From assembly GCA_044225365.1 (NCBI GenBank), contig JBGAIQ010000036.1:1-56686 (forward strand): a stretch of 56,686 nt of DNA, written 5' to 3'. Below, one piece after another: positions 1-56,686 of the stretch. The position numbers and the translations under genes were made by a program. The stretch's first letter is position 1, and each line of letters opens with the position of its first letter. The stretch comes from Planctomycetota bacterium (GTDB taxonomy: Bacteria; Planctomycetota; B15-G4; JADJEK01). The notes below the pieces were generated by a model. That model saw nothing but the letters and a program-made list of their open reading frames with translations. It was not told where the DNA came from and ran no database searches.

Positions 1-758
1 CCTTCCTTCAGCATCCGCGACATCTGGTAGTCGAGCGCGAAGATGTGGGCCGTGCTCGGCGTCGACGGCGTCTCGTTCTTGTCCGCGTTCGCCTTGAAGC
101 GATGGAAATCGTTGTAGTACCCGCGGAAGGTCTTCTTCTTCGAATAGTCGAGCGCGCGCTGGCTCACGGACGTGATCGAGAAGCCGGGCGGCAACGCCAT
201 CGCCTTCTGCACGCCCGCGACGCAGACGTCGATGCCCCACTCGTCGACCTTGCATTCGGTCGTCGCGAGCGCGGAGACCGAGTCGACGCAGAGTATCACG
301 TCGAATTCGCGCGCGGCCTTGGCGAGATCGGCGATCGGGTTGAGGGCGCCGGTCGACGTCTCGCACCAGGTGCAGGTGATGACGTCGTACTTGCCGGTCT
401 TCAGCGCGTTGCGCACGTCTTGCGGATCGTGCGCCTTGCCCCAGTCGACGCTCATCATGTCGACCTCGAGTCCGAGGCTCTTGCCGAGTTCACCCCACAT
501 CTGGCTCCACGCGCCGTTCTCGAGACACAGCACGCGCTTCTGCACCAGGTTCATGAGCGTCGCTTCGAGCATTCCGGTCGCCGAGCACGACGCGAGGTAC
601 ACGTCCCCCTTCGTGCCGAGCAGTTGCCGCAGCTTCGGCGTCACGCTCTTCACGAGATCGCGCATCGCCTGCGTGCGATGGCCGATCTGCGGATGCGTCA
701 TCGCCGCCAGCACGTCCGGCAGGACCTCGGTCGGCCCGGGGATGAACATGTTGGTCAT
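1..758 (-). CDS. PLP-dependent class V aminotransferase (alanine-glyoxylate/serine-pyruvate family), 3' end runs off the window
   Basis: Not in the ORF track; translated by hand: MTNMFIPGPTEV...CSATGMLE...CETSTG...VDSVSA...GVQKAMALPPG (PLP Lys). AGGAG lies upstream of the ATG at 758. Confidence 0.9.
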   Translation of the reverse strand, partial: MTNMFIPGPTEVLPDVLAAMTHPQIGHRTQAMRDLVKSVTPKLRQLLGTKGDVYLASCSATGMLEATLMNLVQKRVLCLENGAWSQMWGELGKSLGLEVDMMSVDWGKAHDPQDVRNALKTGKYDVITCTWCETSTGALNPIADLAKAAREFDVILCVDSVSALATTECKVDEWGIDVCVAGVQKAMALPPGFSITSVSQRALDYSKKKTFRGYYNDFHRFKANADKNETPSTPSTAHIFALDYQMSRMLKE

Positions 759-882
759 GATGCGAGCGCTCCTGCTGCAGGGTCGTGGACTATGAGGTCA
801 TTCTTACCAGATCGAGGCAACGAGCGAAGCGCGCAGACCGCGACAGGAATTGTCACGGTCACATCGCCCGCACGTCGCGCCC

Positions 883-2718
883 TCACGGAACGAAGTGGAC
901 CGGGACCGCATTGCTCGCGTAGTTCACGTTGCCGAACGGCCCCGCGGCGAGATAGGCGTGGAGCAACGTGAGACCGACCAGGGTCGGCGGCGACGCGGGC
1001 GGCATCACGAACGTCGCGTTCGCCTGAGCACTCGCGTCGAGGTTGCCGAGGAAACCCACGAAGAGCGGGAACGTCGGCGCGGCGAGGATGAAGTTGAAGT
1101 ACGCGTCCGGGTTCAGCGGCAGGAAAGCCGATCCGAGCGTGACGCCGGGAGCGTCTCCGCTCACGCTGCCGAGCACGATGTACGGCGAATTCGCATGGGC
1201 GAGATCGGCCGCGAGCGAGAGGTTCTGGAGTCCGCCCGCCGCGAGCGAGACCGTGAACGAATCGGCGTAGAGCCGCGGCGCGCCGAGGACGCCATGCGGC
1301 ATCACGAGCTGCCCGTACACGTCGGAGTTGCCGGAGCGATCGTCCTCCCAGATCATGCGAGCATTGCCCGCGTCGTCGCGAGTGACCGGGAAACGAAGCT
1401 TGTTCGAGACCGCGGTCGAGAACGGGATCGATCCCGAGGGCCACACGCTCGCGCCGGCCGAATTCACGCGGCGCGCGAGGATCTGGTACTTGTTGGGCTG
1501 GCCCGTGATCTCCTGCGCGTGGAAGACGATCGCGCCGCCCGCGTAGCCCGTGGTCTGCGGCAGGAACTTGTAGACCGTGTTCAACGGCTCGAAGACGATG
1601 CCGGTCGCGCCCCAGAGACGCTGGCCGTTCGACGCGAAGCGCTGGCCGTAGATGCCCCACTGCGACTGCGCCGAATTGCGTTCGTTCCAGAAGACGATCG
1701 TCTCGTTCGTCGCGGGATCGAACGTGAACGTCGGGTCGAGATGGTTGTTCGTCGCGTTCGTGCTCACCGACACGCCGTTGTGCGGCAGGAGTTCCGTGCC
1801 GCCGCCGCCGAGGTGCTGGACGAACGAGTTGTAGAGGTTGCCGAGTGCGCGGTGCCACACGATCACGGCGCCGCCGATTCCGTCCTCGACCATCTTCGGC
1901 TGGTACGCGATCGGCAGCGACAGCGCATCGAAGACGCTCGTGTAGTTGAACCACACGGGCCCACCGCTCGGCAGGAACTTCCGCGCGCGCAGATGCCGCG
2001 GCGAGGCGAAGGTCTTGACGTCGCGCACCCACGACACGATCACGCAGCCGTTCTCGGCCGGGACGATCTCGCAGAAGCCCGGGCTCTCGCCCGGATCGCC
2101 CGCGATGTTGATGCCGTTCGCCACGAATCGCGGCACGCCGTTCGGATCGAGGCGCTGCATCACGATCTTGCCGTCGCCCACGTTCGGAAACCGCGACCAG
2201 ACGAAGACGAAGTCCCCGTCCGTCGCTTCGCACACGCGCGGGTTCGGTTCGTAGTCGTTGTCGGCCGAGAGCGTGACGCCGTTGGGTCCCCACAGGAAGG
2301 CGCCGGTCTTGTCGATGCGATAGGCGTAGACGTCGAGATCGGACCCGGCGCGCGTGTCGGTGAAGGTGACGACGGCGTTGCCCGCGCTGTCGGCGATCAG
2401 GTCCCAATCGACGAGCGAGGTCGACTGCGGATTCGAGCTGACGAGGATGCCATTGTGCGGCCAGCTCTCCACGCCGTTCGGCAGGAGACATTGCAGGCGC
2501 ACGTCGTAGTTGCCGCTCGTATTGTCGAACCAGGCGACATAGGTCACTCCGGTCGACGTCGTCGCGATCTTCGGGACGGCCTGCTCGCCGGAGAGATCCC
2601 CGATCGCGAGGTTCTGGTTCGGATCGCTCGACCACTGCGCCGCGAGCGATCCCGAAAGCGCGAGGACGGACGAGACGACGAGCAGGGACCGCAGATGCAA
2701 CGGGGCAAGGGTTTTCAT
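883..2718 (-). CDS. Secreted beta-rich repeat protein with a C-terminal ~130-aa domain
   Basis: 611-aa ORF; signal peptide ending SLAA-QW; repeated 'W.D.R.G..DVY.Q' units; distinct C-terminal domain. Confidence 0.8.
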   Translation of the reverse strand: MKTLAPLHLRSLLVVSSVLALSGSLAAQWSSDPNQNLAIGDLSGEQAVPKIATTSTGVTYVAWFDNTSGNYDVRLQCLLPNGVESWPHNGILVSSNPQSTSLVDWDLIADSAGNAVVTFTDTRAGSDLDVYAYRIDKTGAFLWGPNGVTLSADNDYEPNPRVCEATDGDFVFVWSRFPNVGDGKIVMQRLDPNGVPRFVANGINIAGDPGESPGFCEIVPAENGCVIVSWVRDVKTFASPRHLRARKFLPSGGPVWFNYTSVFDALSLPIAYQPKMVEDGIGGAVIVWHRALGNLYNSFVQHLGGGGTELLPHNGVSVSTNATNNHLDPTFTFDPATNETIVFWNERNSAQSQWGIYGQRFASNGQRLWGATGIVFEPLNTVYKFLPQTTGYAGGAIVFHAQEITGQPNKYQILARRVNSAGASVWPSGSIPFSTAVSNKLRFPVTRDDAGNARMIWEDDRSGNSDVYGQLVMPHGVLGAPRLYADSFTVSLAAGGLQNLSLAADLAHANSPYIVLGSVSGDAPGVTLGSAFLPLNPDAYFNFILAAPTFPLFVGFLGNLDASAQANATFVMPPASPPTLVGLTLLHAYLAAGPFGNVNYASNAVPVHFVP

Positions 2719-2820
2719 GGGGGCTCGGGGGACTCGGAGTTCTTGCGAGACGACTTGCGAGACAGGATAACCGATGCCGGTGCGTTCGGCGTCGCCGGAT
2801 TGATGGTCTTCGGACTGCGG

Positions 2821-5637
2821 CTACCCGCTGACGAGGGCGATGATCCGAACGTCCTCGATGCCATCGAACGTGTCGAGCGCCGCGCCGAGCTTGCGGAACG
2901 GCCCGGGATCGAGGAGTTCACCGAGGGCGGCCGCCGCCGCCGCGCGGACGTCGGACGACGCCTTTGCGTCGTGAAGTACTTGAAGGAGCGGACCGACCGA
3001 GGTGGTATCCCCGACGAGGCCGAGCGCGAACGCGAGCGCGGCGGCCTCGGTCGCCTGTTTGCTCGAAAGCATGCGCGCGGCGATCATCGCGGGGACCTTG
3101 CGCGAGCTCGGCGCTTCGAGCATCGCCATCGCAACCGCGACCTGCGGCAGGATCGTCGCATCGAGCTTGCTGTCCTGGAACTTCGCGTTGAGCGTGTCTT
3201 GCGCATCGATCGCGCGCGCAAGGCCGAGAGCGAGCGCGAAGTGCGCGACGAGCACGGGCGACTTCTCCTTCTTCAAGGCGAGTTCGATCTCCCGATTCGC
3301 TGCGGTCTGCCCGACGCCATGCAGCCCGAGAGCGATCACGAGCGCGCCGCGATACAGGAGTGATCCTTCCTTGCCGAACTTGTTCTGCGCGATCTTGTAC
3401 CCGAGCGAATCCTTCGCGAGCGCGAGGGCGATCGCTTCGAGCGGCGCCGCGTCGAGCTCCTGTGCATTGAGGCGTGGCTGCGGATGCAAGGTTCCGATCC
3501 CGCTGCCTTCGCCGCCGTGGAGCTCGGAGCGGAGGTACGACGTCGCGCGATCGCCGCCGATCCTTCCGAGCGACATCAGCAATGCGTCCTTCACTCTGCG
3601 ATCCGATTCGCCGTTCGAGAACTCGAGGCGCGTCACGATCGCCTGGACGACACTCGCTCCTTCCTTGGATCCGCCTTTCCCGGCCAGCGCGCGACCGAGC
3701 GCGAGCGCCCCGAACTTGCGGACCTCGGCGAGATCGCTCTTCGTCGTGAACTTCAGGAGCTTGTCCGTCTTCTCGCCCTTCTCGCCGGCTAGGGCGACGA
3801 GCCGCCCGTAGGCGAGCGTCGCGTAGCCGAGCGTCGGCGCGGAGATGCCGGATTTGCCGCCCGTCTCGACGAGTTTCTCCAATGGCGGGATCAACGCCGG
3901 ATCCGCGGTGAGCGCGGCGCCGAGCGCCACGCCGTCCTGGACCAGCGGATCGAGCTTGGAGAAGTTCGAGATCTCCAGGAGTCCGTCGAGGATCGTCGCA
4001 CGGTCCTTCACGATCTTCGCGTCCTTGCCGGAGCTCTTCGTGTCGTCGCCGGGGATCACCGGCTTCGGCGCCTTTTCTGCTTCATCGCGCAATGGAACGG
4101 AGTAGCGCTTCCCGCCGCCACCGCTCGTGATCGCGACGAGCGTCGTCGCTTCGCTACCGGACCAATCGAGCGCCGAAGCTTCGACCGTCGCGACTCCAAG
4201 CGGATCACCGCCGTTCGCGCTGAGCGTGTAGACCCCGCTGCCCTCGAGCGCGAGCGCGAAGCTCTCACCCTTCTTGTCGCCGACGAGGGATCGCACCTTG
4301 CCCTTCAGCTCACGCGACCAGAGCGAGCGCTCGCGATCGCCGTCGAGCGTGAAGCCGTTGAGTCGACCTTCGTCGGTCGCGAGAGCCGCGAACTGACCGT
4401 CGCCCGTGATCGTGAGCGCGACGATCGGCGAGCCGAGCGACATGAAGACGCGCGGAGTCACGCCCGCCTTGGTCTCGTGGAACATCACGACTCCGTCGGC
4501 CCCCGCTGACAAGGCGATGCCGCGGTCGCCCGCGAACGCGACCGCGCTCACCGCGCCCTTGTGCGACGAACGCTTCTCGACGAACTCCTTCTTGCCGGAG
4601 GCGGGCACGAAGTACACGTCGCCCGCGGCATTGCCGACGATCAGCTTCTCGCCCTTCTTGTCGAAGTCGAGGGCGCGAACGTCGCCCAGGCCGTCGAACT
4701 TCACGAGCTCCTTGCCGATCTTCAGCGAATGGATGCGCAGCGTGCCGTCGCTCCCGACGCTCGCGACGCGGTCGCCGTCCGGGGCAAACCGCAACGCCGT
4801 GACCCGCCCCGCGTGGACTGCCCAGGTCTTTCCGAGCTTGCCGAGCTTCCACGGCCAGATCGCGAGTTTGCCGTCGTCGAATCCGAGGACGGCGCGGTCG
4901 CTCGTCGGGTCGACGGCGACCGCGCTCACGTTCGTCACCGCGGCGTCGAGAGTCGCGACTTCGGCCAACTCCTTCGCCTCGCTCGGCGCAGTTGCCTTGC
5001 GTTCATCGCCCTTCTTCGCGTCGTCGTCCTTGCCGTGCGAGGTGCTCGGGCCGACCTCGATCATCCCGATCGCCATCGCGGCGACCGCGCGCAGTTCCGG
5101 TTCCCATTTCGTGTCGACGATGATCCCGCGCAGCGTCTCGAGTGCGGCCGAATCGCCCGCGATACCGAGGCCCAGGATCGCGCTCCTCCGCACTTGCGTG
5201 TTGGAATCGAAGAGCGGAGCGCGAATCCCCTCCGCCGGCTCCTTCAGCAGTGAGGCGAGTGCTTCCCGCTCGCGCGACTTCGCGAGCGCGAGATCGGCCG
5301 CCGCGCGAACCGCGGGGCTGCTGTCGCCCTGGACGGCTTCGAGCGCGATGAGCACGCGCTGATAGTCGGAATCGAGGACTCGCCGGTATCCGGCCCGCGC
5401 GTCGAACGACTGCGTGAGCGAGCGACGCAGATCGAGCAGGGGTTCCTGATTCAGGTACCACCAGCGTGCGAAGGTGTAGGAATCCGTCTTGCCGTTGAAG
5501 GTGGGCAACGGAACGCCCGGCTGGCCCGGGAAGACGGGAATCCCCGTGTCCTCCTGTGCCGATGCAGTGGCGGCGAACGCGATCACGGCCGCCGCGATCG
5601 AGGAAACGAAGGACGAACGGAGTACACGGCTGCGCAT
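2821..5637 (-). CDS. Secreted HEAT-repeat protein with an inserted WD40 beta-propeller
   Basis: 938-aa ORF; signal peptide (ASA-QE); HEAT-like units (VRAAADLALAK, VRRSAILGLG, VRAAAAAALG); central WD40 blades (HAGRVTALRFAPDG..SVGSDGTLRIH, HKGAVSAVAF). Confidence 0.85.
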   Translation of the reverse strand: MRSRVLRSSFVSSIAAAVIAFAATASAQEDTGIPVFPGQPGVPLPTFNGKTDSYTFARWWYLNQEPLLDLRRSLTQSFDARAGYRRVLDSDYQRVLIALEAVQGDSSPAVRAAADLALAKSREREALASLLKEPAEGIRAPLFDSNTQVRRSAILGLGIAGDSAALETLRGIIVDTKWEPELRAVAAMAIGMIEVGPSTSHGKDDDAKKGDERKATAPSEAKELAEVATLDAAVTNVSAVAVDPTSDRAVLGFDDGKLAIWPWKLGKLGKTWAVHAGRVTALRFAPDGDRVASVGSDGTLRIHSLKIGKELVKFDGLGDVRALDFDKKGEKLIVGNAAGDVYFVPASGKKEFVEKRSSHKGAVSAVAFAGDRGIALSAGADGVVMFHETKAGVTPRVFMSLGSPIVALTITGDGQFAALATDEGRLNGFTLDGDRERSLWSRELKGKVRSLVGDKKGESFALALEGSGVYTLSANGGDPLGVATVEASALDWSGSEATTLVAITSGGGGKRYSVPLRDEAEKAPKPVIPGDDTKSSGKDAKIVKDRATILDGLLEISNFSKLDPLVQDGVALGAALTADPALIPPLEKLVETGGKSGISAPTLGYATLAYGRLVALAGEKGEKTDKLLKFTTKSDLAEVRKFGALALGRALAGKGGSKEGASVVQAIVTRLEFSNGESDRRVKDALLMSLGRIGGDRATSYLRSELHGGEGSGIGTLHPQPRLNAQELDAAPLEAIALALAKDSLGYKIAQNKFGKEGSLLYRGALVIALGLHGVGQTAANREIELALKKEKSPVLVAHFALALGLARAIDAQDTLNAKFQDSKLDATILPQVAVAMAMLEAPSSRKVPAMIAARMLSSKQATEAAALAFALGLVGDTTSVGPLLQVLHDAKASSDVRAAAAAALGELLDPGPFRKLGAALDTFDGIEDVRIIALVSG

Positions 5638-5683
5638 GGACTTTCATGGTATCCGAGCAGGGGGTCTGCGGTATCGTCTCGAA

Positions 5684-6274
5684 ATGCTCACGTTCTGCCT
5701 CTTCCTCGCCCTGCAGGCTCCTTCGCAGGCCGCGACGACCGCCGATGCTCAGAAGATCGTGCTCGAGAAATGCGTCCTGTGCCACAGGATCGACGACAAG
5801 GGAAACGACTTCGGCCCGAACCTCTCCGACGTCGGACTGCGCCTCACGCGCGAGCAGATCACGGAGTCGATCGTCGAGCCGTCGAAGACGATCGCCAAGG
5901 GATTCGAATTCACCGAGCTCAGCCTGATGGACGGCAACAAGCCCGCCGGCATCCTCGCGCCGGAGAGCGCGGGGCAGTACCTCCTGAAGCAGCCGGGCGG
6001 GATCGTCCATCGGTACGACAAGAGCACCGTGCGCAAGGCGACCCAGGTCCCCGTCTCCGGGATGATGCTGTTCACCGACAAGCTGACAGAGGAACAGATC
6101 AAGGGGATCACGGACTTCCTCCTCACGCTGCGCACGCCGGTTCCGAAGCAGGAGGTCCGCGAAATCGAAGCGCCCCCGCGCCGCGAGACGCCGACCGTCA
6201 TTCTCTACGCCGCCGCCGCGTCCGCCATCGTCCTCGGCTTCATCGTGCTGCGAGGGACGAAGAAGTCCGCGTGA
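5684..6274 (+). CDS. c-type cytochrome, planctomycete-type heme-binding domain, C-terminal membrane anchor
   Basis: Signal peptide MLTFCLFLALQ; CVLCH heme motif; GPNLSDVG...ESIVEPSKTI; SGMM (possible axial Met); C-terminal hydrophobic helix followed by RGTKK. Confidence 0.85.
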   Translation: MLTFCLFLALQAPSQAATTADAQKIVLEKCVLCHRIDDKGNDFGPNLSDVGLRLTREQITESIVEPSKTIAKGFEFTELSLMDGNKPAGILAPESAGQYLLKQPGGIVHRYDKSTVRKATQVPVSGMMLFTDKLTEEQIKGITDFLLTLRTPVPKQEVREIEAPPRRETPTVILYAAAASAIVLGFIVLRGTKKSA

Positions 6275-6292
6275 TGGGAAGCGGTCCGGGCG

Positions 6293-8887
6293 TCACGGCA
6301 GGATCGTGATCTCGATTCCGCGCGAACTCACGAGGGAGTAGGGCGACGCGCTGCACTGGAATCCCGGCGCCTCCGTCCACACGCTCTGCGCGTAGGCCTT
6401 GAATCCCGCGGGCACGCTCGACGGGATCGGCACGTGGAGACTGCCCGCGCCGCAGGCGTCGCTCTGCATGTCGACGACGAAGAACGCGGGCGCGAAGGGA
6501 CTGACTTCGATCGCGATTCCGACTCCGAAGACGTTCGATCCGGGAAGCAAGGGAGCGGTGCCGACGATGAGGAAGCCGTGGGCATTCGGCGGCGCGTTGG
6601 TCGTGGTGAACGTGAACGCGGATTGCCCGACTTGCGGGGACGGGCTCGCGCCCATCCCGAGACGACCTTGGCAACCGCCCGTGCCGGCCCCGTAGGCGAC
6701 GACACCGGCGGGCAAGGGTCGCGCTCCCTTCAGGATCTCGACGTTCGCGGAGTTGTAGTTCGCCGTGACGACGTCCTGGCGGCCGTCGCCGTCGAGGTCG
6801 ACGAGGGCGAGGCCGTACGGACTCGCCGACACCGCGAAGAGCCCCGCTTGCGCGAAGCCACCCATGCCGTTGCCGAGTTCGATGGCGAGCGCACTGCCGA
6901 CGCTGACGAGATCGACCTTGCCGTCGCCGTCGACGTCGCCCGCGGCGAGATCGTGCGGCGCGGCATCCGAAGTCACGTCGATCGGCGCACCGAAACTCCC
7001 GGTGCCGGTGCCAAAGACCTCGCGCAGGCCTCCGCTCACGCCATTCGTCGCGAGATCGAGATTCCCGTCGTCGTTGAGATCGGCGAGCGCGAGGACGCGC
7101 TGTGTGGCCCCGATCGGAATGCTGGTCGCCGCCGAGAGATTGCCGTTCGGCAGTCCGAAGTAGGCGAGCGCGTAGTTGAAGCCGCCGAGCGCGACGACGA
7201 GATCCTGTCGACCGTCGTGATTCAGATCTCCGACCGCGGCTTTCGTCGGACCGCTGCCGTTGCCCGTCGGCAGCGTCTGGGCGAGCTGGAACGCGCCGCC
7301 CACGTTGCGATACACGAGGACCGACGCCGAGGTGTAGGAGCAGACCACGAGGTCGGGCGCGCCGTCGCCGTTCATGTCGCGCACGACGAGATGAGTCGGG
7401 GATCCGCCGAGTGGAAGGCTCGTGCTGGTCGTGAACCCGCCGAGACCGTTGCCGTGCAGCACGGACACGCTCGCGCTCTGATAGTTCGCCACGACGGCAT
7501 CGAGATGGTGATCGAGGTCGACGTCCGCGAGCGCGACCCACTCCGGGCCGAAGCCGGTCGAGTACGAGGTCGCGGACGAGAAGGCACTGTTGCCGGTGCC
7601 CAGGAAGACGGAGAGATCGCCGCACGACACACCGCAGTAGTTCGCGGAGACGACATCGGGCTTGCCGTCTTCGTTCAGGTCGCCGCTCGCGACGCAGAAC
7701 GGATATGCGTGCGTCGTCGCGATCACCGTCGCGCCGAGAAAACTTCCGTCGCCCTTTCCATAGAGCGTCGTGAATTCGTCATCGCCGTTGGCGTGGGCGG
7801 TGACGAGATCGACTCGCGAATCGAGATCGAAGTCCGCGGCGGCGATCGTCGCGGGAGCACCGGTCGTGACGTAGGCGACGCCCGATTGGAAGGTCGCATT
7901 CCCTTTGCCGAGGATCACCGTCGCGCTGTTTCCGAATTCGTTGCATACGGCGAGGTCCAGCTTGCCGTCGGAATTGGCGTCGAGCGTCGTGAGGTAGGCC
8001 GGATAGGCACCCGCGAGCGCCGACCCTGCGGGCACGAAGGCTTGGGCGCCCGAAAGCCCCGTACCGCGCAGGATCGTGATGTCGTTCGACAGGACGTTCG
8101 CTCCCGCGATGTCGGGATGCGAGTCGTTGTCGAAATCGCCGATCACGGCGGCGTGCGTCGAGTTCCCCGAGGAGTAGCTCTGAGGGGCCGCGAGCGCGCC
8201 CGCGCCCGTGCCGCGCAGGAACGAGATCACGCCCGTGGGGCTCGTGTTGCAGGCGACCACCACGTCGAGCTTGCCGTCCGCGTCGGCGTCCGCGATCACC
8301 GCCTGGTACGGGAGACTCGCGCACGGGTAGTCGTGCTTCGAGAGCAACGTCCCATTGCCCGCCCCACGCAAAACCGACACCGCGCCGACGCCGAGATGAT
8401 CGACGGTGACGACGTCGAGCTTGCCGTCGTTGTCGAGATCGCCCACCGCGAGTGCCCAGCCCGAGGCGCCGCCGATCTGATTCGTCGGAACCGCGAACGT
8501 GCCGTTCCCGAGGCCACGGAACACGTAGACCCGATCGTCCGCACCCGCGGCGACGACGTCGAGCACGCCATCACCATCGAGATCGCCGAGCGCGTGGAAG
8601 TACGTCGCTTGCGGCATGTTCGTCAGAACGGGTAGAGCGAACGATTTGCCCTGCGCCTTCGCGACCGCGATGGATCCGTTGAGATCGGTCGTGACGACGT
8701 CGGGCGACCCATCGCCGTTCATGTCGCCCGTCGCGACGATCGCGGCGCCGTAGGAGGTCTGCGACAGGGGACCGGGGAAGAGCGGGAGCAGCGTCTGCCG
8801 CGCACTCGCTTCGCTCGAAGCAAGAAGGGCTACTGCCGTGAGAATCCGAATCGCGCCTGCGCGGAATGCCTCATCCACGACCGCCAT
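6293..8887 (-). CDS. Secreted FG-GAP/VCBS repeat protein with a C-terminal domain
   Basis: Many GD[LMF][ND]xDGxxD Ca-binding repeats (enough for about two propellers); GAGGTG upstream of the ATG at 8887; signal-like segment. Confidence 0.88.
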   Translation of the reverse strand: MAVVDEAFRAGAIRILTAVALLASSEASARQTLLPLFPGPLSQTSYGAAIVATGDMNGDGSPDVVTTDLNGSIAVAKAQGKSFALPVLTNMPQATYFHALGDLDGDGVLDVVAAGADDRVYVFRGLGNGTFAVPTNQIGGASGWALAVGDLDNDGKLDVVTVDHLGVGAVSVLRGAGNGTLLSKHDYPCASLPYQAVIADADADGKLDVVVACNTSPTGVISFLRGTGAGALAAPQSYSSGNSTHAAVIGDFDNDSHPDIAGANVLSNDITILRGTGLSGAQAFVPAGSALAGAYPAYLTTLDANSDGKLDLAVCNEFGNSATVILGKGNATFQSGVAYVTTGAPATIAAADFDLDSRVDLVTAHANGDDEFTTLYGKGDGSFLGATVIATTHAYPFCVASGDLNEDGKPDVVSANYCGVSCGDLSVFLGTGNSAFSSATSYSTGFGPEWVALADVDLDHHLDAVVANYQSASVSVLHGNGLGGFTTSTSLPLGGSPTHLVVRDMNGDGAPDLVVCSYTSASVLVYRNVGGAFQLAQTLPTGNGSGPTKAAVGDLNHDGRQDLVVALGGFNYALAYFGLPNGNLSAATSIPIGATQRVLALADLNDDGNLDLATNGVSGGLREVFGTGTGSFGAPIDVTSDAAPHDLAAGDVDGDGKVDLVSVGSALAIELGNGMGGFAQAGLFAVSASPYGLALVDLDGDGRQDVVTANYNSANVEILKGARPLPAGVVAYGAGTGGCQGRLGMGASPSPQVGQSAFTFTTTNAPPNAHGFLIVGTAPLLPGSNVFGVGIAIEVSPFAPAFFVVDMQSDACGAGSLHVPIPSSVPAGFKAYAQSVWTEAPGFQCSASPYSLVSSRGIEITILP

Positions 8888-9019
8888 GCAATCACCTCGA
8901 GGAATCGGTGCTCTTCTCAATCGATGACCGGAGATGCAGGGGCGGTGTGGGCGCTCCGTCGAGCATCGTAACCCGCCAGGCCGTCGTCGAAAGTTGACAA
9001 CTTGGACCGATTCCTCGGT

Positions 9020-9667
9020 TCACACGAGCAATGAGCGGCGGATCTCGCCGTGGACCAGCTTCCAACGCACCCGCTTCAGCTCCGCGAAATCCGGTACGTG
9101 CACGTGGAACGGGATGGACTCGACGCGGAACGCGCGCGGCCACGGCGGGCCCGATGAAGCTGCATCGAGCTCCGGCGCGATCCGCTCGGGGCAATGGCGG
9201 AAGACCCGATCGAACGCCCCGAACTCCGCCCACCACTCGCGCAGCTTGGCGTTGGTGTCGGCGAGCTGCGACTCGAAGTTCTGAAGTCGAAGCCGCGAGC
9301 CGTAGCGCGACTTGCCCTTCGTCTTGAGGTGCAGGACCTGCGCCTTGCCGTTGCCGCGCACGACGTACTTCTTGATCACCTTGTGCGCGAGCAAAGTGTC
9401 GTCGTCGTAGAGACCGAGGGCGGTCGCGCCGGCGTGGACGAGCACGATCGCCATGCGTCGAAGTCGCTGCGGCAGTCTCTCGAGGTAGCGCGCGGGATCG
9501 TGCTGCGATTCTCCGGCGATGGGAAAGCACGGCGGCGGAACGAACTCGATGCCCTCGGCGACGAAGATCGAACGCTTCGCGTCGAACGTCAGCCGATGTT
9601 CGCGCCAGAGCTCGGTGAGCCGGGCCTCGGTCTCGTTCCAGGCGAAGGGCTGCGTCGTCATCTCCAT
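9020..9667 (-). CDS. VLRF1-family (Vms1/aeRF1-like) release-factor homologue
   Basis: Motif HKVIKKYVVRGNGKAQ..HLKTKGKSRYGSRLRLQN resembles the bacterial VLRF1 catalytic loop. Confidence 0.72.
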   Translation of the reverse strand: MEMTTQPFAWNETEARLTELWREHRLTFDAKRSIFVAEGIEFVPPPCFPIAGESQHDPARYLERLPQRLRRMAIVLVHAGATALGLYDDDTLLAHKVIKKYVVRGNGKAQVLHLKTKGKSRYGSRLRLQNFESQLADTNAKLREWWAEFGAFDRVFRHCPERIAPELDAASSGPPWPRAFRVESIPFHVHVPDFAELKRVRWKLVHGEIRRSLLV

Positions 9668-9676
9668 GCCTTGACC

Positions 9677-10468
9677 TCAGGCATCTTCGATCCCACGCAG
9701 CACCGTGAGCGCGCCGAGCGCGGCGACGACGGCGGTATCGACGCGCAACGTACGAGCGCCGAGCGACGCGACACAGAATCCGTGCGCGACGAGGAGGTCG
9801 ATCTCGAACGGTACGAATCCGCGATCGGGACCGATCGCGAGGACGACGCGCTCGTCATCGCGAACGCGCATCTGCGCGAGAGGATCGCGAGCCGCGGGAT
9901 CGAGCACGATCCTCCGCGCGTCGGAGAACGCGGCGTCGAGCCGGTCCTCCACGAACGGCCGGAACAACGGTTCGACGACGATGTGCGGCAGGCAGGTATG
10001 AGCACCTTGCATCATCCCGTCGTGGAGCAGCGGCAGATAGTGCGCGGGCTCGAGGTACTGCGTCGAGAAGTACGGTTTCTCCACACGGGCGGCATTCAGG
10101 AGGACGATGCGATCGACCTCGAACTGCGAGACCTGCGACAGGAGTCGCTTGAGGGCCTTCGGACGCGGCAATGCGATGAGGAGATCGAGGGGCGGGCGCG
10201 GCCTCTCGCCGCCCTCTTGCTGCGCCCCGTCGAGTTCGACCTCGAGATGGACTTCGAACAGGTCCTTTCCGTCGACCTCACGAATCGCGAGCACGATGCC
10301 CGTTCCATGCCGCCCGTTCACGAATCCGACACGCAGCGCGTCTCCGATCGACGATCGGAGCACGGACGCGATGTGCGCCGCACGATGATCGCGCAGGACG
10401 CATTGCGCGGGGTTCTGCGGGTCGACGTCGGACTCGAAGAGCAGGATCCGATTCATGTAGGTCGCCAC
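9677..10468 (-). CDS. rsmE: 16S rRNA m3U1498 methyltransferase
   Basis: HIASVLR, LPRPK, AIGPDRGF, SLGARTLRVDTA SPOUT motifs. Start may instead be the ATG at 10456. Confidence 0.9.
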   Translation of the reverse strand: MATYMNRILLFESDVDPQNPAQCVLRDHRAAHIASVLRSSIGDALRVGFVNGRHGTGIVLAIREVDGKDLFEVHLEVELDGAQQEGGERPRPPLDLLIALPRPKALKRLLSQVSQFEVDRIVLLNAARVEKPYFSTQYLEPAHYLPLLHDGMMQGAHTCLPHIVVEPLFRPFVEDRLDAAFSDARRIVLDPAARDPLAQMRVRDDERVVLAIGPDRGFVPFEIDLLVAHGFCVASLGARTLRVDTAVVAALGALTVLRGIEDA

Positions 10469-10509
10469 GAACTCGCGGTGCCGAGCGAGGAAAACGCTAT
10501 TCTCGCCCC

Positions 10510-11202
10510 ATGCGCCCGATTCGAGCCGTATTCCTCGACGCCGGCAACACGTTGTTCACCGAACGCGGATCGCGGGCGGCCATCTACGCCGCAGCATTGC
10601 GAAGGCGCGGTGTCGCCATCGACGACGAGACCATGAAGGAGCACATGGGTTTCGTCCACGCGCGCCTGCCCCGAACGATCGAGGGCCACTTCCGCTACAG
10701 CGAGGGTTGGTTTCGGGTGTTCGTGGAGAATGTCGCCGCGCTCGCGGGCTTCGCGCAGGATGTCTCGGACCTCACTCGCGAACTCGTCACGAGCTTCAAG
10801 AGCGCGGAGACGTTTCGGGTGTTCGACGACGTTCGCCCCACTCTGAAACGCATGAAGGGCGCGGGGATTCGCCTCGCGGTCGTGTCGAACTGGTCCCCTT
10901 CGTTGCCCGCGCTCCTCGGGAAGCTCGGATTCGGAAGCGACTTCGAGGTCATCGTTCCATCGGCCCTCGTCCGCATGGAGAAACCCGAGAGCGGGATCTT
11001 CCGCCGCGCACTGCAGGAGCTGCGCATCGCGCCGAGCGAAGCGATCCACGTCGGCGATCACCCGGTGAACGACATCGACGGAGCCGCCGCCGCCGGCATC
11101 GACTCCCGCCTTCTCGACCGAGCGGGTGAACATCCCGGGCATCCCTCACGCATCGCAGCGCTCACGGACGTGCTTCCGATCGTCGGTCTGCCGTCGATGT
11201 GA
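10510..11202 (+). CDS. HAD-IA family hydrolase (REG-2-like)
   Basis: Motif I FLDAGNTL; VVSN; EKP; HVGDHPVND. Confidence 0.9.
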   Translation: MRPIRAVFLDAGNTLFTERGSRAAIYAAALRRRGVAIDDETMKEHMGFVHARLPRTIEGHFRYSEGWFRVFVENVAALAGFAQDVSDLTRELVTSFKSAETFRVFDDVRPTLKRMKGAGIRLAVVSNWSPSLPALLGKLGFGSDFEVIVPSALVRMEKPESGIFRRALQELRIAPSEAIHVGDHPVNDIDGAAAAGIDSRLLDRAGEHPGHPSRIAALTDVLPIVGLPSM

Positions 11203-11213
11203 ATCCGCTATGC

Positions 11214-11247
11214 AAACGAAAACGGGCGCGCTGTCGCACGCCCGTTC
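11214..11247 (-). terminator. Intrinsic terminator between convergent genes
   Basis: Minus strand reads GAACGGGCGTGC-GACA-GCGCGCCCGTTTTCGTTT: stem with one G.U pair, then a U-rich tail. Confidence 0.65.
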
Positions 11248-11286
11248 TTCACGTTCGTCCGCACCCTTGCGGTGCGCCGAAGGCGA

Positions 11287-11847
11287 TCACTGCGCCGAAG
11301 CGGCCTTGATCGAGAACGGGATCACGGATCCCATCTTGCCGTAGCCGATCGCGAGCTTGTAGTCGTGCTCGCCGGCCGACATCAGGTTGAACGTGAGGTG
11401 GTCGAACTCGACCGCGCTATCGACCGTCTTGAGGTTGACCTTGCCGGCCTGCTTGTCGCCGCTCATGAGCCGCATCGTCCAGCTCGCGTCCGGGTTCATC
11501 ACGAACGAGATGCCGTACTTGCCCTTCGGCAGCGTGTGCTCCTTGGTGGTCGTGTAGACGACGTCGGCGGGAAGCGTGAGTTCGGCCTGCAGCTTGCCCG
11601 GCATCATCTTCGCCCACATGTCGCGCGCGGCCTGGTCTTCCTTCATCGCGTCGACCTGCTTCTGGCTGAACTTCACCGTGCGGTAGGTCAGCGAGATCGC
11701 GTCGCCCGACTTGTCGTCGGTGACGATCGACGTCGTCGCCTTGTGGGAATCCGGCGCCGCCGGCATCTGCTGGGCCTGGAACGCGTAGACGGCACTTCCG
11801 AGCGCGAGCGCACCGACGAACGAAACGAACTTCATGCTGATCTTCAT
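11287..11847 (-). CDS. Secreted protein, DUF2911-like
   Basis: GAGGAG before the ATG at 11847; signal peptide; ISLTY, TLPKGKYGI, WTM and DHLTFNL resemble DUF2911. Confidence 0.65.
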   Translation of the reverse strand: MKISMKFVSFVGALALGSAVYAFQAQQMPAAPDSHKATTSIVTDDKSGDAISLTYRTVKFSQKQVDAMKEDQAARDMWAKMMPGKLQAELTLPADVVYTTTKEHTLPKGKYGISFVMNPDASWTMRLMSGDKQAGKVNLKTVDSAVEFDHLTFNLMSAGEHDYKLAIGYGKMGSVIPFSIKAASAQ

Positions 11848-11947
11848 GATCGAGCTCCTCTTCGAGTTTCTTTCAGGGCTGGTGACAAGGATTCTAACGC
11901 CGCCTCGTCCGCGCAAGAACGTCATGGGCGAGGGGCGAAATGGGGAT

Positions 11948-12436
11948 TCAGGCTTCGGAATCGTCGTGAAGCGTCCAGGTCTCGGGATCGAGTTGGATGT
12001 TGGCGGCCGCGATGTCGGAACGATCGACGATGGTCGCCGCGGCGACACCGAGCGTGACCGCCATCACCTCGGAGATCTCGGCGCGCGTCGCACCGTGCTT
12101 GATCGCCTTCTTGAGATGCCCGTCGAGGCAGTTCTTGCATCCCGTGGCGAGCGCCGCCGCGATGGCGATGAACTCCTTCGTCTTGCGATCGAGCGTGCTC
12201 TTGCCGTACGTGTGCTTGTAGAAGCTCATGTACAGCGACATCGTATCGCGCTCGAGGAGGGCGTACGACCGGATGCCGGCGCGCGCGCGGCCATCTCCTT
12301 CAGCAGCGGCGGTGCTGGCGCCATTGCCATTTACGGGAGGCGCGACGACCGGCTCCCGGGAGGCGTTCATCGAAACTGGGTTCTGCTTGCGGCCGCCGGC
12401 CTTCGCCGGTTTGCCGTTGCGATCAGGTCTCGCCAT
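11948..12436 (-). CDS. Carboxymuconolactone decarboxylase / AhpD-like protein
   Basis: LDRKTKEFIAIA..GCKNCLDGH..AIKHGATRAEISE; AAGGA upstream of the ATG. Confidence 0.88.
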   Translation of the reverse strand: MARPDRNGKPAKAGGRKQNPVSMNASREPVVAPPVNGNGASTAAAEGDGRARAGIRSYALLERDTMSLYMSFYKHTYGKSTLDRKTKEFIAIAAALATGCKNCLDGHLKKAIKHGATRAEISEVMAVTLGVAAATIVDRSDIAAANIQLDPETWTLHDDSEA

Positions 12437-12583
12437 CCGAGTCGGTCCTTCGTTGGTTGCTGCGCCTCCCGCCGATCCAGCGCGGAGGGTGGCTTGCTAC
12501 GTTCGAGAATGTAGAGAGTTCGAGCCTTTTTCGAGCGCTCAATCGGATTTGACTCGCCGGCCGGGGCGACGACTTCGCCCACC

Positions 12584-13705
12584 TCACCGCGCCGCAGCCC
12601 CCTCGCGGGGTCGTCGCTTGACGAGCATGTACCCCACGAACGCCGCGATCGCGATCAAGGCGACGACGTCGTAAACGTCCTCGAACCGCTCCCGGCGCCG
12701 CTTCAAGCGATCCTTCAGTCCGGAATCGAAGCGCGCCACGACCGTTCGCGCCTCCTCCTGCTCGCGCACGATGCGCGGAGCCTCGAATTCCATCGCCCGC
12801 CGCACTGCGAGTGCTGTCTCGTCCAGGCCCGCACTCCTCGCTCCCCGCAAGGGCGTCTGTTCGATCGCCTTCCCGATGCGACCGAGCGCGTCGCCGTCGG
12901 CGGAGAACAGCGCGGAGAGCACGGACGAGAACTCGGTGTGACCCTTCGGGAGGGCGACGCCCCGGATGACGGCGATCGACGAACCGAAGACCGGAATCGC
13001 GCTCATCCCGGGAGCCTCGGTCGCGTGCGCGGCGAACTCGCTGCGCGTCAGGATCGCGAAGGCCGGCGCCTCTTCTTCGCGGATGCGCGCGATTGCGGCG
13101 GCGGCGTTCGAGATCGCGGACGACTCGACGTTGCCCCCGAAGCCCACGAGCAGGTCGTCGATCGAACTCTCGTTGGCGACCGCGAGCCGCCCGAAGAACG
13201 CACCGAGGATGTTGCCGGCGGCGGGCGGAACGCAGAAGAACCGGCCGGAGAACCGCGCCCGGCACAGTTCCTCGGGCTCTCGCGGCAGGACGTCCGCGAC
13301 CGACGAGGCGAGTTCCCGCTTCACGGTCTCCTCGTCGATCACCGCCACGAGCGGGTCGGCGAACAACACGCGATAGCTCCCGTCCTGCGCATCGAGGGGA
13401 TGCGGATCGACGCCCACGATCGGTTCGAAGGGCGTCGCGGCTCCGATCGCGAGGAGATCGGGCAGGGGATATCCGAACAACGCGACGACATCGCCCGGAC
13501 TACTCGAACCGCTCGGGAGCTGCGTGCCAGAACCGAGATTCCAGGAGACGATCGCGAACCGACCCGGCGCGATGCGCTCGAGTTCGATGCGCAGGGCCTT
13601 CGCTCCGGCATCGGGGAGTCCGACGAGCACGGTCTGCGGCGGCGCACTTTCGGACCGTACCGCTTCCGCGGGGAGCGCGACGGAGAGAGCGAGGAGGACG
13701 ATCAT
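12584..13705 (-). CDS. Exported protein, distantly solute-binding-protein-like, with a C-terminal TM helix
   Basis: Signal peptide MIVLLALSVALPAEA; alpha/beta body; C-terminal VVALIAIAAFVGYMLVKRR. Confidence 0.55.
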   Translation of the reverse strand: MIVLLALSVALPAEAVRSESAPPQTVLVGLPDAGAKALRIELERIAPGRFAIVSWNLGSGTQLPSGSSSPGDVVALFGYPLPDLLAIGAATPFEPIVGVDPHPLDAQDGSYRVLFADPLVAVIDEETVKRELASSVADVLPREPEELCRARFSGRFFCVPPAAGNILGAFFGRLAVANESSIDDLLVGFGGNVESSAISNAAAAIARIREEEAPAFAILTRSEFAAHATEAPGMSAIPVFGSSIAVIRGVALPKGHTEFSSVLSALFSADGDALGRIGKAIEQTPLRGARSAGLDETALAVRRAMEFEAPRIVREQEEARTVVARFDSGLKDRLKRRRERFEDVYDVVALIAIAAFVGYMLVKRRPREGAAAR

Positions 13706-13841
13706 CGCGATCCGAGAAGGAGGGTCTTGGGAGCGACTTCGACGCGAGGCCGGAGTCGCCGGAGTCCATAGGGCGATCGGGAAACCACGAACTCTCATCG
13801 TCGTTCGCCTCACTCGACCTGAAATCCGATCGCGCGTTTCC

Positions 13842-15041
13842 TCACGTCTCGACGGACTCGACCACCGCGGGGGCCTTCACGCAAGCAACGAACACGGGCA
13901 GCGCGATGAGGGGCGCCGCCGTCGCGACCGCGATCACGAGCGGAAGCCCCCCGCTGCCGTAGCAACTGCCCGCCACGAGCGAGCCCGCCGCGAGGCCGAA
14001 ACCCGAGAACAGACTGTTCCACCCGACGAGGGTTCCGCGCAGTTGCGGCCCGCAGAGTTCGGTCAGGATCGCGGCGAACGGTCCTTGGCGGATCGCCGCG
14101 ACGAGGGCGACGAGCGCCGATGCCGCCACGAATCCGCGCAGCGACGAGGCGACGAGCACGATCGGAAGGGTCAGGAACGAGAGCGTGAGCGCGAAGATGA
14201 CGGCCTTGCGCTTGCCATGACGGTCGGCGAAGCGATGCGCGATCGCCGCTCCAAGGAGCGACGCGACTCCGAGCGCGAGGAATCCCAGGGCACGAGCGTC
14301 GTATGTCGCGCCGTACGAATCGACGGCGGCATCGGCGAACGACGTGATCACGGCGAACGCCGCGAACGTGTTGAGGAACGTGACCACGAGCGCGCCGCGA
14401 GCGCCCTTGGAGAGCAGCGCCGAACGCAGTTGTTCGATCCGACGCGTCGCGATGACGGAAGGTGCGATGCGCGGGGTCAAGGGCGCGAGGACGAAGAACG
14501 CGACGATCGCGATCACCGACAAGACGGGGAACACGAGCCGCAGGTGGAACTGCGCGAGCCAGCTCGAAAGCGGCATTCCGAGCACCGTCGCGGCGTAGCT
14601 CCCCGAGAGGACGAGCGCCATCGCCGAACCGCGTCGCGCGAACGTGACCGCATCCGCCGCGAGCGCCATCGCCGCGCTCGAGATGCCGCCCGTCGCGATG
14701 CCCGCGACCGCGCGCAGCACGAGGAACGGAAGGAAATCCGTCGCGAGGAACAACGCAGCGTTCGCGCTTCCGAACAGGAGCAGCGACCAGAGAAGCACCT
14801 TGCGACGTCCGATCCGATCGCACTGCATGCCGAGGACGAATCCCGACAGCGAGTAGCCGATCGTGTAGACCGCCATCAACGAGCGCACCTCGGTGTCGCC
14901 GACGTGGAGCGCCGCTTTCAGTTCGGGGAAGATCGGCGTGACCGCATGCGTGCCCGCCGCGGCCGCGAAGATCGCGAATGCGAGGGCCGGGATGAGCAGT
15001 CGCGCGGCAGGCGCGTTCGGAGGAGATGAGGTCGCGGTCAA
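13842..15041 (-). CDS. MFS transporter
   Basis: About 12 hydrophobic helices; motif A variants GMQCDRIGRRKV and ADRHGKRK; TTG start. Confidence 0.88.
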   Translation of the reverse strand: MTATSSPPNAPAARLLIPALAFAIFAAAAGTHAVTPIFPELKAALHVGDTEVRSLMAVYTIGYSLSGFVLGMQCDRIGRRKVLLWSLLLFGSANAALFLATDFLPFLVLRAVAGIATGGISSAAMALAADAVTFARRGSAMALVLSGSYAATVLGMPLSSWLAQFHLRLVFPVLSVIAIVAFFVLAPLTPRIAPSVIATRRIEQLRSALLSKGARGALVVTFLNTFAAFAVITSFADAAVDSYGATYDARALGFLALGVASLLGAAIAHRFADRHGKRKAVIFALTLSFLTLPIVLVASSLRGFVAASALVALVAAIRQGPFAAILTELCGPQLRGTLVGWNSLFSGFGLAAGSLVAGSCYGSGGLPLVIAVATAAPLIALPVFVACVKAPAVVESVET

Positions 15042-15168
15042 ATTCGTACCGTCGATCGGGAGCGTTCGGGCTCAGCTTTGCCGTGGACTCGGTCGATTCT
15101 CATCTCTTAGCATGCCGCGCCCTTCGCCTTACCCCCGTTTTCGGAACCCGAGCCTGAGGTCTTGAAGC

Positions 15169-16470
15169 ATGAAAGTCGCCATCGTCGGCGGCGGGATCTC
15201 GGGAGTCACCGCCGCTCGCCTCCTCGCCGAGCGCGGAGCCACCGTCGACATCTTCGAAGCCGAGAAAGAGCCCGGCGGACTTTGCCGATCCGACACGATC
15301 GACGGCTACGTCTTCGATCGCGCGGGCGGACACATCATGTTCACGAAGAGCGACTGGTGCCGCAACTTCTGGCACTCGCTCTTTCGTGACGACGAGATCG
15401 TCTCGAGTCAGCGCAACACGAAGATCCTGTATCGCGGTCGATACGTGCACTACCCGTTCGAGAACGGCCTGCACGACCTCGAGCCGGAGGAGCGGCTGCG
15501 CTGCCTCATGGGCTACATCGAAGCGTGGGTGAAGCGGCGCGACGGCGAAAAGGTTCCGGACAACTTCAAGGACTGGGTGCGCTATCGCATGGGCGATGGC
15601 ATCGCTGAAGGGTTCATGTTCCCGTACAACGAGAAGATCTGGAAAGCCGATCTCTCGACTGTCGGGATCGATTGGGTCGAGGGCCGGGTGCCCGACGCCC
15701 CATTGCAGGACGTCCTCTCCGCGGCGATGGGCCAGCGCGTCGAAGGCTACACCCATCAGATGAACTTCGAGTATCCGCGGCGCGGCGGGTTCCAGACGCT
15801 CTTCGATCGCATCCTCGCTCCGGTGGGACCGCGATTGCATCGCGGCCACCGCGTCGCGCGGATCGAGAAGCGCGGTGAGCAGTACTTCGTCGATGGCGCC
15901 GCGTACGACAAGGTGATCTCGACGATCCCGCTGCCGATCCTCGCCGACGTGCTCGTCGGATTCGACTCCAACTGCAAGGCCGCGGCGAAGGCGCTGCAGC
16001 ATCGCGCCGTCACGAGCGTCTTGATCGGGATCGACGCAGAGAGCGTTCAGCCGTATTCGTGGCTCTATCTCCCCCATGCCGAGCAGGGCCCGGCGAATCG
16101 CGTCACGTATCTGTCGAACTACTCGCCCGAGAATGCGCGAGCGGGGCGCGGCTCGATCCAGGCGGAGATCACGCACGACGGTCCTTTGCCGATCGATCAC
16201 GCCTATCTCGAACGACTCGCCGACGTCCTCGCCGCGCAGGGACTGTTCCGGCGCGACAGCGTCGACGTCATGCATCACTACGCGAACGAGTGGGCCTACA
16301 TCCTGTTCGATCGCGACTTCACGAAGAAGCGCGCACTCGCGATCCAGGGCGCCGAGGATCTCGGAGTGGTCCCGCTCGGGAGGTTCGGGCGCTTCGACTA
16401 CTTCAACTCCGATCAGTGCGTGGTGGCGGCGAAGCAGTGCGTCGACGCGATGCTGCCGCCTTCGACGTGA
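15169..16470 (+). CDS. FAD-dependent oxidoreductase, UDP-galactopyranose mutase / protoporphyrinogen oxidase-like
   Basis: VAIVGGGISG, PGGLCRS, FDRAGGH, PYNEKIWK, YPRRGG, GRFGRFDYFNSDQ; first gene of a glycosyltransferase operon. Confidence 0.85.
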   Translation: MKVAIVGGGISGVTAARLLAERGATVDIFEAEKEPGGLCRSDTIDGYVFDRAGGHIMFTKSDWCRNFWHSLFRDDEIVSSQRNTKILYRGRYVHYPFENGLHDLEPEERLRCLMGYIEAWVKRRDGEKVPDNFKDWVRYRMGDGIAEGFMFPYNEKIWKADLSTVGIDWVEGRVPDAPLQDVLSAAMGQRVEGYTHQMNFEYPRRGGFQTLFDRILAPVGPRLHRGHRVARIEKRGEQYFVDGAAYDKVISTIPLPILADVLVGFDSNCKAAAKALQHRAVTSVLIGIDAESVQPYSWLYLPHAEQGPANRVTYLSNYSPENARAGRGSIQAEITHDGPLPIDHAYLERLADVLAAQGLFRRDSVDVMHHYANEWAYILFDRDFTKKRALAIQGAEDLGVVPLGRFGRFDYFNSDQCVVAAKQCVDAMLPPST

Positions 16471-16493
16471 TCCGAGCGAAGACTCGTGACCGC

Positions 16494-17462
16494 ATGACAC
16501 CGCGCAAGGTCTCGATCGTCATCCCCACGCACAACGGAATGCCGTTGTTCAAGAACGTGCTCGACGCGATCGAGAAGCAGAAGTGCCGGATTCCGTTCGA
16601 TCTCTTCGTGATCGACACCGAGTCGAAGGACGGCACGTGGGAAGAACTCGAACGGCGGGGCGTGCGCCGCCAGCGCATCACGAAAGCGGAGTTCGATCAC
16701 GGAGCGACTCGCGCCCGCGCCGCGCGGCAGACCGACGGCGATCTGATCGTGTTCACCGTGCAGGACGCGACCCCCGCGAACGAGGCCTGGCTCGACGCCC
16801 TCGTCGACGCGGTCTCCTCGGGCGACGACGTCGCGGGCGCGTTCTCGCGGCAGATTCCGTATCCCGAATGCTCGCCGTTCCTGCGCGTGCGGCTCGAGCG
16901 GTGGGCCGCGGGCCGCACGCAGCGCGTCGTCAACCGGCTCGCGAAGGGCCAGCGCCTCGAAGATCTGCCTCCGCTCGAGCGACTCTTCCTCTGCGCGATG
17001 GACGACGTCGCATCGTGCGTCCGGCGTGACGTGTGGGAGCGCATTCCGACGCCGCGACGCCGCTTCGGCGAGGACGTCGCCTGGGGCAAATCCGTCATCG
17101 AAGCAGGACTCGCGCTCGTGTTCGAGCCGAACTCGGTCGTGGTCCATTCGCACGACGACGGCGCCTGGAAGGAATTCACGCGGATCTACCAGGACCACGC
17201 GAATCTCTTCGACCTCTTCGGCATTCTCACCGTGCCGACCTTCCGCGACGCACTCCGCAACAGCCTCGCTCAGTTCGGCGTCTACCGACGAATGATCGCG
17301 GAGCTCGCGCCGCCGGAGGGCACGCGCGAGGAGATGACCTGGTTCGCGCTCCGCTATGCGTTCGCCGAGACCTTCGCCCAGTGGCTCGGCGCGCGCTCCG
17401 TGCGAAAAGCGCCCCCCACCGGGATCTTCGCGTCCATCGAGCGACTCGTCGCGCCGGGCTGA
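16494..17462 (+). CDS. Glycosyltransferase family 2 (rhamnosyltransferase-like)
   Basis: VSIVIPTHNG, IDTESKDGT, FDHGATR, TVQDA, FGEDVAW, VVHSH. Confidence 0.88.
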   Translation: MTPRKVSIVIPTHNGMPLFKNVLDAIEKQKCRIPFDLFVIDTESKDGTWEELERRGVRRQRITKAEFDHGATRARAARQTDGDLIVFTVQDATPANEAWLDALVDAVSSGDDVAGAFSRQIPYPECSPFLRVRLERWAAGRTQRVVNRLAKGQRLEDLPPLERLFLCAMDDVASCVRRDVWERIPTPRRRFGEDVAWGKSVIEAGLALVFEPNSVVVHSHDDGAWKEFTRIYQDHANLFDLFGILTVPTFRDALRNSLAQFGVYRRMIAELAPPEGTREEMTWFALRYAFAETFAQWLGARSVRKAPPTGIFASIERLVAPG

Positions 17463-17538
17463 CGCTCGCCGTCGCGAATTCGCCTTCGAATCCCCCGTCC
17501 CCCTCGAAACCCCGCGCCCCCGCTGCCACAATGGCCGC

Positions 17539-18531
17539 ATGATCCTCGCGGGCGACATCGGCGGAACCAACACGCGTCTCATCCTCCTCGAGCCGGGTGC
17601 TCCCCTCGATCGCCCGATCGATCTCTTCGTCTACAAGAGCAACGATCACGACGGCATCGTCCACCTCGTGCGCGAATTCCTCGCGCGATCCGGCCAGCAT
17701 CCGACGGCCGCGGCGTTCGGGGTCGCGGGCCCCGTGATCGAAGGTCGAGCCCGGGCGACGAACCTGAAATGGATCGTCGATACCGCCGAGATCCGCGAGG
17801 CCCTGAAGACCGATCACGTACTCGTGAAGAACGACCTCGAGACGACGGGCGTCGGCCTCACGCGGCTGCCTGCGACGAGCTTCCGCGTCCTCAACGAAGG
17901 ATTCGCCGAGCCCGAGGGAAACGCGGCGCTGATCGCCGCCGGCACGGGACTCGGAAAGGCGATCCTGGTGCGGGAGAAGACGGGATTCCGCCCGATCCCG
18001 TCGGAAGGTGGTCACTCCGACTTCGGCCCCCGCGACGCCGAACAGGATGCGATCGTGGGTTGGATGCGTCGCAAGTACGGACACGTCTCGCACGAGCGCT
18101 TCGTCTCGGGACCCGGTCTCAAGAACCTCTACGACTACTGCGAATCGCGGGGCGACGCCGAGGACTCCGCGCTCTCCGAGAAGATCGCTTCCGCGGGCAA
18201 GGACGCACCGGCGCAGGTCGCGATCGCAGGGCTCGATCGCAAGAGCCCGCGCACGATCGCCGCGCTCGATCTGTTCGTGAAGGTCTACGCGCAGAGCGCT
18301 CAGACGCTCGCGCTCACGGCGCTCGCGACGGGTGGCATGTTCGTGGGCGGCGGGATCGCTCCGAAGATCCTCCCCGCGCTCGTGTCGGGTGCGTTCATCG
18401 AAGTGTTCAAGACGCATCCGATCCTCGGCGATCTCCTCGCACGAATCCCGGTCAAGGTCGCGCTCGACGATCGCGCGTCCTTGCTCGGAGCCGTGACGCT
18501 CGCCTCCGAGCTGTTGAATCCCCCGAAGTGA
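17539..18531 (+). CDS. glk: Glucokinase
   Basis: ILAGDIGGTNTRL, GVAGPV, TNLKW, NDLE, AGTGLG, SEGGH, ERFVSGPG, GGGIAPKI. Confidence 0.93.
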   Translation: MILAGDIGGTNTRLILLEPGAPLDRPIDLFVYKSNDHDGIVHLVREFLARSGQHPTAAAFGVAGPVIEGRARATNLKWIVDTAEIREALKTDHVLVKNDLETTGVGLTRLPATSFRVLNEGFAEPEGNAALIAAGTGLGKAILVREKTGFRPIPSEGGHSDFGPRDAEQDAIVGWMRRKYGHVSHERFVSGPGLKNLYDYCESRGDAEDSALSEKIASAGKDAPAQVAIAGLDRKSPRTIAALDLFVKVYAQSAQTLALTALATGGMFVGGGIAPKILPALVSGAFIEVFKTHPILGDLLARIPVKVALDDRASLLGAVTLASELLNPPK

Positions 18532-19571
18532 CCACGACGCACGCGAGCGAACCTCCGACGGCGACCCGCGACACCCCGTCGATCGCCGTCATCGTTCCGA
18601 ACTTCGATGGCGCGCATCTCCTCCCCGCCTGCCTCGACGCGCTGCTCGCGCAATCGCGACGACCGGACGAGATCGTCGTCGTCGACGACGCCTCGCGCGA
18701 CGACTCGCGAGCGCTGCTCGCACGCGCATACCCGCAGGTGCGCGTCATCGCTCTCGCGACGAATCGCGGGTTCCCCGGCGCGGTGAACGCCGGCGTCGCC
18801 GCGGCAAAGGCGGACTACGTCGCGCTCCTCAACAACGACGCGATCGCGGACCGCGAGTTCATCCATGCGCTGGCGGATGCGGCGGCGCGATACCCCGACG
18901 TCGACGCGTTCGCGTGCCTCATGCTGAAGGCCACGGCGCAGGGTCCGCTCCACCCGAGCCGGATCGACTCCGCGGGCCTCGCGCTCGCCTCCGGTTTCGC
19001 GCAGCTCTCGCGAGGCGACGGCGAACTCGACGGGAAGGAGTTCGATGCCGAGCGCGAAGTGCTCGGTTCGTGCGGGGGCGCGGCGCTGTGGCGAAGATCG
19101 ACGTTCGAGGCCTTGCACGGTTTCGACGAGCGCTACGTCGCCTACTTCGAGGACTACGATCTCGCATTGCGGCTCCTGCTCGCGAACGGGCGCACGGTGT
19201 ACGTGCGCGCAGCGAAGGTCCATCATCTCGGGTCGGCGACGCTCGGGCGCCACTCCGCGCGCGGAACCTACCTCTACGCCCGAAATTCGCTTTTCCTGAT
19301 CGGCACCGCGATCCCGTTCGCGAACTACGCTCGGGAGATGATCGCCGTCGAGTGGCGTTGCGTACGAATGTTGGTCCTCGCGCTCCGACGCGGTCGCTTC
19401 CTCGCCTGCCTCGCCGGTCTCGTCGTCGGCAAGTTCCTGCTCCTGCGCGAATGCTTGCGCCGCGCGGGTCGTCCCCTCGCGAGCGATGCGAGAGCGAGGG
19501 CGAGACTCACCGCCTACTTGCGCGAGGGCGACGCCGAGCGACGCACGAACCAACAGCGGAGAGCCGAATGA
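18528..19571 (+). CDS. Glycosyltransferase family 2
   Basis: GTG overlaps the glk stop (GTGA); VIVPNFDG, VVVDDAS, NRGF..AVNAG, LLNND, FDERY..YFEDYD. Confidence 0.88.
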   Translation: MTTTHASEPPTATRDTPSIAVIVPNFDGAHLLPACLDALLAQSRRPDEIVVVDDASRDDSRALLARAYPQVRVIALATNRGFPGAVNAGVAAAKADYVALLNNDAIADREFIHALADAAARYPDVDAFACLMLKATAQGPLHPSRIDSAGLALASGFAQLSRGDGELDGKEFDAEREVLGSCGGAALWRRSTFEALHGFDERYVAYFEDYDLALRLLLANGRTVYVRAAKVHHLGSATLGRHSARGTYLYARNSLFLIGTAIPFANYAREMIAVEWRCVRMLVLALRRGRFLACLAGLVVGKFLLLRECLRRAGRPLASDARARARLTAYLREGDAERRTNQQRRAE

Positions 19572-20842
19572 CCGAAGACTCCGCGAATCCGCCGCTGCAG
19601 ATCGTCCATCTCACGACGTACGTCCACCCTGACAAGTTCGGCGGCGCCGAACGCGTGGTCCATGGCGTCGCCACCGCTCAGGCCTCGCTCGGACATCGCG
19701 TCACCGTGCTCTCCGGGAATCACGACGCGCGGCGCGAACGGGAGTCCCACTCCGGCTTCGAACTCGTTCGCTACGCGCTGAAGCCGGGAATGCGAGGCGC
19801 CACGTTCTTCCGCGAGGTCCATGCCTCCGCGGCGCGCGCGCTCGAATGCGAAGTGTTCTCGGGATCCAGCCCCGTCGTCATCCACGCTCACCAGCCGGCA
19901 TCGGCACGCGCGATGTTCTCCGCGGAGATTCGACCGCACGCCGCAGGACTGCTGCGCGTCTACTCGTTCTATGCCCCGTGGGCCCAGGAGCGATCCGTCG
20001 AGAAGCAGCCGCGCAACCTCTCGCTGCGCGGGATGAAGGAAGTCGCCGCGAGCTGGGTGATTCGAAAGATGGAGCGCCGGCTCCTGAACAAGTCCGATCT
20101 CGTCGTCGCGCTCAGCCGTTATTCGACCTTGCAGATCGAGGCCGCATCGAGAGTCGGACACCACGATGTCGCCGTCATCCCGCCCGGCGTCGACGCTCGG
20201 TTCTGCCCCGGCGATCGCCATGCCGCGCGCGTTGCGATCGGTTTGCCGGCGTCGCCGCCGAACGGTTCTCGTCCCCTGATCGTGACGGTGCGGCGCCTCG
20301 TGAAGCGAATGGGTCTCGACGATCTGTTGCGCGCGGTCGCGATCGTGACGCAGCGGGGGCAAGCCGTCGACGTCGTCATCGCAGGGATCGGCCCAGAACA
20401 CAATGCGCTCGAAACGCTCGCTCGCGAGTTGTCGATCGACGACCGCGTCCGTTTCGTCGGAAGGATCGCCGAGGAACTCCTGCCCGATCTGTATCGAGCC
20501 GCCGATCTCTTCGTGCTTCCGACGCGCGCGCTCGAAGGATTCGGAATGGCGACGGCGGAGGCTCTCGCCTGCGGCACACCCGTCCTCGCGACCCACATCG
20601 GCGCGACTCCGGAGCTGCTCGCCCGCTTCGGCGCTCCGATCGCTCCCATCGAGCCGGGCGAGGATCGGCTCGCCGACGGCATCTCGAACTTCCTCGCGCA
20701 TCGCGAAGAGATCGATCGCGCGTCGAGAGCGATCGCCACGCGAGTCGGCGCGGAACTGACGTGGAACGCGTGCGCTCGGGCGCTCGTCGATGCGTACCGC
20801 TCGGCCCTCACGACCCCGCGGCCCTCGGGTGAGCGCGGATGA
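19568..20842 (+). CDS. Glycosyltransferase family 4
   Basis: GGAERV, RRLVKRMG, EGFGMATAEALACG; ATGA overlap with the previous gene. Confidence 0.9.
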   Translation: MTEDSANPPLQIVHLTTYVHPDKFGGAERVVHGVATAQASLGHRVTVLSGNHDARRERESHSGFELVRYALKPGMRGATFFREVHASAARALECEVFSGSSPVVIHAHQPASARAMFSAEIRPHAAGLLRVYSFYAPWAQERSVEKQPRNLSLRGMKEVAASWVIRKMERRLLNKSDLVVALSRYSTLQIEAASRVGHHDVAVIPPGVDARFCPGDRHAARVAIGLPASPPNGSRPLIVTVRRLVKRMGLDDLLRAVAIVTQRGQAVDVVIAGIGPEHNALETLARELSIDDRVRFVGRIAEELLPDLYRAADLFVLPTRALEGFGMATAEALACGTPVLATHIGATPELLARFGAPIAPIEPGEDRLADGISNFLAHREEIDRASRAIATRVGAELTWNACARALVDAYRSALTTPRPSGERG

Positions 20843-21933
20843 GAGTCGTCGCCTTCACCAAGACCAGTGCGATCGGCCCGTCGTCGAGGTATCGCTACTA
20901 CCAATTCCAGGGGCCCCTGAAAGATCACGGGATCGATCTTCGCATCCGACCGCTGTTCGGAGCGGGCTGGTTCGCCATCCTGCGAGTCCGATCGAAAGCG
21001 ATTCGCCTCGTGCTCCAGACGATCTACACGCTCGTGCGGTTCGCGAATCGCGCGCTCCAGCTCGCGTTCCTGCCGCGGGTCGATCTCGTCGTCGTCGAGC
21101 ACCAACTGTTCCCATACCTCTCCGCGTTCGCCGAACGGAGACTGAAGCGGCGCGACCAGCGCTTCACGATCGAGTTCGATGATGCGATCTACAAAACGCG
21201 TCGCCACGGCGAGAAGATGGCGGAGCTGTGCCGGCTCGCGGACCTCGTCGTCGTCGGGAATCGATTCCTGGCGGACTACGTGCGAGCGCAGGGTGGCAAG
21301 GCGGAGATCGTTCCGACGACGATCGATCTGTCTCGATATGGCGCGCCTGCGCCGGTGCGAGAGGATCCGCGGCCGTTCACGATCGGCTGGATCGGATTGC
21401 CCTACAACTTCACCGCGCTCGAGGCGCTCTTGGAACCGCTTCACCGCCTGCTCGCCGCGCACGGGGGCATCGAGTTGCACGTGGTGTCCGCGGGACTGCC
21501 GAGCCTGCCGAACGTGCCGCTGCGGCGCGTCGAATGGAGCGAGGCGTCCGAGATCGAATCGATCCGCCGTTTCGACGTGGGCGTGATGCCGCTTCCGGAC
21601 GACGAATGGGCGCGCGGAAAATGCGCCCTCAAGATCCTGCAGTATTTCGCCGCGGGCGTGCCCGTCGTCGCTTCGCCGGTCGGGGTGAACGCGGAGATCG
21701 TCGTTCCCGGAGAGAATGGCCTCCTGGCGCGAACTCCGGAGGAATGGTACGAAGCGTTGTCGCGGCTCGCAGGAGTGGGAGCCGCGCACGAATCGGCCGC
21801 TGCCTTGCGCTCCCGTCTCGCTGCGCAAGGACGGAGGACCGTGGAGCTGCACTTCAGCCGCGACGCCTGGACGCCGAAATTGGCAAGGATCTGGTTCAGC
21901 GTGGCGGACGATCCGCACAGGAACGCTACTTGA
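20839..21933 (+). CDS. Glycosyltransferase family 4
   Basis: PSSRYR, EFDDAIY, IGWIG, GKCALKILQYFAAGVPVVASPVG. Confidence 0.9.
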   Translation: MRVVAFTKTSAIGPSSRYRYYQFQGPLKDHGIDLRIRPLFGAGWFAILRVRSKAIRLVLQTIYTLVRFANRALQLAFLPRVDLVVVEHQLFPYLSAFAERRLKRRDQRFTIEFDDAIYKTRRHGEKMAELCRLADLVVVGNRFLADYVRAQGGKAEIVPTTIDLSRYGAPAPVREDPRPFTIGWIGLPYNFTALEALLEPLHRLLAAHGGIELHVVSAGLPSLPNVPLRRVEWSEASEIESIRRFDVGVMPLPDDEWARGKCALKILQYFAAGVPVVASPVGVNAEIVVPGENGLLARTPEEWYEALSRLAGVGAAHESAAALRSRLAAQGRRTVELHFSRDAWTPKLARIWFSVADDPHRNAT

Positions 21934-23033
21934 CGCTTCAGGACGCAAAGACGATCTCGCTCGCCGAGCTCACGCCGTGGTTCCCGATCGGGTTCCTGGT
22001 TGCGATCGCGCTCGCGATCTACTTCACGCCGGTGCTGCGGGATGCGGCGCGCAACTTCGGAATCGTCGATCGACCGGATGGGAAGCTGAAGGACCACAAC
22101 GAGCCCGTTGCGTATCTCGGCGGAATCGCCGTCTTCCTCGCCTTCGTGCTCGCCCTCGGACTCACCTTCCAGGAGACGTTCAACTCGACGACGCTCGCAC
22201 TGATGCTGGGTGGCAGCATCATCCTGATCCTCGGCCTCATCGACGATCTGGGCGCACTCAGCCCCGCTGTGAAGTTCTTCGGTCAATTGCTCGCCGCGTT
22301 CGTGCTCCTCAAATCCGGGGTGCAGATCAAACTCCTCATCCTTCCCCCGGCCGTCGCCGATCTGCTCACGATTCTGTGGATCGTCACGGTCACCAACGCG
22401 TTCAACATCATCGACGTGATGGACGGCCTGTGCACGGGCGTCGGGATCACGAGTTTCCTCGGGTTCTTCGCCGTCGCGCTCACGAACGCATCCAATCCGG
22501 ATGCGGTGGTCGCGAGTGAATCGGCGTCGCTCGCACTCTTCATCGCCTGCTTCGCGGGCGCTCTGCTCGGGTTCCTGCGCTACAACTTCAAACCCGCACA
22601 GATCTATCTCGGCGATGCCGGATCGATGCTGATCGGATTTCTCGCCGCAGCGATCCCGCTCACTCTTCGCTACACCGAGCGGGACAAGATCGCGATGCTC
22701 TCGCCGCTCTTCCTCCTCGGCGTGCCGCTCTTCGACCTCGGCCTCGTGATCGTGCTCCGCCTCGCGAAAGGCAAGTCGCCATTCCGCGGCTCGCCGGACC
22801 ACTTCGCCGTACGTCTGAAGCGCCATGGCTGGCCCGTACCGCGAATCGTCCTTGGCGCCTACGCTCTCAATGCCGCGCTGGTGTTCGTCGGGATCGTGCT
22901 GATGCGGGTGGAGCAGAGCCTTGCGACGTACCTGATCGGAGCGGTCCTCGCCGCGATGGTCGTACTCGGATTCCTGATCTCGCGCGTGGGAAATCAGTCG
23001 GGAAACGAAACGACTCCGCCGCGGGGTGCGTGA
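21930..23033 (+). CDS. Undecaprenyl-phosphate GlcNAc-1-phosphate transferase (WecA/TagO, MraY-like)
   Basis: TTG overlaps the previous stop; YLGGIA, GLIDD, NAFNIIDVMDG, YNFKPAQIYLGDAGS; multi-TM. Confidence 0.9.
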   Translation: MTLQDAKTISLAELTPWFPIGFLVAIALAIYFTPVLRDAARNFGIVDRPDGKLKDHNEPVAYLGGIAVFLAFVLALGLTFQETFNSTTLALMLGGSIILILGLIDDLGALSPAVKFFGQLLAAFVLLKSGVQIKLLILPPAVADLLTILWIVTVTNAFNIIDVMDGLCTGVGITSFLGFFAVALTNASNPDAVVASESASLALFIACFAGALLGFLRYNFKPAQIYLGDAGSMLIGFLAAAIPLTLRYTERDKIAMLSPLFLLGVPLFDLGLVIVLRLAKGKSPFRGSPDHFAVRLKRHGWPVPRIVLGAYALNAALVFVGIVLMRVEQSLATYLIGAVLAAMVVLGFLISRVGNQSGNETTPPRGA

Positions 23034-23160
23034 TGCCGGTCCAACATCGCGCTGCGGCGGAGTCGATTCCCGCAACCCATTGCGATCGCTTGCGCGATCG
23101 CTCCGCGTTGCGGGCCGGAGCGCGATCCCGGTCGAGTGGAGATCGGGTCACGCGCCGAAG

Positions 23161-23238
23161 TGGTAGCCCGTACGGGATTTGAACCCGTGTCTGATGGCTG
23201 AGAACCAACTGTCCTGGACCGGGCTAGACGAACGGGCC
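23161..23238 (-). tRNA. tRNA-Glu (CTC)
   Basis: Minus strand GGCCCGTTCGTCTAG...GTTGG-TTCTCAG-CCATC...GGGTTCAAATCCCGT-ACGGGCT-A-CCA; cloverleaf with encoded CCA. Confidence 0.95.
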
Positions 23239-23253
23239 AGATGCGAGGCGGGA

Positions 23254-23282
23254 ACATTGCAGGTTCGCAAGAGCCGAGTCAA
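23254..23282 (-). promoter_or_regulatory. sigma70-type promoter for tRNA-Glu
   Basis: TTGACT-17 bp-CAATGT on the minus strand, 15 bp upstream of the tRNA. Confidence 0.6.
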
Positions 23283-23428
23283 GACCGCAAGCGACCCCCG
23301 CCGAAAAAAAGAGGTGCGAGGGCTCGTTCGCGCCGCGTCCGATCTCGAACGCAACTTCGGCTTGAGCCCCGTTCACGCGTTAGTATGAGCGCGGGCCAAA
23401 CCTCGAATCGATCTGGAGTCCCCTCCGC

Positions 23429-25456
23429 TTGAAGCGCGCGAAGTCCCTCGTACTCGGCACTGCATTCGTCGCCGTCGTCGCCGCGGCGGTCGTGATGTTC
23501 TTCTTCTCGGGAAACGACGCGAACCCGTCGCGGTCGGGCAAACGCCTGGATGGTCCGGGAGCGACCGCAGAGCGCAGTGACGCGGAGCGCGATCATGCGA
23601 AGCGCAAGCACGAGGCCGAGCGGGTCGACGGCGGAAACTCCAAGACGGCTGCGGCGCAGAACCCTCCTTCGAAGGGTGCACTCCCGAAGCCCGCCCCCGA
23701 ACCCCTCGCGATCGACGGACCTCCGCCGATCCGTGAACGTCTCCAGAAGGGCGAGCAGGTCCTGAAGGGCTGCATTCTGACCTCGGGAGGCGACCCGCTG
23801 CCGAAGGCCGTCGTCGAGCTCTACCAACTCGCGGGCGATTCGCCGCTCGCTCCCGGCGAGCGCGTTCGCGTGGCCGCGCCCCTCGTCACCGACGGCAAGG
23901 GCTGCTTCTCCTTCAGCACGCTCGACGGCGGTACGGGTTACCTGCTGCATGTCGATCACGGTTCGTTCGCTCCCTACGAACTCGGAGGTCTCGAGGTCTC
24001 GATCGGTTCCCCCCTGCAAGTCCCCGACATCCGAATGACCGCGGGCGCCCAGGTGGTGGGAACCGTGACCGACGAGAACGGCAAGCCCTTCCCGAGCGCG
24101 CTGGTCTCGGCCTGGACGCAGAACGGCGCCATCGATTCGCTGCGAGGCGCTCCGGTTCGACAGATCCTCACCGACGACAAGGGCAACTACGCTCTCGAGC
24201 ACCTCGGCCTCGGCAGTTATCAGTTCGTGATCGCCGCGGCCGGCAAGCGCACGCAGCGCACGAAGCAGTACGAGCTCGCGAGCGCGAATCAGCTCCAGCG
24301 CATCGACTTCAAACTCGAACCTGGACTCGTCGTGCGTGGCAAGGTGATCAACGAATCGAAGGAGCCGGTGGCCAACGCGATCGTCGAGGCCCGCCCGCGC
24401 CTCGGTTCGAACTCCGCCCTCGCGCGCACGACCACGCGCGAGAACGGAATCTTCGAACTCACCGGGCTCGGGGCCGACGAGCTGCGCGTCGACGCGAGAG
24501 CCTCCGGCTACACCCCACAGAGCGTCGTGCCGGTGCAGCCGAGGGACGAGAAACCCATCCTCATCACGATGCACCCAACGGCCGGCATCAGTGGCTTCGT
24601 GATCGACAAGGCGACGAGCAAGCCGATCACCAGCTTCGGCATCCTGGTCTGGACCATCGGCAAGGGCGAGACGCTGAACGAGAAGCTCGGCGACATGCGA
24701 GTCTTCGAGAAGACGGCCGACGGTTCGTTCACGATCGAGGACGTTCCGCCCGGGCACTACCGGCTCCAGGCCTTCGCCAACGATCACGGTCCGAAGTTCA
24801 CGAAGACGTTCGACGTGAAGCGCATGTTCGTCAACGGCGTCACGATCGAACTCGATCACGGCTCGACCGTCGCGGGCAAGGCCATCGACGGCAACGGCAA
24901 ACCGATCGCGGGCGCGACCATCCGCATGTTCGAGAATGCCTACCAGAAGGGACCTCTCTCGAAGATGCTCTACGGCGAATACGCCGAGGTGGCGCAGCCC
25001 GTGACGACCGACGCGCAGGGCAATTTCCGATTCGAGCACCAGGGCCCGCAGACGGTGCAGTTGCGCGCGAGTTCACCGGGCCGGATGCCGGTGACGCTGA
25101 AGGACGTGGTGATCGCGGAAGGAGCCGACACGACGGTTCCCGACCTGCAGCTCTCGGAGGGTGCGGGCCTGCGCGGCCTCATCTCCGACGCGAACGGCCC
25201 CGCGAAGGGCGCCCGCGTCACCCTCATCGGCAAAGACGGTGAGATGGAGACGACGAAGACGAATGCCGACGGCGAATACGTGTTCGAGCACATCGCTCCG
25301 GGCGAGTACACATTGAGCGCCGAGCCCGTCCATACCAACGCGGGACAGACGAACTTCCTGCTCGATGCGATCCTCTCGGGCAAGACCGCGAAAGCCGTGA
25401 CCCTCGTCGACGGTTCGATGCAGCGATTCGATCTGTCGCTCGTACCGACCAAGTGA
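23429..25456 (+). CDS. Membrane-anchored protein with multiple carboxypeptidase-regulatory-like (CarboxypepD_reg) beta-sandwich domains
   Basis: N-terminal TM helix, charged linker, repeated G.V.D..GKP...A.V...TD..G.[FY]....L..G.Y units. Confidence 0.85.
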   Translation: MKRAKSLVLGTAFVAVVAAAVVMFFFSGNDANPSRSGKRLDGPGATAERSDAERDHAKRKHEAERVDGGNSKTAAAQNPPSKGALPKPAPEPLAIDGPPPIRERLQKGEQVLKGCILTSGGDPLPKAVVELYQLAGDSPLAPGERVRVAAPLVTDGKGCFSFSTLDGGTGYLLHVDHGSFAPYELGGLEVSIGSPLQVPDIRMTAGAQVVGTVTDENGKPFPSALVSAWTQNGAIDSLRGAPVRQILTDDKGNYALEHLGLGSYQFVIAAAGKRTQRTKQYELASANQLQRIDFKLEPGLVVRGKVINESKEPVANAIVEARPRLGSNSALARTTTRENGIFELTGLGADELRVDARASGYTPQSVVPVQPRDEKPILITMHPTAGISGFVIDKATSKPITSFGILVWTIGKGETLNEKLGDMRVFEKTADGSFTIEDVPPGHYRLQAFANDHGPKFTKTFDVKRMFVNGVTIELDHGSTVAGKAIDGNGKPIAGATIRMFENAYQKGPLSKMLYGEYAEVAQPVTTDAQGNFRFEHQGPQTVQLRASSPGRMPVTLKDVVIAEGADTTVPDLQLSEGAGLRGLISDANGPAKGARVTLIGKDGEMETTKTNADGEYVFEHIAPGEYTLSAEPVHTNAGQTNFLLDAILSGKTAKAVTLVDGSMQRFDLSLVPTK

Positions 25457-27150
25457 GTTCGTTTCGCGCCCGGATCCTCGTCCCGATCCTCCTCGTAGCG
25501 GCCTACCTCGCCGCCGCCCTGTACGTGTCGCCGCGCCATGGGCCCACGTTCGACGCCGTACTCGGCGACTACGCGTACGGCGAGTACTTCTGGGAGTACT
25601 GGAAGAGCGGCGACGTCTCCTTCCTCGAGTTCAAGGAAGGGCGACTCGACTTCCTGGGCCGCGACCATCATCCGGAGTGGCAACTCACCTATCCGCTGAA
25701 ATGGGTCTACCCCGTTCCCTCGACCCTTTCGGCGATCGGGTGCGATCTCTTCGCGCGGCGACTCCACTGGCTCGCGCCGATCGACGCTCATCACCTCGTC
25801 GCACCGCTCTTCACGGCCCTCCTCCTGTTCCTGCTCCATCGCTTCGTCCTGGCGCGGGCCGGCGGTCTCGCGGCGACCCTTGGCGTCGGCCTCCTCGCGA
25901 CACACCCCCACGTGTTCGGGCACTCGATCAACGACATCAAGGACGCACCGACGCTCGCGATCGTGTTCGCGGCGCTGTTCGCCTACATCGAAGTGCTCGA
26001 GCGGAACTCGCGTCCGCTGTTCTTCCTCGGCGCCGCGTTGACGGGATTCGGACTCGCGACGAAGGTCAACGCGATCTGGCCCGCGGCGTTCTTCGGGCTC
26101 GTGTTCCTGATCTCGCGCCGCAGTGAATTGCGAACCGACGCGGCGTTCCGCCGACGCTGGTGCGGTGCGATCGCACTCGGTGTCGTCGTCGTCCTCGGTT
26201 GTTATCTGTTCGCGTCGCCCCAATATCGAGTGGACGGTTGGCAACGCTTCGTCGAACACTGGCGCTACGCATTGCTCGAGAGCACGCACGCCGAGGGCCG
26301 CGATGCATTCTCGATCGAGCCGTTGCGCAATCTCTTCTTCACGGCGCCATGGCTCTACTTCCCGCTCGCGGTCGTCGGAATCGGCGTCGCTCTGCGCCAG
26401 AAGATCTTTCGGCCCGCGACGTTCGTCCTGCTCGCGCTCCTCGGCACGATCCCCGCACTTCGACCCTGCATGCCCGGCATGCGGTACTTCAACTTGATCC
26501 GACACTTCCTCGAGGTGCTGCCGGTCTTCTCGATCTTCGGAGGCATCGGAGCGGCCGCGATCATCCGATGGCTCGGCGCGAAGTGGACGCGCGTCGATTC
26601 GCCCCAACGCACGTGGGTCACCGCGCTCCTCTCGATCTCCTGCGTCGCGCCGGGCGCCGCCGCGATCGCGCGCGTGACACCGTACGAGACGACGTGGTTC
26701 AACTCGTTCGCCGGGGGCCTCGCCGGCGCGCAGCGACGCGGCATCGCCGATGCCGATGACTTCTGGTGCCAGAGCTGCCGCGAAGCCGTCGGCTGGTTGA
26801 ACGAGCACGCGGAGAAGGACGCGATCGTGCTCGACCCCTTCGCTCCCTGGATGATCGGCAGTCTCGCCAAGACCGAACTGCGGCCCGACCTTCGATTCCT
26901 CGGCAGCGACGACGCCGTGAAGCTCCTCGTCGATCAAGGGTTGCTCGACCCGGCCCGCGACAAGACCAAGTGGGCCGCCGCGCCGCGCGTGTACGTCACG
27001 TACGTTCCGCAGACGCGCCGCTACAACCAGAAGGACGGCGCGAAGACCGCGATCATGCGATTCTGCGAATCGCGACTGCAGCCGATCCACGTCGTGAGCG
27101 CGGACGGCGGCGAGATCGTCCGCTTCTACGAGATCCGCACGACGGAGTGA
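25453..27150 (+). CDS. GT-C membrane glycosyltransferase (GT39/PMT/ArnT-like)
   Basis: GPTFD early loop, HPHVFGHSINDIKD, LATK, RHFL, DFWCQS; more than 10 TM helices; GTGA overlap with the upstream gene. Confidence 0.8.
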   Translation: MSSFRARILVPILLVAAYLAAALYVSPRHGPTFDAVLGDYAYGEYFWEYWKSGDVSFLEFKEGRLDFLGRDHHPEWQLTYPLKWVYPVPSTLSAIGCDLFARRLHWLAPIDAHHLVAPLFTALLLFLLHRFVLARAGGLAATLGVGLLATHPHVFGHSINDIKDAPTLAIVFAALFAYIEVLERNSRPLFFLGAALTGFGLATKVNAIWPAAFFGLVFLISRRSELRTDAAFRRRWCGAIALGVVVVLGCYLFASPQYRVDGWQRFVEHWRYALLESTHAEGRDAFSIEPLRNLFFTAPWLYFPLAVVGIGVALRQKIFRPATFVLLALLGTIPALRPCMPGMRYFNLIRHFLEVLPVFSIFGGIGAAAIIRWLGAKWTRVDSPQRTWVTALLSISCVAPGAAAIARVTPYETTWFNSFAGGLAGAQRRGIADADDFWCQSCREAVGWLNEHAEKDAIVLDPFAPWMIGSLAKTELRPDLRFLGSDDAVKLLVDQGLLDPARDKTKWAAAPRVYVTYVPQTRRYNQKDGAKTAIMRFCESRLQPIHVVSADGGEIVRFYEIRTTE

Positions 27151-27168
27151 GCGCGCAAGGATGAACAG

Positions 27169-28413
27169 TCAGTATGGACCGCGTCGAAAGCGCTTCGCCT
27201 GCGCCGCCGCGACCGCGAGACCGCCCTCGAGGATCGGATCGAATCCCTGCGCATAGGGCAACGGGAAGTCGACTTCGACGTCGGGCGCGACGCCCACTCC
27301 TTCGAGATCGACTCCATCGACGGGTACCGACATCCCGGGCAGTTCCAGGTAGGACCCATCGGGCAGCGGGTGGAACGTCGCCCCGAGGACCGCGCCCTCC
27401 GTCTTCTCGCCGACGAGGAGGCCGAAGTGGCCGCTGCGCACGCGATAGGCCAGGATCTCCTTTGCGCTGCGCGACCGGCCATCGATCAGGAAGACGACGG
27501 GCTTACGCCACACCGGCGGTCGTGTCGATCCACCCTTCCCACCGATTCGATCGAGGAAGCCGGGCGTCGACTCCCGGAAGCAGTCGAGCACCTCCGTGAC
27601 GACATCGGCGTATCCACCGCGACCTCGCACGTCGAGCACGAGCGCGTCGCAGTCCTTCAGCTTCCCGAGGAGTGCCTTGCGCAATGTCGACGACACTCCG
27701 CGCGAACAGTACCACATGTGGATGACGCCGATCCGCTTCCCGTCGCGCTCCATGATCCGTGCGCTGTTGCCCATCGCGTCGACGGCGTTCATGTCCTGCG
27801 CCGCGAGCGTCACGAGGCTCGTGGCCCCACCCTCTTCCGACTCGATCGTGAGTTCGAGGGTCACGTCCTTTCCCGCGCGGAGGAAGAACAATTTCGGCCC
27901 ATCGAGCCCCGGGTCGTATCCGGCGTCGACGAGATGTTCACTCTTGGCGATCGGCTTGCCCTCGACCTTCAGGATGCGATCTCCGACCTTCAAACCGGAT
28001 TCCTCCGCGGGGCCGCCCTCGAACATCGCGCGGGTGAAGAAGTGTCCCTTGGTCGATTCCTCGATCACGAGACCGAACGTCGATTCCCGCTTGTTGCCGA
28101 GTTCGGCCATCATCCCGTCGTAGACGAAGCCGTCGAGGACGGAGCAGTGCGAGGCCTTCAGCTCGCTCAGCATCTTTTGGATCACGGGCCGAACCGCCGC
28201 GGGCGAATCGCAGTGGTCGACCAGGGGACGATATTTGTCGTGGACCCCCTTCCAGTCGATGCCTTTGTGATCCGAGTCGTAGAAGTAGCGATCGATCAGC
28301 GACCACGCGCGTTCGAACGTCTTCACCTCGAGCTCGCCCGCACGCAATGGAGACGCGAGCAGGAGACACGGCACGACGATCGACAGGAGAACGGTGGAGC
28401 GACGCATGGACAT
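27169..28413 (-). CDS. S41 family peptidase with PDZ domain, exported
   Basis: Signal peptide; GGPAEESGLKVGDRI (PDZ); LDVRGRGGY; SRSAKE; GEKTEGA; LEGVGVAPD. Confidence 0.9.
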   Translation of the reverse strand: MSMRRSTVLLSIVVPCLLLASPLRAGELEVKTFERAWSLIDRYFYDSDHKGIDWKGVHDKYRPLVDHCDSPAAVRPVIQKMLSELKASHCSVLDGFVYDGMMAELGNKRESTFGLVIEESTKGHFFTRAMFEGGPAEESGLKVGDRILKVEGKPIAKSEHLVDAGYDPGLDGPKLFFLRAGKDVTLELTIESEEGGATSLVTLAAQDMNAVDAMGNSARIMERDGKRIGVIHMWYCSRGVSSTLRKALLGKLKDCDALVLDVRGRGGYADVVTEVLDCFRESTPGFLDRIGGKGGSTRPPVWRKPVVFLIDGRSRSAKEILAYRVRSGHFGLLVGEKTEGAVLGATFHPLPDGSYLELPGMSVPVDGVDLEGVGVAPDVEVDFPLPYAQGFDPILEGGLAVAAAQAKRFRRGPY

Positions 28414-28516
28414 CGATGAACTCCCGAAGGAGGCAGGTGGAGCGCCGGTTTGTGGTCACGGGCTCTATCATGACGAACGAACCCGCGAATCGTTGGATCC
28501 AGAGAATACACCGCCG

Positions 28517-28975
28517 ATGGATCGCATCCCTCCGCTACGCGAATTCCTGTGCTCGGACAGTGAGACCCGCGATCTGCTCCGCGTGTCCCGCGATCTCGCA
28601 CTCGTGGGGAACGCCGCGGATGTTCAGCGAGTCGCGCGCCAGATGCGCCGCTTCGGTTATCGCATCCGCTGCGTCACGCGCGATGCGAAGGAAGTGGCCG
28701 GGCGTCCCACGTTCGACAGTCTCCACGACTTGGTAGGACCGCTCGATTCGATCGTGGTCCTGACGCCCGCAGTCGATCTCGACGACGTAGTAAAGGCCGC
28801 TCTTGCGCTCGGTGTCGTCTCGTTGTGGCTCGGCCGCGGAGTGGGCGACCCTGCGGCGGCCTGGCGGGCGCATGGCGTCGGGATGCGCGTGATCTTCCAT
28901 CGCGACCCCGTCGACGAATACGCGATGCACTTCGACGACCTCGAACTCGGCTACCCCGTACGTCGCGACGGGTGA
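28517..28975 (+). CDS. CoA-binding domain protein (YccU-like), divergent
   Basis: LALVG, EVAGRPTFDSLHDL, LWLGRG, GMRVI resemble CoA_binding_2. Start codon uncertain. Confidence 0.65.
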   Translation: MDRIPPLREFLCSDSETRDLLRVSRDLALVGNAADVQRVARQMRRFGYRIRCVTRDAKEVAGRPTFDSLHDLVGPLDSIVVLTPAVDLDDVVKAALALGVVSLWLGRGVGDPAAAWRAHGVGMRVIFHRDPVDEYAMHFDDLELGYPVRRDG

Positions 28976-28979
28976 CCGC

Positions 28980-30455
28980 CTACTTCTTCGGCCGCAGGTC
29001 GACGATGCGCTTCTCTTTCATCTCGGTCTCGAGTCCGAGACTCGCGACGAGATCGTCGAGCGGCTTGATGCAGATCTCGTTCGGCTGGACCTCGCACTGC
29101 AGCTGGATCAGCTCCGCGAGACGATCCTTGAAGCCCTGGACCGACGTGACCTTGCCGTCGCGCAGCGCGATCGAGATCACGAGTTCATCGACCTCGTACG
29201 GGTCGCCATCCTTCTTGCGGATCTCGACCTGCCATTCCTCGATCTCCGGCAATCCGGAGAGCAGTGCAGCGAGATCGTTGAGGTCGATCAGGGTCCCCTT
29301 CACCTTCTTCAGATCCATCTCGCGAATGTTCGAAACGCGACTGATGTTCGGCGAGAGGATCGGGAGCCACCCGCCGAGCTCCTTGATGAAGCGCGGGCGG
29401 ATTCCGCCCTTCACGAGATCTCCGGTGCGGTATCGGATCACGATCGTCCCGCGGCCGTCGAGGGGCGTGTAGACCAGTTCGCCGTCCGCATCGTCGGGCA
29501 GCTTCTCGCCGGTCGTCGGATCGACGATCTCGAAGACGCCGAGATCCGGGTAGAGGACGTAGCCGCCCCCTTCGACGTAGGGACTCTCCGCGAACGCCAT
29601 CCTGGCCTCGGTGAAGCCATAGGTGCCGAGCACGGTCACGTCCGTCGCGCCGACCGACTCGAGCGTCGATCGCATCTTGTCCTTCAGGCCTTCCGGCACC
29701 TTCTCGGCGCCGAGGACGACCCGCTTCACGCTCGACAGGTTCGCGCCTTGCCGCGCCGCGCGTCGCAGCAGGTGATAGATGTACGACGGCACTCCGACGA
29801 CGACCTCGGCCTTCATCCGCTCGATGAGTTGGATGCTGCCCTCGGTCGCGAGGATGCGCCCGCCACCCGTGCCGACCACCATCACCCCGTGGGCGAAGCC
29901 CGCCATCTGGACCTGCCAGAAGGCGAGATGCGGCGCGTACGGGAACAGGTTGATCGTCTTCGAGTCGCTCGAGACCGCAATCGCCTCGATGATGCGACTG
30001 CCCGCGACCTTCAGGATCTCGATGTCGTAGGCGGTGTAGAGGAAGGGTACGGGGCGCGCGGAGCGACCGGTCGTCGCCGTCATGAAGATCGGCCGGTACT
30101 CGCGCTCGACGCGGAGCCGAGCGCGGTCCGGACCGCCGAGGACGCGATCGGAGATCAACTGCGCCTTCTTCTCGAAGGGCGCGTAGCGCTTCAGCAGTTC
30201 CGCGGTGGGCTGGAGGATGTAGTCGCGACCCGGCTCCGGGCGATCCTTCGTCGCGAGCAGATCGCTCTTCTGGGTGAATGGAATCCGCGCCAGGTCCGCG
30301 ACGCCCTGGATGGCGTCGACGTCGATCCGCTGTTCGGCGAAGACGCGCTTGTAGAACGGGTGATACGCCGCCACCTGCTGGCGCAGGAAGCGGCGCAGCT
30401 TCGCGTCCTGGAGTTCGCGAATGTCCCGCTCGTTCTTGAATCCGAAGCCGTTCAC
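28980..30455 (-). CDS. Phenylacetate-CoA ligase family (ANL adenylating enzyme)
   Basis: IPFTQKSDL, TTGRSARP loop, LGAEK, TYGFTE, RYRTGD, KVKG. GTG start chosen. Confidence 0.85.
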   Translation of the reverse strand: MNGFGFKNERDIRELQDAKLRRFLRQQVAAYHPFYKRVFAEQRIDVDAIQGVADLARIPFTQKSDLLATKDRPEPGRDYILQPTAELLKRYAPFEKKAQLISDRVLGGPDRARLRVEREYRPIFMTATTGRSARPVPFLYTAYDIEILKVAGSRIIEAIAVSSDSKTINLFPYAPHLAFWQVQMAGFAHGVMVVGTGGGRILATEGSIQLIERMKAEVVVGVPSYIYHLLRRAARQGANLSSVKRVVLGAEKVPEGLKDKMRSTLESVGATDVTVLGTYGFTEARMAFAESPYVEGGGYVLYPDLGVFEIVDPTTGEKLPDDADGELVYTPLDGRGTIVIRYRTGDLVKGGIRPRFIKELGGWLPILSPNISRVSNIREMDLKKVKGTLIDLNDLAALLSGLPEIEEWQVEIRKKDGDPYEVDELVISIALRDGKVTSVQGFKDRLAELIQLQCEVQPNEICIKPLDDLVASLGLETEMKEKRIVDLRPKK

Positions 30456-30515
30456 GCTTCCGTCATCGACCAGATTCGCAGGCAAACCGAAGTCGCCGGC
30501 GGGTCGCTCCGACGG

Positions 30516-31226
30516 TCACTTCTTCTCGTGCGTCTCTTCGACGACGATCTGCGCGGTCACGCGCTTGATGTCGTCGAGGACCTGAGTGATGCCGAACACG
30601 TGCGGGACGGCGCGGATCAGGTTGCCGTTGTTCGCATTCGAGATCTTGAGCGTGCCGAAGCCCATCATCAGCTCGAGCGCATCGCCGACCTCCTTGCTGA
30701 AGGTCACGTTCTCGACGGGATAGGAGTCGGCCTCGCCGATCCACTTGTCGTGGATCACGACGTGGTTCGGCTCGACCACGATCACGAACGATCGGCGATC
30801 GACCCAGACGAACAGGAAGATGATGGCGAAGATGACGGAGTGCAGGAGGTAGAACGTCGAGTTCATCGTCGGGTCGAGGGCACCGAAGAAGTGCAGCACG
30901 TTCCCGAGCTTCCCGTAGGTATGCAGGATGAACCCGGTGATCACGACGCCGAAGATGATGATCACGGTCTTCTGGAATCGAAGGTCGAAGAACAACACGA
31001 GGTAGTTCACGAACAACGTCCAGAGGTAGACGCGACCGATCGCCGCCGCATCGAACTTCCACAGCGCGAGGGCGATGTAGGCGATGAGGCCCAGAATGGC
31101 CGTCGGATACATCAAGATGGCCAGGTTGAACGGCCGGATCAGCGTGTGCTCGCGGTCACCGAGGCCCTGCCGGATCGCGGTCAGGTTGTCGATGATGCCC
31201 AGGAACCGATAGAGCGGGTTCGACAT
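30516..31226 (-). CDS. Membrane protein with a C-terminal bacterial PH-like domain
   Basis: About four TM helices, then LELMMGFGTLKI typical of bPH domains; GGAG upstream. Confidence 0.7.
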   Translation of the reverse strand: MSNPLYRFLGIIDNLTAIRQGLGDREHTLIRPFNLAILMYPTAILGLIAYIALALWKFDAAAIGRVYLWTLFVNYLVLFFDLRFQKTVIIIFGVVITGFILHTYGKLGNVLHFFGALDPTMNSTFYLLHSVIFAIIFLFVWVDRRSFVIVVEPNHVVIHDKWIGEADSYPVENVTFSKEVGDALELMMGFGTLKISNANNGNLIRAVPHVFGITQVLDDIKRVTAQIVVEETHEKK

Positions 31227-31477
31227 CTCACGTCTCCGAATGCGGAAAGAGCGACCGCGGACTTCGCGGCAAACGGGAATCAGAACGAGGACTCACGACC
31301 CTGCCCGATCCAGGGGCCGTGTCTACGCGCGGTGCGCGCCGACTGTTCAATCCCCGCACCGAGTCATGGTGACTGGAGCGGGTCGGACGATCACCGCGAC
31401 TCCCTCGATCCTAGGGAAGTCGCTCGCGAGATTCGTACGAGTTCTTCGTCGTCGACTTCGGGCAACGAGGAAGAAGA

Positions 31478-31554
31478 TGGTAGCGGAGGCCGGACTCGAA
31501 CCGGCGACACACGGCTTATGAAGCCGTTGCTCTAACCAACTGAGCTACTCCGCC
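31478..31554 (-). tRNA. tRNA-Met (CAT), probably elongator
   Basis: GGCGGAGTAGCTCAGTTGGTTAGAGC-A-ACGGC-TTCATAA-GCCGT...GGTTCGAGTCC..CTCCGCT-A-CCA; lacks the initiator features (C1 mismatch, three G-C anticodon-stem pairs). Confidence 0.93.
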
Positions 31555-31568
31555 CCAAAGGGCGCGCC

Positions 31569-31597
31569 AGGATGGCGATGCAGGTCTTGGAAGTCAA
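31569..31597 (-). promoter_or_regulatory. sigma70-type promoter for tRNA-Met
   Basis: TTGACT-17 bp-CATCCT followed by a GC-rich discriminator (GGCGCGC). Confidence 0.6.
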
Positions 31598-31696
31598 GCG
31601 ACGAGGATCGCTCGAAACGGATTCCGCCTGCGGATCGCGCGGCTCGCGGTTCGAGCGACGCATCGCGACACTCCGCGACACGTTTTTCGCGTCGCC

Positions 31697-31725
31697 TTGA
31701 CCACCCCTAGGGGACGGGATATAAA
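31697..31725 (+). promoter_or_regulatory. Near-consensus sigma70 promoter
   Basis: TTGACC (31697-31702)-17 bp-TATAAA (31720-31725). Confidence 0.75.
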
Positions 31726-31730
31726 CGACG

Positions 31731-32030
31731 GGTCGCGCTTTTCGATGGACACAACCCCAAGAGATTGGGGACGTAAGCAGTGGCTTCCATCGAGTGCGCG
31801 ACGCCGAGGCCGAACGAAAGCGATCCACCCGAACCGAAGGGTCGCACGAAGTTCGGCGAACGAAGCCTCCTTCGATCTTTGAAAAACCATCCGGCCTAGG
31901 TTGTGAGCCAACACGTAAAACACCAACACCATTCCTTCTTCTTCTTCCCCTTTTCCCGAAATCCTTGGCCGGATGCCTTTCTCCCCGACGAGCGCCCGCG
32001 GAATCCTCCGCGCGGCGCTCGCTCTTTTTC
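31731..32030 (+). ncRNA. Candidate structured non-coding RNA of unknown family
   Basis: Lies between the promoter and a terminator; several nested stems; boxA-like GATCTTTGAAAA at 31874-31885; no convincing CDS. Confidence 0.55.
31989..32030 (+). terminator. Intrinsic terminator
   Basis: CGAGCGCC-CGCGGA-ATCC-TCCGCG-C-GGCGCTCG followed by CTCTTTTTC. Confidence 0.7.
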
Positions 32031-32066
32031 ATGCCCCTCATTGGCCCCGAATCGATCGCGGGCCGC

Positions 32067-32627
32067 TCAGCGACCTCTCCCGCGGCGACCCCCGCGGCGA
32101 ACGAGCGCGAGCATTGGATTCGCGACCTGATCCTCGCGCGGCGCCGGGGTGAGTCGTTCGCGCCGCAGGCGATCCCCGAGACACAGTGCGATGGCGAGCG
32201 CGTCGGTCACGTCCAGCGGGCAACCCTTCTCGATCCCGGCGAGTTCCGCCCGCACCCAACGTGCGACCTGGCTCTTGGTCGCGTGACCTGCGCCTGTCAC
32301 GCTCTTCTTCACTTCGCTCGGGGTGTACTCGTGGATCGGGATGCCCCTCTTGCCGGCCGCGAGCAGGGCAACGCCACGCCCCTCGCCGAGCCCGATCAAC
32401 GACGCCACATTGCGCCCCTGGAAGACGCGCTCGATCGCGATGGCTTCGGGCCGATGCATCTCGAAGAGTTCATGGAGACGCGCCTCGATGACCCCGAGTC
32501 GCTGTGCGAGGGCCTGGCGGATGTCGAGGCGAATCGCTTCCGCGGCGACGAGTCTTCGTGGCCGGGAATCGTCGACGAACCCGACACCGACGATGCGGGT
32601 ACCCGGATCGATGCCGCACAAGATCAT
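32067..32627 (-). CDS. ruvC: Holliday junction resolvase RuvC
   Basis: GIDPG, AIERVF, EYTPSEVKKSVTGAGHATK.QV, DVTDALAIA. Confidence 0.95.
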   Translation of the reverse strand: MILCGIDPGTRIVGVGFVDDSRPRRLVAAEAIRLDIRQALAQRLGVIEARLHELFEMHRPEAIAIERVFQGRNVASLIGLGEGRGVALLAAGKRGIPIHEYTPSEVKKSVTGAGHATKSQVARWVRAELAGIEKGCPLDVTDALAIALCLGDRLRRERLTPAPREDQVANPMLALVRRGGRRGRGR

Positions 32628-32701
32628 CAGGGACCTTCGATAAAGGTTGGGGCATCACGGCGTGAACCACGAACGCGGGCGCGAGTATACTCGCCATTCC
32701 C

Positions 32702-33454
32702 ATGCGTTCTTTCGATTCGCACGATCCTCCCGCGATCAGCGCCGTCGTCGTCGCCGCCGGATCCGGGTCCCGCGTCGGCGCCGATCGGAACAAAGTGCTC
32801 CTCCCACTCGCGGGCGAGCCGATCCTCGCGCATACGCTGCGGCATCTCCTCGCCATCGACGAACTCGACGAGGTCGTCGTCGTCTGTCGCGAGGGCGACG
32901 AGGCGGCGATGCGCTCGATCGCCGAGGCGCTTCGGCCCCCGATTCCGGTCCGCTTTGCGCGTGGCGGCAAGGAGCGCAGTGACTCGGTTCGAAACGGCGT
33001 CTTCGCAGCTGCCGCGACCGAACTCGTGCTCGTGCATGACGCCGCACGCCCGTTCCTCGGCCGTGCGCTCGCACGCGCGCTCATTGCCGCTGCGCGCGAG
33101 CACGGCGCTGCGATCCCCGGCCTTCCCGTCGTCGATACGGTGAAGCGGGTCGATGCGGATTCGCGCGGACCAAACGTGGCGTCGACGATCGATCGTAAAG
33201 ATCTCGTCGCGGCGCAGACGCCGCAGGCCTTTCGCATCGGAGAATTCAAAGACGCTCTCGACGAACTCGAAGCCACGACCCTCGTCACCGACGACGCCTC
33301 GATCTACGAACGTCTGCACCGTCGCGTGAGCGTGGTCGCGGGCGATCCGCTCAATGTGAAGGTGACGACTCCCATGGATCTCGCTCTCGCGCCGAGACAT
33401 CTCGAGATCTTCCGCGAACGCGAGGCTGCGCAAAGACAGGAAGACCGTCGATGA
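32702..33454 (+). CDS. ispD: 2-C-methyl-D-erythritol 4-phosphate cytidylyltransferase
   Basis: AAGSGSR, GGKERSDSV, VHDAARP, DTVK, QTPQAF, TDDAS, NVKVTTP.D. Confidence 0.95.
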   Translation: MRSFDSHDPPAISAVVVAAGSGSRVGADRNKVLLPLAGEPILAHTLRHLLAIDELDEVVVVCREGDEAAMRSIAEALRPPIPVRFARGGKERSDSVRNGVFAAAATELVLVHDAARPFLGRALARALIAAAREHGAAIPGLPVVDTVKRVDADSRGPNVASTIDRKDLVAAQTPQAFRIGEFKDALDELEATTLVTDDASIYERLHRRVSVVAGDPLNVKVTTPMDLALAPRHLEIFREREAAQRQEDRR

Positions 33455-33960
33455 TGGGTTCGAAGGATCCCGACCTCCGCATCGGTCTCGGTTTCGATCG
33501 CCATCGACTCGTCGCCGGGCGACGCTGCGTGCTGGGGGGTGTGACGATCCCCTTCGAGAAGGGACCCCTCGGACACTCCGATGGCGACGCGCTGCTGCAC
33601 GCGATCATCGATGCCGTGCTCGGTGCTGCCGGGCTCGACGACCTGGGCACCCTGTTCTCCGATCGCGATCCGCGATTCAAGGACGCCGAATCCTCGACGT
33701 TCGCGAAGGAGGCGGTTGCTCGGGTGCGCGCCGCGGGATTCGAGATCCTCTCGATCGACTCGGTGGTTCTCGCGGAAGCCCCGCGAATCGGGCCCCATCG
33801 CGTTGCGATCCGAGCGCGAATCGCGGAGCTCTTCGAAATCGATTCCTCGCAGGTCAACGTCAAGGGAAAGAGCGGCGAGGGTGTCGGTCCGATCGGAACC
33901 GGCGAGATCGTCGAGGTCACGGCGATCGCTCTGCTCCGCGCGCGACGCGCGATCGGGTAG
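33451..33960 (+). CDS. ispF: 2-C-methyl-D-erythritol 2,4-cyclodiphosphate synthase
   Basis: RIGLGFDRH, LGGV, GHSDGD..LHAIIDA.LGAAG, VNVK. Confidence 0.95.
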   Translation: MMGSKDPDLRIGLGFDRHRLVAGRRCVLGGVTIPFEKGPLGHSDGDALLHAIIDAVLGAAGLDDLGTLFSDRDPRFKDAESSTFAKEAVARVRAAGFEILSIDSVVLAEAPRIGPHRVAIRARIAELFEIDSSQVNVKGKSGEGVGPIGTGEIVEVTAIALLRARRAIG

Positions 33961-34024
33961 GATGCGCGCGGGAGACTCGCGCCCGATTCGCCATCCTCCG
34001 ATCCACGACTTCCGGGAGAGTCCC

Positions 34025-35899
34025 GTGCACACGACCGTTCGCACCCCGTTCCATTCGGCTCGACTCGTCTTCGCAGCCTCGCTCTTGGTCACGGCATGCC
34101 TCGCGCAGCGGGCCCTCGCTCAATTCGGCGATGCCTGGCTCACCCTGACTCCTTCCACGACGAAGTTGATGAACCCCGACCTCGCGACCGTGGCGGACAT
34201 CGTGTCCAATACCGACGAGAAGGACTTCGCGGTCGGTGACGTGGACCGCGACGGGTGGCTCGACCTCGCGGTCGGGAAGAAGATCCAGGCCGACTTCATC
34301 GGGCTGCGGGAGGGCCGGTTCTTCCACAACGAGAAGGGCGTTCTCGTCGATCGCACGGCGCAGTTCGCGTCGGCGTCCGACGTCGCGGGCGATCTCGGTT
34401 TCAAGCAGCCGATCGAGACCCGCGACGTCGAGTTCGTCGACATCGACGGCGACGGCTGGCTCGATCTCGTCACCTGCCAGATCGATCTCACGAACAACAC
34501 ATCGGCCGCCGCCAAAGTCTTCACCCACCCCCGTATCCATCGCAACCTGGGACTCGATGCCACCGGCCACTGGCTCGGCTTCCGCTTCGAGGACGCGCGC
34601 ATTCCCCAACTCCTCACGATTCCGACCGGAGTGAACGGCGTCGTCCGCTTCAACGATCTCGCTGCTGCGGATGTCGACGGCGACGGCGATCAGGATCTGT
34701 ACTTCACGGACATGGACCTCGACGAGAACGGCCACTCGGAGACGGCCGGCCTCGATCTCAACGATCGCCTGCTCCTGAACGACGGCAACGGCTACTTCAC
34801 CGACGGCACCGCGACTCACTTCGGGAACACCGGCTTGTACTCGTCGGCGTTCGGCGCTGCGTGCGAACTCGTCGACATGAATCACGATTCGCGCCCCGAC
34901 ATCGTCAAGGTCTCGACGTTGACCGAGACACCAAATCGCGTCGAGATCGTCTACAACGACGTCGCCCCCGGCCTTCCACCGGATTTCACGGGCGGGTTCG
35001 ACCGCTTCACCATCGCGGATTCGAGCGAACCCTTCGGATTCGTGAGCGGCGATCTGAACAACGACGGTCGCCCCGACCTGATGATCGGCGACTGCGCGGT
35101 CGACCACTATCGATTCAACATCGGCAATGCCGGCGACGGAACGACGGCCTTCTCTGCAAGACTCGACTTCTCCTGGCTCACGGGTTCCGGAGACGACGGA
35201 TTCCAGGGCCGGATGCGCGCCGCGGACTACGATCTCGACGGGTGGCTCGACTGCATCGTCACCGATGTCCACCTCGACCTCGCCAGCTGCAATCGACGCA
35301 CGAAGATCTACCACAACCGTGGTGGCGCCCCCGGCGCGACCGACATCGTCTTGCGCGAGGAGAAGCAGCAGAGCGGCACGGGTGGCTGGTTCGGCGCCGT
35401 GGGCTGGTCCGGGACCTACCCGAAGGGCGTCACCGACGTAGCGAACATCGACATCGACAACGACGGCGACATCGACCTCGTGCTCGGTCGCTGCGTGGGA
35501 ACCGATGTCTGGATCAATTCGACGAACCCCGTGGTGTGCCAGCCCACGGTCCTGCCGACGACTCTCGGCGACGCGACCCTTGCCGTCTGCGGCGCCCCGC
35601 TCTGGTCGAACCTCACGGCAACTCTCACGATCACCGGTGGGACTTCGAACGGCCACGCGGTGCTGCTCGCCGATCTCGATGGAACGACGATGCCGGCCTT
35701 CGGGGGTCAGGTCATGGTGCCCGCGGATCTCGTGTTCGTCGTGCCGCTCGATCCGCTCGGCGGCGTCGCGTTCCCCGTCCCGGGCGGTGGCGGGACGAAG
35801 GACGGACTGCCGATCCATCTCCAGGCCGTGCTCGTGGGACCGCTCGGCGGGAATCCGACGGACATCACCAACGTGCTGCGGATCGATCTGCGCGACTGA
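34025..35899 (+). CDS. Secreted FG-GAP/VCBS repeat protein with a C-terminal domain
   Basis: GGGAG upstream of the GTG at 34025; signal peptide (ALA-QF); seven D[VILMY][DN]xDGxxD-type repeats. Confidence 0.85.
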   Translation: MHTTVRTPFHSARLVFAASLLVTACLAQRALAQFGDAWLTLTPSTTKLMNPDLATVADIVSNTDEKDFAVGDVDRDGWLDLAVGKKIQADFIGLREGRFFHNEKGVLVDRTAQFASASDVAGDLGFKQPIETRDVEFVDIDGDGWLDLVTCQIDLTNNTSAAAKVFTHPRIHRNLGLDATGHWLGFRFEDARIPQLLTIPTGVNGVVRFNDLAAADVDGDGDQDLYFTDMDLDENGHSETAGLDLNDRLLLNDGNGYFTDGTATHFGNTGLYSSAFGAACELVDMNHDSRPDIVKVSTLTETPNRVEIVYNDVAPGLPPDFTGGFDRFTIADSSEPFGFVSGDLNNDGRPDLMIGDCAVDHYRFNIGNAGDGTTAFSARLDFSWLTGSGDDGFQGRMRAADYDLDGWLDCIVTDVHLDLASCNRRTKIYHNRGGAPGATDIVLREEKQQSGTGGWFGAVGWSGTYPKGVTDVANIDIDNDGDIDLVLGRCVGTDVWINSTNPVVCQPTVLPTTLGDATLAVCGAPLWSNLTATLTITGGTSNGHAVLLADLDGTTMPAFGGQVMVPADLVFVVPLDPLGGVAFPVPGGGGTKDGLPIHLQAVLVGPLGGNPTDITNVLRIDLRD

Positions 35900-35929
35900 G
35901 AGACACGCCGCGCGTCGCCACGCGTGGTG

Positions 35930-36682
35930 TCAGGACCCCCGCAATCCGTTCTCGACGCCCTTCGCGATCGCCGCGGCGATCCGGTCGCGGTAGGAATCGT
36001 TGTTCAGACTCTTGGCGTCCGACGTGTTCGTGAGGTAGCCACACTCGACGAGAACGGCGGGACGGCTGTGCCCGACGAGAACGCGGTATTTCGCCGTGCG
36101 GATGCCCTTCACGTCGACCCCCACGGCCTTCAACTCGCGCTCGATGCCGGTCGCGATGCGTCGACTTGCCGCGCTCGCCGATGGCGAGACGTAGATTGTC
36201 GCGCCGGAGATCGATTTGCTCTTGTGTGAGTCGGCATGCACCGACACGAACGCGTCGGCATGCATCTTGTCGGCGATGTGAGCTCGTTCGTCGAGCTCGA
36301 TGAACACGTCGCGGTCACGCGTCATCGTCACGGCCGCGCCGCGATCACGCAGATCGGCTGCGACGGCCGACGCGATGTCGAGGACGATCGATTTCTCGGG
36401 CATCTTCGAGACGCCTTGAGTGCCAGGATCCTTTCCGCCATGGCCGGCGTCGACGACGACGCGGCTGCCACCGAGGTCGGTGTACGGGCTCGTGCGCGGC
36501 GGCGTGGTCACCGGAGGCTGATACGGCGGAGGGGTCGGTGTCTGAGTGACGGGCGGCGGCTCGTAAGCCGGCGCCTTGGGTTGCATGACGGTGTGCGGCG
36601 TCGGCACGACGGTCTCGGCCGAGACGCAGCCGACCGCGAATACCAGCAACAGGACTTCGATTCCTCCGCGAAGGAAACGCAT
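35930..36682 (-). CDS. N-acetylmuramoyl-L-alanine amidase (Amidase_3), putative lipoprotein
   Basis: Lipobox-like AVGC; Pro/Thr linker; VDAGHGGKDPG, EK, FVSVHAD, AVLVECGYLTN. Confidence 0.92.
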   Translation of the reverse strand: MRFLRGGIEVLLLVFAVGCVSAETVVPTPHTVMQPKAPAYEPPPVTQTPTPPPYQPPVTTPPRTSPYTDLGGSRVVVDAGHGGKDPGTQGVSKMPEKSIVLDIASAVAADLRDRGAAVTMTRDRDVFIELDERAHIADKMHADAFVSVHADSHKSKSISGATIYVSPSASAASRRIATGIERELKAVGVDVKGIRTAKYRVLVGHSRPAVLVECGYLTNTSDAKSLNNDSYRDRIAAAIAKGVENGLRGS

Positions 36683-36747
36683 CGAACGACCCCTCAATCT
36701 AGGAAACTCGGACGCTTGCGCATTCCCTCGTGGCATCGCCTCGCACG

Positions 36748-37206
36748 CTAGGGCGCGAGTGCGAGGAGCAACGCGAGCGACTCCGCCAGATCGCCACCCC
36801 CGGGTGAACGTGGCAACGGCACCACGCTCGCGGGTCGGCCCCGGCGGTCACGGAACAAGGGAACTCGACGCGGAACGGTTACCGCCACAGCATCCGCCGC
36901 GCGCGCTATCCAGCGCTGGCGGGACAGCATATTCCTCGGAACGTGCGGTTCCAATCGCAACAACCACACGATTGTCGAGATTCCTGCGGCCCGAATCACG
37001 TCGAGGGTTCCAGGCTCCTCGCGCTGGGGCTCGACCACGATCAGTCGTTCCGGCCCCATCGCAAGGGCGACGTCGGGCAACTCCAGTGTCGGGTCACGCG
37101 AAGCCGGAGTGAAGAACCACGCCGCCTCCACGCCGTTCGCGCGGAATCCATCGAGGAGCCGCTCCCCGACCGGTGAACCGGCGGCGATCAGGACCCGCGG
37201 CGCCAC
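36748..37206 (-). CDS. Hypothetical protein resembling the N-terminal half of a glycosyltransferase
   Basis: 152-aa ORF overlapping the end of the upstream GT4 gene; Rossmann-like strands (RVLIAAG, RLIVVE, TIVWLL, ADAVAVT). Confidence 0.5.
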   Translation of the reverse strand: MAPRVLIAAGSPVGERLLDGFRANGVEAAWFFTPASRDPTLELPDVALAMGPERLIVVEPQREEPGTLDVIRAAGISTIVWLLRLEPHVPRNMLSRQRWIARAADAVAVTVPRRVPLFRDRRGRPASVVPLPRSPGGGDLAESLALLLALAP

Positions 37207-38354
37207 GGACCGGCCTCCTTCATCCTCGTGTAGAAATCGAGCACGAGCCGCGCTTGTCCCGCGATGGAATAGAGTCGCTCCGCCCGCGATCGCGCCGCGA
37301 TCGAAAGCGCGCGGCGCCGATCATGCTCCGTCGCGATCGCGATGAGCGCCGTGGCAAATTCCTCGACTTCTTCGTTCGCCACGATCCCGCACTCTCCATC
37401 CCCCACGATCTCGGGAAGCGGCCCGCGCGGTGTCACGACGAGGGGAAGCCCCGCGGCGAGGAGTTCGCGCGCGGCGCGACAACTACCATCGCTGCCGGGA
37501 ACGAGGAAGATCGCCGCATCGAGGCCCGCGAGCGCGGATACGTAGGATTCACCCTCGCGGTAGCCCGCAAGTCTCACGGAACGCTCGAGCCGCAGACGCG
37601 CGATCGGTTGCTCCGCGACCTCTTCGATGTGGGTTCCGCGACCGATCACCACGAGCTTCGCGCGTGGACACTCCGCGACGACTCTCGCGAACGCCTCGAA
37701 GAGGAGGTCGTAGCGCCGGTGCCGCTGCACTCGCGCGACGATTCCGAATACGACGTCGTCGGCGGCGAAGCCGAATTCCGCGCGCAACGACTCGCGCAGG
37801 GGTGCGAGTCGCGGGATGGCGAATCGTTCGATGTCGACGGCCCCAGGCACGACGGCGAGTCGCTCCGCGGGAAGATCGGTACGACGACGCACCTCCGCCG
37901 CGGCGCTCTCGGACGCGGCGAGCACGCCGTCCGTGAGTCGCGAGAACGCGAGCGCGGTGCGGATCACGGGCGAGAGATCCGGTCCACCGTAGACCGTGCG
38001 GACGATGCGCGGTCGACTCGTCGACGAACGCGCGGCGGCCCCGAGCAGGAGATGATCGTTCATGAGATGGGCGTGGACGACGTCGTATCGACGCTCCGAC
38101 AGCAGATCGCGCAATCGCCGATAGTCACGCGCACCGTGCCATGGATCGAAGTGCTTGCGCAGTCGCAATCCATCGATCACCGCGAGTCCCGCGGCTTTCG
38201 CCGCGTTCTGCACCAAGTTCGCGAGGTCGGCATGCGGACACGCCCCGCACGCGAACTCGACCTCCGCGAGCGGCTGCAGCGCCGCCGCAAGGCGCACCGC
38301 CGGCTCGGCGGGGCCCGTCCACTTCCAGTTCGAGAAGGCGTGCAGGATCTTCAA
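37188..38354 (-). CDS. Glycosyltransferase family 4
   Basis: TTG overlaps the kinase stop; NWKWTGPAEP, VHAH, GIVAR, GSDGSCRAARELLAAGLP. Confidence 0.85.
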   Translation of the reverse strand: MKILHAFSNWKWTGPAEPAVRLAAALQPLAEVEFACGACPHADLANLVQNAAKAAGLAVIDGLRLRKHFDPWHGARDYRRLRDLLSERRYDVVHAHLMNDHLLLGAAARSSTSRPRIVRTVYGGPDLSPVIRTALAFSRLTDGVLAASESAAAEVRRRTDLPAERLAVVPGAVDIERFAIPRLAPLRESLRAEFGFAADDVVFGIVARVQRHRRYDLLFEAFARVVAECPRAKLVVIGRGTHIEEVAEQPIARLRLERSVRLAGYREGESYVSALAGLDAAIFLVPGSDGSCRAARELLAAGLPLVVTPRGPLPEIVGDGECGIVANEEVEEFATALIAIATEHDRRRALSIAARSRAERLYSIAGQARLVLDFYTRMKEAGPWRRGS

Positions 38355-40000
38355 TTCGCTCTTACGGGAATCGCTTTCGAAGGAACATCCGAGAGTCGCC
38401 GAGTCGATCGAGCCGCGGTGCGATCTCCGATCGCGCGCGCGGTCGAGACCCCGCCGAGCGCCCCAAACCGCTTCTTCAATCGCCGCAGGACGAGGAGCCG
38501 AAGGTAGAGCGGCGTCGACGGAGCGAGATCGTTCAGTTGCGCCAGTGCCTGGATCATGCGTTCGCGCGTAGGCTTCTTCAACCGCACTCCATCGAAGTCG
38601 CACAAAGTCGCGCGCGCAACGCCTTGCGCATCGACGGCGACGAGCACGTTCTTCGGCGAGAGATCGTTCACCTGCGCGTTCGCCGCGAACAGGTTCGCGA
38701 CGAGGTCGGCGACGGCACTCGCGACCCGTCGAGCCTCTGCCGAACGATCGTCGAGCGTCGCCGTCGAATACCGAAACGCGAGCACATGCAGAGGCACCGC
38801 GTCCTTCACCTCGTCGCAGATCAAGAACGAACGATCGGGCGTCTGGATCCAAGCGACGGGTCGCGGGATCGCCACGTCGCGAACGAAGAGCGCATTGGCC
38901 GCGCGCCACGCCCGCTTCCCGCGACCGCCCGTGACCCGTCCGCGCAACGAGCGAACTCCGTCGCTCAGGTACGCCTTCACGGCGTAATGATCGTCCCCCG
39001 CTTGTCCGATCGCGACCTCGGAGCGGCGCGACAGGGATCGCAGGAGCGGGCCACCCGACGCGATCTGCTCACGAGCGGCGGAGATCGCGGCGAACAGATC
39101 GATCTCGGAGACTTCGCGACGCCGAAATCCGCGACACCCACCCCGCGCGATCCGCGCGAAGGCGGAACTCTCGACGAGGCAGCGCCTCGCCCGCGAGCGG
39201 ATCCGCGCGCGCTCGCGCCGCGCGATCAAGGAACGCAGCGCGATGCGCGTACGGTCGGTCGCCGCGACGAACGAACCGCCCGTGAGGCGCGCGTATTCGT
39301 CGAGCGCGTACTCGCTGTCCGAGTCATCGAGCGCGTAGCGCAGCGTATGCAGCAGATCGGCGAGCGCTCGCAATCGTCGCTTTCGCGAGGGAACGCATTT
39401 CGCGACACGATGCAGATCGATGACGTGGAGTGCACCATCCGCAGCGACCAGGATATTCCCGCCATGGAAGTCGCGATGGTCGAATCCCGCACGGTGGATC
39501 GAGACGAGCAGTGAGATCGCGGCCGAGAGAATTGCGCGCTTCTCCTGGCTCTTGCCATCCCCGGGGGCGTGACGCCGCTCGAGGAAGGTGCCGAGGGGAG
39601 TCGCGTCGCGCAATGCGCGCGTGACGGCGAAGGCGAAGCCGCGCCCGACATCGACGAACGAGGCGATCGGCTCCGGGGTACGAACGCCTGCCGCGAGCAG
39701 TGCTCTCGCGATCGCGATCTCGTGCGCGGCCCGACTCGCCTTCACCCGCGCCGCAACGGATTCACGGAGCCCCACGATCCGATGGTGCTTCACGATCAGC
39801 GAACCGAGGACGGGATCGTCGAGCACGAACACGGTGCGCTTCGTGTTCTGCTTCAGGATGCGCGCGCCGTGCATGGCCGGTGCGAAGAGTCGGGCCGCGA
39901 CGGCTTCACGCGTCTTCACGTCCACGAGGAATCGCACGCCTGCGATCTCGGCGGCGGTCGGCCCGGTTCGTGGTTCCGTTCGCGACAATTCGCTGCGCAT
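38351..40000 (-). CDS. Tandem two-domain LPS core kinase (Kdo/WaaP/InaA family)
   Basis: Domain 1 has IVK...E...HRDFHGGNIL...IDL; domain 2 has AVK...VNDLSPKNVL...CDFDG...LAQLN. Confidence 0.82.
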   Translation of the reverse strand: MRSELSRTEPRTGPTAAEIAGVRFLVDVKTREAVAARLFAPAMHGARILKQNTKRTVFVLDDPVLGSLIVKHHRIVGLRESVAARVKASRAAHEIAIARALLAAGVRTPEPIASFVDVGRGFAFAVTRALRDATPLGTFLERRHAPGDGKSQEKRAILSAAISLLVSIHRAGFDHRDFHGGNILVAADGALHVIDLHRVAKCVPSRKRRLRALADLLHTLRYALDDSDSEYALDEYARLTGGSFVAATDRTRIALRSLIARRERARIRSRARRCLVESSAFARIARGGCRGFRRREVSEIDLFAAISAAREQIASGGPLLRSLSRRSEVAIGQAGDDHYAVKAYLSDGVRSLRGRVTGGRGKRAWRAANALFVRDVAIPRPVAWIQTPDRSFLICDEVKDAVPLHVLAFRYSTATLDDRSAEARRVASAVADLVANLFAANAQVNDLSPKNVLVAVDAQGVARATLCDFDGVRLKKPTRERMIQALAQLNDLAPSTPLYLRLLVLRRLKKRFGALGGVSTARAIGDRTAARSTRRLSDVPSKAIPVRAN

Positions 40001-40174
40001 CTCCTTGCTCGATCGGGCCCTCGAAGATTCTTGCGAGGTCGACGAGCGGTCGCGAGTGTACGGAATCGATCGCGCACCGAGCAACGAAGCTCCTCAAGAA
40101 CGGGGAACGGGAAACGCGGCTCTCGATTCACCACGACCCGGTCGATTCACGAGCGGAACCGTTACGATGGCGGC

Positions 40175-41326
40175 GTGACCGTGACTCGGCCCCTACGGAC
40201 CTTGCATCTCGACACCGAGCGCACCTGGCGCGGCGGGGAGCAGCAGGCTTTGCACCTCGCGTCCGGTCTCACGGCCCGCGGGCACGTGGCGGAGGTCGCG
40301 GGGATCGAAGGGGGCGAATTCGTCGAGCGTGCGCGGGCCTCGGGCCTCGTTGCCCACGCCGGCCCGTTGCGCGGCGAGCTCAATCCGCGGGCGATCGGCT
40401 TCGTACGGCAGCTCCTCGAGTCGCGCCGCTTCGACCTCCTGCATGCGCATACGGCTCACGCCCACACGATCGGGGCGATCGCGGCGCGCCTCGCGGGCCA
40501 CGTCCCGTGCATCGTCTCGCGTCGCGTCGACTTCGCGATCAAGCGCGGCTTCCTCGGAATCAACGCGATCAAGTACCGCCGCGGAGTGACGCGCTACATC
40601 GCGATCTCTCGGGCGGTTCGATCGGAGCTGCAGAAGATCGGCGTCAAGGACGACAAGATCGCGCTCGTCCCGAGCGGAATCGATCCGCGTCGTCACGCTC
40701 ACGCCGATCGGACGGTACTCGCTCGCGAATTCGGTGTGGGCGATAGAGAGATCGTCGTCGGCGCGGTCGGGCACTTCGCCTGGCACAAGGGTTTCGAGAG
40801 CCTGATCGACGCCGCGCCGGCGCTGCTCGCAAGACACGCGGACCTTCGGTTCGTCCTCCTCGGCGACGGCGAACTGCGCGGCGCGTTCGAAGAGCGGCTG
40901 CGACACAAGGGCGTCGCCGACCGTTTCGTCATGCCGGGCTTCCGCAACGACGTCGCGTCGTTCGTCGAGCGCTTCGACGTCTTCGTCGCGCCCTCCCTGC
41001 TCGAAGGCCTCAACACGTCGATCCTCGACGCGCTCGCGCTCGAACGCTCGATCGTCGCGTCGAACGTCGGGGGAATCCCCGAAGCGATCGAGCACGAGGT
41101 CAGCGGCCTCCTCGTGCGCCCGGGCGATGTCGCCGATCTCGTCGCCGCGATCGATCGGCTGCTGAACGATCGCGTTCTCGCGCAGCGGCTCGCCGCGCGC
41201 GGCAAGCAAGTGGCGTTCGAACGGTTCACCGCCGACGCCATGGTGGAAGGCACGCTCGCCGTCTATGCCGACGTGCTCGCGGCGAGTCGTTCGCGAACTC
41301 CTTCCGCTTCGGAGCGCCTGGTTTGA
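40175..41326 (+). CDS. Glycosyltransferase family 4
   Basis: HLDTERTWRGGEQQ, HAHT, SRRVDF, KGF, EGLNTSILDALA. Confidence 0.9.
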   Translation: MTVTRPLRTLHLDTERTWRGGEQQALHLASGLTARGHVAEVAGIEGGEFVERARASGLVAHAGPLRGELNPRAIGFVRQLLESRRFDLLHAHTAHAHTIGAIAARLAGHVPCIVSRRVDFAIKRGFLGINAIKYRRGVTRYIAISRAVRSELQKIGVKDDKIALVPSGIDPRRHAHADRTVLAREFGVGDREIVVGAVGHFAWHKGFESLIDAAPALLARHADLRFVLLGDGELRGAFEERLRHKGVADRFVMPGFRNDVASFVERFDVFVAPSLLEGLNTSILDALALERSIVASNVGGIPEAIEHEVSGLLVRPGDVADLVAAIDRLLNDRVLAQRLAARGKQVAFERFTADAMVEGTLAVYADVLAASRSRTPSASERLV

Positions 41327-43326
41327 ACGAAGATCCACTCGCCGGCCACATCGAAAGATGCCGCGCGTCGCAGCGTTCGTCGGGCGCGGTCTCGATCCGC
41401 GCGGTCGTCGCGATCGTGGCCGTGCTCCTCATCGTGGGATACGTAGTTCGTAGCTTGCTCGCGCCCGTGCCCCCTTTGCCCACTGACGGTGCAGGACTTC
41501 ACCGTGGCCCGTCGACCACGGACGAGGACGCGCGAACGAAGGGCTCCCGCTCCGATCCTTCCGTCGGAGGATCGACAAAGAAGGATTCGAGAACCGACGG
41601 CTCGACGACATCATCCGCGACGCGGACGACGACGCCGGATGCGACCTCGCCGAAGCCTCCCGGTTCGTTCGTCGTGGCCGATGGATCGCGACTCGAGGGT
41701 CGCATCGTCGATCACGACGGAGCGCCCCTTTCGGGCATTGCGATCCGACTGCTCGCCCTCGACGGCGTCCTCGTGAAGATCCCTCGCGACCTGCACCTCG
41801 AAACGGTCAGTGAGGATTCCGGGCACTTCTCGTTCCGCGAGTTGCCGGCTTCGCTCCCCCTCGCGCTCGAGGTCGACCGCGAAGGTTACGCCAAGGTGCT
41901 GCGCGAAATCGGCGTCTTCGATGTCGGCCGCGTCGTCAGCGACGTGGACATCGTCCTCGAACGCGGGATCATGCTCCGGGGCATCGTCCACGACGAGAGC
42001 AACCGTCCGATCGCGGGCGCTTCGATTCGCGTCGAACTCGCGAATTCGGCGGCGATCGCCGCGCCTTCGACCGGAGCGATGACGACGCAGAGCGATGCCG
42101 CCGGCCGCTACGAGATCCATGGACTCGGCCGCACGCTCTACCGGATCGCGGCAGAGCACGATGGTTTTGCTCCTTGCGTCGAAGTGCGCTCGCTCCTCGC
42201 CATCACTCTCAAACCCGAAGCGCATCAGGATCTCGTACTGCGATCGGCGAACGGTTCCGCGTCGGGCCGCGTCGTCGACGATGCCGAAGCACCCGTTGCG
42301 GACGTCGATCTGCGCGCGACCGCCGAGACACACGTCGTGACGACCCGTTCGGACGCAGAGGGTCGCTTCGAGCTGAACGGGCTCGCGGATCGTGACTACG
42401 AGATCGTACCGACGAAGGAAGGAACGCACGCGGTGGCCACCGCGCATGCGCGCCCCGGAATGAAGGACGTCGTGGTCCGTCTCGCGCGGAACGGGGGCCT
42501 TCACGGGCGAGCCGTGCGGAAGGACGGATCGATCCCGAGCGATCTCGTCGCGGAACTCCATCGCATCGAGAGCGGGGGCGAGAAGCTGATCTGCCGCTGC
42601 GAGACGAACGGCGGGGACTTCGCATTGCGGGACGTGGTTCCCGGCAAGTACAGCCTCGAATTCGGCGCGACCGGCGCGTGCCGCTCCCGCAGTCCGGAGT
42701 TCACGATCGCCTCGGGACAGGATCTCGATCTCGGAGTCGCGACGCTCGGCGACGGCGGCGACGTCCACCTGCGCGTACGCCTCGGCGATCGCGGATCGGA
42801 CCCGGCCCCCGACGGAATCGCCTGCGTGCTCGTCCCAGGGGATCTCGACCCGTCGAATCCGGAATGGCAGGGCCTCGCGATCTTCCAGGAGTCCGCGAAC
42901 CGCACTGTCACCGCGAGCGGCGAAGCGATCTTCCGTCACGTCGTTCCGGGCGCCTACACCCTCTTCGTGACGCCCGAGAAGGCGGCGGCGACGTGTGTGC
43001 GCTCGGTCCTTGTCCACGAGGGCGAGACGACGGACGCCGGCACCGTCCTGCTCTCCTCGGGCGGACGCCTCGTGGGTCGCGTCCTCGACGTGCAGGGGGC
43101 CAGTCTCGCCCGCGTGCGCGTGACCGCGTCGAGTGCGGATGCGGGGAGCGCCCCACTCACGACGCTCACCGACGGCGGTGGCTACTTCTCGTTCATCGGA
43201 TTGGCGGCGGGCGAGTATCGCGTGACGCTACCGAGTCAGGACGGCGTTCGGGGAACTCCGCGCGAAGCGAGCGGCACCGTGACCAAGGACGGAACGACCG
43301 TCATCGAAGTGCGAGTGTACCCCTGA
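41323..43326 (+). CDS. Membrane-anchored protein with multiple carboxypeptidase-regulatory-like domains
   Basis: N-terminal TM helix, Ser/Thr-rich linker, repeated GR[IV]VD..G.P...[ST]D..G.F...L units. Confidence 0.85.
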   Translation: MNEDPLAGHIERCRASQRSSGAVSIRAVVAIVAVLLIVGYVVRSLLAPVPPLPTDGAGLHRGPSTTDEDARTKGSRSDPSVGGSTKKDSRTDGSTTSSATRTTTPDATSPKPPGSFVVADGSRLEGRIVDHDGAPLSGIAIRLLALDGVLVKIPRDLHLETVSEDSGHFSFRELPASLPLALEVDREGYAKVLREIGVFDVGRVVSDVDIVLERGIMLRGIVHDESNRPIAGASIRVELANSAAIAAPSTGAMTTQSDAAGRYEIHGLGRTLYRIAAEHDGFAPCVEVRSLLAITLKPEAHQDLVLRSANGSASGRVVDDAEAPVADVDLRATAETHVVTTRSDAEGRFELNGLADRDYEIVPTKEGTHAVATAHARPGMKDVVVRLARNGGLHGRAVRKDGSIPSDLVAELHRIESGGEKLICRCETNGGDFALRDVVPGKYSLEFGATGACRSRSPEFTIASGQDLDLGVATLGDGGDVHLRVRLGDRGSDPAPDGIACVLVPGDLDPSNPEWQGLAIFQESANRTVTASGEAIFRHVVPGAYTLFVTPEKAAATCVRSVLVHEGETTDAGTVLLSSGGRLVGRVLDVQGASLARVRVTASSADAGSAPLTTLTDGGGYFSFIGLAAGEYRVTLPSQDGVRGTPREASGTVTKDGTTVIEVRVYP

Positions 43327-44090
43327 TGCGTGACTCGATCCGCATCGGCTCGGTCTTCGGAATCGAGATAAGGCTCCACGTCCTGTTCCTCGTCATCGTT
43401 CTCGGCTTCCCGGCGAACACCTGGTACTCGGACGGACTGCGCGCGGGCCTCGATCTCCTCGCGCGCTTCTGCCTCGTCTTCTCGTGCGTGCTCGTGCACG
43501 AACTCGGCCATTCCCTCGTCGCGATCCGTCACGGCGTGCGCGTGCGCGACATCCTGCTGTGGCCGCTCGGCGGCGTCGCCCGACTCGAGCGACTGCCCGA
43601 CTCGCCGCGAGCCGAGTTGCTCATCGCGGTCGCCGGACCGCTCGTCAATTTCACGATCCTCGCGCTCCTGACTCCGATCCTCCTGCTCCGCGAAGCGCCC
43701 TTCCCGTCGCAGGCGATGATCGACGGAGCCCCTACGCTCTTCGAGTGGTTCGTCCTCATCAACATCGCGATGGGCACCTTCAACCTGATCCCCGCATTCC
43801 CGCTCGATGGAGGCCGCGTCCTGCGAGCTTTCCTCTCCCCGCGATTCGGCATCGTGAAGGCAACTTGCGCGGCCGTGGTGACGGGCCGCCTGCTCGCGGT
43901 CGTCGCGGTGGTCGCCGCTCTCAGCGATATCGAACTCGTATCGCTAGGACTCCTCGGTGCGTTCGTCTGGATCTTTGGTGGGCTCGAGCTCCGCGCAACG
44001 ATGCTCCGCACGCACGCGACCGCGTGGGGAGCCAGGAGGCTCTCGACCGGAGACATCACCGTTCCGATCTGGAAGAATGTCGCTCCATGA
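43326..44090 (+). CDS. Site-2 protease, M50 family
   Basis: HELGH, LWPLGGVA, AGPLVN, FNLIPAFPLDGGR. Confidence 0.92.
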   Translation: MRDSIRIGSVFGIEIRLHVLFLVIVLGFPANTWYSDGLRAGLDLLARFCLVFSCVLVHELGHSLVAIRHGVRVRDILLWPLGGVARLERLPDSPRAELLIAVAGPLVNFTILALLTPILLLREAPFPSQAMIDGAPTLFEWFVLINIAMGTFNLIPAFPLDGGRVLRAFLSPRFGIVKATCAAVVTGRLLAVVAVVAALSDIELVSLGLLGAFVWIFGGLELRATMLRTHATAWGARRLSTGDITVPIWKNVAP

Positions 44091-45040
44091 GTTCGCCGAG
44101 CCCGACGTCCGCCGATCGCAAGAAGGTCCTACGAGCAGCGGTCGGAGTGCTCCTACGGCTCAGCGCGATCTACGCGATCGTCCAGATCTCGACCGTGGTC
44201 GTGCTCGTTTTCGACGCACGCCGCAGCGACGTCCCCATGCCGCAGGAATTGCGAGCGCTCGCCTCCTCGAATGGCGGGTTCGATCACGTCGTCTTCCATG
44301 CTTCCGATGGGGTCCTGCTTCGCGGAGAGCTCCTTGGACAGAAGCTCTCTCGACCCACCGTCGTCTTCGGTCACAGCTATCGAGCTCGGCGGCGCCAAGG
44401 CGACGCGCTCGCCGTCGACCTCCTCAATCGTGGATACGCCGTCCTGCTGTTCGATTTCCGCGGCTGCGGCGCGAGCGACGGGACGTTCACTACCGTGGGC
44501 GGACGCGAGGATCGCGACGTGGTTGGCGCGATTCGCTTTCTCGAGGGACGCGGCGTCTCGCGCCAACGGGTCGCGTTCGTCGGCTGCTCGATGGGCGCGG
44601 TTGCCGCGCTGCAAGGCGCGCACGAGCTGAATGGTCTCGCCGCCGTGGTACTCGTCGCGCCCTACGCTCGAATGCTCGAGACGTTCGACGCGCGAACCCG
44701 CCACTTCGCCGGAATCCCGCTCACTCCGACTTTCGAACCCGCGCTGTGGCTCTACCGACTCGCAACGGGAGTCGATCCGAGCTCCGTGAACCCGATCGAC
44801 CGCATGCCCCAATTCGGCCAGGTCCCGGTCCTGCTGCTCGGCGGCGAGTTGGATTGGCGAGCGCCAGTCTCCGATCTCACGGCAATGTCCTCGCTCCGGC
44901 CGGACTCGACGGAAGTCGTCGTGATCGAACGCGCAGATCACTACGACCTCGGCGCCCTCACTCCCGACATCCGCACGCCGATCGTCGACTTCGTAACAGC
45001 TCACCTTCCTCCCGGAAAGCCCACGCCGGATCGCCACTGA
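44087..45040 (+). CDS. Alpha/beta hydrolase with N-terminal TM helix
   Basis: FDFRGCGAS, GCSMG nucleophile elbow, Asp in GELDW, His in ADHY. Confidence 0.88.
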   Translation: MSSPSPTSADRKKVLRAAVGVLLRLSAIYAIVQISTVVVLVFDARRSDVPMPQELRALASSNGGFDHVVFHASDGVLLRGELLGQKLSRPTVVFGHSYRARRRQGDALAVDLLNRGYAVLLFDFRGCGASDGTFTTVGGREDRDVVGAIRFLEGRGVSRQRVAFVGCSMGAVAALQGAHELNGLAAVVLVAPYARMLETFDARTRHFAGIPLTPTFEPALWLYRLATGVDPSSVNPIDRMPQFGQVPVLLLGGELDWRAPVSDLTAMSSLRPDSTEVVVIERADHYDLGALTPDIRTPIVDFVTAHLPPGKPTPDRH

Positions 45041-45056
45041 TCGCTCGCACCTGACC

Positions 45057-46457
45057 GGACCGCCGGGCTCTGCCCGGCATGATCTGGATCTGGACCGCCG
45101 GGCTCTGCCCGGCATCTTCTTGGAGCGAGCATGCCCAGCAACGACGGTGGAGGACTTCAGGAACGTGCCACCGTGGTTCGGACAGCACGTCGGGCGCGCA
45201 CGGGCGATCCTGCGCTCGCTCGCGCATGGGCGCTCGGCTCCGCTCCGGATCCCCCGAGCGCTTCTGTCCTTTCGAGGGGAACGTGAGTAGCAATCCACTT
45301 TGAAATGGATCGAAGAGCCATGGCGGTTGTGCCGCGGACGGCCCACCCTCCATGGCTTTCCCCACGTGTCTTCGCGACGAACCCTATGGGGTAGGTAGGA
45401 ACACGGTCACCGTGCGCGCCCGTAGCACGGTCCTCTTTGAAGGCGGCCCTTTTACCGTTCGGATATTGGACCGCCGGGCTCTGCCCGGCATCTTCCTCAA
45501 GAGCGTGCCGCCGCGGTTCGGACAGCACGTCGGGCGCGCACGGGGGATCCTGCGCTCGGCTTCGTCAGGACCGCCGGGCTCTGCCCGGCATCTTCCCTAG
45601 GCTGCCAAGTCGAGCACGACAGTCCAAGACTTCGCGAGCGTGCCACCGCGCATAGGATTGCGCCTCTGGTGCGCCCGACGCGATGTCCCATCCGCAAGCG
45701 TACGTTCCCGAAGTGGGCGGTCCGAAACAAGCGCCTACTGCTCGATGACCCCAAGCGGATGCCGGGCAGAGCCCGGCGGTCCGAGACTCACCAGGCACAC
45801 CTTCACGGAAAGATGCCGGGCTGAGCGCGGTCGTCCGATCCGAACGGTTAAAGGGCCGCCTTCAAGGCTCGCCGTGCTACGGGCGCGCGCAATTTCAAAG
45901 TGGGTTGCTACTACCGTTCCCCTAGAAGGGACAGAAGCGCTCGTGGGATCCGGAGCGGAGCCGAGCGCCCATGCGCGAGCGAGCGCAGGATCCCCCGTGC
46001 GCGCCCGACGTGCAGTCGTATCCACGGTGGTACGTTCCCGGAAAATATGCCGGGCAGAGCCCGGCGGTCCAATCGGACCTAGGGGTGGATCCCGGTATAA
46101 GGGCCGTTTTCAAAGATGACCGTGCTACTGGCGCGCACAGTGACCGTGGTCCTACCTACCCCATAAGGTTCGTCGCGAAGACACGTGGGGAAAGCCATGG
46201 AGGGTGGGCCGTCCGCGGCACAACCGCCATGGCTCCTCGATCCATTTCAAAGTGGGTTGCTACTACCGTTCCCCTCGAAGGGACAGAAGCGCTCGGGGGA
46301 TCCGGAGCGGAGCCGAGCGCCCATGCGCGAGCGAGCGCAGGATCCCCCGTGCGCGCCCGACGTGCAGTCCTATCCGCGATGGCGCGTTCCCGAAGAAGAT
46401 GCCGGGCAGAGCCCGGCGGTCCAGATCCAGATCATGCCGGGCAGAGCCCGGCGGTCC
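45057..46457. repeat. 1.4-kb modular inverted-repeat element (REP/REPIN-like cluster)
   Basis: 24-bp unit GGACCGCCGGGCTCTGCCCGGCAT forward at 45057, 45092, 45468, 45568 and reversed at 45759, 46047, 46399, 46434 (degenerate copy at 45813); perfect 65-bp terminal inverted repeats; inner inverted arms of about 290 bp. Confidence 0.93.
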
Positions 46458-46480
46458 GCGGTCGGGGACGGCGGGGTGGA

Positions 46481-48118
46481 TCAGCCCTTCACGACGAGTA
46501 CGCCGGGGAAGGCGTCGATGTCGTAGAGGATCGGGTGAGCCGGTTCGGGTTCGTACAGCTCGCGGCCGAATTCGGCGACGATCGCCATCGTGGCGCGCGA
46601 AGCGTCGGGAATCGGCCATGGGAAGATGGGCCGCATGACCGGTGCGATGTTCGTCGACATCATCCGCACGAGGACTTGCGGCTGGAATTCCTTCATCGCG
46701 AGCGCGAAGTCCGCGGCGTGCGCCCAGCGATGCGGAACCCCCACGGGCATTCGGGGCGGCGGGACGGCGTGGTTCCCGACCGCGAGGAGTCGAGTTCCGT
46801 TCGGCACCCGTTCCGCGATCCACGTCGCCGCGGCGATGCGCGGGTCTCGCTCCCACAGCGTGTTCACCGTGTACCCGCGCCACGCGACGGCGAGGACGCA
46901 ACCGAGGATCGCGATCGCGAGAAGTCGCGCCCGCGCTCCGCTCCTCCACAGCTCGTGCGCCGCACCGAGGCCGAGGAACAGCAGCGGAAGGAAGCAAGGC
47001 ACGAGGAACCGGGGATAGACGAACCCGCGCAGGAACAAGAAGACGAAGTGATACGCCGCGGCGGGCGCGAGCCATGCGACGAGCAGGTCCTTCCGCTTCC
47101 TCCACCCATAGATCCCGCCCGCGAGCATCAGGAGCGCGCCGCCGACTCCGCAAGAGCGATAGAAATACGTCAGGGTGTAGAGGACGAGCAGGAACGCGCC
47201 CTTCAGCGTCTTGGGATCCGCCATCTGATACTGCTCGACGACGGTCGAAGACGTACCGAAGCGCAGGTGACGAACGTACCCCGGAAGATCGAACACGAGG
47301 TCGGCCGCGAGCGCGTAGACGAGGACGAACGCGGCCCCCATCGCGAATCGAGCGCGCCACTCGAGGCGCGCCGGCGAACCCGAACGGACGGCGAAGAGGT
47401 CGAGCGCGAGCTGTGCGAGCGGAACGCACACGACGAACGCGAGGAACTGATCCTTGATCGCGCCCGCGATCGCGAGCGCGGCGCCGGCGAGGATCGCGGG
47501 CAGGAGCGTTCGCGCGCCCTGCGCGAACGCGAACGCCGCAAGACCGAGCAAGAGGAATGCGAACGCCGGCTCGTCGTTGTTCATCGTGTGACCGTAGTAC
47601 ACGAGGTAGGGCGAGAGGCCGGTGAGCAAGGCGGCGACCGGAGCGAGCGTCGCGCCGAACACGCGCCCCACGAGGAGCGCCGCGCCGAGCGACGCGAGCA
47701 CGTTGGCGAGTGCCGCCGCGAGCCGACCGGCGACGATGCAGTCGGAGATCGCATCGCGATGTACTTCCATGTCGCTCCACACGGAAGGATCGAATTGATT
47801 GGGCCAGGCCTGAGGCCCGCGCTCCCGGGCGAGAGCGAGCAGAGCAGCCGAGTGCTCGTCGCCCCGCATTGCGAGCGCGATGCGAGCGGGAATGCCGTAC
47901 CAGAGGTACGCGAGCGGCGTGTACTTGTCGACGTTCTCCGCGATCGGATCGGTGTAGCGCTCGAGGTATCCCAGCGCGCGAACGGGCGCGATCTCATCCT
48001 GGTGATAGCTGTAGTGACAGGGCAATCCGCGATGCAGTCCGCGCGTCGCCGAGAAGAGGACGAGCAGGAGTACGCCGAGCGTGAGGAGTGTCGCTGCTTT
48101 GGGGGTCGGACCGTTCAT
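46481..48118 (-). CDS. GT-C membrane glycosyltransferase (GT39/PMT/ArnT-like)
   Basis: GLP...HQDE loop, KYTPL, GRL, SPYLVYYGHTMNNDEP, IKDQ, YPRFLVP; multi-TM. Confidence 0.82.
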   Translation of the reverse strand: MNGPTPKAATLLTLGVLLLVLFSATRGLHRGLPCHYSYHQDEIAPVRALGYLERYTDPIAENVDKYTPLAYLWYGIPARIALAMRGDEHSAALLALARERGPQAWPNQFDPSVWSDMEVHRDAISDCIVAGRLAAALANVLASLGAALLVGRVFGATLAPVAALLTGLSPYLVYYGHTMNNDEPAFAFLLLGLAAFAFAQGARTLLPAILAGAALAIAGAIKDQFLAFVVCVPLAQLALDLFAVRSGSPARLEWRARFAMGAAFVLVYALAADLVFDLPGYVRHLRFGTSSTVVEQYQMADPKTLKGAFLLVLYTLTYFYRSCGVGGALLMLAGGIYGWRKRKDLLVAWLAPAAAYHFVFLFLRGFVYPRFLVPCFLPLLFLGLGAAHELWRSGARARLLAIAILGCVLAVAWRGYTVNTLWERDPRIAAATWIAERVPNGTRLLAVGNHAVPPPRMPVGVPHRWAHAADFALAMKEFQPQVLVRMMSTNIAPVMRPIFPWPIPDASRATMAIVAEFGRELYEPEPAHPILYDIDAFPGVLVVKG

Positions 48119-49419
48119 GCCGCCGCGCCCTCCCGTCGGACCGCGGGGGCCGCTCCGAACAAGCCGCACGCGACGAGCAATTCGATCACCAGGAAGCCGA
48201 TCGAATCGCGATAGTCGCCGCGACGATCCGCGAGGATCGTAAAGACGAGCAGACCCGTGAGCGAGAGCTTCGCCGTGAGGCCGTAGACTCCGAACCAGGC
48301 TCCGTGTTCGCTCGCAGGGGTCAGGCGACAGAGCCATTTGCGCGCCGAGCCGAGCACTCCACCGACTCCGATCGCACCGAAGATCACGAGCGCGCTCGCC
48401 GCGATCCAGCGCCAGGCCGCATAGCGGCCGTACACGACGAGGAGCGAGTCCGGAAGGAAACCGTGCCCATTCATCTCGATCAACACCTGCGGGACGAATA
48501 CGGCGACGAGGAACGAAATCGCTCCGGCGATCGTCACGGGCTTCGGCCCGATCCGGTCCCCGATGGCGCCCATTCCGATCGCCGCGGGAACTGCGGCGAT
48601 ATTGATCAGCAACATCGGCATGAACTTGTCGATTCCAAGACCCTTCTCGTCCTCGATGAACGGCACCATCATCTGGTAGGCCGCGTTCAGCGCGTCCGCG
48701 CACAGGAAGTTGCCGGCGAAGAAGAGCAGTAGTCCCTTGTCCCGGAGACACCGACGCAGCAGATCGTGCGTCGTGCGGAAATGACGCGCGATCGCATTTC
48801 GCGCGCCCGCCGCGACGTTCGTCTCCGCCGCCGGTTTGGGCTTCGGATCGGGGCAGAAGAACAGGAGCGGCATGGTGAAGAGCACGAAGAGGATCGCCGC
48901 GAGGACGAACGCCGGACGCGGATCCCCACCCGCGTACTTCACCACGAGAGCAGCGATCGGGAACGCGAACACGTTGCCGAGGTAACCAAGTCCGACGCCG
49001 AGGCCCGAGACGCGCGCCATGTCGCGGTCGGTCGAGACCGCGGGCAGCATCGCGTTGTAGAACCCGATCCCGGCGTTGTAGAAGAACAGCGCCAGGCTGT
49101 AGCACACGAGGACGGGCAATGCCGAACTCGGCAGGGCGAGCGCACAGCAGAACAACGCGCAGGCCAGGGTCGAGAGGAGCGTGTACCGCTTGGCGCGGCC
49201 CGTGCGATCGACGAGGACTCCGAGCGCCGGCGAGATCAGCGCGCCGACGATCATCGCGGGCGGCGTCGCCATCGCGTAGGGGGTCTTCAATCCGTGCGAG
49301 AGCCCGATCACGTAGTTCGGGAGATAGAGCGTGACCACGACCCCGTAGAAGATCGTGTTCGCGAAGTCGTAGAGCGCCCACGACCAGACCGGCAGGGAGA
49401 ACTCGCGCAGGAAACGCAT
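48115..49419 (-). CDS. MFS transporter, UMF1/Atg22-like family
   Basis: WSWALYDFANT, FYNAMLP, RVSGLG.GLGYLG, WFGVYGLTAK. Confidence 0.88.
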   Translation of the reverse strand: MRFLREFSLPVWSWALYDFANTIFYGVVVTLYLPNYVIGLSHGLKTPYAMATPPAMIVGALISPALGVLVDRTGRAKRYTLLSTLACALFCCALALPSSALPVLVCYSLALFFYNAGIGFYNAMLPAVSTDRDMARVSGLGVGLGYLGNVFAFPIAALVVKYAGGDPRPAFVLAAILFVLFTMPLLFFCPDPKPKPAAETNVAAGARNAIARHFRTTHDLLRRCLRDKGLLLFFAGNFLCADALNAAYQMMVPFIEDEKGLGIDKFMPMLLINIAAVPAAIGMGAIGDRIGPKPVTIAGAISFLVAVFVPQVLIEMNGHGFLPDSLLVVYGRYAAWRWIAASALVIFGAIGVGGVLGSARKWLCRLTPASEHGAWFGVYGLTAKLSLTGLLVFTILADRRGDYRDSIGFLVIELLVACGLFGAAPAVRREGAAA

Positions 49420-49606
49420 CGGGCGAGCAGCATAGGGCATCCTGGGAACGCAGAGGTGCAAGCTCGCGACATTCCGAGCGTCCGCCCTCGCAACGCGCCG
49501 CCCCACCGACGGCCCTCGAGCTCGCGCCTTTTGCGATCGCGACAAGGAGTCGCTACGGTGCCGCTCGAGACTCCGTCCCCATCTGCGATCCCTACCCCGG
49601 TGTGAG

Positions 49607-50977
49607 ATGACGTCGAACGTATCCGTCTCGCAATGGGTGGGCGATGCCGCCGACGCGATGTACGGGCCGTGGACGCTCGCGTTCTTCCTCGGCACCGGCG
49701 TCTTCCTCTCGATTCGGTACCGCGTCCCGCAGCTCACGAGATTGCCCGCCGCCTTTCGAGCGGCGTTCGCCTCGCCGGACGCGAGTCGCGCGAATGGCGG
49801 CGCGCTCTCGCCGTTCCAATCGTTCGCGACGGCCCTCGCGGCTTCGATCGGCACCGGGAACATCGCGGGCGTCGCGACCGCGATCGTCGCGGGCGGCCCC
49901 GGCGCGTTGTTCTGGATCTGGGCCTACGGCTTCGTGGCGACGACGATCAAGTTCACCGAAGCGACGCTCGGAGCGCGATTCCGCCGCGGCGGGAGCGACA
50001 CGCTCGAATGCGGCCCGATGCTGTACCTCGAGAAGGGCTTGAACTCGCGGTTCCTCGGCGTGGCCTACGCGATCACGGCGGGCTTCGCCGCGCTGCTGAC
50101 GACGCCGCTCGCGCAATCGAATTCGATCGCGGTCGTGTTCGAGAGCGAGTTCGGGATCTCGCCCCTCCATTGCGGAGTCGGCCTCTGCATCGGCGCCGCG
50201 GTCGTGGTGCTCGGCGGCGTGCGATCGGTCGGCCGCGCGGCGCAGGCGCTCTCGCCATTGAAGATCGTGCTCTATCTCGGAGGGGGAGCCGTCGTCCTCG
50301 CGACGTTCGCGAACCGATTGCCGGCCGCCTTTGCTTCGATCTTCGCCGGCGCGTTCTCGATGGAGTCCGTCGCTGGCGGCACGCTCGGCGTGGTGATGAT
50401 GGAAGCGATGCGCTACGGCGTGGCGCGCGGCATCTACGCGAACGAGGCGGGATACGGAAGCGCCGCGATCGCCTACGGCGCCGCGATCGGCAGCGAACCC
50501 GCGCGACAAGGCCTCGCCGCGATCATCGAGGTCTACGTCGTCTCGTTCCTCACTTCGTCGGTGAGTGGACTCTGCGTCATCGTCTCCGGCGCGGTCGCGG
50601 CAGGTCGGAACAGCACATCGGCGGTCGCCTACGGTTTCGATGCGGCGATGCCGGGCTACGGCGGCGCCATCGTCGCGATCGCAACACTGCTCTTCGGCTA
50701 CACGACGCTCGTCGGCTGGTCGTTCTTCGGTGAGCAGATCCTGATGCATCTGTTCGGGCGCCGCATCGCGATCCCGTATCGCCTGCTCTACTGCGCCCTC
50801 ATGATCGTCGGTGCGACCGGCGAAGTGACGACGATCTGGGCTTGGGGCGATCTGCTCAACGCTCTGCAGATCTTCCCGAATCTCATCGGTGTCCTCGGTC
50901 TCTCGGGCCTCGTCGCCCGGGATCTTCGACTCCTCGACTCACGGCAAGAGGAAGCGCAGGACGCGGAGCGTCGGTAG
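49607..50977 (+). CDS. Alanine/glycine:cation symporter (AGCS family)
   Basis: LSPFQS, IGTGNIAGVATAI..GGPGALFWIW, GPMLY, GVARGIYANEAG.GS, PNLIG. Confidence 0.93.
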   Translation: MTSNVSVSQWVGDAADAMYGPWTLAFFLGTGVFLSIRYRVPQLTRLPAAFRAAFASPDASRANGGALSPFQSFATALAASIGTGNIAGVATAIVAGGPGALFWIWAYGFVATTIKFTEATLGARFRRGGSDTLECGPMLYLEKGLNSRFLGVAYAITAGFAALLTTPLAQSNSIAVVFESEFGISPLHCGVGLCIGAAVVVLGGVRSVGRAAQALSPLKIVLYLGGGAVVLATFANRLPAAFASIFAGAFSMESVAGGTLGVVMMEAMRYGVARGIYANEAGYGSAAIAYGAAIGSEPARQGLAAIIEVYVVSFLTSSVSGLCVIVSGAVAAGRNSTSAVAYGFDAAMPGYGGAIVAIATLLFGYTTLVGWSFFGEQILMHLFGRRIAIPYRLLYCALMIVGATGEVTTIWAWGDLLNALQIFPNLIGVLGLSGLVARDLRLLDSRQEEAQDAERR

Positions 50978-53626
50978 CTCCACCGCGAACAGGTAGCGAC
51001 CGTCCTGGGATGCGCCGTAGACGTAGCGTGCGCCATCGACCTTGCCGCGGAGGCGCGTGTTGAAGAGGGCGTCGTCGGCCGTTCTCAGGAGATAGACGTC
51101 GTCTCCGCACACGAATACGACGTAGCTGCCGGCGGCGAGGATCTTCGGGCGGCGCACGGGCGTCGCGGAGAGATCGAGCATTCGACTCTCCGACGGCGTC
51201 TTCGAGAGGAAGGCGATCGAATCCGCCATACCGATGACGACCGTTCGATCCGCGGTCAGGGCCGCGCCCGCGAGCGGCCTCATCCATCGCCGGTCGGGCG
51301 TGCGATCGATTCGCTCGATCGTCTTCCCGGCCTCGTCGCGCAACGTCAACGCGCCCTCGGGTTCGAGCGCGTACACGGCCTTGCCGGAGTGCGCGTCGAG
51401 GATCGGTGACGGGATCGCGAGCACGCCGATGCGGCGCCCCTTCTCGTCGAACCGAAGGTAGCCCTCGCCATCCTCGAGCTCGGCGAGCACGCCGCCCGCT
51501 TCGTCGCTCTCGAGCACCGCGTTCGAGCGCGTTGCGACGATATCGTGCTCCTCGGCGTGCGCCACGAAGGCCTTCGATCCGTCGCGCAGGAAGACGTGGA
51601 TCGACTTGTTCGCGTCGTCGCGCACGAGGACTCGACCGTAGGCATCGATGAAGGCCCCGCCGGGCGCGTCGATCGCGCCGCCATCGGGCGCCGCGGCGAC
51701 CGTGCGCACGATCGCGCCCGCGCGGTCGAGGCGGAAGAACGCGCGGCCGTCGGTCGTCCAGATCGAATCATCGCTCGCGATCCAGGCATTGCGCGCCATC
51801 GGCTCCGCGCTCGCGTCGCCGCCCTCGCCGCTCTCCCCGCCCCCGCTACCGAGAACCGCGCGGCGAGGCGCCATCTTGGCGATCACCGTTCCCTCGGCGT
51901 CGAAGAGGACGAGCGGAGGATCGCCGTTGTAGTCGTAGACCAGGAAGTCGCCCTTCGGCCCGAACGACAACGCGGTGGGGAGACCGAGCGGTCGTTTTCC
52001 GCCATCGCTCGTGTCGACGAGATCGATCGTGCGAACGAGTGCGCCGTCGCTCCCGAAGATCTTGATGTCGTGCCGCGATTGCTCGAGCACCGCGAGTTCG
52101 CCCTTCTGCGTGAGCGCCAGGTCCTTCGCGCCGAACAGGAGCTTTCCGTCTTCGAACTTCTCGGCCACCTCGAATCGGCGCGAACCATCGGCGTTGACGA
52201 CGAGGAGAGAGACCGACGTCGTGAACTGCGTCGAGCGTTCGAGGAGCGCCGCGAATCCGCCGCCGAACTTTGGAGGCAGCGCGAGCAGCGCCGCGACCGA
52301 TGGATCGATTCCGACTTCCGCGAGGTCGGCCGGGAACGGCAAGGGCTGCGCGACGCCGGTCGTGCCCGAGAAGCGGACGAACGCGAGCTTCGCCGTCTCG
52401 TAGTCGCCGCGCAGCGCGACGAGGAAGTCGCCGTTCGCCGTCCGCGCGAACGCACGAGCCCGGCCCTCCGGCGCCTCCCCGAGGACGCGTTCGCGAACGA
52501 GGCGTCCCCCACCGTCGATCTCCTTCAGCACGAGTTCGCGCCGCTGCGTGCGATCGATCGCGAAGAACTCGCCGTTCGCCGAATCGAAGGTCAGGAGGTC
52601 GGTGAACAGGGAACGCGCCGCGATGTCGGGCTGCAGCACGAGCGCGCCGATCGCCTCGAGGTCGAGCACCGGGAGATCGAAGATCTCGGGATTGCGCGGC
52701 TGAAGGACGTGCGTGCCGCGCTCGACCTCCGTCACCGTGAAACCGCCCGGAGCCGTCGCGTCGGCCTTCACCTCGAACCGGACCTTGACCTTGTCCTTCG
52801 GGAACCAGAGGACGACGCGTCCGTTTCGTCCGCTGTCGACGATCGCTTCTCCGTCGTTCGCCCGCGCGACCCACTCCGCCGTCGCCTTCTCGTCGCCCGC
52901 GACGAGGTAGTCGCCGTTGCGCTCCTGCCTCCACACGACGCGCCCCTCCGAATCGAGGAGCACGAAGAATCCGGACGCTCCCTTGCCGTCTTCCTCCCGA
53001 TGCTCGACGAAAGCGAGGAGACGCAATGAGAGGTCGGGGAGCGTTCGCACGCGGGCGAGTCGCGGCGGCGCCTTCTTCGCGTCGAACTTCAGCAGGCTCG
53101 ACAGATCGAGATCCTTCTCGCGCTCTCCGCTCGAGATCCGGAACGTGTACCAGAACTCGCGGGCGCTCGAAGGGCCGTCGACGGCGATGCGCAGGAAACA
53201 GCGATCGAGGCCCGGTTCCGCGACGAGACCGAGCGGTTGCGGGAGGACATCTCCCTTCACCGCTCCCGGTTTTCGCGAGATGCGATGTTCCTTCACGATT
53301 CCGCCCGCGGGATCGAGGATCGCGACGACGATGTCGCCCGGCACACCGGAGACGTCGCCCTTCGGAAGGGCGTACCCGACACTGCGGCCCTCGTCGGTCA
53401 CGATCGCCCCAACGAAGGCGTACGGCAGGGTCTCGTCGAACGCGACTTTGCCGTCCTTGACGAGCCGCACCGCGGCTTCGCCCGCACCTTCGCGGTCCTT
53501 CGGATCGACGCGCAGGAAGGTCGTCGCCGCGGGCGACGGGTACGTCGCGGGGTCGAGGATCCTCGGAGGTGGATCGCCCTGCGGCGATTGCGCGAGCAGG
53601 AGAATCAACGGCAGGGCGAGCAACAT
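50939..53626 (-). CDS. Large secreted beta-propeller (NHL-like) protein
   Basis: Signal peptide MLLALPLILLLAQ; NHL-like blades (AKDLALTQKGELAVLE..RHDIKIF, PTALSFGPKGDFLVYD, PGGAFIDAYGRVLVRD..NKSIHVF). Confidence 0.72.
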   Translation of the reverse strand: MLLALPLILLLAQSPQGDPPPRILDPATYPSPAATTFLRVDPKDREGAGEAAVRLVKDGKVAFDETLPYAFVGAIVTDEGRSVGYALPKGDVSGVPGDIVVAILDPAGGIVKEHRISRKPGAVKGDVLPQPLGLVAEPGLDRCFLRIAVDGPSSAREFWYTFRISSGEREKDLDLSSLLKFDAKKAPPRLARVRTLPDLSLRLLAFVEHREEDGKGASGFFVLLDSEGRVVWRQERNGDYLVAGDEKATAEWVARANDGEAIVDSGRNGRVVLWFPKDKVKVRFEVKADATAPGGFTVTEVERGTHVLQPRNPEIFDLPVLDLEAIGALVLQPDIAARSLFTDLLTFDSANGEFFAIDRTQRRELVLKEIDGGGRLVRERVLGEAPEGRARAFARTANGDFLVALRGDYETAKLAFVRFSGTTGVAQPLPFPADLAEVGIDPSVAALLALPPKFGGGFAALLERSTQFTTSVSLLVVNADGSRRFEVAEKFEDGKLLFGAKDLALTQKGELAVLEQSRHDIKIFGSDGALVRTIDLVDTSDGGKRPLGLPTALSFGPKGDFLVYDYNGDPPLVLFDAEGTVIAKMAPRRAVLGSGGGESGEGGDASAEPMARNAWIASDDSIWTTDGRAFFRLDRAGAIVRTVAAAPDGGAIDAPGGAFIDAYGRVLVRDDANKSIHVFLRDGSKAFVAHAEEHDIVATRSNAVLESDEAGGVLAELEDGEGYLRFDEKGRRIGVLAIPSPILDAHSGKAVYALEPEGALTLRDEAGKTIERIDRTPDRRWMRPLAGAALTADRTVVIGMADSIAFLSKTPSESRMLDLSATPVRRPKILAAGSYVVFVCGDDVYLLRTADDALFNTRLRGKVDGARYVYGASQDGRYLFAVELPTLRVLRFLLP

Positions 53627-53655
53627 CACCGACTCCGATTCGTCGCGCCCGGCAA

Positions 53656-54366
53656 CTACGGCGGCGGGCGATCCGTGACCAGCGGGACGAACTGTACCGG
53701 AAAGAGCGAACGCCCCACCGCGGTTCCGTCGTGCTTCTCGTAGAGGAGAAGTTCCTGCTGTTCGACGCCGACCGGGATCACGAGGCGACCGCCGTCCGCG
53801 AGTTGGTCGATCAGCGGCTGCGGCAGGTCCTTCCCCGCCGCCGCGACGAGGATCGCGTCGAACGGCGCACCTTCGGGCAGGCCTTTCGCGCCGTCGCCGA
53901 GCACGCATGTGACGTTGCCGCACGAGAGCTCCGCGAGGATCGTCCGCGCTCGTTCGAAGTGCGCCGGGATTCGCTCGATCGTGAAAACCTCGCGCGCGAG
54001 TTCGCCGAGGATCGCCGCCTGATACCCCGAGCCGGTACCGACCTCGAGGACGCGCTCCTCGCCATTCAATCTCAGGACCTCGCTCATCACGGCGACGATG
54101 TACGGCTGCGAGATCGTCTGACCGCTTCCGATCGCGACGGCCTTGTCCGAATAGGCCTCGTCGATTCGATTGGGGGGCAGAAACCGGTGCCGCTCGACCT
54201 TCCTCATCGCGGCGAGTACGCGCGGATCTCGAATTCCGCGACGCTCGATCTGCTCCCGCACCATGCCCTCGCGCAGCGCTGCGAATCGATCGCTCTCGAA
54301 TGCGGCAAATCCCCGCGCGAGCGCGCGGTCACGAAACAATCGGCCGAAGCGCGACCTCCACGACAT
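53656..54366 (-). CDS. pcm: Protein-L-isoaspartate O-methyltransferase
   Basis: GQTISQP, VLEVGTGSGYQAA, GDG..G, APFDAI, QLADGGRLVIPVG, FVPL. Start uncertain. Confidence 0.94.
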   Translation of the reverse strand: MSWRSRFGRLFRDRALARGFAAFESDRFAALREGMVREQIERRGIRDPRVLAAMRKVERHRFLPPNRIDEAYSDKAVAIGSGQTISQPYIVAVMSEVLRLNGEERVLEVGTGSGYQAAILGELAREVFTIERIPAHFERARTILAELSCGNVTCVLGDGAKGLPEGAPFDAILVAAAGKDLPQPLIDQLADGGRLVIPVGVEQQELLLYEKHDGTAVGRSLFPVQFVPLVTDRPPP

Positions 54367-54379
54367 CCGTCACCTGCAT

Positions 54380-55684
54380 TCAACCCGGACGCGCGCCGCG
54401 GGACGCTTCGAGCGCGATCGGGAGCGCCTCGCGGAAACGATCGAGATCCTCGTCGCGATGCGCAGCGCTGATGAAGAACGCCTCGAATTGCGAAGGCGGC
54501 AGCATGATGCCCTGCTCGCGCATCGAGCGATGGAAGCGGCCGAATCGCGCAGTGTCGCAACGCTTCGCCTCGGCGTAATTCGTCACTTCGTGCGAGGTGA
54601 AGAACAGGGTCGCCATCGTCGCGATCCGCTGCAGTCGCACGTCGGTCTCGCCGAGATCGCAGAGCTGCCGCTCGACTCCGTGGAAGAAATCGCTCGCGCG
54701 CTGCTCGATGGCGTCGAGGACACCGGGCTGCGCGATACGGGCGAGCATCGCCTTCCCGGCCGCGACGGCGATCGGATTCCCTGCGAGCGTGCCCGCCTGA
54801 TACACGGGGCCGGACGGGGCGATCTGCGCCATGAGGTCGCGGCGACCGCCGTAGGCGCCGAGCGGGAATCCACCGCCCAGGATCTTCCCGAGCGTGACGA
54901 GGTCGGGACGGATGGAGAAGCGCGCAGCCGCGCCCCCCGGCGCGAGGCGAAAGCCCGTGATCACTTCGTCGAAGATGAGCAGCGCGCCGCTCGCGGTCGC
55001 GACCTCGCGCAGCGTCGCGAGGAAGCCCGCGCGCGGAACGACGACGCCCATGTTGCCGCAAACCGGCTCGACGATGATGGCGGCGATCTCCTGGCCCATC
55101 CGCGCGAAGAGCTCGCGCACCGCGGCGGAATCGTTGTAGGGCAGCGTGAGCGTGTCCTTCGCCGCCGCCGCCGTCACGCCCGGCGTGCCGGGGATGCCGA
55201 GCGTCGCCACTCCGCTGCCGGCCTCCGAGAGCAAGGAGTCCGAATGGCCGTGATAGCACCCTTCGAACTTCAGGATCTTGTCGCGTTTCGTCGCGGCGCG
55301 CGCGAGGCGCAACGCCGACATCGTCGCCTCCGTCCCGGAGCAGACGAGGCGGAGCATCTCGCACCATGGCATGAGCTCGCGCACCTGCTCGGCGAGTTCG
55401 ACCTCGGCGAGCGTCGGCAGGCCGTAGGTCGTGCCGTGTTCGAGCGCCGCACGGACCGCTTCGAGCACGCGATCGTCGCCGTGTCCGAAGAGCAGCGGTC
55501 CCCACGACCCCATGAAGTCGACGTACTCGTTGCCGTCCTCGTCGACGATTCGCGCGCCCTTGCCGTGGCGAACGAAGACGGGGTCTCCGCCCACCGATTT
55601 GAAGGCGCGCACGGGGGAATTGACGCCGCCAGGAAGGACGTCGATGGCGCGCGAGAAGGCGGCGCGGGAGCGGTCGAAATTCAT
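54380..55684 (-). CDS. hemL: Glutamate-1-semialdehyde 2,1-aminomutase
   Basis: [57 protein letters not shown]. Confidence 0.96.
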
Positions 55685-55799
55685 GCGGAATCCTCTGCGA
55701 CGAATCCTCGCCGCCGCCACCAGCAGACCACTTCACCCGTGTGCGGCGCAACGAACTCGATCCCATACTTCGCGGCGAGTGACTCGCCGCGTCGCGAAC

Positions 55800-56686
<887 letters not shown>

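Follow-up and report, generated by a model that had tools for sequence, protein, structure and literature searches.

A conserved small RNA family of planctomycete bacteria with an exposed C/U tract and, in some lineages, an rRNA-type boxA leader

Sites for Nus factors have been described on rRNA, on a few mRNAs, and on CRISPR arrays, the leaders of which carry boxA. The Nus complex protects untranslated RNA from Rho, and in rRNA it aids the formation of long-range helices. In 6C RNA and in RsaE/RoxS, which act without Hfq in Gram-positives, unpaired C-rich loops are the functional seed, while in Y RNA a terminal stem closes a pyrimidine-rich loop. To our knowledge, almost no regulatory RNAs have been described from Planctomycetota. 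Among boxA sites outside rRNA, the suhB 5′ UTR and others have been described (Baniulyte et al. 2017, PMC5725501), in a survey that left out non-coding RNAs. The Cuckoo/CcsR/NfeR1 (alpha-r14) small RNAs are multi-copy and are reported to expose C/U-rich, anti-Shine-Dalgarno-like CCUCCUCCC loops (PMC4615179, PMC8034643).

The locus described here resembles parts of each of these systems. With the alpha-r14 RNAs it shares membership of a multi-copy family and an exposed C/U-rich loop, which in one of its families (f3) reads CCUCCUCCCCC; it differs from them in phylum, fold, and motif, displays one large tract, CUUCUUCCCCUUUUCCCG, and has no match in Rfam. A C-rich loop is also what it has in common with 6C RNA and RsaE/RoxS, from which architecture and host phylum set it apart, again with no Rfam match. 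As in Y RNA, the 5′ and 3′ ends pair and close a large pyrimidine-rich loop; a Y RNA was ruled out, since neither a Ro/TROVE gene in the genome nor an Rfam match was found. Like the suhB-type and CRISPR sites, the boxA of this locus lies outside the rRNA operons and would bring the Nus complex to a transcript other than rRNA. The transcripts on which those sites act are mRNAs or long arrays, whereas here boxA precedes a small-RNA module of ∼95 nt.

By the window we mean the whole stretch of DNA that was analyzed, 56,686 nucleotides in length. Within it, the 512-nt intergenic gap between tRNA-Met(CAT) and ruvC holds a promoter, a leader, a boxA, a stem-loop, and a terminator. An initial annotation had named the promoter, the leader stems, boxA, the long stem, the terminator, and both neighboring genes, and all of these were recovered at the following positions:

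31478 to 31554, minus strand: tRNA-Met(CAT), the divergent neighbor of the element
31680 to 31696, plus strand: T-rich stretch directly 5′ of the −35 box, a possible UP-like element
31697 to 31725, plus strand: promoter, with −35 box TTGACC (31697-31702), a 17-nt spacer, and −10 box TATAAA (31720-31725)
31732 to 31802, plus strand: leader domain 1, branched, with outer stem GTCGCGC (31732-31738)/GCGCGAC (31796-31802), in MFE and centroid folds
31742 to 31749 and 31786 to 31793, plus strand: leader domain 1 stem TCGATGGA/TCCATCGA
31810 to 31856, plus strand: leader domain 2, with outer stem CCGAAC/GTTCGG and inner stem GCGATCC/GGGTCGC, in MFE and centroid folds and covered by RNA-library contigs
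31857 to 31876, plus strand: small hairpin before boxA, overlapping its start, in MFE and centroid folds
31874 to 31885, plus strand: rRNA-type boxA, GATCTTTGAAAA
31888 to 31900, plus strand: P1 5′ arm, CATCCGGCCTAGG, pairing with 31963-31975
31899 to 31903, plus strand: conserved junction GGUUG, invariant in type A (the form present here) and nearly invariant in the wider family
31903 to 31914, plus strand: P2 hairpin GUGA-GCCA-ACAC, with one A·A mismatch in the present genome
31915 to 31921, plus strand: conserved junction GUAAAAC, kept in the type-A and wider-family alignments
31922 to 31929, plus strand: variable linker, with indels of 2, 3, 4, and 5 nt among orthologues
31930 to 31958, plus strand: single-stranded C/U tract, CAUUCCUUCUUCUUCUUCCCCUUUUCCCG, holding the invariant block CUUCUUCCCCUUUUCCC
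31963 to 31975, plus strand: P1 3′ arm, CCTTGGCCGGATG, pairing with 31888-31900
31976 to 31987, plus strand: 3′ tail, CCUUUCUCCCCG, where the RNA-library contigs stop
31989 to 32029, plus strand: putative intrinsic terminator, a G+C-rich hairpin (31989-32021) followed by UCUUUUU
32067 to 32627, minus strand: ruvC (RuvC), the next gene downstream, convergent with the element

The promoter, read by eye as TTGAC[CG], exactly 17 nt, and TAnnnn, is kept in 11 of 11 loci of family f1, where it follows a T/A-rich stretch and precedes a leader of ∼40-160 nt with at least one hairpin and then GATCYYTGAAAA. We note that a simple consensus promoter scan omits it, because its final −10 base is A and the rule demands T at that position. 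T/A-rich runs occur in the f1 orthologues at the same position as the 31680-31696 stretch, for which a role as an UP-like element is possible. Transcription would start near 31732. At the other end of the element, the P1 long stem comprises 12 pairs and one U·U over 13 positions, with 62 nt between its arms. The U-run AUUUUUU comes after P1 in families f4 and f5; in the present genome, CCUUUCUCCCC follows P1 and a separate terminator hairpin lies beyond, which on the minus strand has no following U-run. In a permissive Rfam scan, this terminator region is a ctRNA-terminator look-alike at 22 bits, below the cut-off.

The minimum free energy (MFE) of 31726-32032 is −123.5 kcal/mol, compared with −94.4 ± 5.3 in 100 shuffles (z = −5.5), none of which equaled it. 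The MFE fold contains the two leader domains and the small hairpin as well as the long stem and the terminator. Predicted mean unpaired probability is 0.89 for the C/U tract and 0.09-0.10 for the P1 arms, and boxA is half-buried in the predicted structure, with an unpaired probability of 0.57.

The element represents a genuine small RNA that planctomycete bacteria have conserved. BLAST against 40 relatives gave 88-91% identity in 10 of the 11 other genomes of its family and about 80% in the further families f4, f5, and f2; conservation starts exactly at boxA and ends just beyond the 3′ stem arm, and the branched leader domains are lineage-specific, with no conservation of their sequence outside the present genome. 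The conserved part is a module of ∼95 nt (31888-31975) made up of P1, P2, and the single-stranded C/U tract ending CUUCUUCCCCUUUUCCCG, in the order P1, invariant GGUUG, a 4-bp P2 with a variable loop, GUAAAAC, a linker, the C/U tract CAUUCCUUCUUCUUCUUCCCCUUUUCCCGA, and P1′. The P2 stem is kept while its loop varies in length, and in family f3 UA has changed to CG at two pairs. The C/U loop to which the initial annotation had pointed is the most conserved part of type A, near-invariant as well as predicted to be unpaired.

A covariance model built from the type-A module alignment (R1) found type A in 38 of the 42 genomes of the order, which in the genome set used is the whole class. By family the counts are 10/11 (f1), 14/16 (f3), 5/5 (f5), 1/1 (f2), and 7/8 (f4); it is present in all 19 genomes with a completeness of 90% or more, and the four genomes with no match are 70-88% complete. 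The present element itself carries P1, GGUUG, P2, GUAAAAC, a C/U tract ending CCCCUUUUCCCG, and P1′. Among 37 type-A sequences, 98.8% of 604 cells are paired and 9 of 17 pairs have changed on both sides, compared with 24-47% paired cells in slid controls, in an alignment that, like that of the wider family below, was fitted to its model and so leans towards structure. Within P1, the corresponding values are 98.7% of cells paired and 7 of 13 pairs with changes on both sides. A divergent tRNA-Met(CAT) accompanies 20 of 28 type-A loci (f1 8/10, f4 6/6, f2 1/1, f3 5/6, f5 0/5). The search for homologues and covariation that the initial annotation had proposed yields a covarying stem-loop that is usually divergent from tRNA-Met.

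Open reading frames overlap the region on both strands (31903-32130, plus; 31594-31932, minus), and GGUUUUUC comes after the stem when the minus strand is read, features that would suit a leader acting in cis, a gene for a small protein, or something encoded on the minus strand instead of a free plus-strand RNA. We regard this whole group of readings as very improbable. The linker and module are non-coding, since indels of 2, 3, 4, and 5 nt among orthologues break any reading frame, and the small ORF was dropped on this ground; a cis-acting leader is at odds with the convergent orientation of the downstream neighbor, ruvC. We assign the RNA to the plus strand because of its G-U pairs, which would be A·C on the other strand, the U-runs after P1 in f4 and f5, and the direction of the promoter. 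G-U pairs are frequent in type A (at one P1 pair, in 19 of 36 rows), and a minus-strand RNA, with the stem and then GGUUUUUC, was dropped because these pairs would turn into A·C mismatches. Reverse-strand R1 scores are 22-30 bits, compared with 93-114 bits on the plus strand, on which the model itself was built.

In four of 22 sequencing runs, at least half of the sampled words are present; these are two DNA runs and two sludge metatranscriptomes from one study. Run X11 matches only the tRNA, at 90-95% identity. Contigs of metatranscriptome run X3 cover 31744-31912 and 31883-31987 with no mismatches, and a contig of run X4 covers 31785-31985 with one mismatch and bridges both P1 arms; the RNA evidence consists of these contigs from one study, which give no strand, ends, or level. 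The contig ends at 31985 (X4) and 31987 (X3) are a weak hint of an RNA 3′ end near 31986. A DNA run covers 30 of 30 bins of 31000-32700, and the flanks 31000-31455 and 32026-32700, which are without an RNA-library contig, were used only as a control for DNA carry-over, absence there proving nothing. The transcript for which the initial annotation had suggested a search is represented by RNA-library contigs spanning 31744-31987 in the two metatranscriptome libraries.

These contigs also bear on the notion that the locus is a relic of an rRNA operon, or that an assembly collapse dropped an rRNA gene from between the stem arms. Promoter, boxA, and flanking stem stand in the same order as in rrn operons, the contigs of several relatives end at the element (e.g., G005:C2), and the DNA run X1 has contig breaks at 31925-31954, inside the invariant tract. 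We nevertheless give this reading almost no credence. No rRNA gene is missing, because the RNA contig 31785-31985 bridges the stem arms; the same loop of ∼60 nt recurs in the homologues from 37 further genomes, so that 38/42 genomes have it, and no part of the module is better conserved. The present genome has its full 16S and 23S genes elsewhere, on contig C6, and similarity of the element leader to the rRNA leader was not found beyond the 12-mer of boxA. We attribute the contig breaks to a core so nearly identical between co-occurring species that it tangles assembly graphs, with the consequence that metagenome assemblies break at the locus.

With the 12-mer GATCTTTGAAAA, the element has a genuine boxA of the rRNA type. 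The pattern GATCTTT[GT]A[AC]AA has four matches in the whole 6,530,937-base genome (65% G+C), which are the 16S leader, a second leader copy at a contig end, the 16S-23S spacer (where it reads GATCTTTTACAA), and the present element. The element's boxA agrees with that of the genome's own 16S leader, GATCTTTGACAA, at 11 of 12 bases and is identical at 12 of 12 to the 16S-leader boxA of the relative G001. In nine genomes from three families (the present one and eight others), rRNA leaders contain GATCTTTGA[AC]A and then a processing-stem arm; in the genome's own 16S leader, GATCTTTGACAA is followed at once by GTGGATAGTCTGC, the pairing partner of which, GCAGACTATCCAC, lies beyond the 3′ end of the 16S gene. 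The motif GATCYYTGAMAA occurs at 17 sites in five relatives, seven of them in rRNA operons, five in the element, and five elsewhere, and the reversed-pattern control gave none. The boxA of the element lies 3′ of the promoter in transcribed, untranslated RNA, covered by the RNA-library contigs (31744-31987) and with no conserved ORF, and a nusB gene is present in the genome (G000:C40:69022-69393). The initial annotation's identification of a boxA is upheld by this comparison with the genome's own 16S leader and 16S-23S spacer, in which the boxA is alike and the rest of the leader is not; in the element and the 16S leader alike, the 5′ arm of a long-range stem comes almost immediately after boxA. 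The shared features are the 12-mer, an upstream hairpin, a strong promoter, untranslated RNA, and a boxA just before a long-range helix, at a spacing of 2 nt in the element and 0 nt in the 16S leader. The differences are that the helix of the element encloses about 60 nt and no rRNA and that the orthologues of two families are without boxA.

The boxA leader is an accessory of particular lineages: three families of the class carry it and two do not. All 11 f1 loci have GATCYYTGAAAA, and all six f2 and f5 loci carry a GCTCTTT variant, in the layout promoter, leader hairpin, and GCTCTTT[ATC].AA 10-15 nt before P1; a hairpin precedes boxA in the orthologues of all three families. The GCTCTTT variant is close to the published gamma-proteobacterial consensus, GYTCTTTAANA (PMC5725501). 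A comparison with the rRNA boxA of f5 found no 16S gene in 5/5 and no 23S gene in 5/5 of the f5 genome assemblies. Within 260 nt upstream of the module, a boxA-like site was found in 0 of 7 f4 loci, although the f4 rRNA leaders keep GATCTTTGA, and in 0 of 13 f3 loci, which have long leaders with a different common motif, CUGCCCGRC. Nor are boxA-like words enriched near the wider family (7/69 loci upstream vs 9/69 downstream), in which a convincing boxA, at −13, is found only in two related loci, L168 and L151. We conclude that boxA is dispensable for the module, because it is absent in f3 and f4 and not enriched in the wider family.

This distribution weighs against one of the functions that the initial annotation had suggested, an rRNA-leader mimic or Nus-factor decoy in which the boxA RNA soaks up NusB/NusE and tunes rRNA antitermination. 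Such a decoy would be well served by a boxA that equals or almost equals that of rRNA and that, in the present genome, occurs nowhere else outside the rRNA operons, by its inclusion in the RNA-library contigs, and by a boxA-then-stem layout that copies the 16S leader. We consider it improbable as the main function, because the core persists everywhere that boxA is absent, including the f4 loci, in a family whose rRNA leaders keep the motif, and it is the core, not boxA, that is the selected and conserved part. In addition, f1 genera tolerate GATCTCTGAAAA and GATCCTTGAAAA in the element while their rRNA keeps GATCTTTGACAA, and the boxA of the present element is, as noted, half-buried.

The initial annotation was right that this is a new non-coding RNA but not that it is an orphan. 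It is a member of a multi-copy, phylum-level family, with five copies in the present genome including the type-A element. Scanning GTDB species genomes for the invariant 20-mer gave at least 118 stretches, mostly in MAGs labeled Planctomycetota or Phycisphaerales. Among the 20-mer matches listed, R1 matched 86 of 100 loci; the R1-negative loci, with unrelated labels such as Clostridia, Bacillus, and Methanosarcina, look like chance pattern matches. R1 also gives weaker second matches in many genomes. A wide type could be recognized with the order GCCGGGGG, UUG, UCCG-loop-GGAC, GUAAAAACUU, GACUCUCCUUCUUCCCCUUUUCCCG, AAGUUU, CCCCCGGC, and a U-rich tail, in which a third helix, P3, closes the tract; P3 is not evident in type A. 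In 61 sequences of the wide family, 94.5% of 993 cells are paired, compared with 71.4% in shuffles and 31-57% in slid controls, and 17 of 18 pairs have changed on both sides. A second covariance model, R2, made for the wide type, matches 22 of 151 genomes in an even sample of the phylum (18 of the 95 high-quality ones), and the R2-positive genomes are spread over about ten families outside the class. For the present element, the score is 92.9 bits under R1 and 30.9 bits under R2. The other family copies in its genome are as follows:

C95:57564-57654, minus strand: family copy
C40:71997-72081: family copy
C63:48635-48726: family copy with the tract expanded into UUUCCCU repeats
C40:178707-178801: family copy

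This Planctomycetota family of C/U-loop small RNAs is previously undescribed and absent from Rfam 15. At the gathering cut-off, Rfam 15 returned only two tRNAs from the whole window; with E up to 10, 31400-32200 gave no match on the element and, nearby, only the sub-threshold terminator look-alike. Twenty homologous loci returned tRNAs only, and the paralogue, wide-type, and f3 loci gave no match with E up to 1. Known families (6S, 6C, RsaE, Y RNA, and alpha-r14-type sRNAs) were ruled out, as no Rfam 15 covariance model matched. A literature search of main texts found no description of an RNA with this C/U-tract motif in planctomycetes.

As to what the RNA does, its exposed pyrimidine-rich loop probably binds messenger RNAs or a protein. 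The locus would encode an abundant non-coding RNA of ∼255 nt, from roughly 31732 to roughly 31987, in which P1 and P2 may hold open a ∼30-nt single-stranded C/U tract resembling the anti-Shine-Dalgarno end of 16S rRNA. The f3 tract has ACCUCCU and the wide type CUCCUU, both of which are shared with the 16S 3′ end, ACCUCCUUUCU. We favor a trans-acting RNA that pairs with mRNAs because the tract is unpaired and holds these anti-Shine-Dalgarno-like words. Pairing with purine-rich, Shine-Dalgarno-like stretches would lower translation or stability of the mRNAs, and it would work without Hfq, as we propose because no Hfq gene was found (no match to PF17209 in the genome, which is 94% complete).

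The RNA would be made through an rRNA-style unit, with a strong promoter, a structured leader, and a true boxA that immediately precedes the P1 5′ arm, an arrangement shared with the 16S leader. NusB/NusE are predicted to load on this boxA and modify RNA polymerase; the modified polymerase could help the long-range P1 helix to form and could keep Rho off the rut-like tract, which is untranslated, C-rich, and G-poor, and boxA may tie output of the RNA to stable-RNA synthesis. We propose this role because both of the known activities of the Nus complex fit a 13-bp helix that closes around a C-rich, G-poor tract. Taken as a whole, the reading of a trans-acting non-coding RNA whose working part is the anti-Shine-Dalgarno-like tract, made through a Nus-modified unit of the rRNA style, is in our estimate evenly balanced between being right and being wrong. 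A search for targets by exact complements of at least 10 nt gave 605 sites, mostly GAA/AAG coding repeats and the family's own antisense, and no clear target. Pairing with pre-rRNA was also considered and rejected: against the 5.85-kb rrn transcript, the tract formed no duplex better than −27.7 kcal/mol, which is no signal, since 150 random genomic chunks had a mean best of −28.4 kcal/mol and 55% of them did as well.

That no long complementary target was found agrees with a protein partner. Primary sites of Rho bind YC dinucleotides, and rut sites are C-rich, G-poor, and unpaired, as is the tract. The module could then be an RNP component or a protein sponge, in which a pyrimidine-tract-binding protein sits on the C/U tract and the junctions and is titrated or guided. 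Seed pairing does not usually call for conservation as high as that of the junctions and the invariant 18-nt tract, which favors a protein partner; the tract, GGUUG, and GUAAAAC are invariant across distant families, the genome has five copies, one with the UUUCCCU-repeat tract, and, since boxA is an anti-Rho device, its association with the module would suit an involvement of Rho. Against this, no conserved neighboring protein gene was seen, the neighbors being tRNA-Met and, in the present genome, ruvC; the genome search found neither Hfq nor Ro/TROVE, and the anti-Shine-Dalgarno-like words fit base pairing just as well. We hold this reading, taken together with its candidate partners (Rho, ribosomal protein S1, a KH-domain protein, or a cold-shock protein), to be a serious but clearly less probable possibility than mRNA pairing. 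A bolder proposal, which we think doubtful, is that the RNA is made by a miniature rRNA operon, with a stable-RNA-type promoter shared divergently with tRNA-Met, a boxA loaded with Nus factors, and a leader-to-trailer helix, in which the Nus complex would serve as co-transcriptional chaperone and anti-Rho shield of the tract and the product, an anti-Shine-Dalgarno mimic or a Rho/S1 sponge, would follow ribosome synthesis in its dose.

These findings define an RNA family from sequence alone, by near-invariant motifs, strong covariation, and one subtype found in nearly every genome of a class (38/42). Of the initial reading, the new RNA, the genuine boxA, and the central C/U loop stand, while orphan status and the boxA decoy do not, boxA being an accessory of certain lineages. 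The boxA link is the unusual part of this small-RNA family. If a small RNA does borrow the antitermination and chaperone machinery of rRNA, the known purpose of that machinery would be widened, and the ∼110 nt that hold boxA and the 13-bp long-range helix provide a compact natural test case for whether the Nus complex unites distant helix arms. Should the miniature-rRNA-operon proposal prove true, translation initiation or termination would be coupled to growth rate across a whole bacterial class.

Assemblies tend to end inside the element, both in a relative (G005:C2:1-104) and in the DNA sequencing run X1, whose contigs stop at window positions 31925-31954. These breaks arise because the core, the ~95-nt module of P1 stem, P2 hairpin and C/U tract, is near-identical across co-occurring species, and rRNA and tRNA genes interrupt assemblies in similar fashion. 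Between the tRNA-Met gene and the sRNA promoter, a small hairpin is followed by a T-run (31663-31689) that also serves as the T-rich stretch upstream of that promoter. An imperfect palindrome at 31602-31665 gives matches to a miRNA model that are weak and fall on both strands; we took them as chance. Upstream of the tRNA, a 236-aa ORF (30516-31226, minus strand) has no Pfam match; judged by eye, its sequence resembles that of a membrane protein.

This genome has five family copies, and the one at G000:C40:71997-72081, outside the window, has nusB (G000:C40:69022-69393) ~2.6 kb upstream. The copy at G000:C63:48635-48726, also outside the window, has its loop enlarged to repeated UUUCCCU units while the P1 and P3-like frame remains intact, and has the appearance of a natural tract-multiplication variant. 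In the leaders of family f3 (loci L056-L061 and L068-L074), CUGCCCG(A/G)C is kept 55-60 nt upstream of P1, instead of boxA, and a TAGTCT-type -10 box ~100 nt upstream is likewise shared. Clear type-A-like members also occur in two records labelled 'Candidatus Saccharibacteria' (L148:1567-1656 and L161:842-941, scoring 72 and 82 bits, respectively, with the type-A covariance model R1), each in AT-rich surroundings; the records could be mis-binned or come from a low-GC planctomycete, or the host range could be wider.

A second 16S leader with boxA, identical to the first, stands at a contig end (G000:C26:76), and the genome probably carries at least two rRNA operons, one of them collapsed in the assembly. 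Upstream of 16S on contig C6 of this genome (L003:3230-3330, minus strand), ~60 nt are duplicated in tandem, with TAGAATGGCCCGCCCCTGAGACAGGAGTTTCAGGAGGTTTGGACGGCGGTCC occurring twice, and this may be a repeated promoter and leader segment. Outside rRNA operons and outside the element, GATCYYTGAMAA was found at five more sites in relatives, against none for the reversed-pattern control:

G001:C24:57455, extra GATCYYTGAMAA site
G007:C190:44167, extra GATCYYTGAMAA site
G007:C331:816, extra GATCYYTGAMAA site
G005:C1:202767, extra GATCYYTGAMAA site
G010:C250:7732, extra GATCYYTGAMAA site

These five sites may mark further boxA-regulated transcripts.

Follow-up and report, generated by a model that had tools for sequence, protein, structure and literature searches.

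A 1.4-kb near-palindromic mosaic of hairpins and noncoding modules between convergent genes in a Planctomycetota bacterium

Mosaic arrays that combine short hairpins with longer modules have been described as a peculiarity of Neisseria, and the NIMEs that represent them are reported to be specific to that genus (PMC1797815). A second class of short extragenic hairpins, the REPs, consists of imperfect palindromes of 30-40 nt in which a stem mismatch and a 5' GTAG are both needed for binding by TnpA-REP; REPs are described as standing in inverted pairs across a short linker, reaching hundreds of copies per genome and flanking the RAYT gene (PMC3333891, PMC3337134), and tandem copies of the related BIMEs are described as homogeneous within a locus (PMC3333891). 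Palindromes can furthermore seed inverted duplications centred on themselves, and long ones are attacked by SbcCD (PMC3315005). Here we describe an intergenic locus that shares some features with these systems. It lies in the window, that is, the whole 56,686-nt contig JBGAIQ010000036.1 of a Planctomycetota bacterium (assembly GCA_044225365.1). We regard the element as a well-documented oddity and infer its function and mode of spread.

Two convergent genes, one for an alpha/beta-hydrolase-fold protein and one for a membrane glycosyltransferase, leave 1440 nt between their stops, and nearly all of this gap is occupied by one structure, which begins 16 nt past the stop of the plus-strand gene and ends 23 nt before that of the minus-strand gene (Table 1). 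The glycosyltransferase lies in a 966-aa ORF whose upstream part overlaps an MFS transporter gene (48115-49923) in a different frame. The whole element is a single collinear pseudo-palindrome of about 1.4 kb: it matches its own reverse complement at 73% over 1477 alignment columns, and when the left half is aligned globally to the reverse-complemented right half, the two stay collinear down to the centre near 45670. Three indels interrupt this alignment: the left half has 36 extra nt at 45119-45154 and lacks about 190 nt, and the right half has about 15 extra nt near 46074-46088. To our knowledge, kilobase-scale natural near-palindromes are unusual in bacterial chromosomes. The longest inverted repeat of the contig beyond the element measures 51 nt at 76% complementarity, Tandem Repeats Finder returned 0 arrays, and neither the hairpin unit, which we call R, nor the modules between its copies recur in the remaining ~55 kb of the 56.7-kb contig.

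Most of this architecture had been proposed in the original prediction, which was made from the letters alone, and that description stands. The perfect outer inverted repeats, given there as 65 nt, extend over 66 nt (45056-45121 / 46393-46458; 100% complementary in the repeat search), and each is, as claimed, a doublet of a 24-mer with a 35-nt period, its copies arranged head to tail (45057 and 45092 on the plus strand, 46399 and 46434 on the minus strand). The inner inverted copy is found at 45155-45457 / 46093-46395 (303 nt, 93% complementary, 21 mismatches), and the proposed split in orientation, forward on the left and reversed on the right, holds for 8 of 8 perfect copies of the 24-mer, four on each strand. 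The predicted folding into a hairpin is likewise borne out, with the single-stranded DNA of 45041-46480 giving one long fold-back at a minimum free energy of -724.5 kcal/mol, a value without a shuffle control at such length. The contig was also said to lack a transposase, and a Pfam scan of 36 ORF translations from the contig found no transposase, integrase, Cas or reverse-transcriptase domain and no enzyme able to copy the family.

Read in unit orientation, the left half consists of R, R, A-B-C, R, A-short, R and a degenerate A, and the right half of R, R, A-B-C, R, A-C (without B), a degenerate R, R and a degenerate A, where A, B and C denote the successive parts of the module. The B modules of the two arms differ at three positions only (45314, 45384 and 45401), and GGATCC (BamHI) sites occur within the A modules. 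The right inner unit matches other parts of the element both inverted (92% and 88%) and directly (94% over 180 nt), and the three A copies U1, U2 and U3 are pairwise about equally related (136, 135 and 140 of 147 positions identical). The likeness of the element's flanks to its inside is not significant: of 300 shuffles, 16 attain the score of the left flank and 228 that of the right, and we rejected the idea that the flanks are relics of further units.

Table 1. Features of the mirrored locus and its neighbours, with positions in the window.
Feature	Positions	Strand	Details
Alpha/beta-hydrolase-fold gene	43484..45040	+	Peptidase_S15 / Abhydrolase matches; stop 45038-45040
Whole pseudo-palindromic mosaic array	45056..46458		Symmetry centre near 45670; from self-match and left/right alignment
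Left outer R doublet	45057..45115	+	R 45057-45080 and 45092-45115; 11-nt linker GATCTGGATCT
36-nt stretch, left arm only	45119..45154	+	Gap in the arm-to-arm alignment
Left A-B-C module	45155..45464	+	A ~45157-45306, B ~45307-45413, C ~45414-45464; no Rfam match
R, A-short, R	45468..45591	+	A-short 45492-45567, only the 5' part of A; start-to-start spacing of R 100 nt
Diverged centre	45592..45758		Two degenerate 5' parts of A, one forward (45616-45677) and one reversed (45671-45714), meet here
Inner right R and degenerate R	45759..45836	-	R 45759-45782, degenerate R 45813-45836; repeat search
Right inner unit without B	45838..46070	-	C 45838-45888, A 45892-46038, R 46047-46070
Right A-B-C module	46093..46395	-	Inverted copy of the left module; 303 nt, 93%; 21 mismatches not 3-periodic
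67-aa ORF	46326..46526	+	Predicted protein P0004 from the same contig; protein database entry
Right outer R doublet	46399..46457	-	R 46399-46422 and 46434-46457
PMT_2 (GT39/83-like) membrane glycosyltransferase gene	46481..48100	-	PF13231; stop 46481-46483; start approximate; GC3 0.84

R is the 24-mer GGACCGCCGGGCTCTGCCCGGCAT. It has a perfect 7-bp GC stem and a 3-nt loop, its 5' flank is always GGACC, and CTTCYT follows it in most cases. Eight copies carry no mismatch (plus strand at 45057, 45092, 45468 and 45568; minus strand at 45759, 46047, 46399 and 46434), as against a mean of 0.00 in 100 dinucleotide shuffles, none of which reached eight, and the degenerate ninth copy on the minus strand (45813-45836) has 4 mismatches by our reading of the alignment. 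Neighbouring copies are spaced at 35, 376 and 100 nt in the left half and at 54, 234, 352 and 35 nt in the right, always head to tail, and the sole adjacent inverted pair is 45568 / 45759, which lies 167 nt apart at the centre. Within the array, R is the part under constraint: its eight non-degenerate copies are identical over all 24 nt, whereas the modules beside them differ by about 7% (rough binomial probability 6e-6, computed on copies that are not independent). R is probably also the site through which the family spreads, and the agent that copies the family would keep it unchanged.

As RNA, R forms a hairpin of -15.2 kcal/mol, and at both edges of the element its orientation agrees with that of the upstream gene. 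Each half-array is thereby co-oriented with the gene it follows, so that transcription arriving from either side would meet R as a hairpin with a U-rich tail. In a scan for hairpins followed by a T-tail, three of the nine R units pass and rank as the strongest matches in 40001-56686, and the second R of the left doublet together with its tail ATCTTCTT fits the terminator pattern; the tails of the other six are U-poor and fall short in their T-run. Terminator-like matches over the whole contig barely exceed those in shuffled sequence (15 versus 10.4 +/- 3.0, 12 versus 10.2 +/- 3.5 and 11 versus 6.7 +/- 2.1), suggesting that the organism may not rely on hairpin-plus-T-tail terminators. From its orientation and fold, R would act as an oriented terminator-like or 3'-end hairpin.

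The A-B-C module of about 300 nt has imperfect inverted ends of its own, 24 nt long and 79% complementary (45180-45203 / 45410-45433), which close a multi-hairpin fold (RNA fold z = -2.8 on the plus strand and -3.9 on the minus strand), and it also occurs in the variants A-short and A-C without B. MITEs are defined by terminal inverted repeats together with a target-site duplication; around this module, no flanking duplication was seen by eye. Set against a terminator role, four to five hairpins per side and modules of 300 nt far exceed what termination needs. The element is noncoding. Its four internal ORFs match 0 Pfam families and have a GC3 of 0.58-0.77, whereas the flanking gene reaches 0.84, the mismatches between the arms, 21 in all, split 6/9/6 over the codon phases, and the related proteins described below align to one unit in two to three different frames, which together rule out coding capacity. 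We read the ORF of P0004 as spurious: it would run through A', R' and R' and then antisense into the glycosyltransferase gene.

At the gathering score, the element matches no Rfam family in a search of the whole window, and at E <= 10 over 44900-46600 (1.7 kb) it gave 10 low matches (miRNA, CRISPR-DR and others), all far below their gathering scores. Over the window as a whole, Rfam reports two tRNAs only. A CRISPR array was rejected on the grounds of irregular spacings, of stretches between the repeats that are themselves repeated, of the lack of Cas domains and of a CRISPR-DR match of 16 bits compared with gathering scores of 39-42.

Using a loop-free pattern of R on 185,579 species-representative genomes, we obtained three singletons only, in a Micromonosporaceae MAG, a Bosea MAG and Krasilnikovia, all with other loops, without flank similarity and with nothing like the element beyond the hairpin; as a repeat, R was found in none of these genomes, which implies that the source genome lies outside this set. 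A blastn search of the 1440-nt gap against plasmid and phage collections gave no match, and a search of a collection of papers for the hairpin motif and its parts returned nothing relevant, its sole match being a 12-mer in one unrelated paper. Other loci were sought through the translations of long spurious ORFs, which are typical of GC-rich repeats. In a word-indexed search, the translation of 45971-46480 (plus strand) matched three NCBI proteins on contigs of 238,712, 144,260 and 157,094 nt, and an exhaustive search of 1.84 billion representatives (~15 billion proteins) yielded seven matches, comprising four family members on other contigs (P0001, P0002, P0003 and P0006), the window's own ORF (P0004) and two unrelated repeat proteins (P0005 and P0007), which we rejected as family members. 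P0006, on a contig of 11,060 nt, was recovered by a word-indexed second-frame query that gave two matches, and the forward-orientation ORF 45738-46109 (minus strand) used as a protein query gave 0 matches among 488 candidates.

The related proteins hold two units each, and their frame relative to the window switches within a unit. Their R-derived peptides are spaced at 121, 116, 32, 24 and 12 aa (about 363, 348, 96, 72 and 36 nt), and these distances mirror the R spacings of the window (352/376, 100 and 35 nt). As far as predicted proteins can be read back into DNA, a conserved grammar therefore underlies the full unit, the A-short unit and the head-to-tail doublet, which are not accidents of one locus. 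Throughout these proteins R appears in one orientation. In P0006 the Rs stand 32 aa (~96 nt) apart, the intervening stretch reads to us like the 5' part of A, and the peptide of the doublet linker differs. Where codon positions can be determined, the relatives share 71-81% identity with the window across everything that aligns, compared with 93-100% between the arms, and in the alignment conservation across loci is highest in B, C and the 3' part of A. At the P0003 locus the orientation of gene to R is probably as it is here, because the composition of its ORF tail, where 90% of residues allow codons starting with G or C, resembles that of the codon-aligned antisense frame of a genuine gene here (86%), with array-derived parts at 69-73%. 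Collectively, these predicted proteins indicate that the element belongs to a rare, dispersed mosaic repeat family whose modules lie head to tail at four other loci.

The reading that we favour, at a rough probability of one half, is that of a lineage-restricted noncoding mosaic array made of two opposed half-arrays, with recent copying within the locus and a terminator-like R. Its building blocks are the R hairpin and the A-B-C module of ~300 nt, joined head to tail by a family grammar of R-11 nt-R doublets, R-A-short-R units (~100 nt) and R-A-B-C-R units (~350 nt), and each of the two opposed half-arrays is co-oriented with the convergent gene that it follows. Since the halves resemble each other more closely than they resemble the other loci, they would be related by recent copying inside the locus. 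Such copying would have been either gene conversion from arm to arm or an inverted duplication, produced at the palindromic GGGCGCGC core of A by folding back or by a switch of template. The divergence of the arms is uneven, with 0% in the outer 66 nt, 7% in A-B-C and about 35-40% at the centre as estimated from the alignment; a single inverted duplication predicts uniform divergence and must therefore be supplemented by conversion or staggered growth. The locus would later have acquired three indels and decayed around its centre, which would lower hairpin and cruciform toxicity, a concept taken from PMC3315005. We infer that the mirror arose secondarily at this locus, and the copier of the family is probably a protein acting on folded single-stranded DNA.

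Two alternatives concern the origin of the mirror itself. It seems very improbable that the symmetry is an assembly artefact in which a read-through folded back into a chimera or two contigs ending in repeats were misjoined. The window is admittedly a complete contig of a draft assembly, and repeats and inverted repeats are prone to assembler error; however, the element is internal to the contig and has a different intact gene on either side, its modules are independently attested on four other contigs, its centre (45592-45758) is unique and offers no shared k-mer that could drive a misjoin, and its arms are imperfect (21 mismatches in 303 nt; indels of 36, ~15 and ~190 nt), whereas fold-back artefacts are near-perfect. 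There is accordingly a high probability that the mirrored element is real. Alternatively, with no duplication of the locus, each convergent gene could have gained its own array independently, both arrays drawing on the same source copies until they met head to head. That R tracks the upstream gene at both edges, and probably also at the P0003 locus, speaks for such growth, as does the star-like rather than mirror-paired relationship of the A copies U1-U3 (136, 135 and 140 of 147), and a common grammar alone would make the halves collinear. Yet the outer 66 nt are identical between the arms down to the non-R linker and flank bases, although the doublet linker differs in P0006, the B modules differ at only three positions, and the collinearity reaches into the diverged centre, so that we regard independent growth as unlikely.

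The remaining alternatives concern what the element is and how it spreads. The original prediction had placed R with the REPs and REPINs, read as single-stranded DNA by a RAYT (Y1 HUH) encoded elsewhere, and had taken the 1.4-kb palindrome for a giant REPIN-like hairpin or a REP-cargo system mobilised in trans. Its expectation that the 24-mer belongs to a repeat family at other loci proved right, given the four related predicted proteins on other contigs, and it agrees with R being a short GC hairpin, constant in its 5' flank and perfect in eight copies, with the ability of the entire element to fold back into one hairpin, with the REPIN-like inverted pair at the centre (R 45568 / R' 45759) and with the description of REPs and REPINs as intergenic and of RAYTs as single-copy and possibly far off (PMC3337134). 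The assignment to REPs and RAYTs itself is not supported. The stem of R is perfect and its foot is GGACC, whereas binding and cleavage by the E. coli TnpA-REP are described as needing a stem mismatch and GTAG (PMC3333891); neighbouring Rs stand head to tail, and 167 nt separate the one inverted pair of neighbours, compared with ~89 bp for a whole REPIN (PMC3337134). The family also looks sparse, with no other R in the remaining 55 kb of the contig, three singleton pattern matches, each with a different loop from that of R, among the 185,579 representative genomes and only four other family ORFs among ~15 billion proteins, and the 36 contig ORF translations contain no Y1 transposase domain. Nothing shows the 1.4-kb palindrome moving as one element, and the modules elsewhere are seen in one orientation only. 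We therefore treat a REP/RAYT origin as unlikely and the comparison as at best an analogy.

A noncoding RNA gene array is likewise a doubtful reading, in which each A-B-C of ~330 nt would be a structured RNA ended by an R terminator, possibly a guide-RNA-like scaffold on a protein-less IS200/IS605-type (PATE-like) element, with the arms as two convergent copies. It would account for the closed multi-hairpin fold of the module (z = -2.8 and -3.9), for the conservation of B, C and the 3' part of A across loci and for the position of R after C in terminator orientation, and the same-orientation hairpin bounds recall the ends of IS200/IS605 elements, whose PATEs are described as often encoding omega-RNAs (PMC10055086). 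Covariation over seven unit copies, a set partly recovered from related proteins by degenerate back-translation, gave 71 cells of which 13 were changed (4 compensatory, 1 G-U and 8 broken). The four double compensatory changes compare with 0-1 Watson-Crick double change in each slid control, the other double changes there being G-U or broken; however, 8 of the 13 changed cells break pairs, and the three copies in the window show double changes in only 2 of 99 pairs. Both strands moreover fold equally well, as in any DNA palindrome, the Rfam search of the 1.7-kb region finds no family, including at E <= 10, the ~10 nt from R to the conserved start of A leave no room for a separate promoter, and the contig has no tnpA, tnpB or iscB. 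A scan for sigma-70-like promoters gave 0 matches in the element, though it was powerless here (1 match in the whole contig, ~4 in shuffles). A more speculative combination, which we consider similarly doubtful, is a hairpin-bounded, protein-less fold-back element that would carry the 300-nt structured module as its functional cargo, such as a regulatory RNA or one like a guide RNA, and would be copied via folded single-stranded DNA by a trans-acting Y1 HUH or Ssn-like nuclease that reads R, with the mirrored arrays behind convergent genes serving as two-way transcription barriers.

If the enzyme that copies the noncoding mosaic array were found, RAYT and Ssn would be joined by a further hairpin-reading system, and the module, if transcribed, would add a new structured RNA. 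Among known systems, long palindromes resemble the element in that a mirror with a diverged centre looks like an interrupted palindrome; those described in PMC3315005 are engineered palindromes of 85-246 bp and chromosome-scale duplications in E. coli mutants, whereas here a natural near-palindrome of 1.4 kb stands in a wild genome. With the PATEs of IS200/IS605 the element shares R...R units bounded by same-orientation hairpins in each half, a feature that is not specific, and units without obvious terminal inverted repeats; PATEs can also carry structured RNA (PMC10055086). In contrast to PATEs, the contig has no tnpA/tnpB, no defined cleavage or target motifs and no omega-RNA match in Rfam, and neighbouring units share one hairpin, which is not the usual PATE form. 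What the element has in common with REPs, BIMEs and REPINs is a short extragenic hairpin, rich in GC and conserved in its 5' flank, that forms gene-distal intergenic clusters including linker motifs; tandem copies are homogeneous within a locus, and an effect on transcript 3' ends is possible (PMC3333891, PMC3337134). R nevertheless differs in being a 24-mer with a perfect 7-bp stem and GGACC in place of GTAG, which excludes the E. coli type only, as other REP classes may use other feet; its neighbours stand head to tail instead of forming REP/iREP pairs or REPINs of ~89 bp, the modules between its copies are far longer, and the family looks low-copy.

The closest architectural analogue is found in the NIME arrays, where dRS3/NTS hairpins flank RS modules: in both, oriented short hairpins separate longer noncoding modules in long intergenic arrays that lie by genes and vary in module number (PMC1797815, PMC11893778). 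The differences are that dRS3 has the form ATTCCC-N8-GGGAAT, to which R is unrelated in sequence, that the modules here measure ~75-330 nt compared with ~50-150 bp in NIMEs, and that the locus is mirrored, with no cognate recombinase or Ssn-type nuclease seen in the contig. The locus shows a NIME-like design principle in an unrelated GC-rich diderm, with a grammar conserved across loci. Its class, that of mosaic intergenic hairpin repeats, is a known one, and what is unusual here is the mirror form at kilobase scale.

Closer inspection of the two inner arms of the near-palindromic element revealed that 7 of their 21 mismatches are grouped where module A begins, within a stretch of 26 nt (45159-45184 versus 46366-46391). 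Across the five copies of this segment in an alignment (A2), read by eye, the differences are mostly transitions. At the right edge of the element lies a 67-aa ORF that the protein database carries as the contig's own prediction (P0004). This ORF is almost certainly spurious, because its frame runs through the reversed modules A', R' and R' and then enters the glycosyltransferase gene in antisense, at its 3' end. The glycosyltransferase itself falls within a composite 966-aa ORF, of which the PMT_2 gene probably occupies only about 46481-48100 (-); the upstream portion shares its DNA, in a different frame, with an MFS/ATG22-like transporter gene.

When scanning the whole window for sigma-70 consensus promoters, we observed 0, 0 and 1 matches against shuffle expectations of approximately 1.3, 1.6 and 1.1. 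Counts were thus at or below shuffle level and never higher, indicating that E. coli-type promoter scans are uninformative in this organism.

The window spans the entire contig (1-56686): the database entry for P0004 gives 56,686 nt as the length of its longest contig. The contig has a GC content of 66.3% and carries diderm markers, namely a Kdo/WaaP-family kinase and RuvC. The bVLRF1-domain gene directly adjoins an RNA methyltransferase gene. Repetition also occurs within coding sequence: the repeats of the 908-aa FG-GAP/VCBS protein constitute a 13-copy DNA family with a period of roughly 150 nt, and inverted-repeat matches connect this gene with that of the second FG-GAP protein. The two beta-sandwich repeat proteins are paralogous, and the second is encoded immediately upstream of the hydrolase gene that flanks the element.

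Positions of the contig features discussed in the text
Feature	Positions	Strand	Remark
FG-GAP/VCBS repeat protein	6293-9019	-	908 aa
bVLRF1 (Bacteroidetes VLRF1 release factor) domain gene	9020-9676	-	
RNA methyltransferase gene	9677-10555		
CarboxypepD_reg/SdrD-B-like beta-sandwich repeat protein	23384-25456	+	first paralogue
RuvC	32067-32654		diderm marker
Second FG-GAP protein	33545-35899		
Kdo/WaaP-family kinase	38351-40093		diderm marker
CarboxypepD_reg/SdrD-B-like beta-sandwich repeat protein	41323-43326	+	second paralogue
67-aa ORF (P0004)	46326-46526	+	
Composite 966-aa ORF	46481-49381	-	
MFS/ATG22-like transporter gene	48115-49923		GC3 0.85
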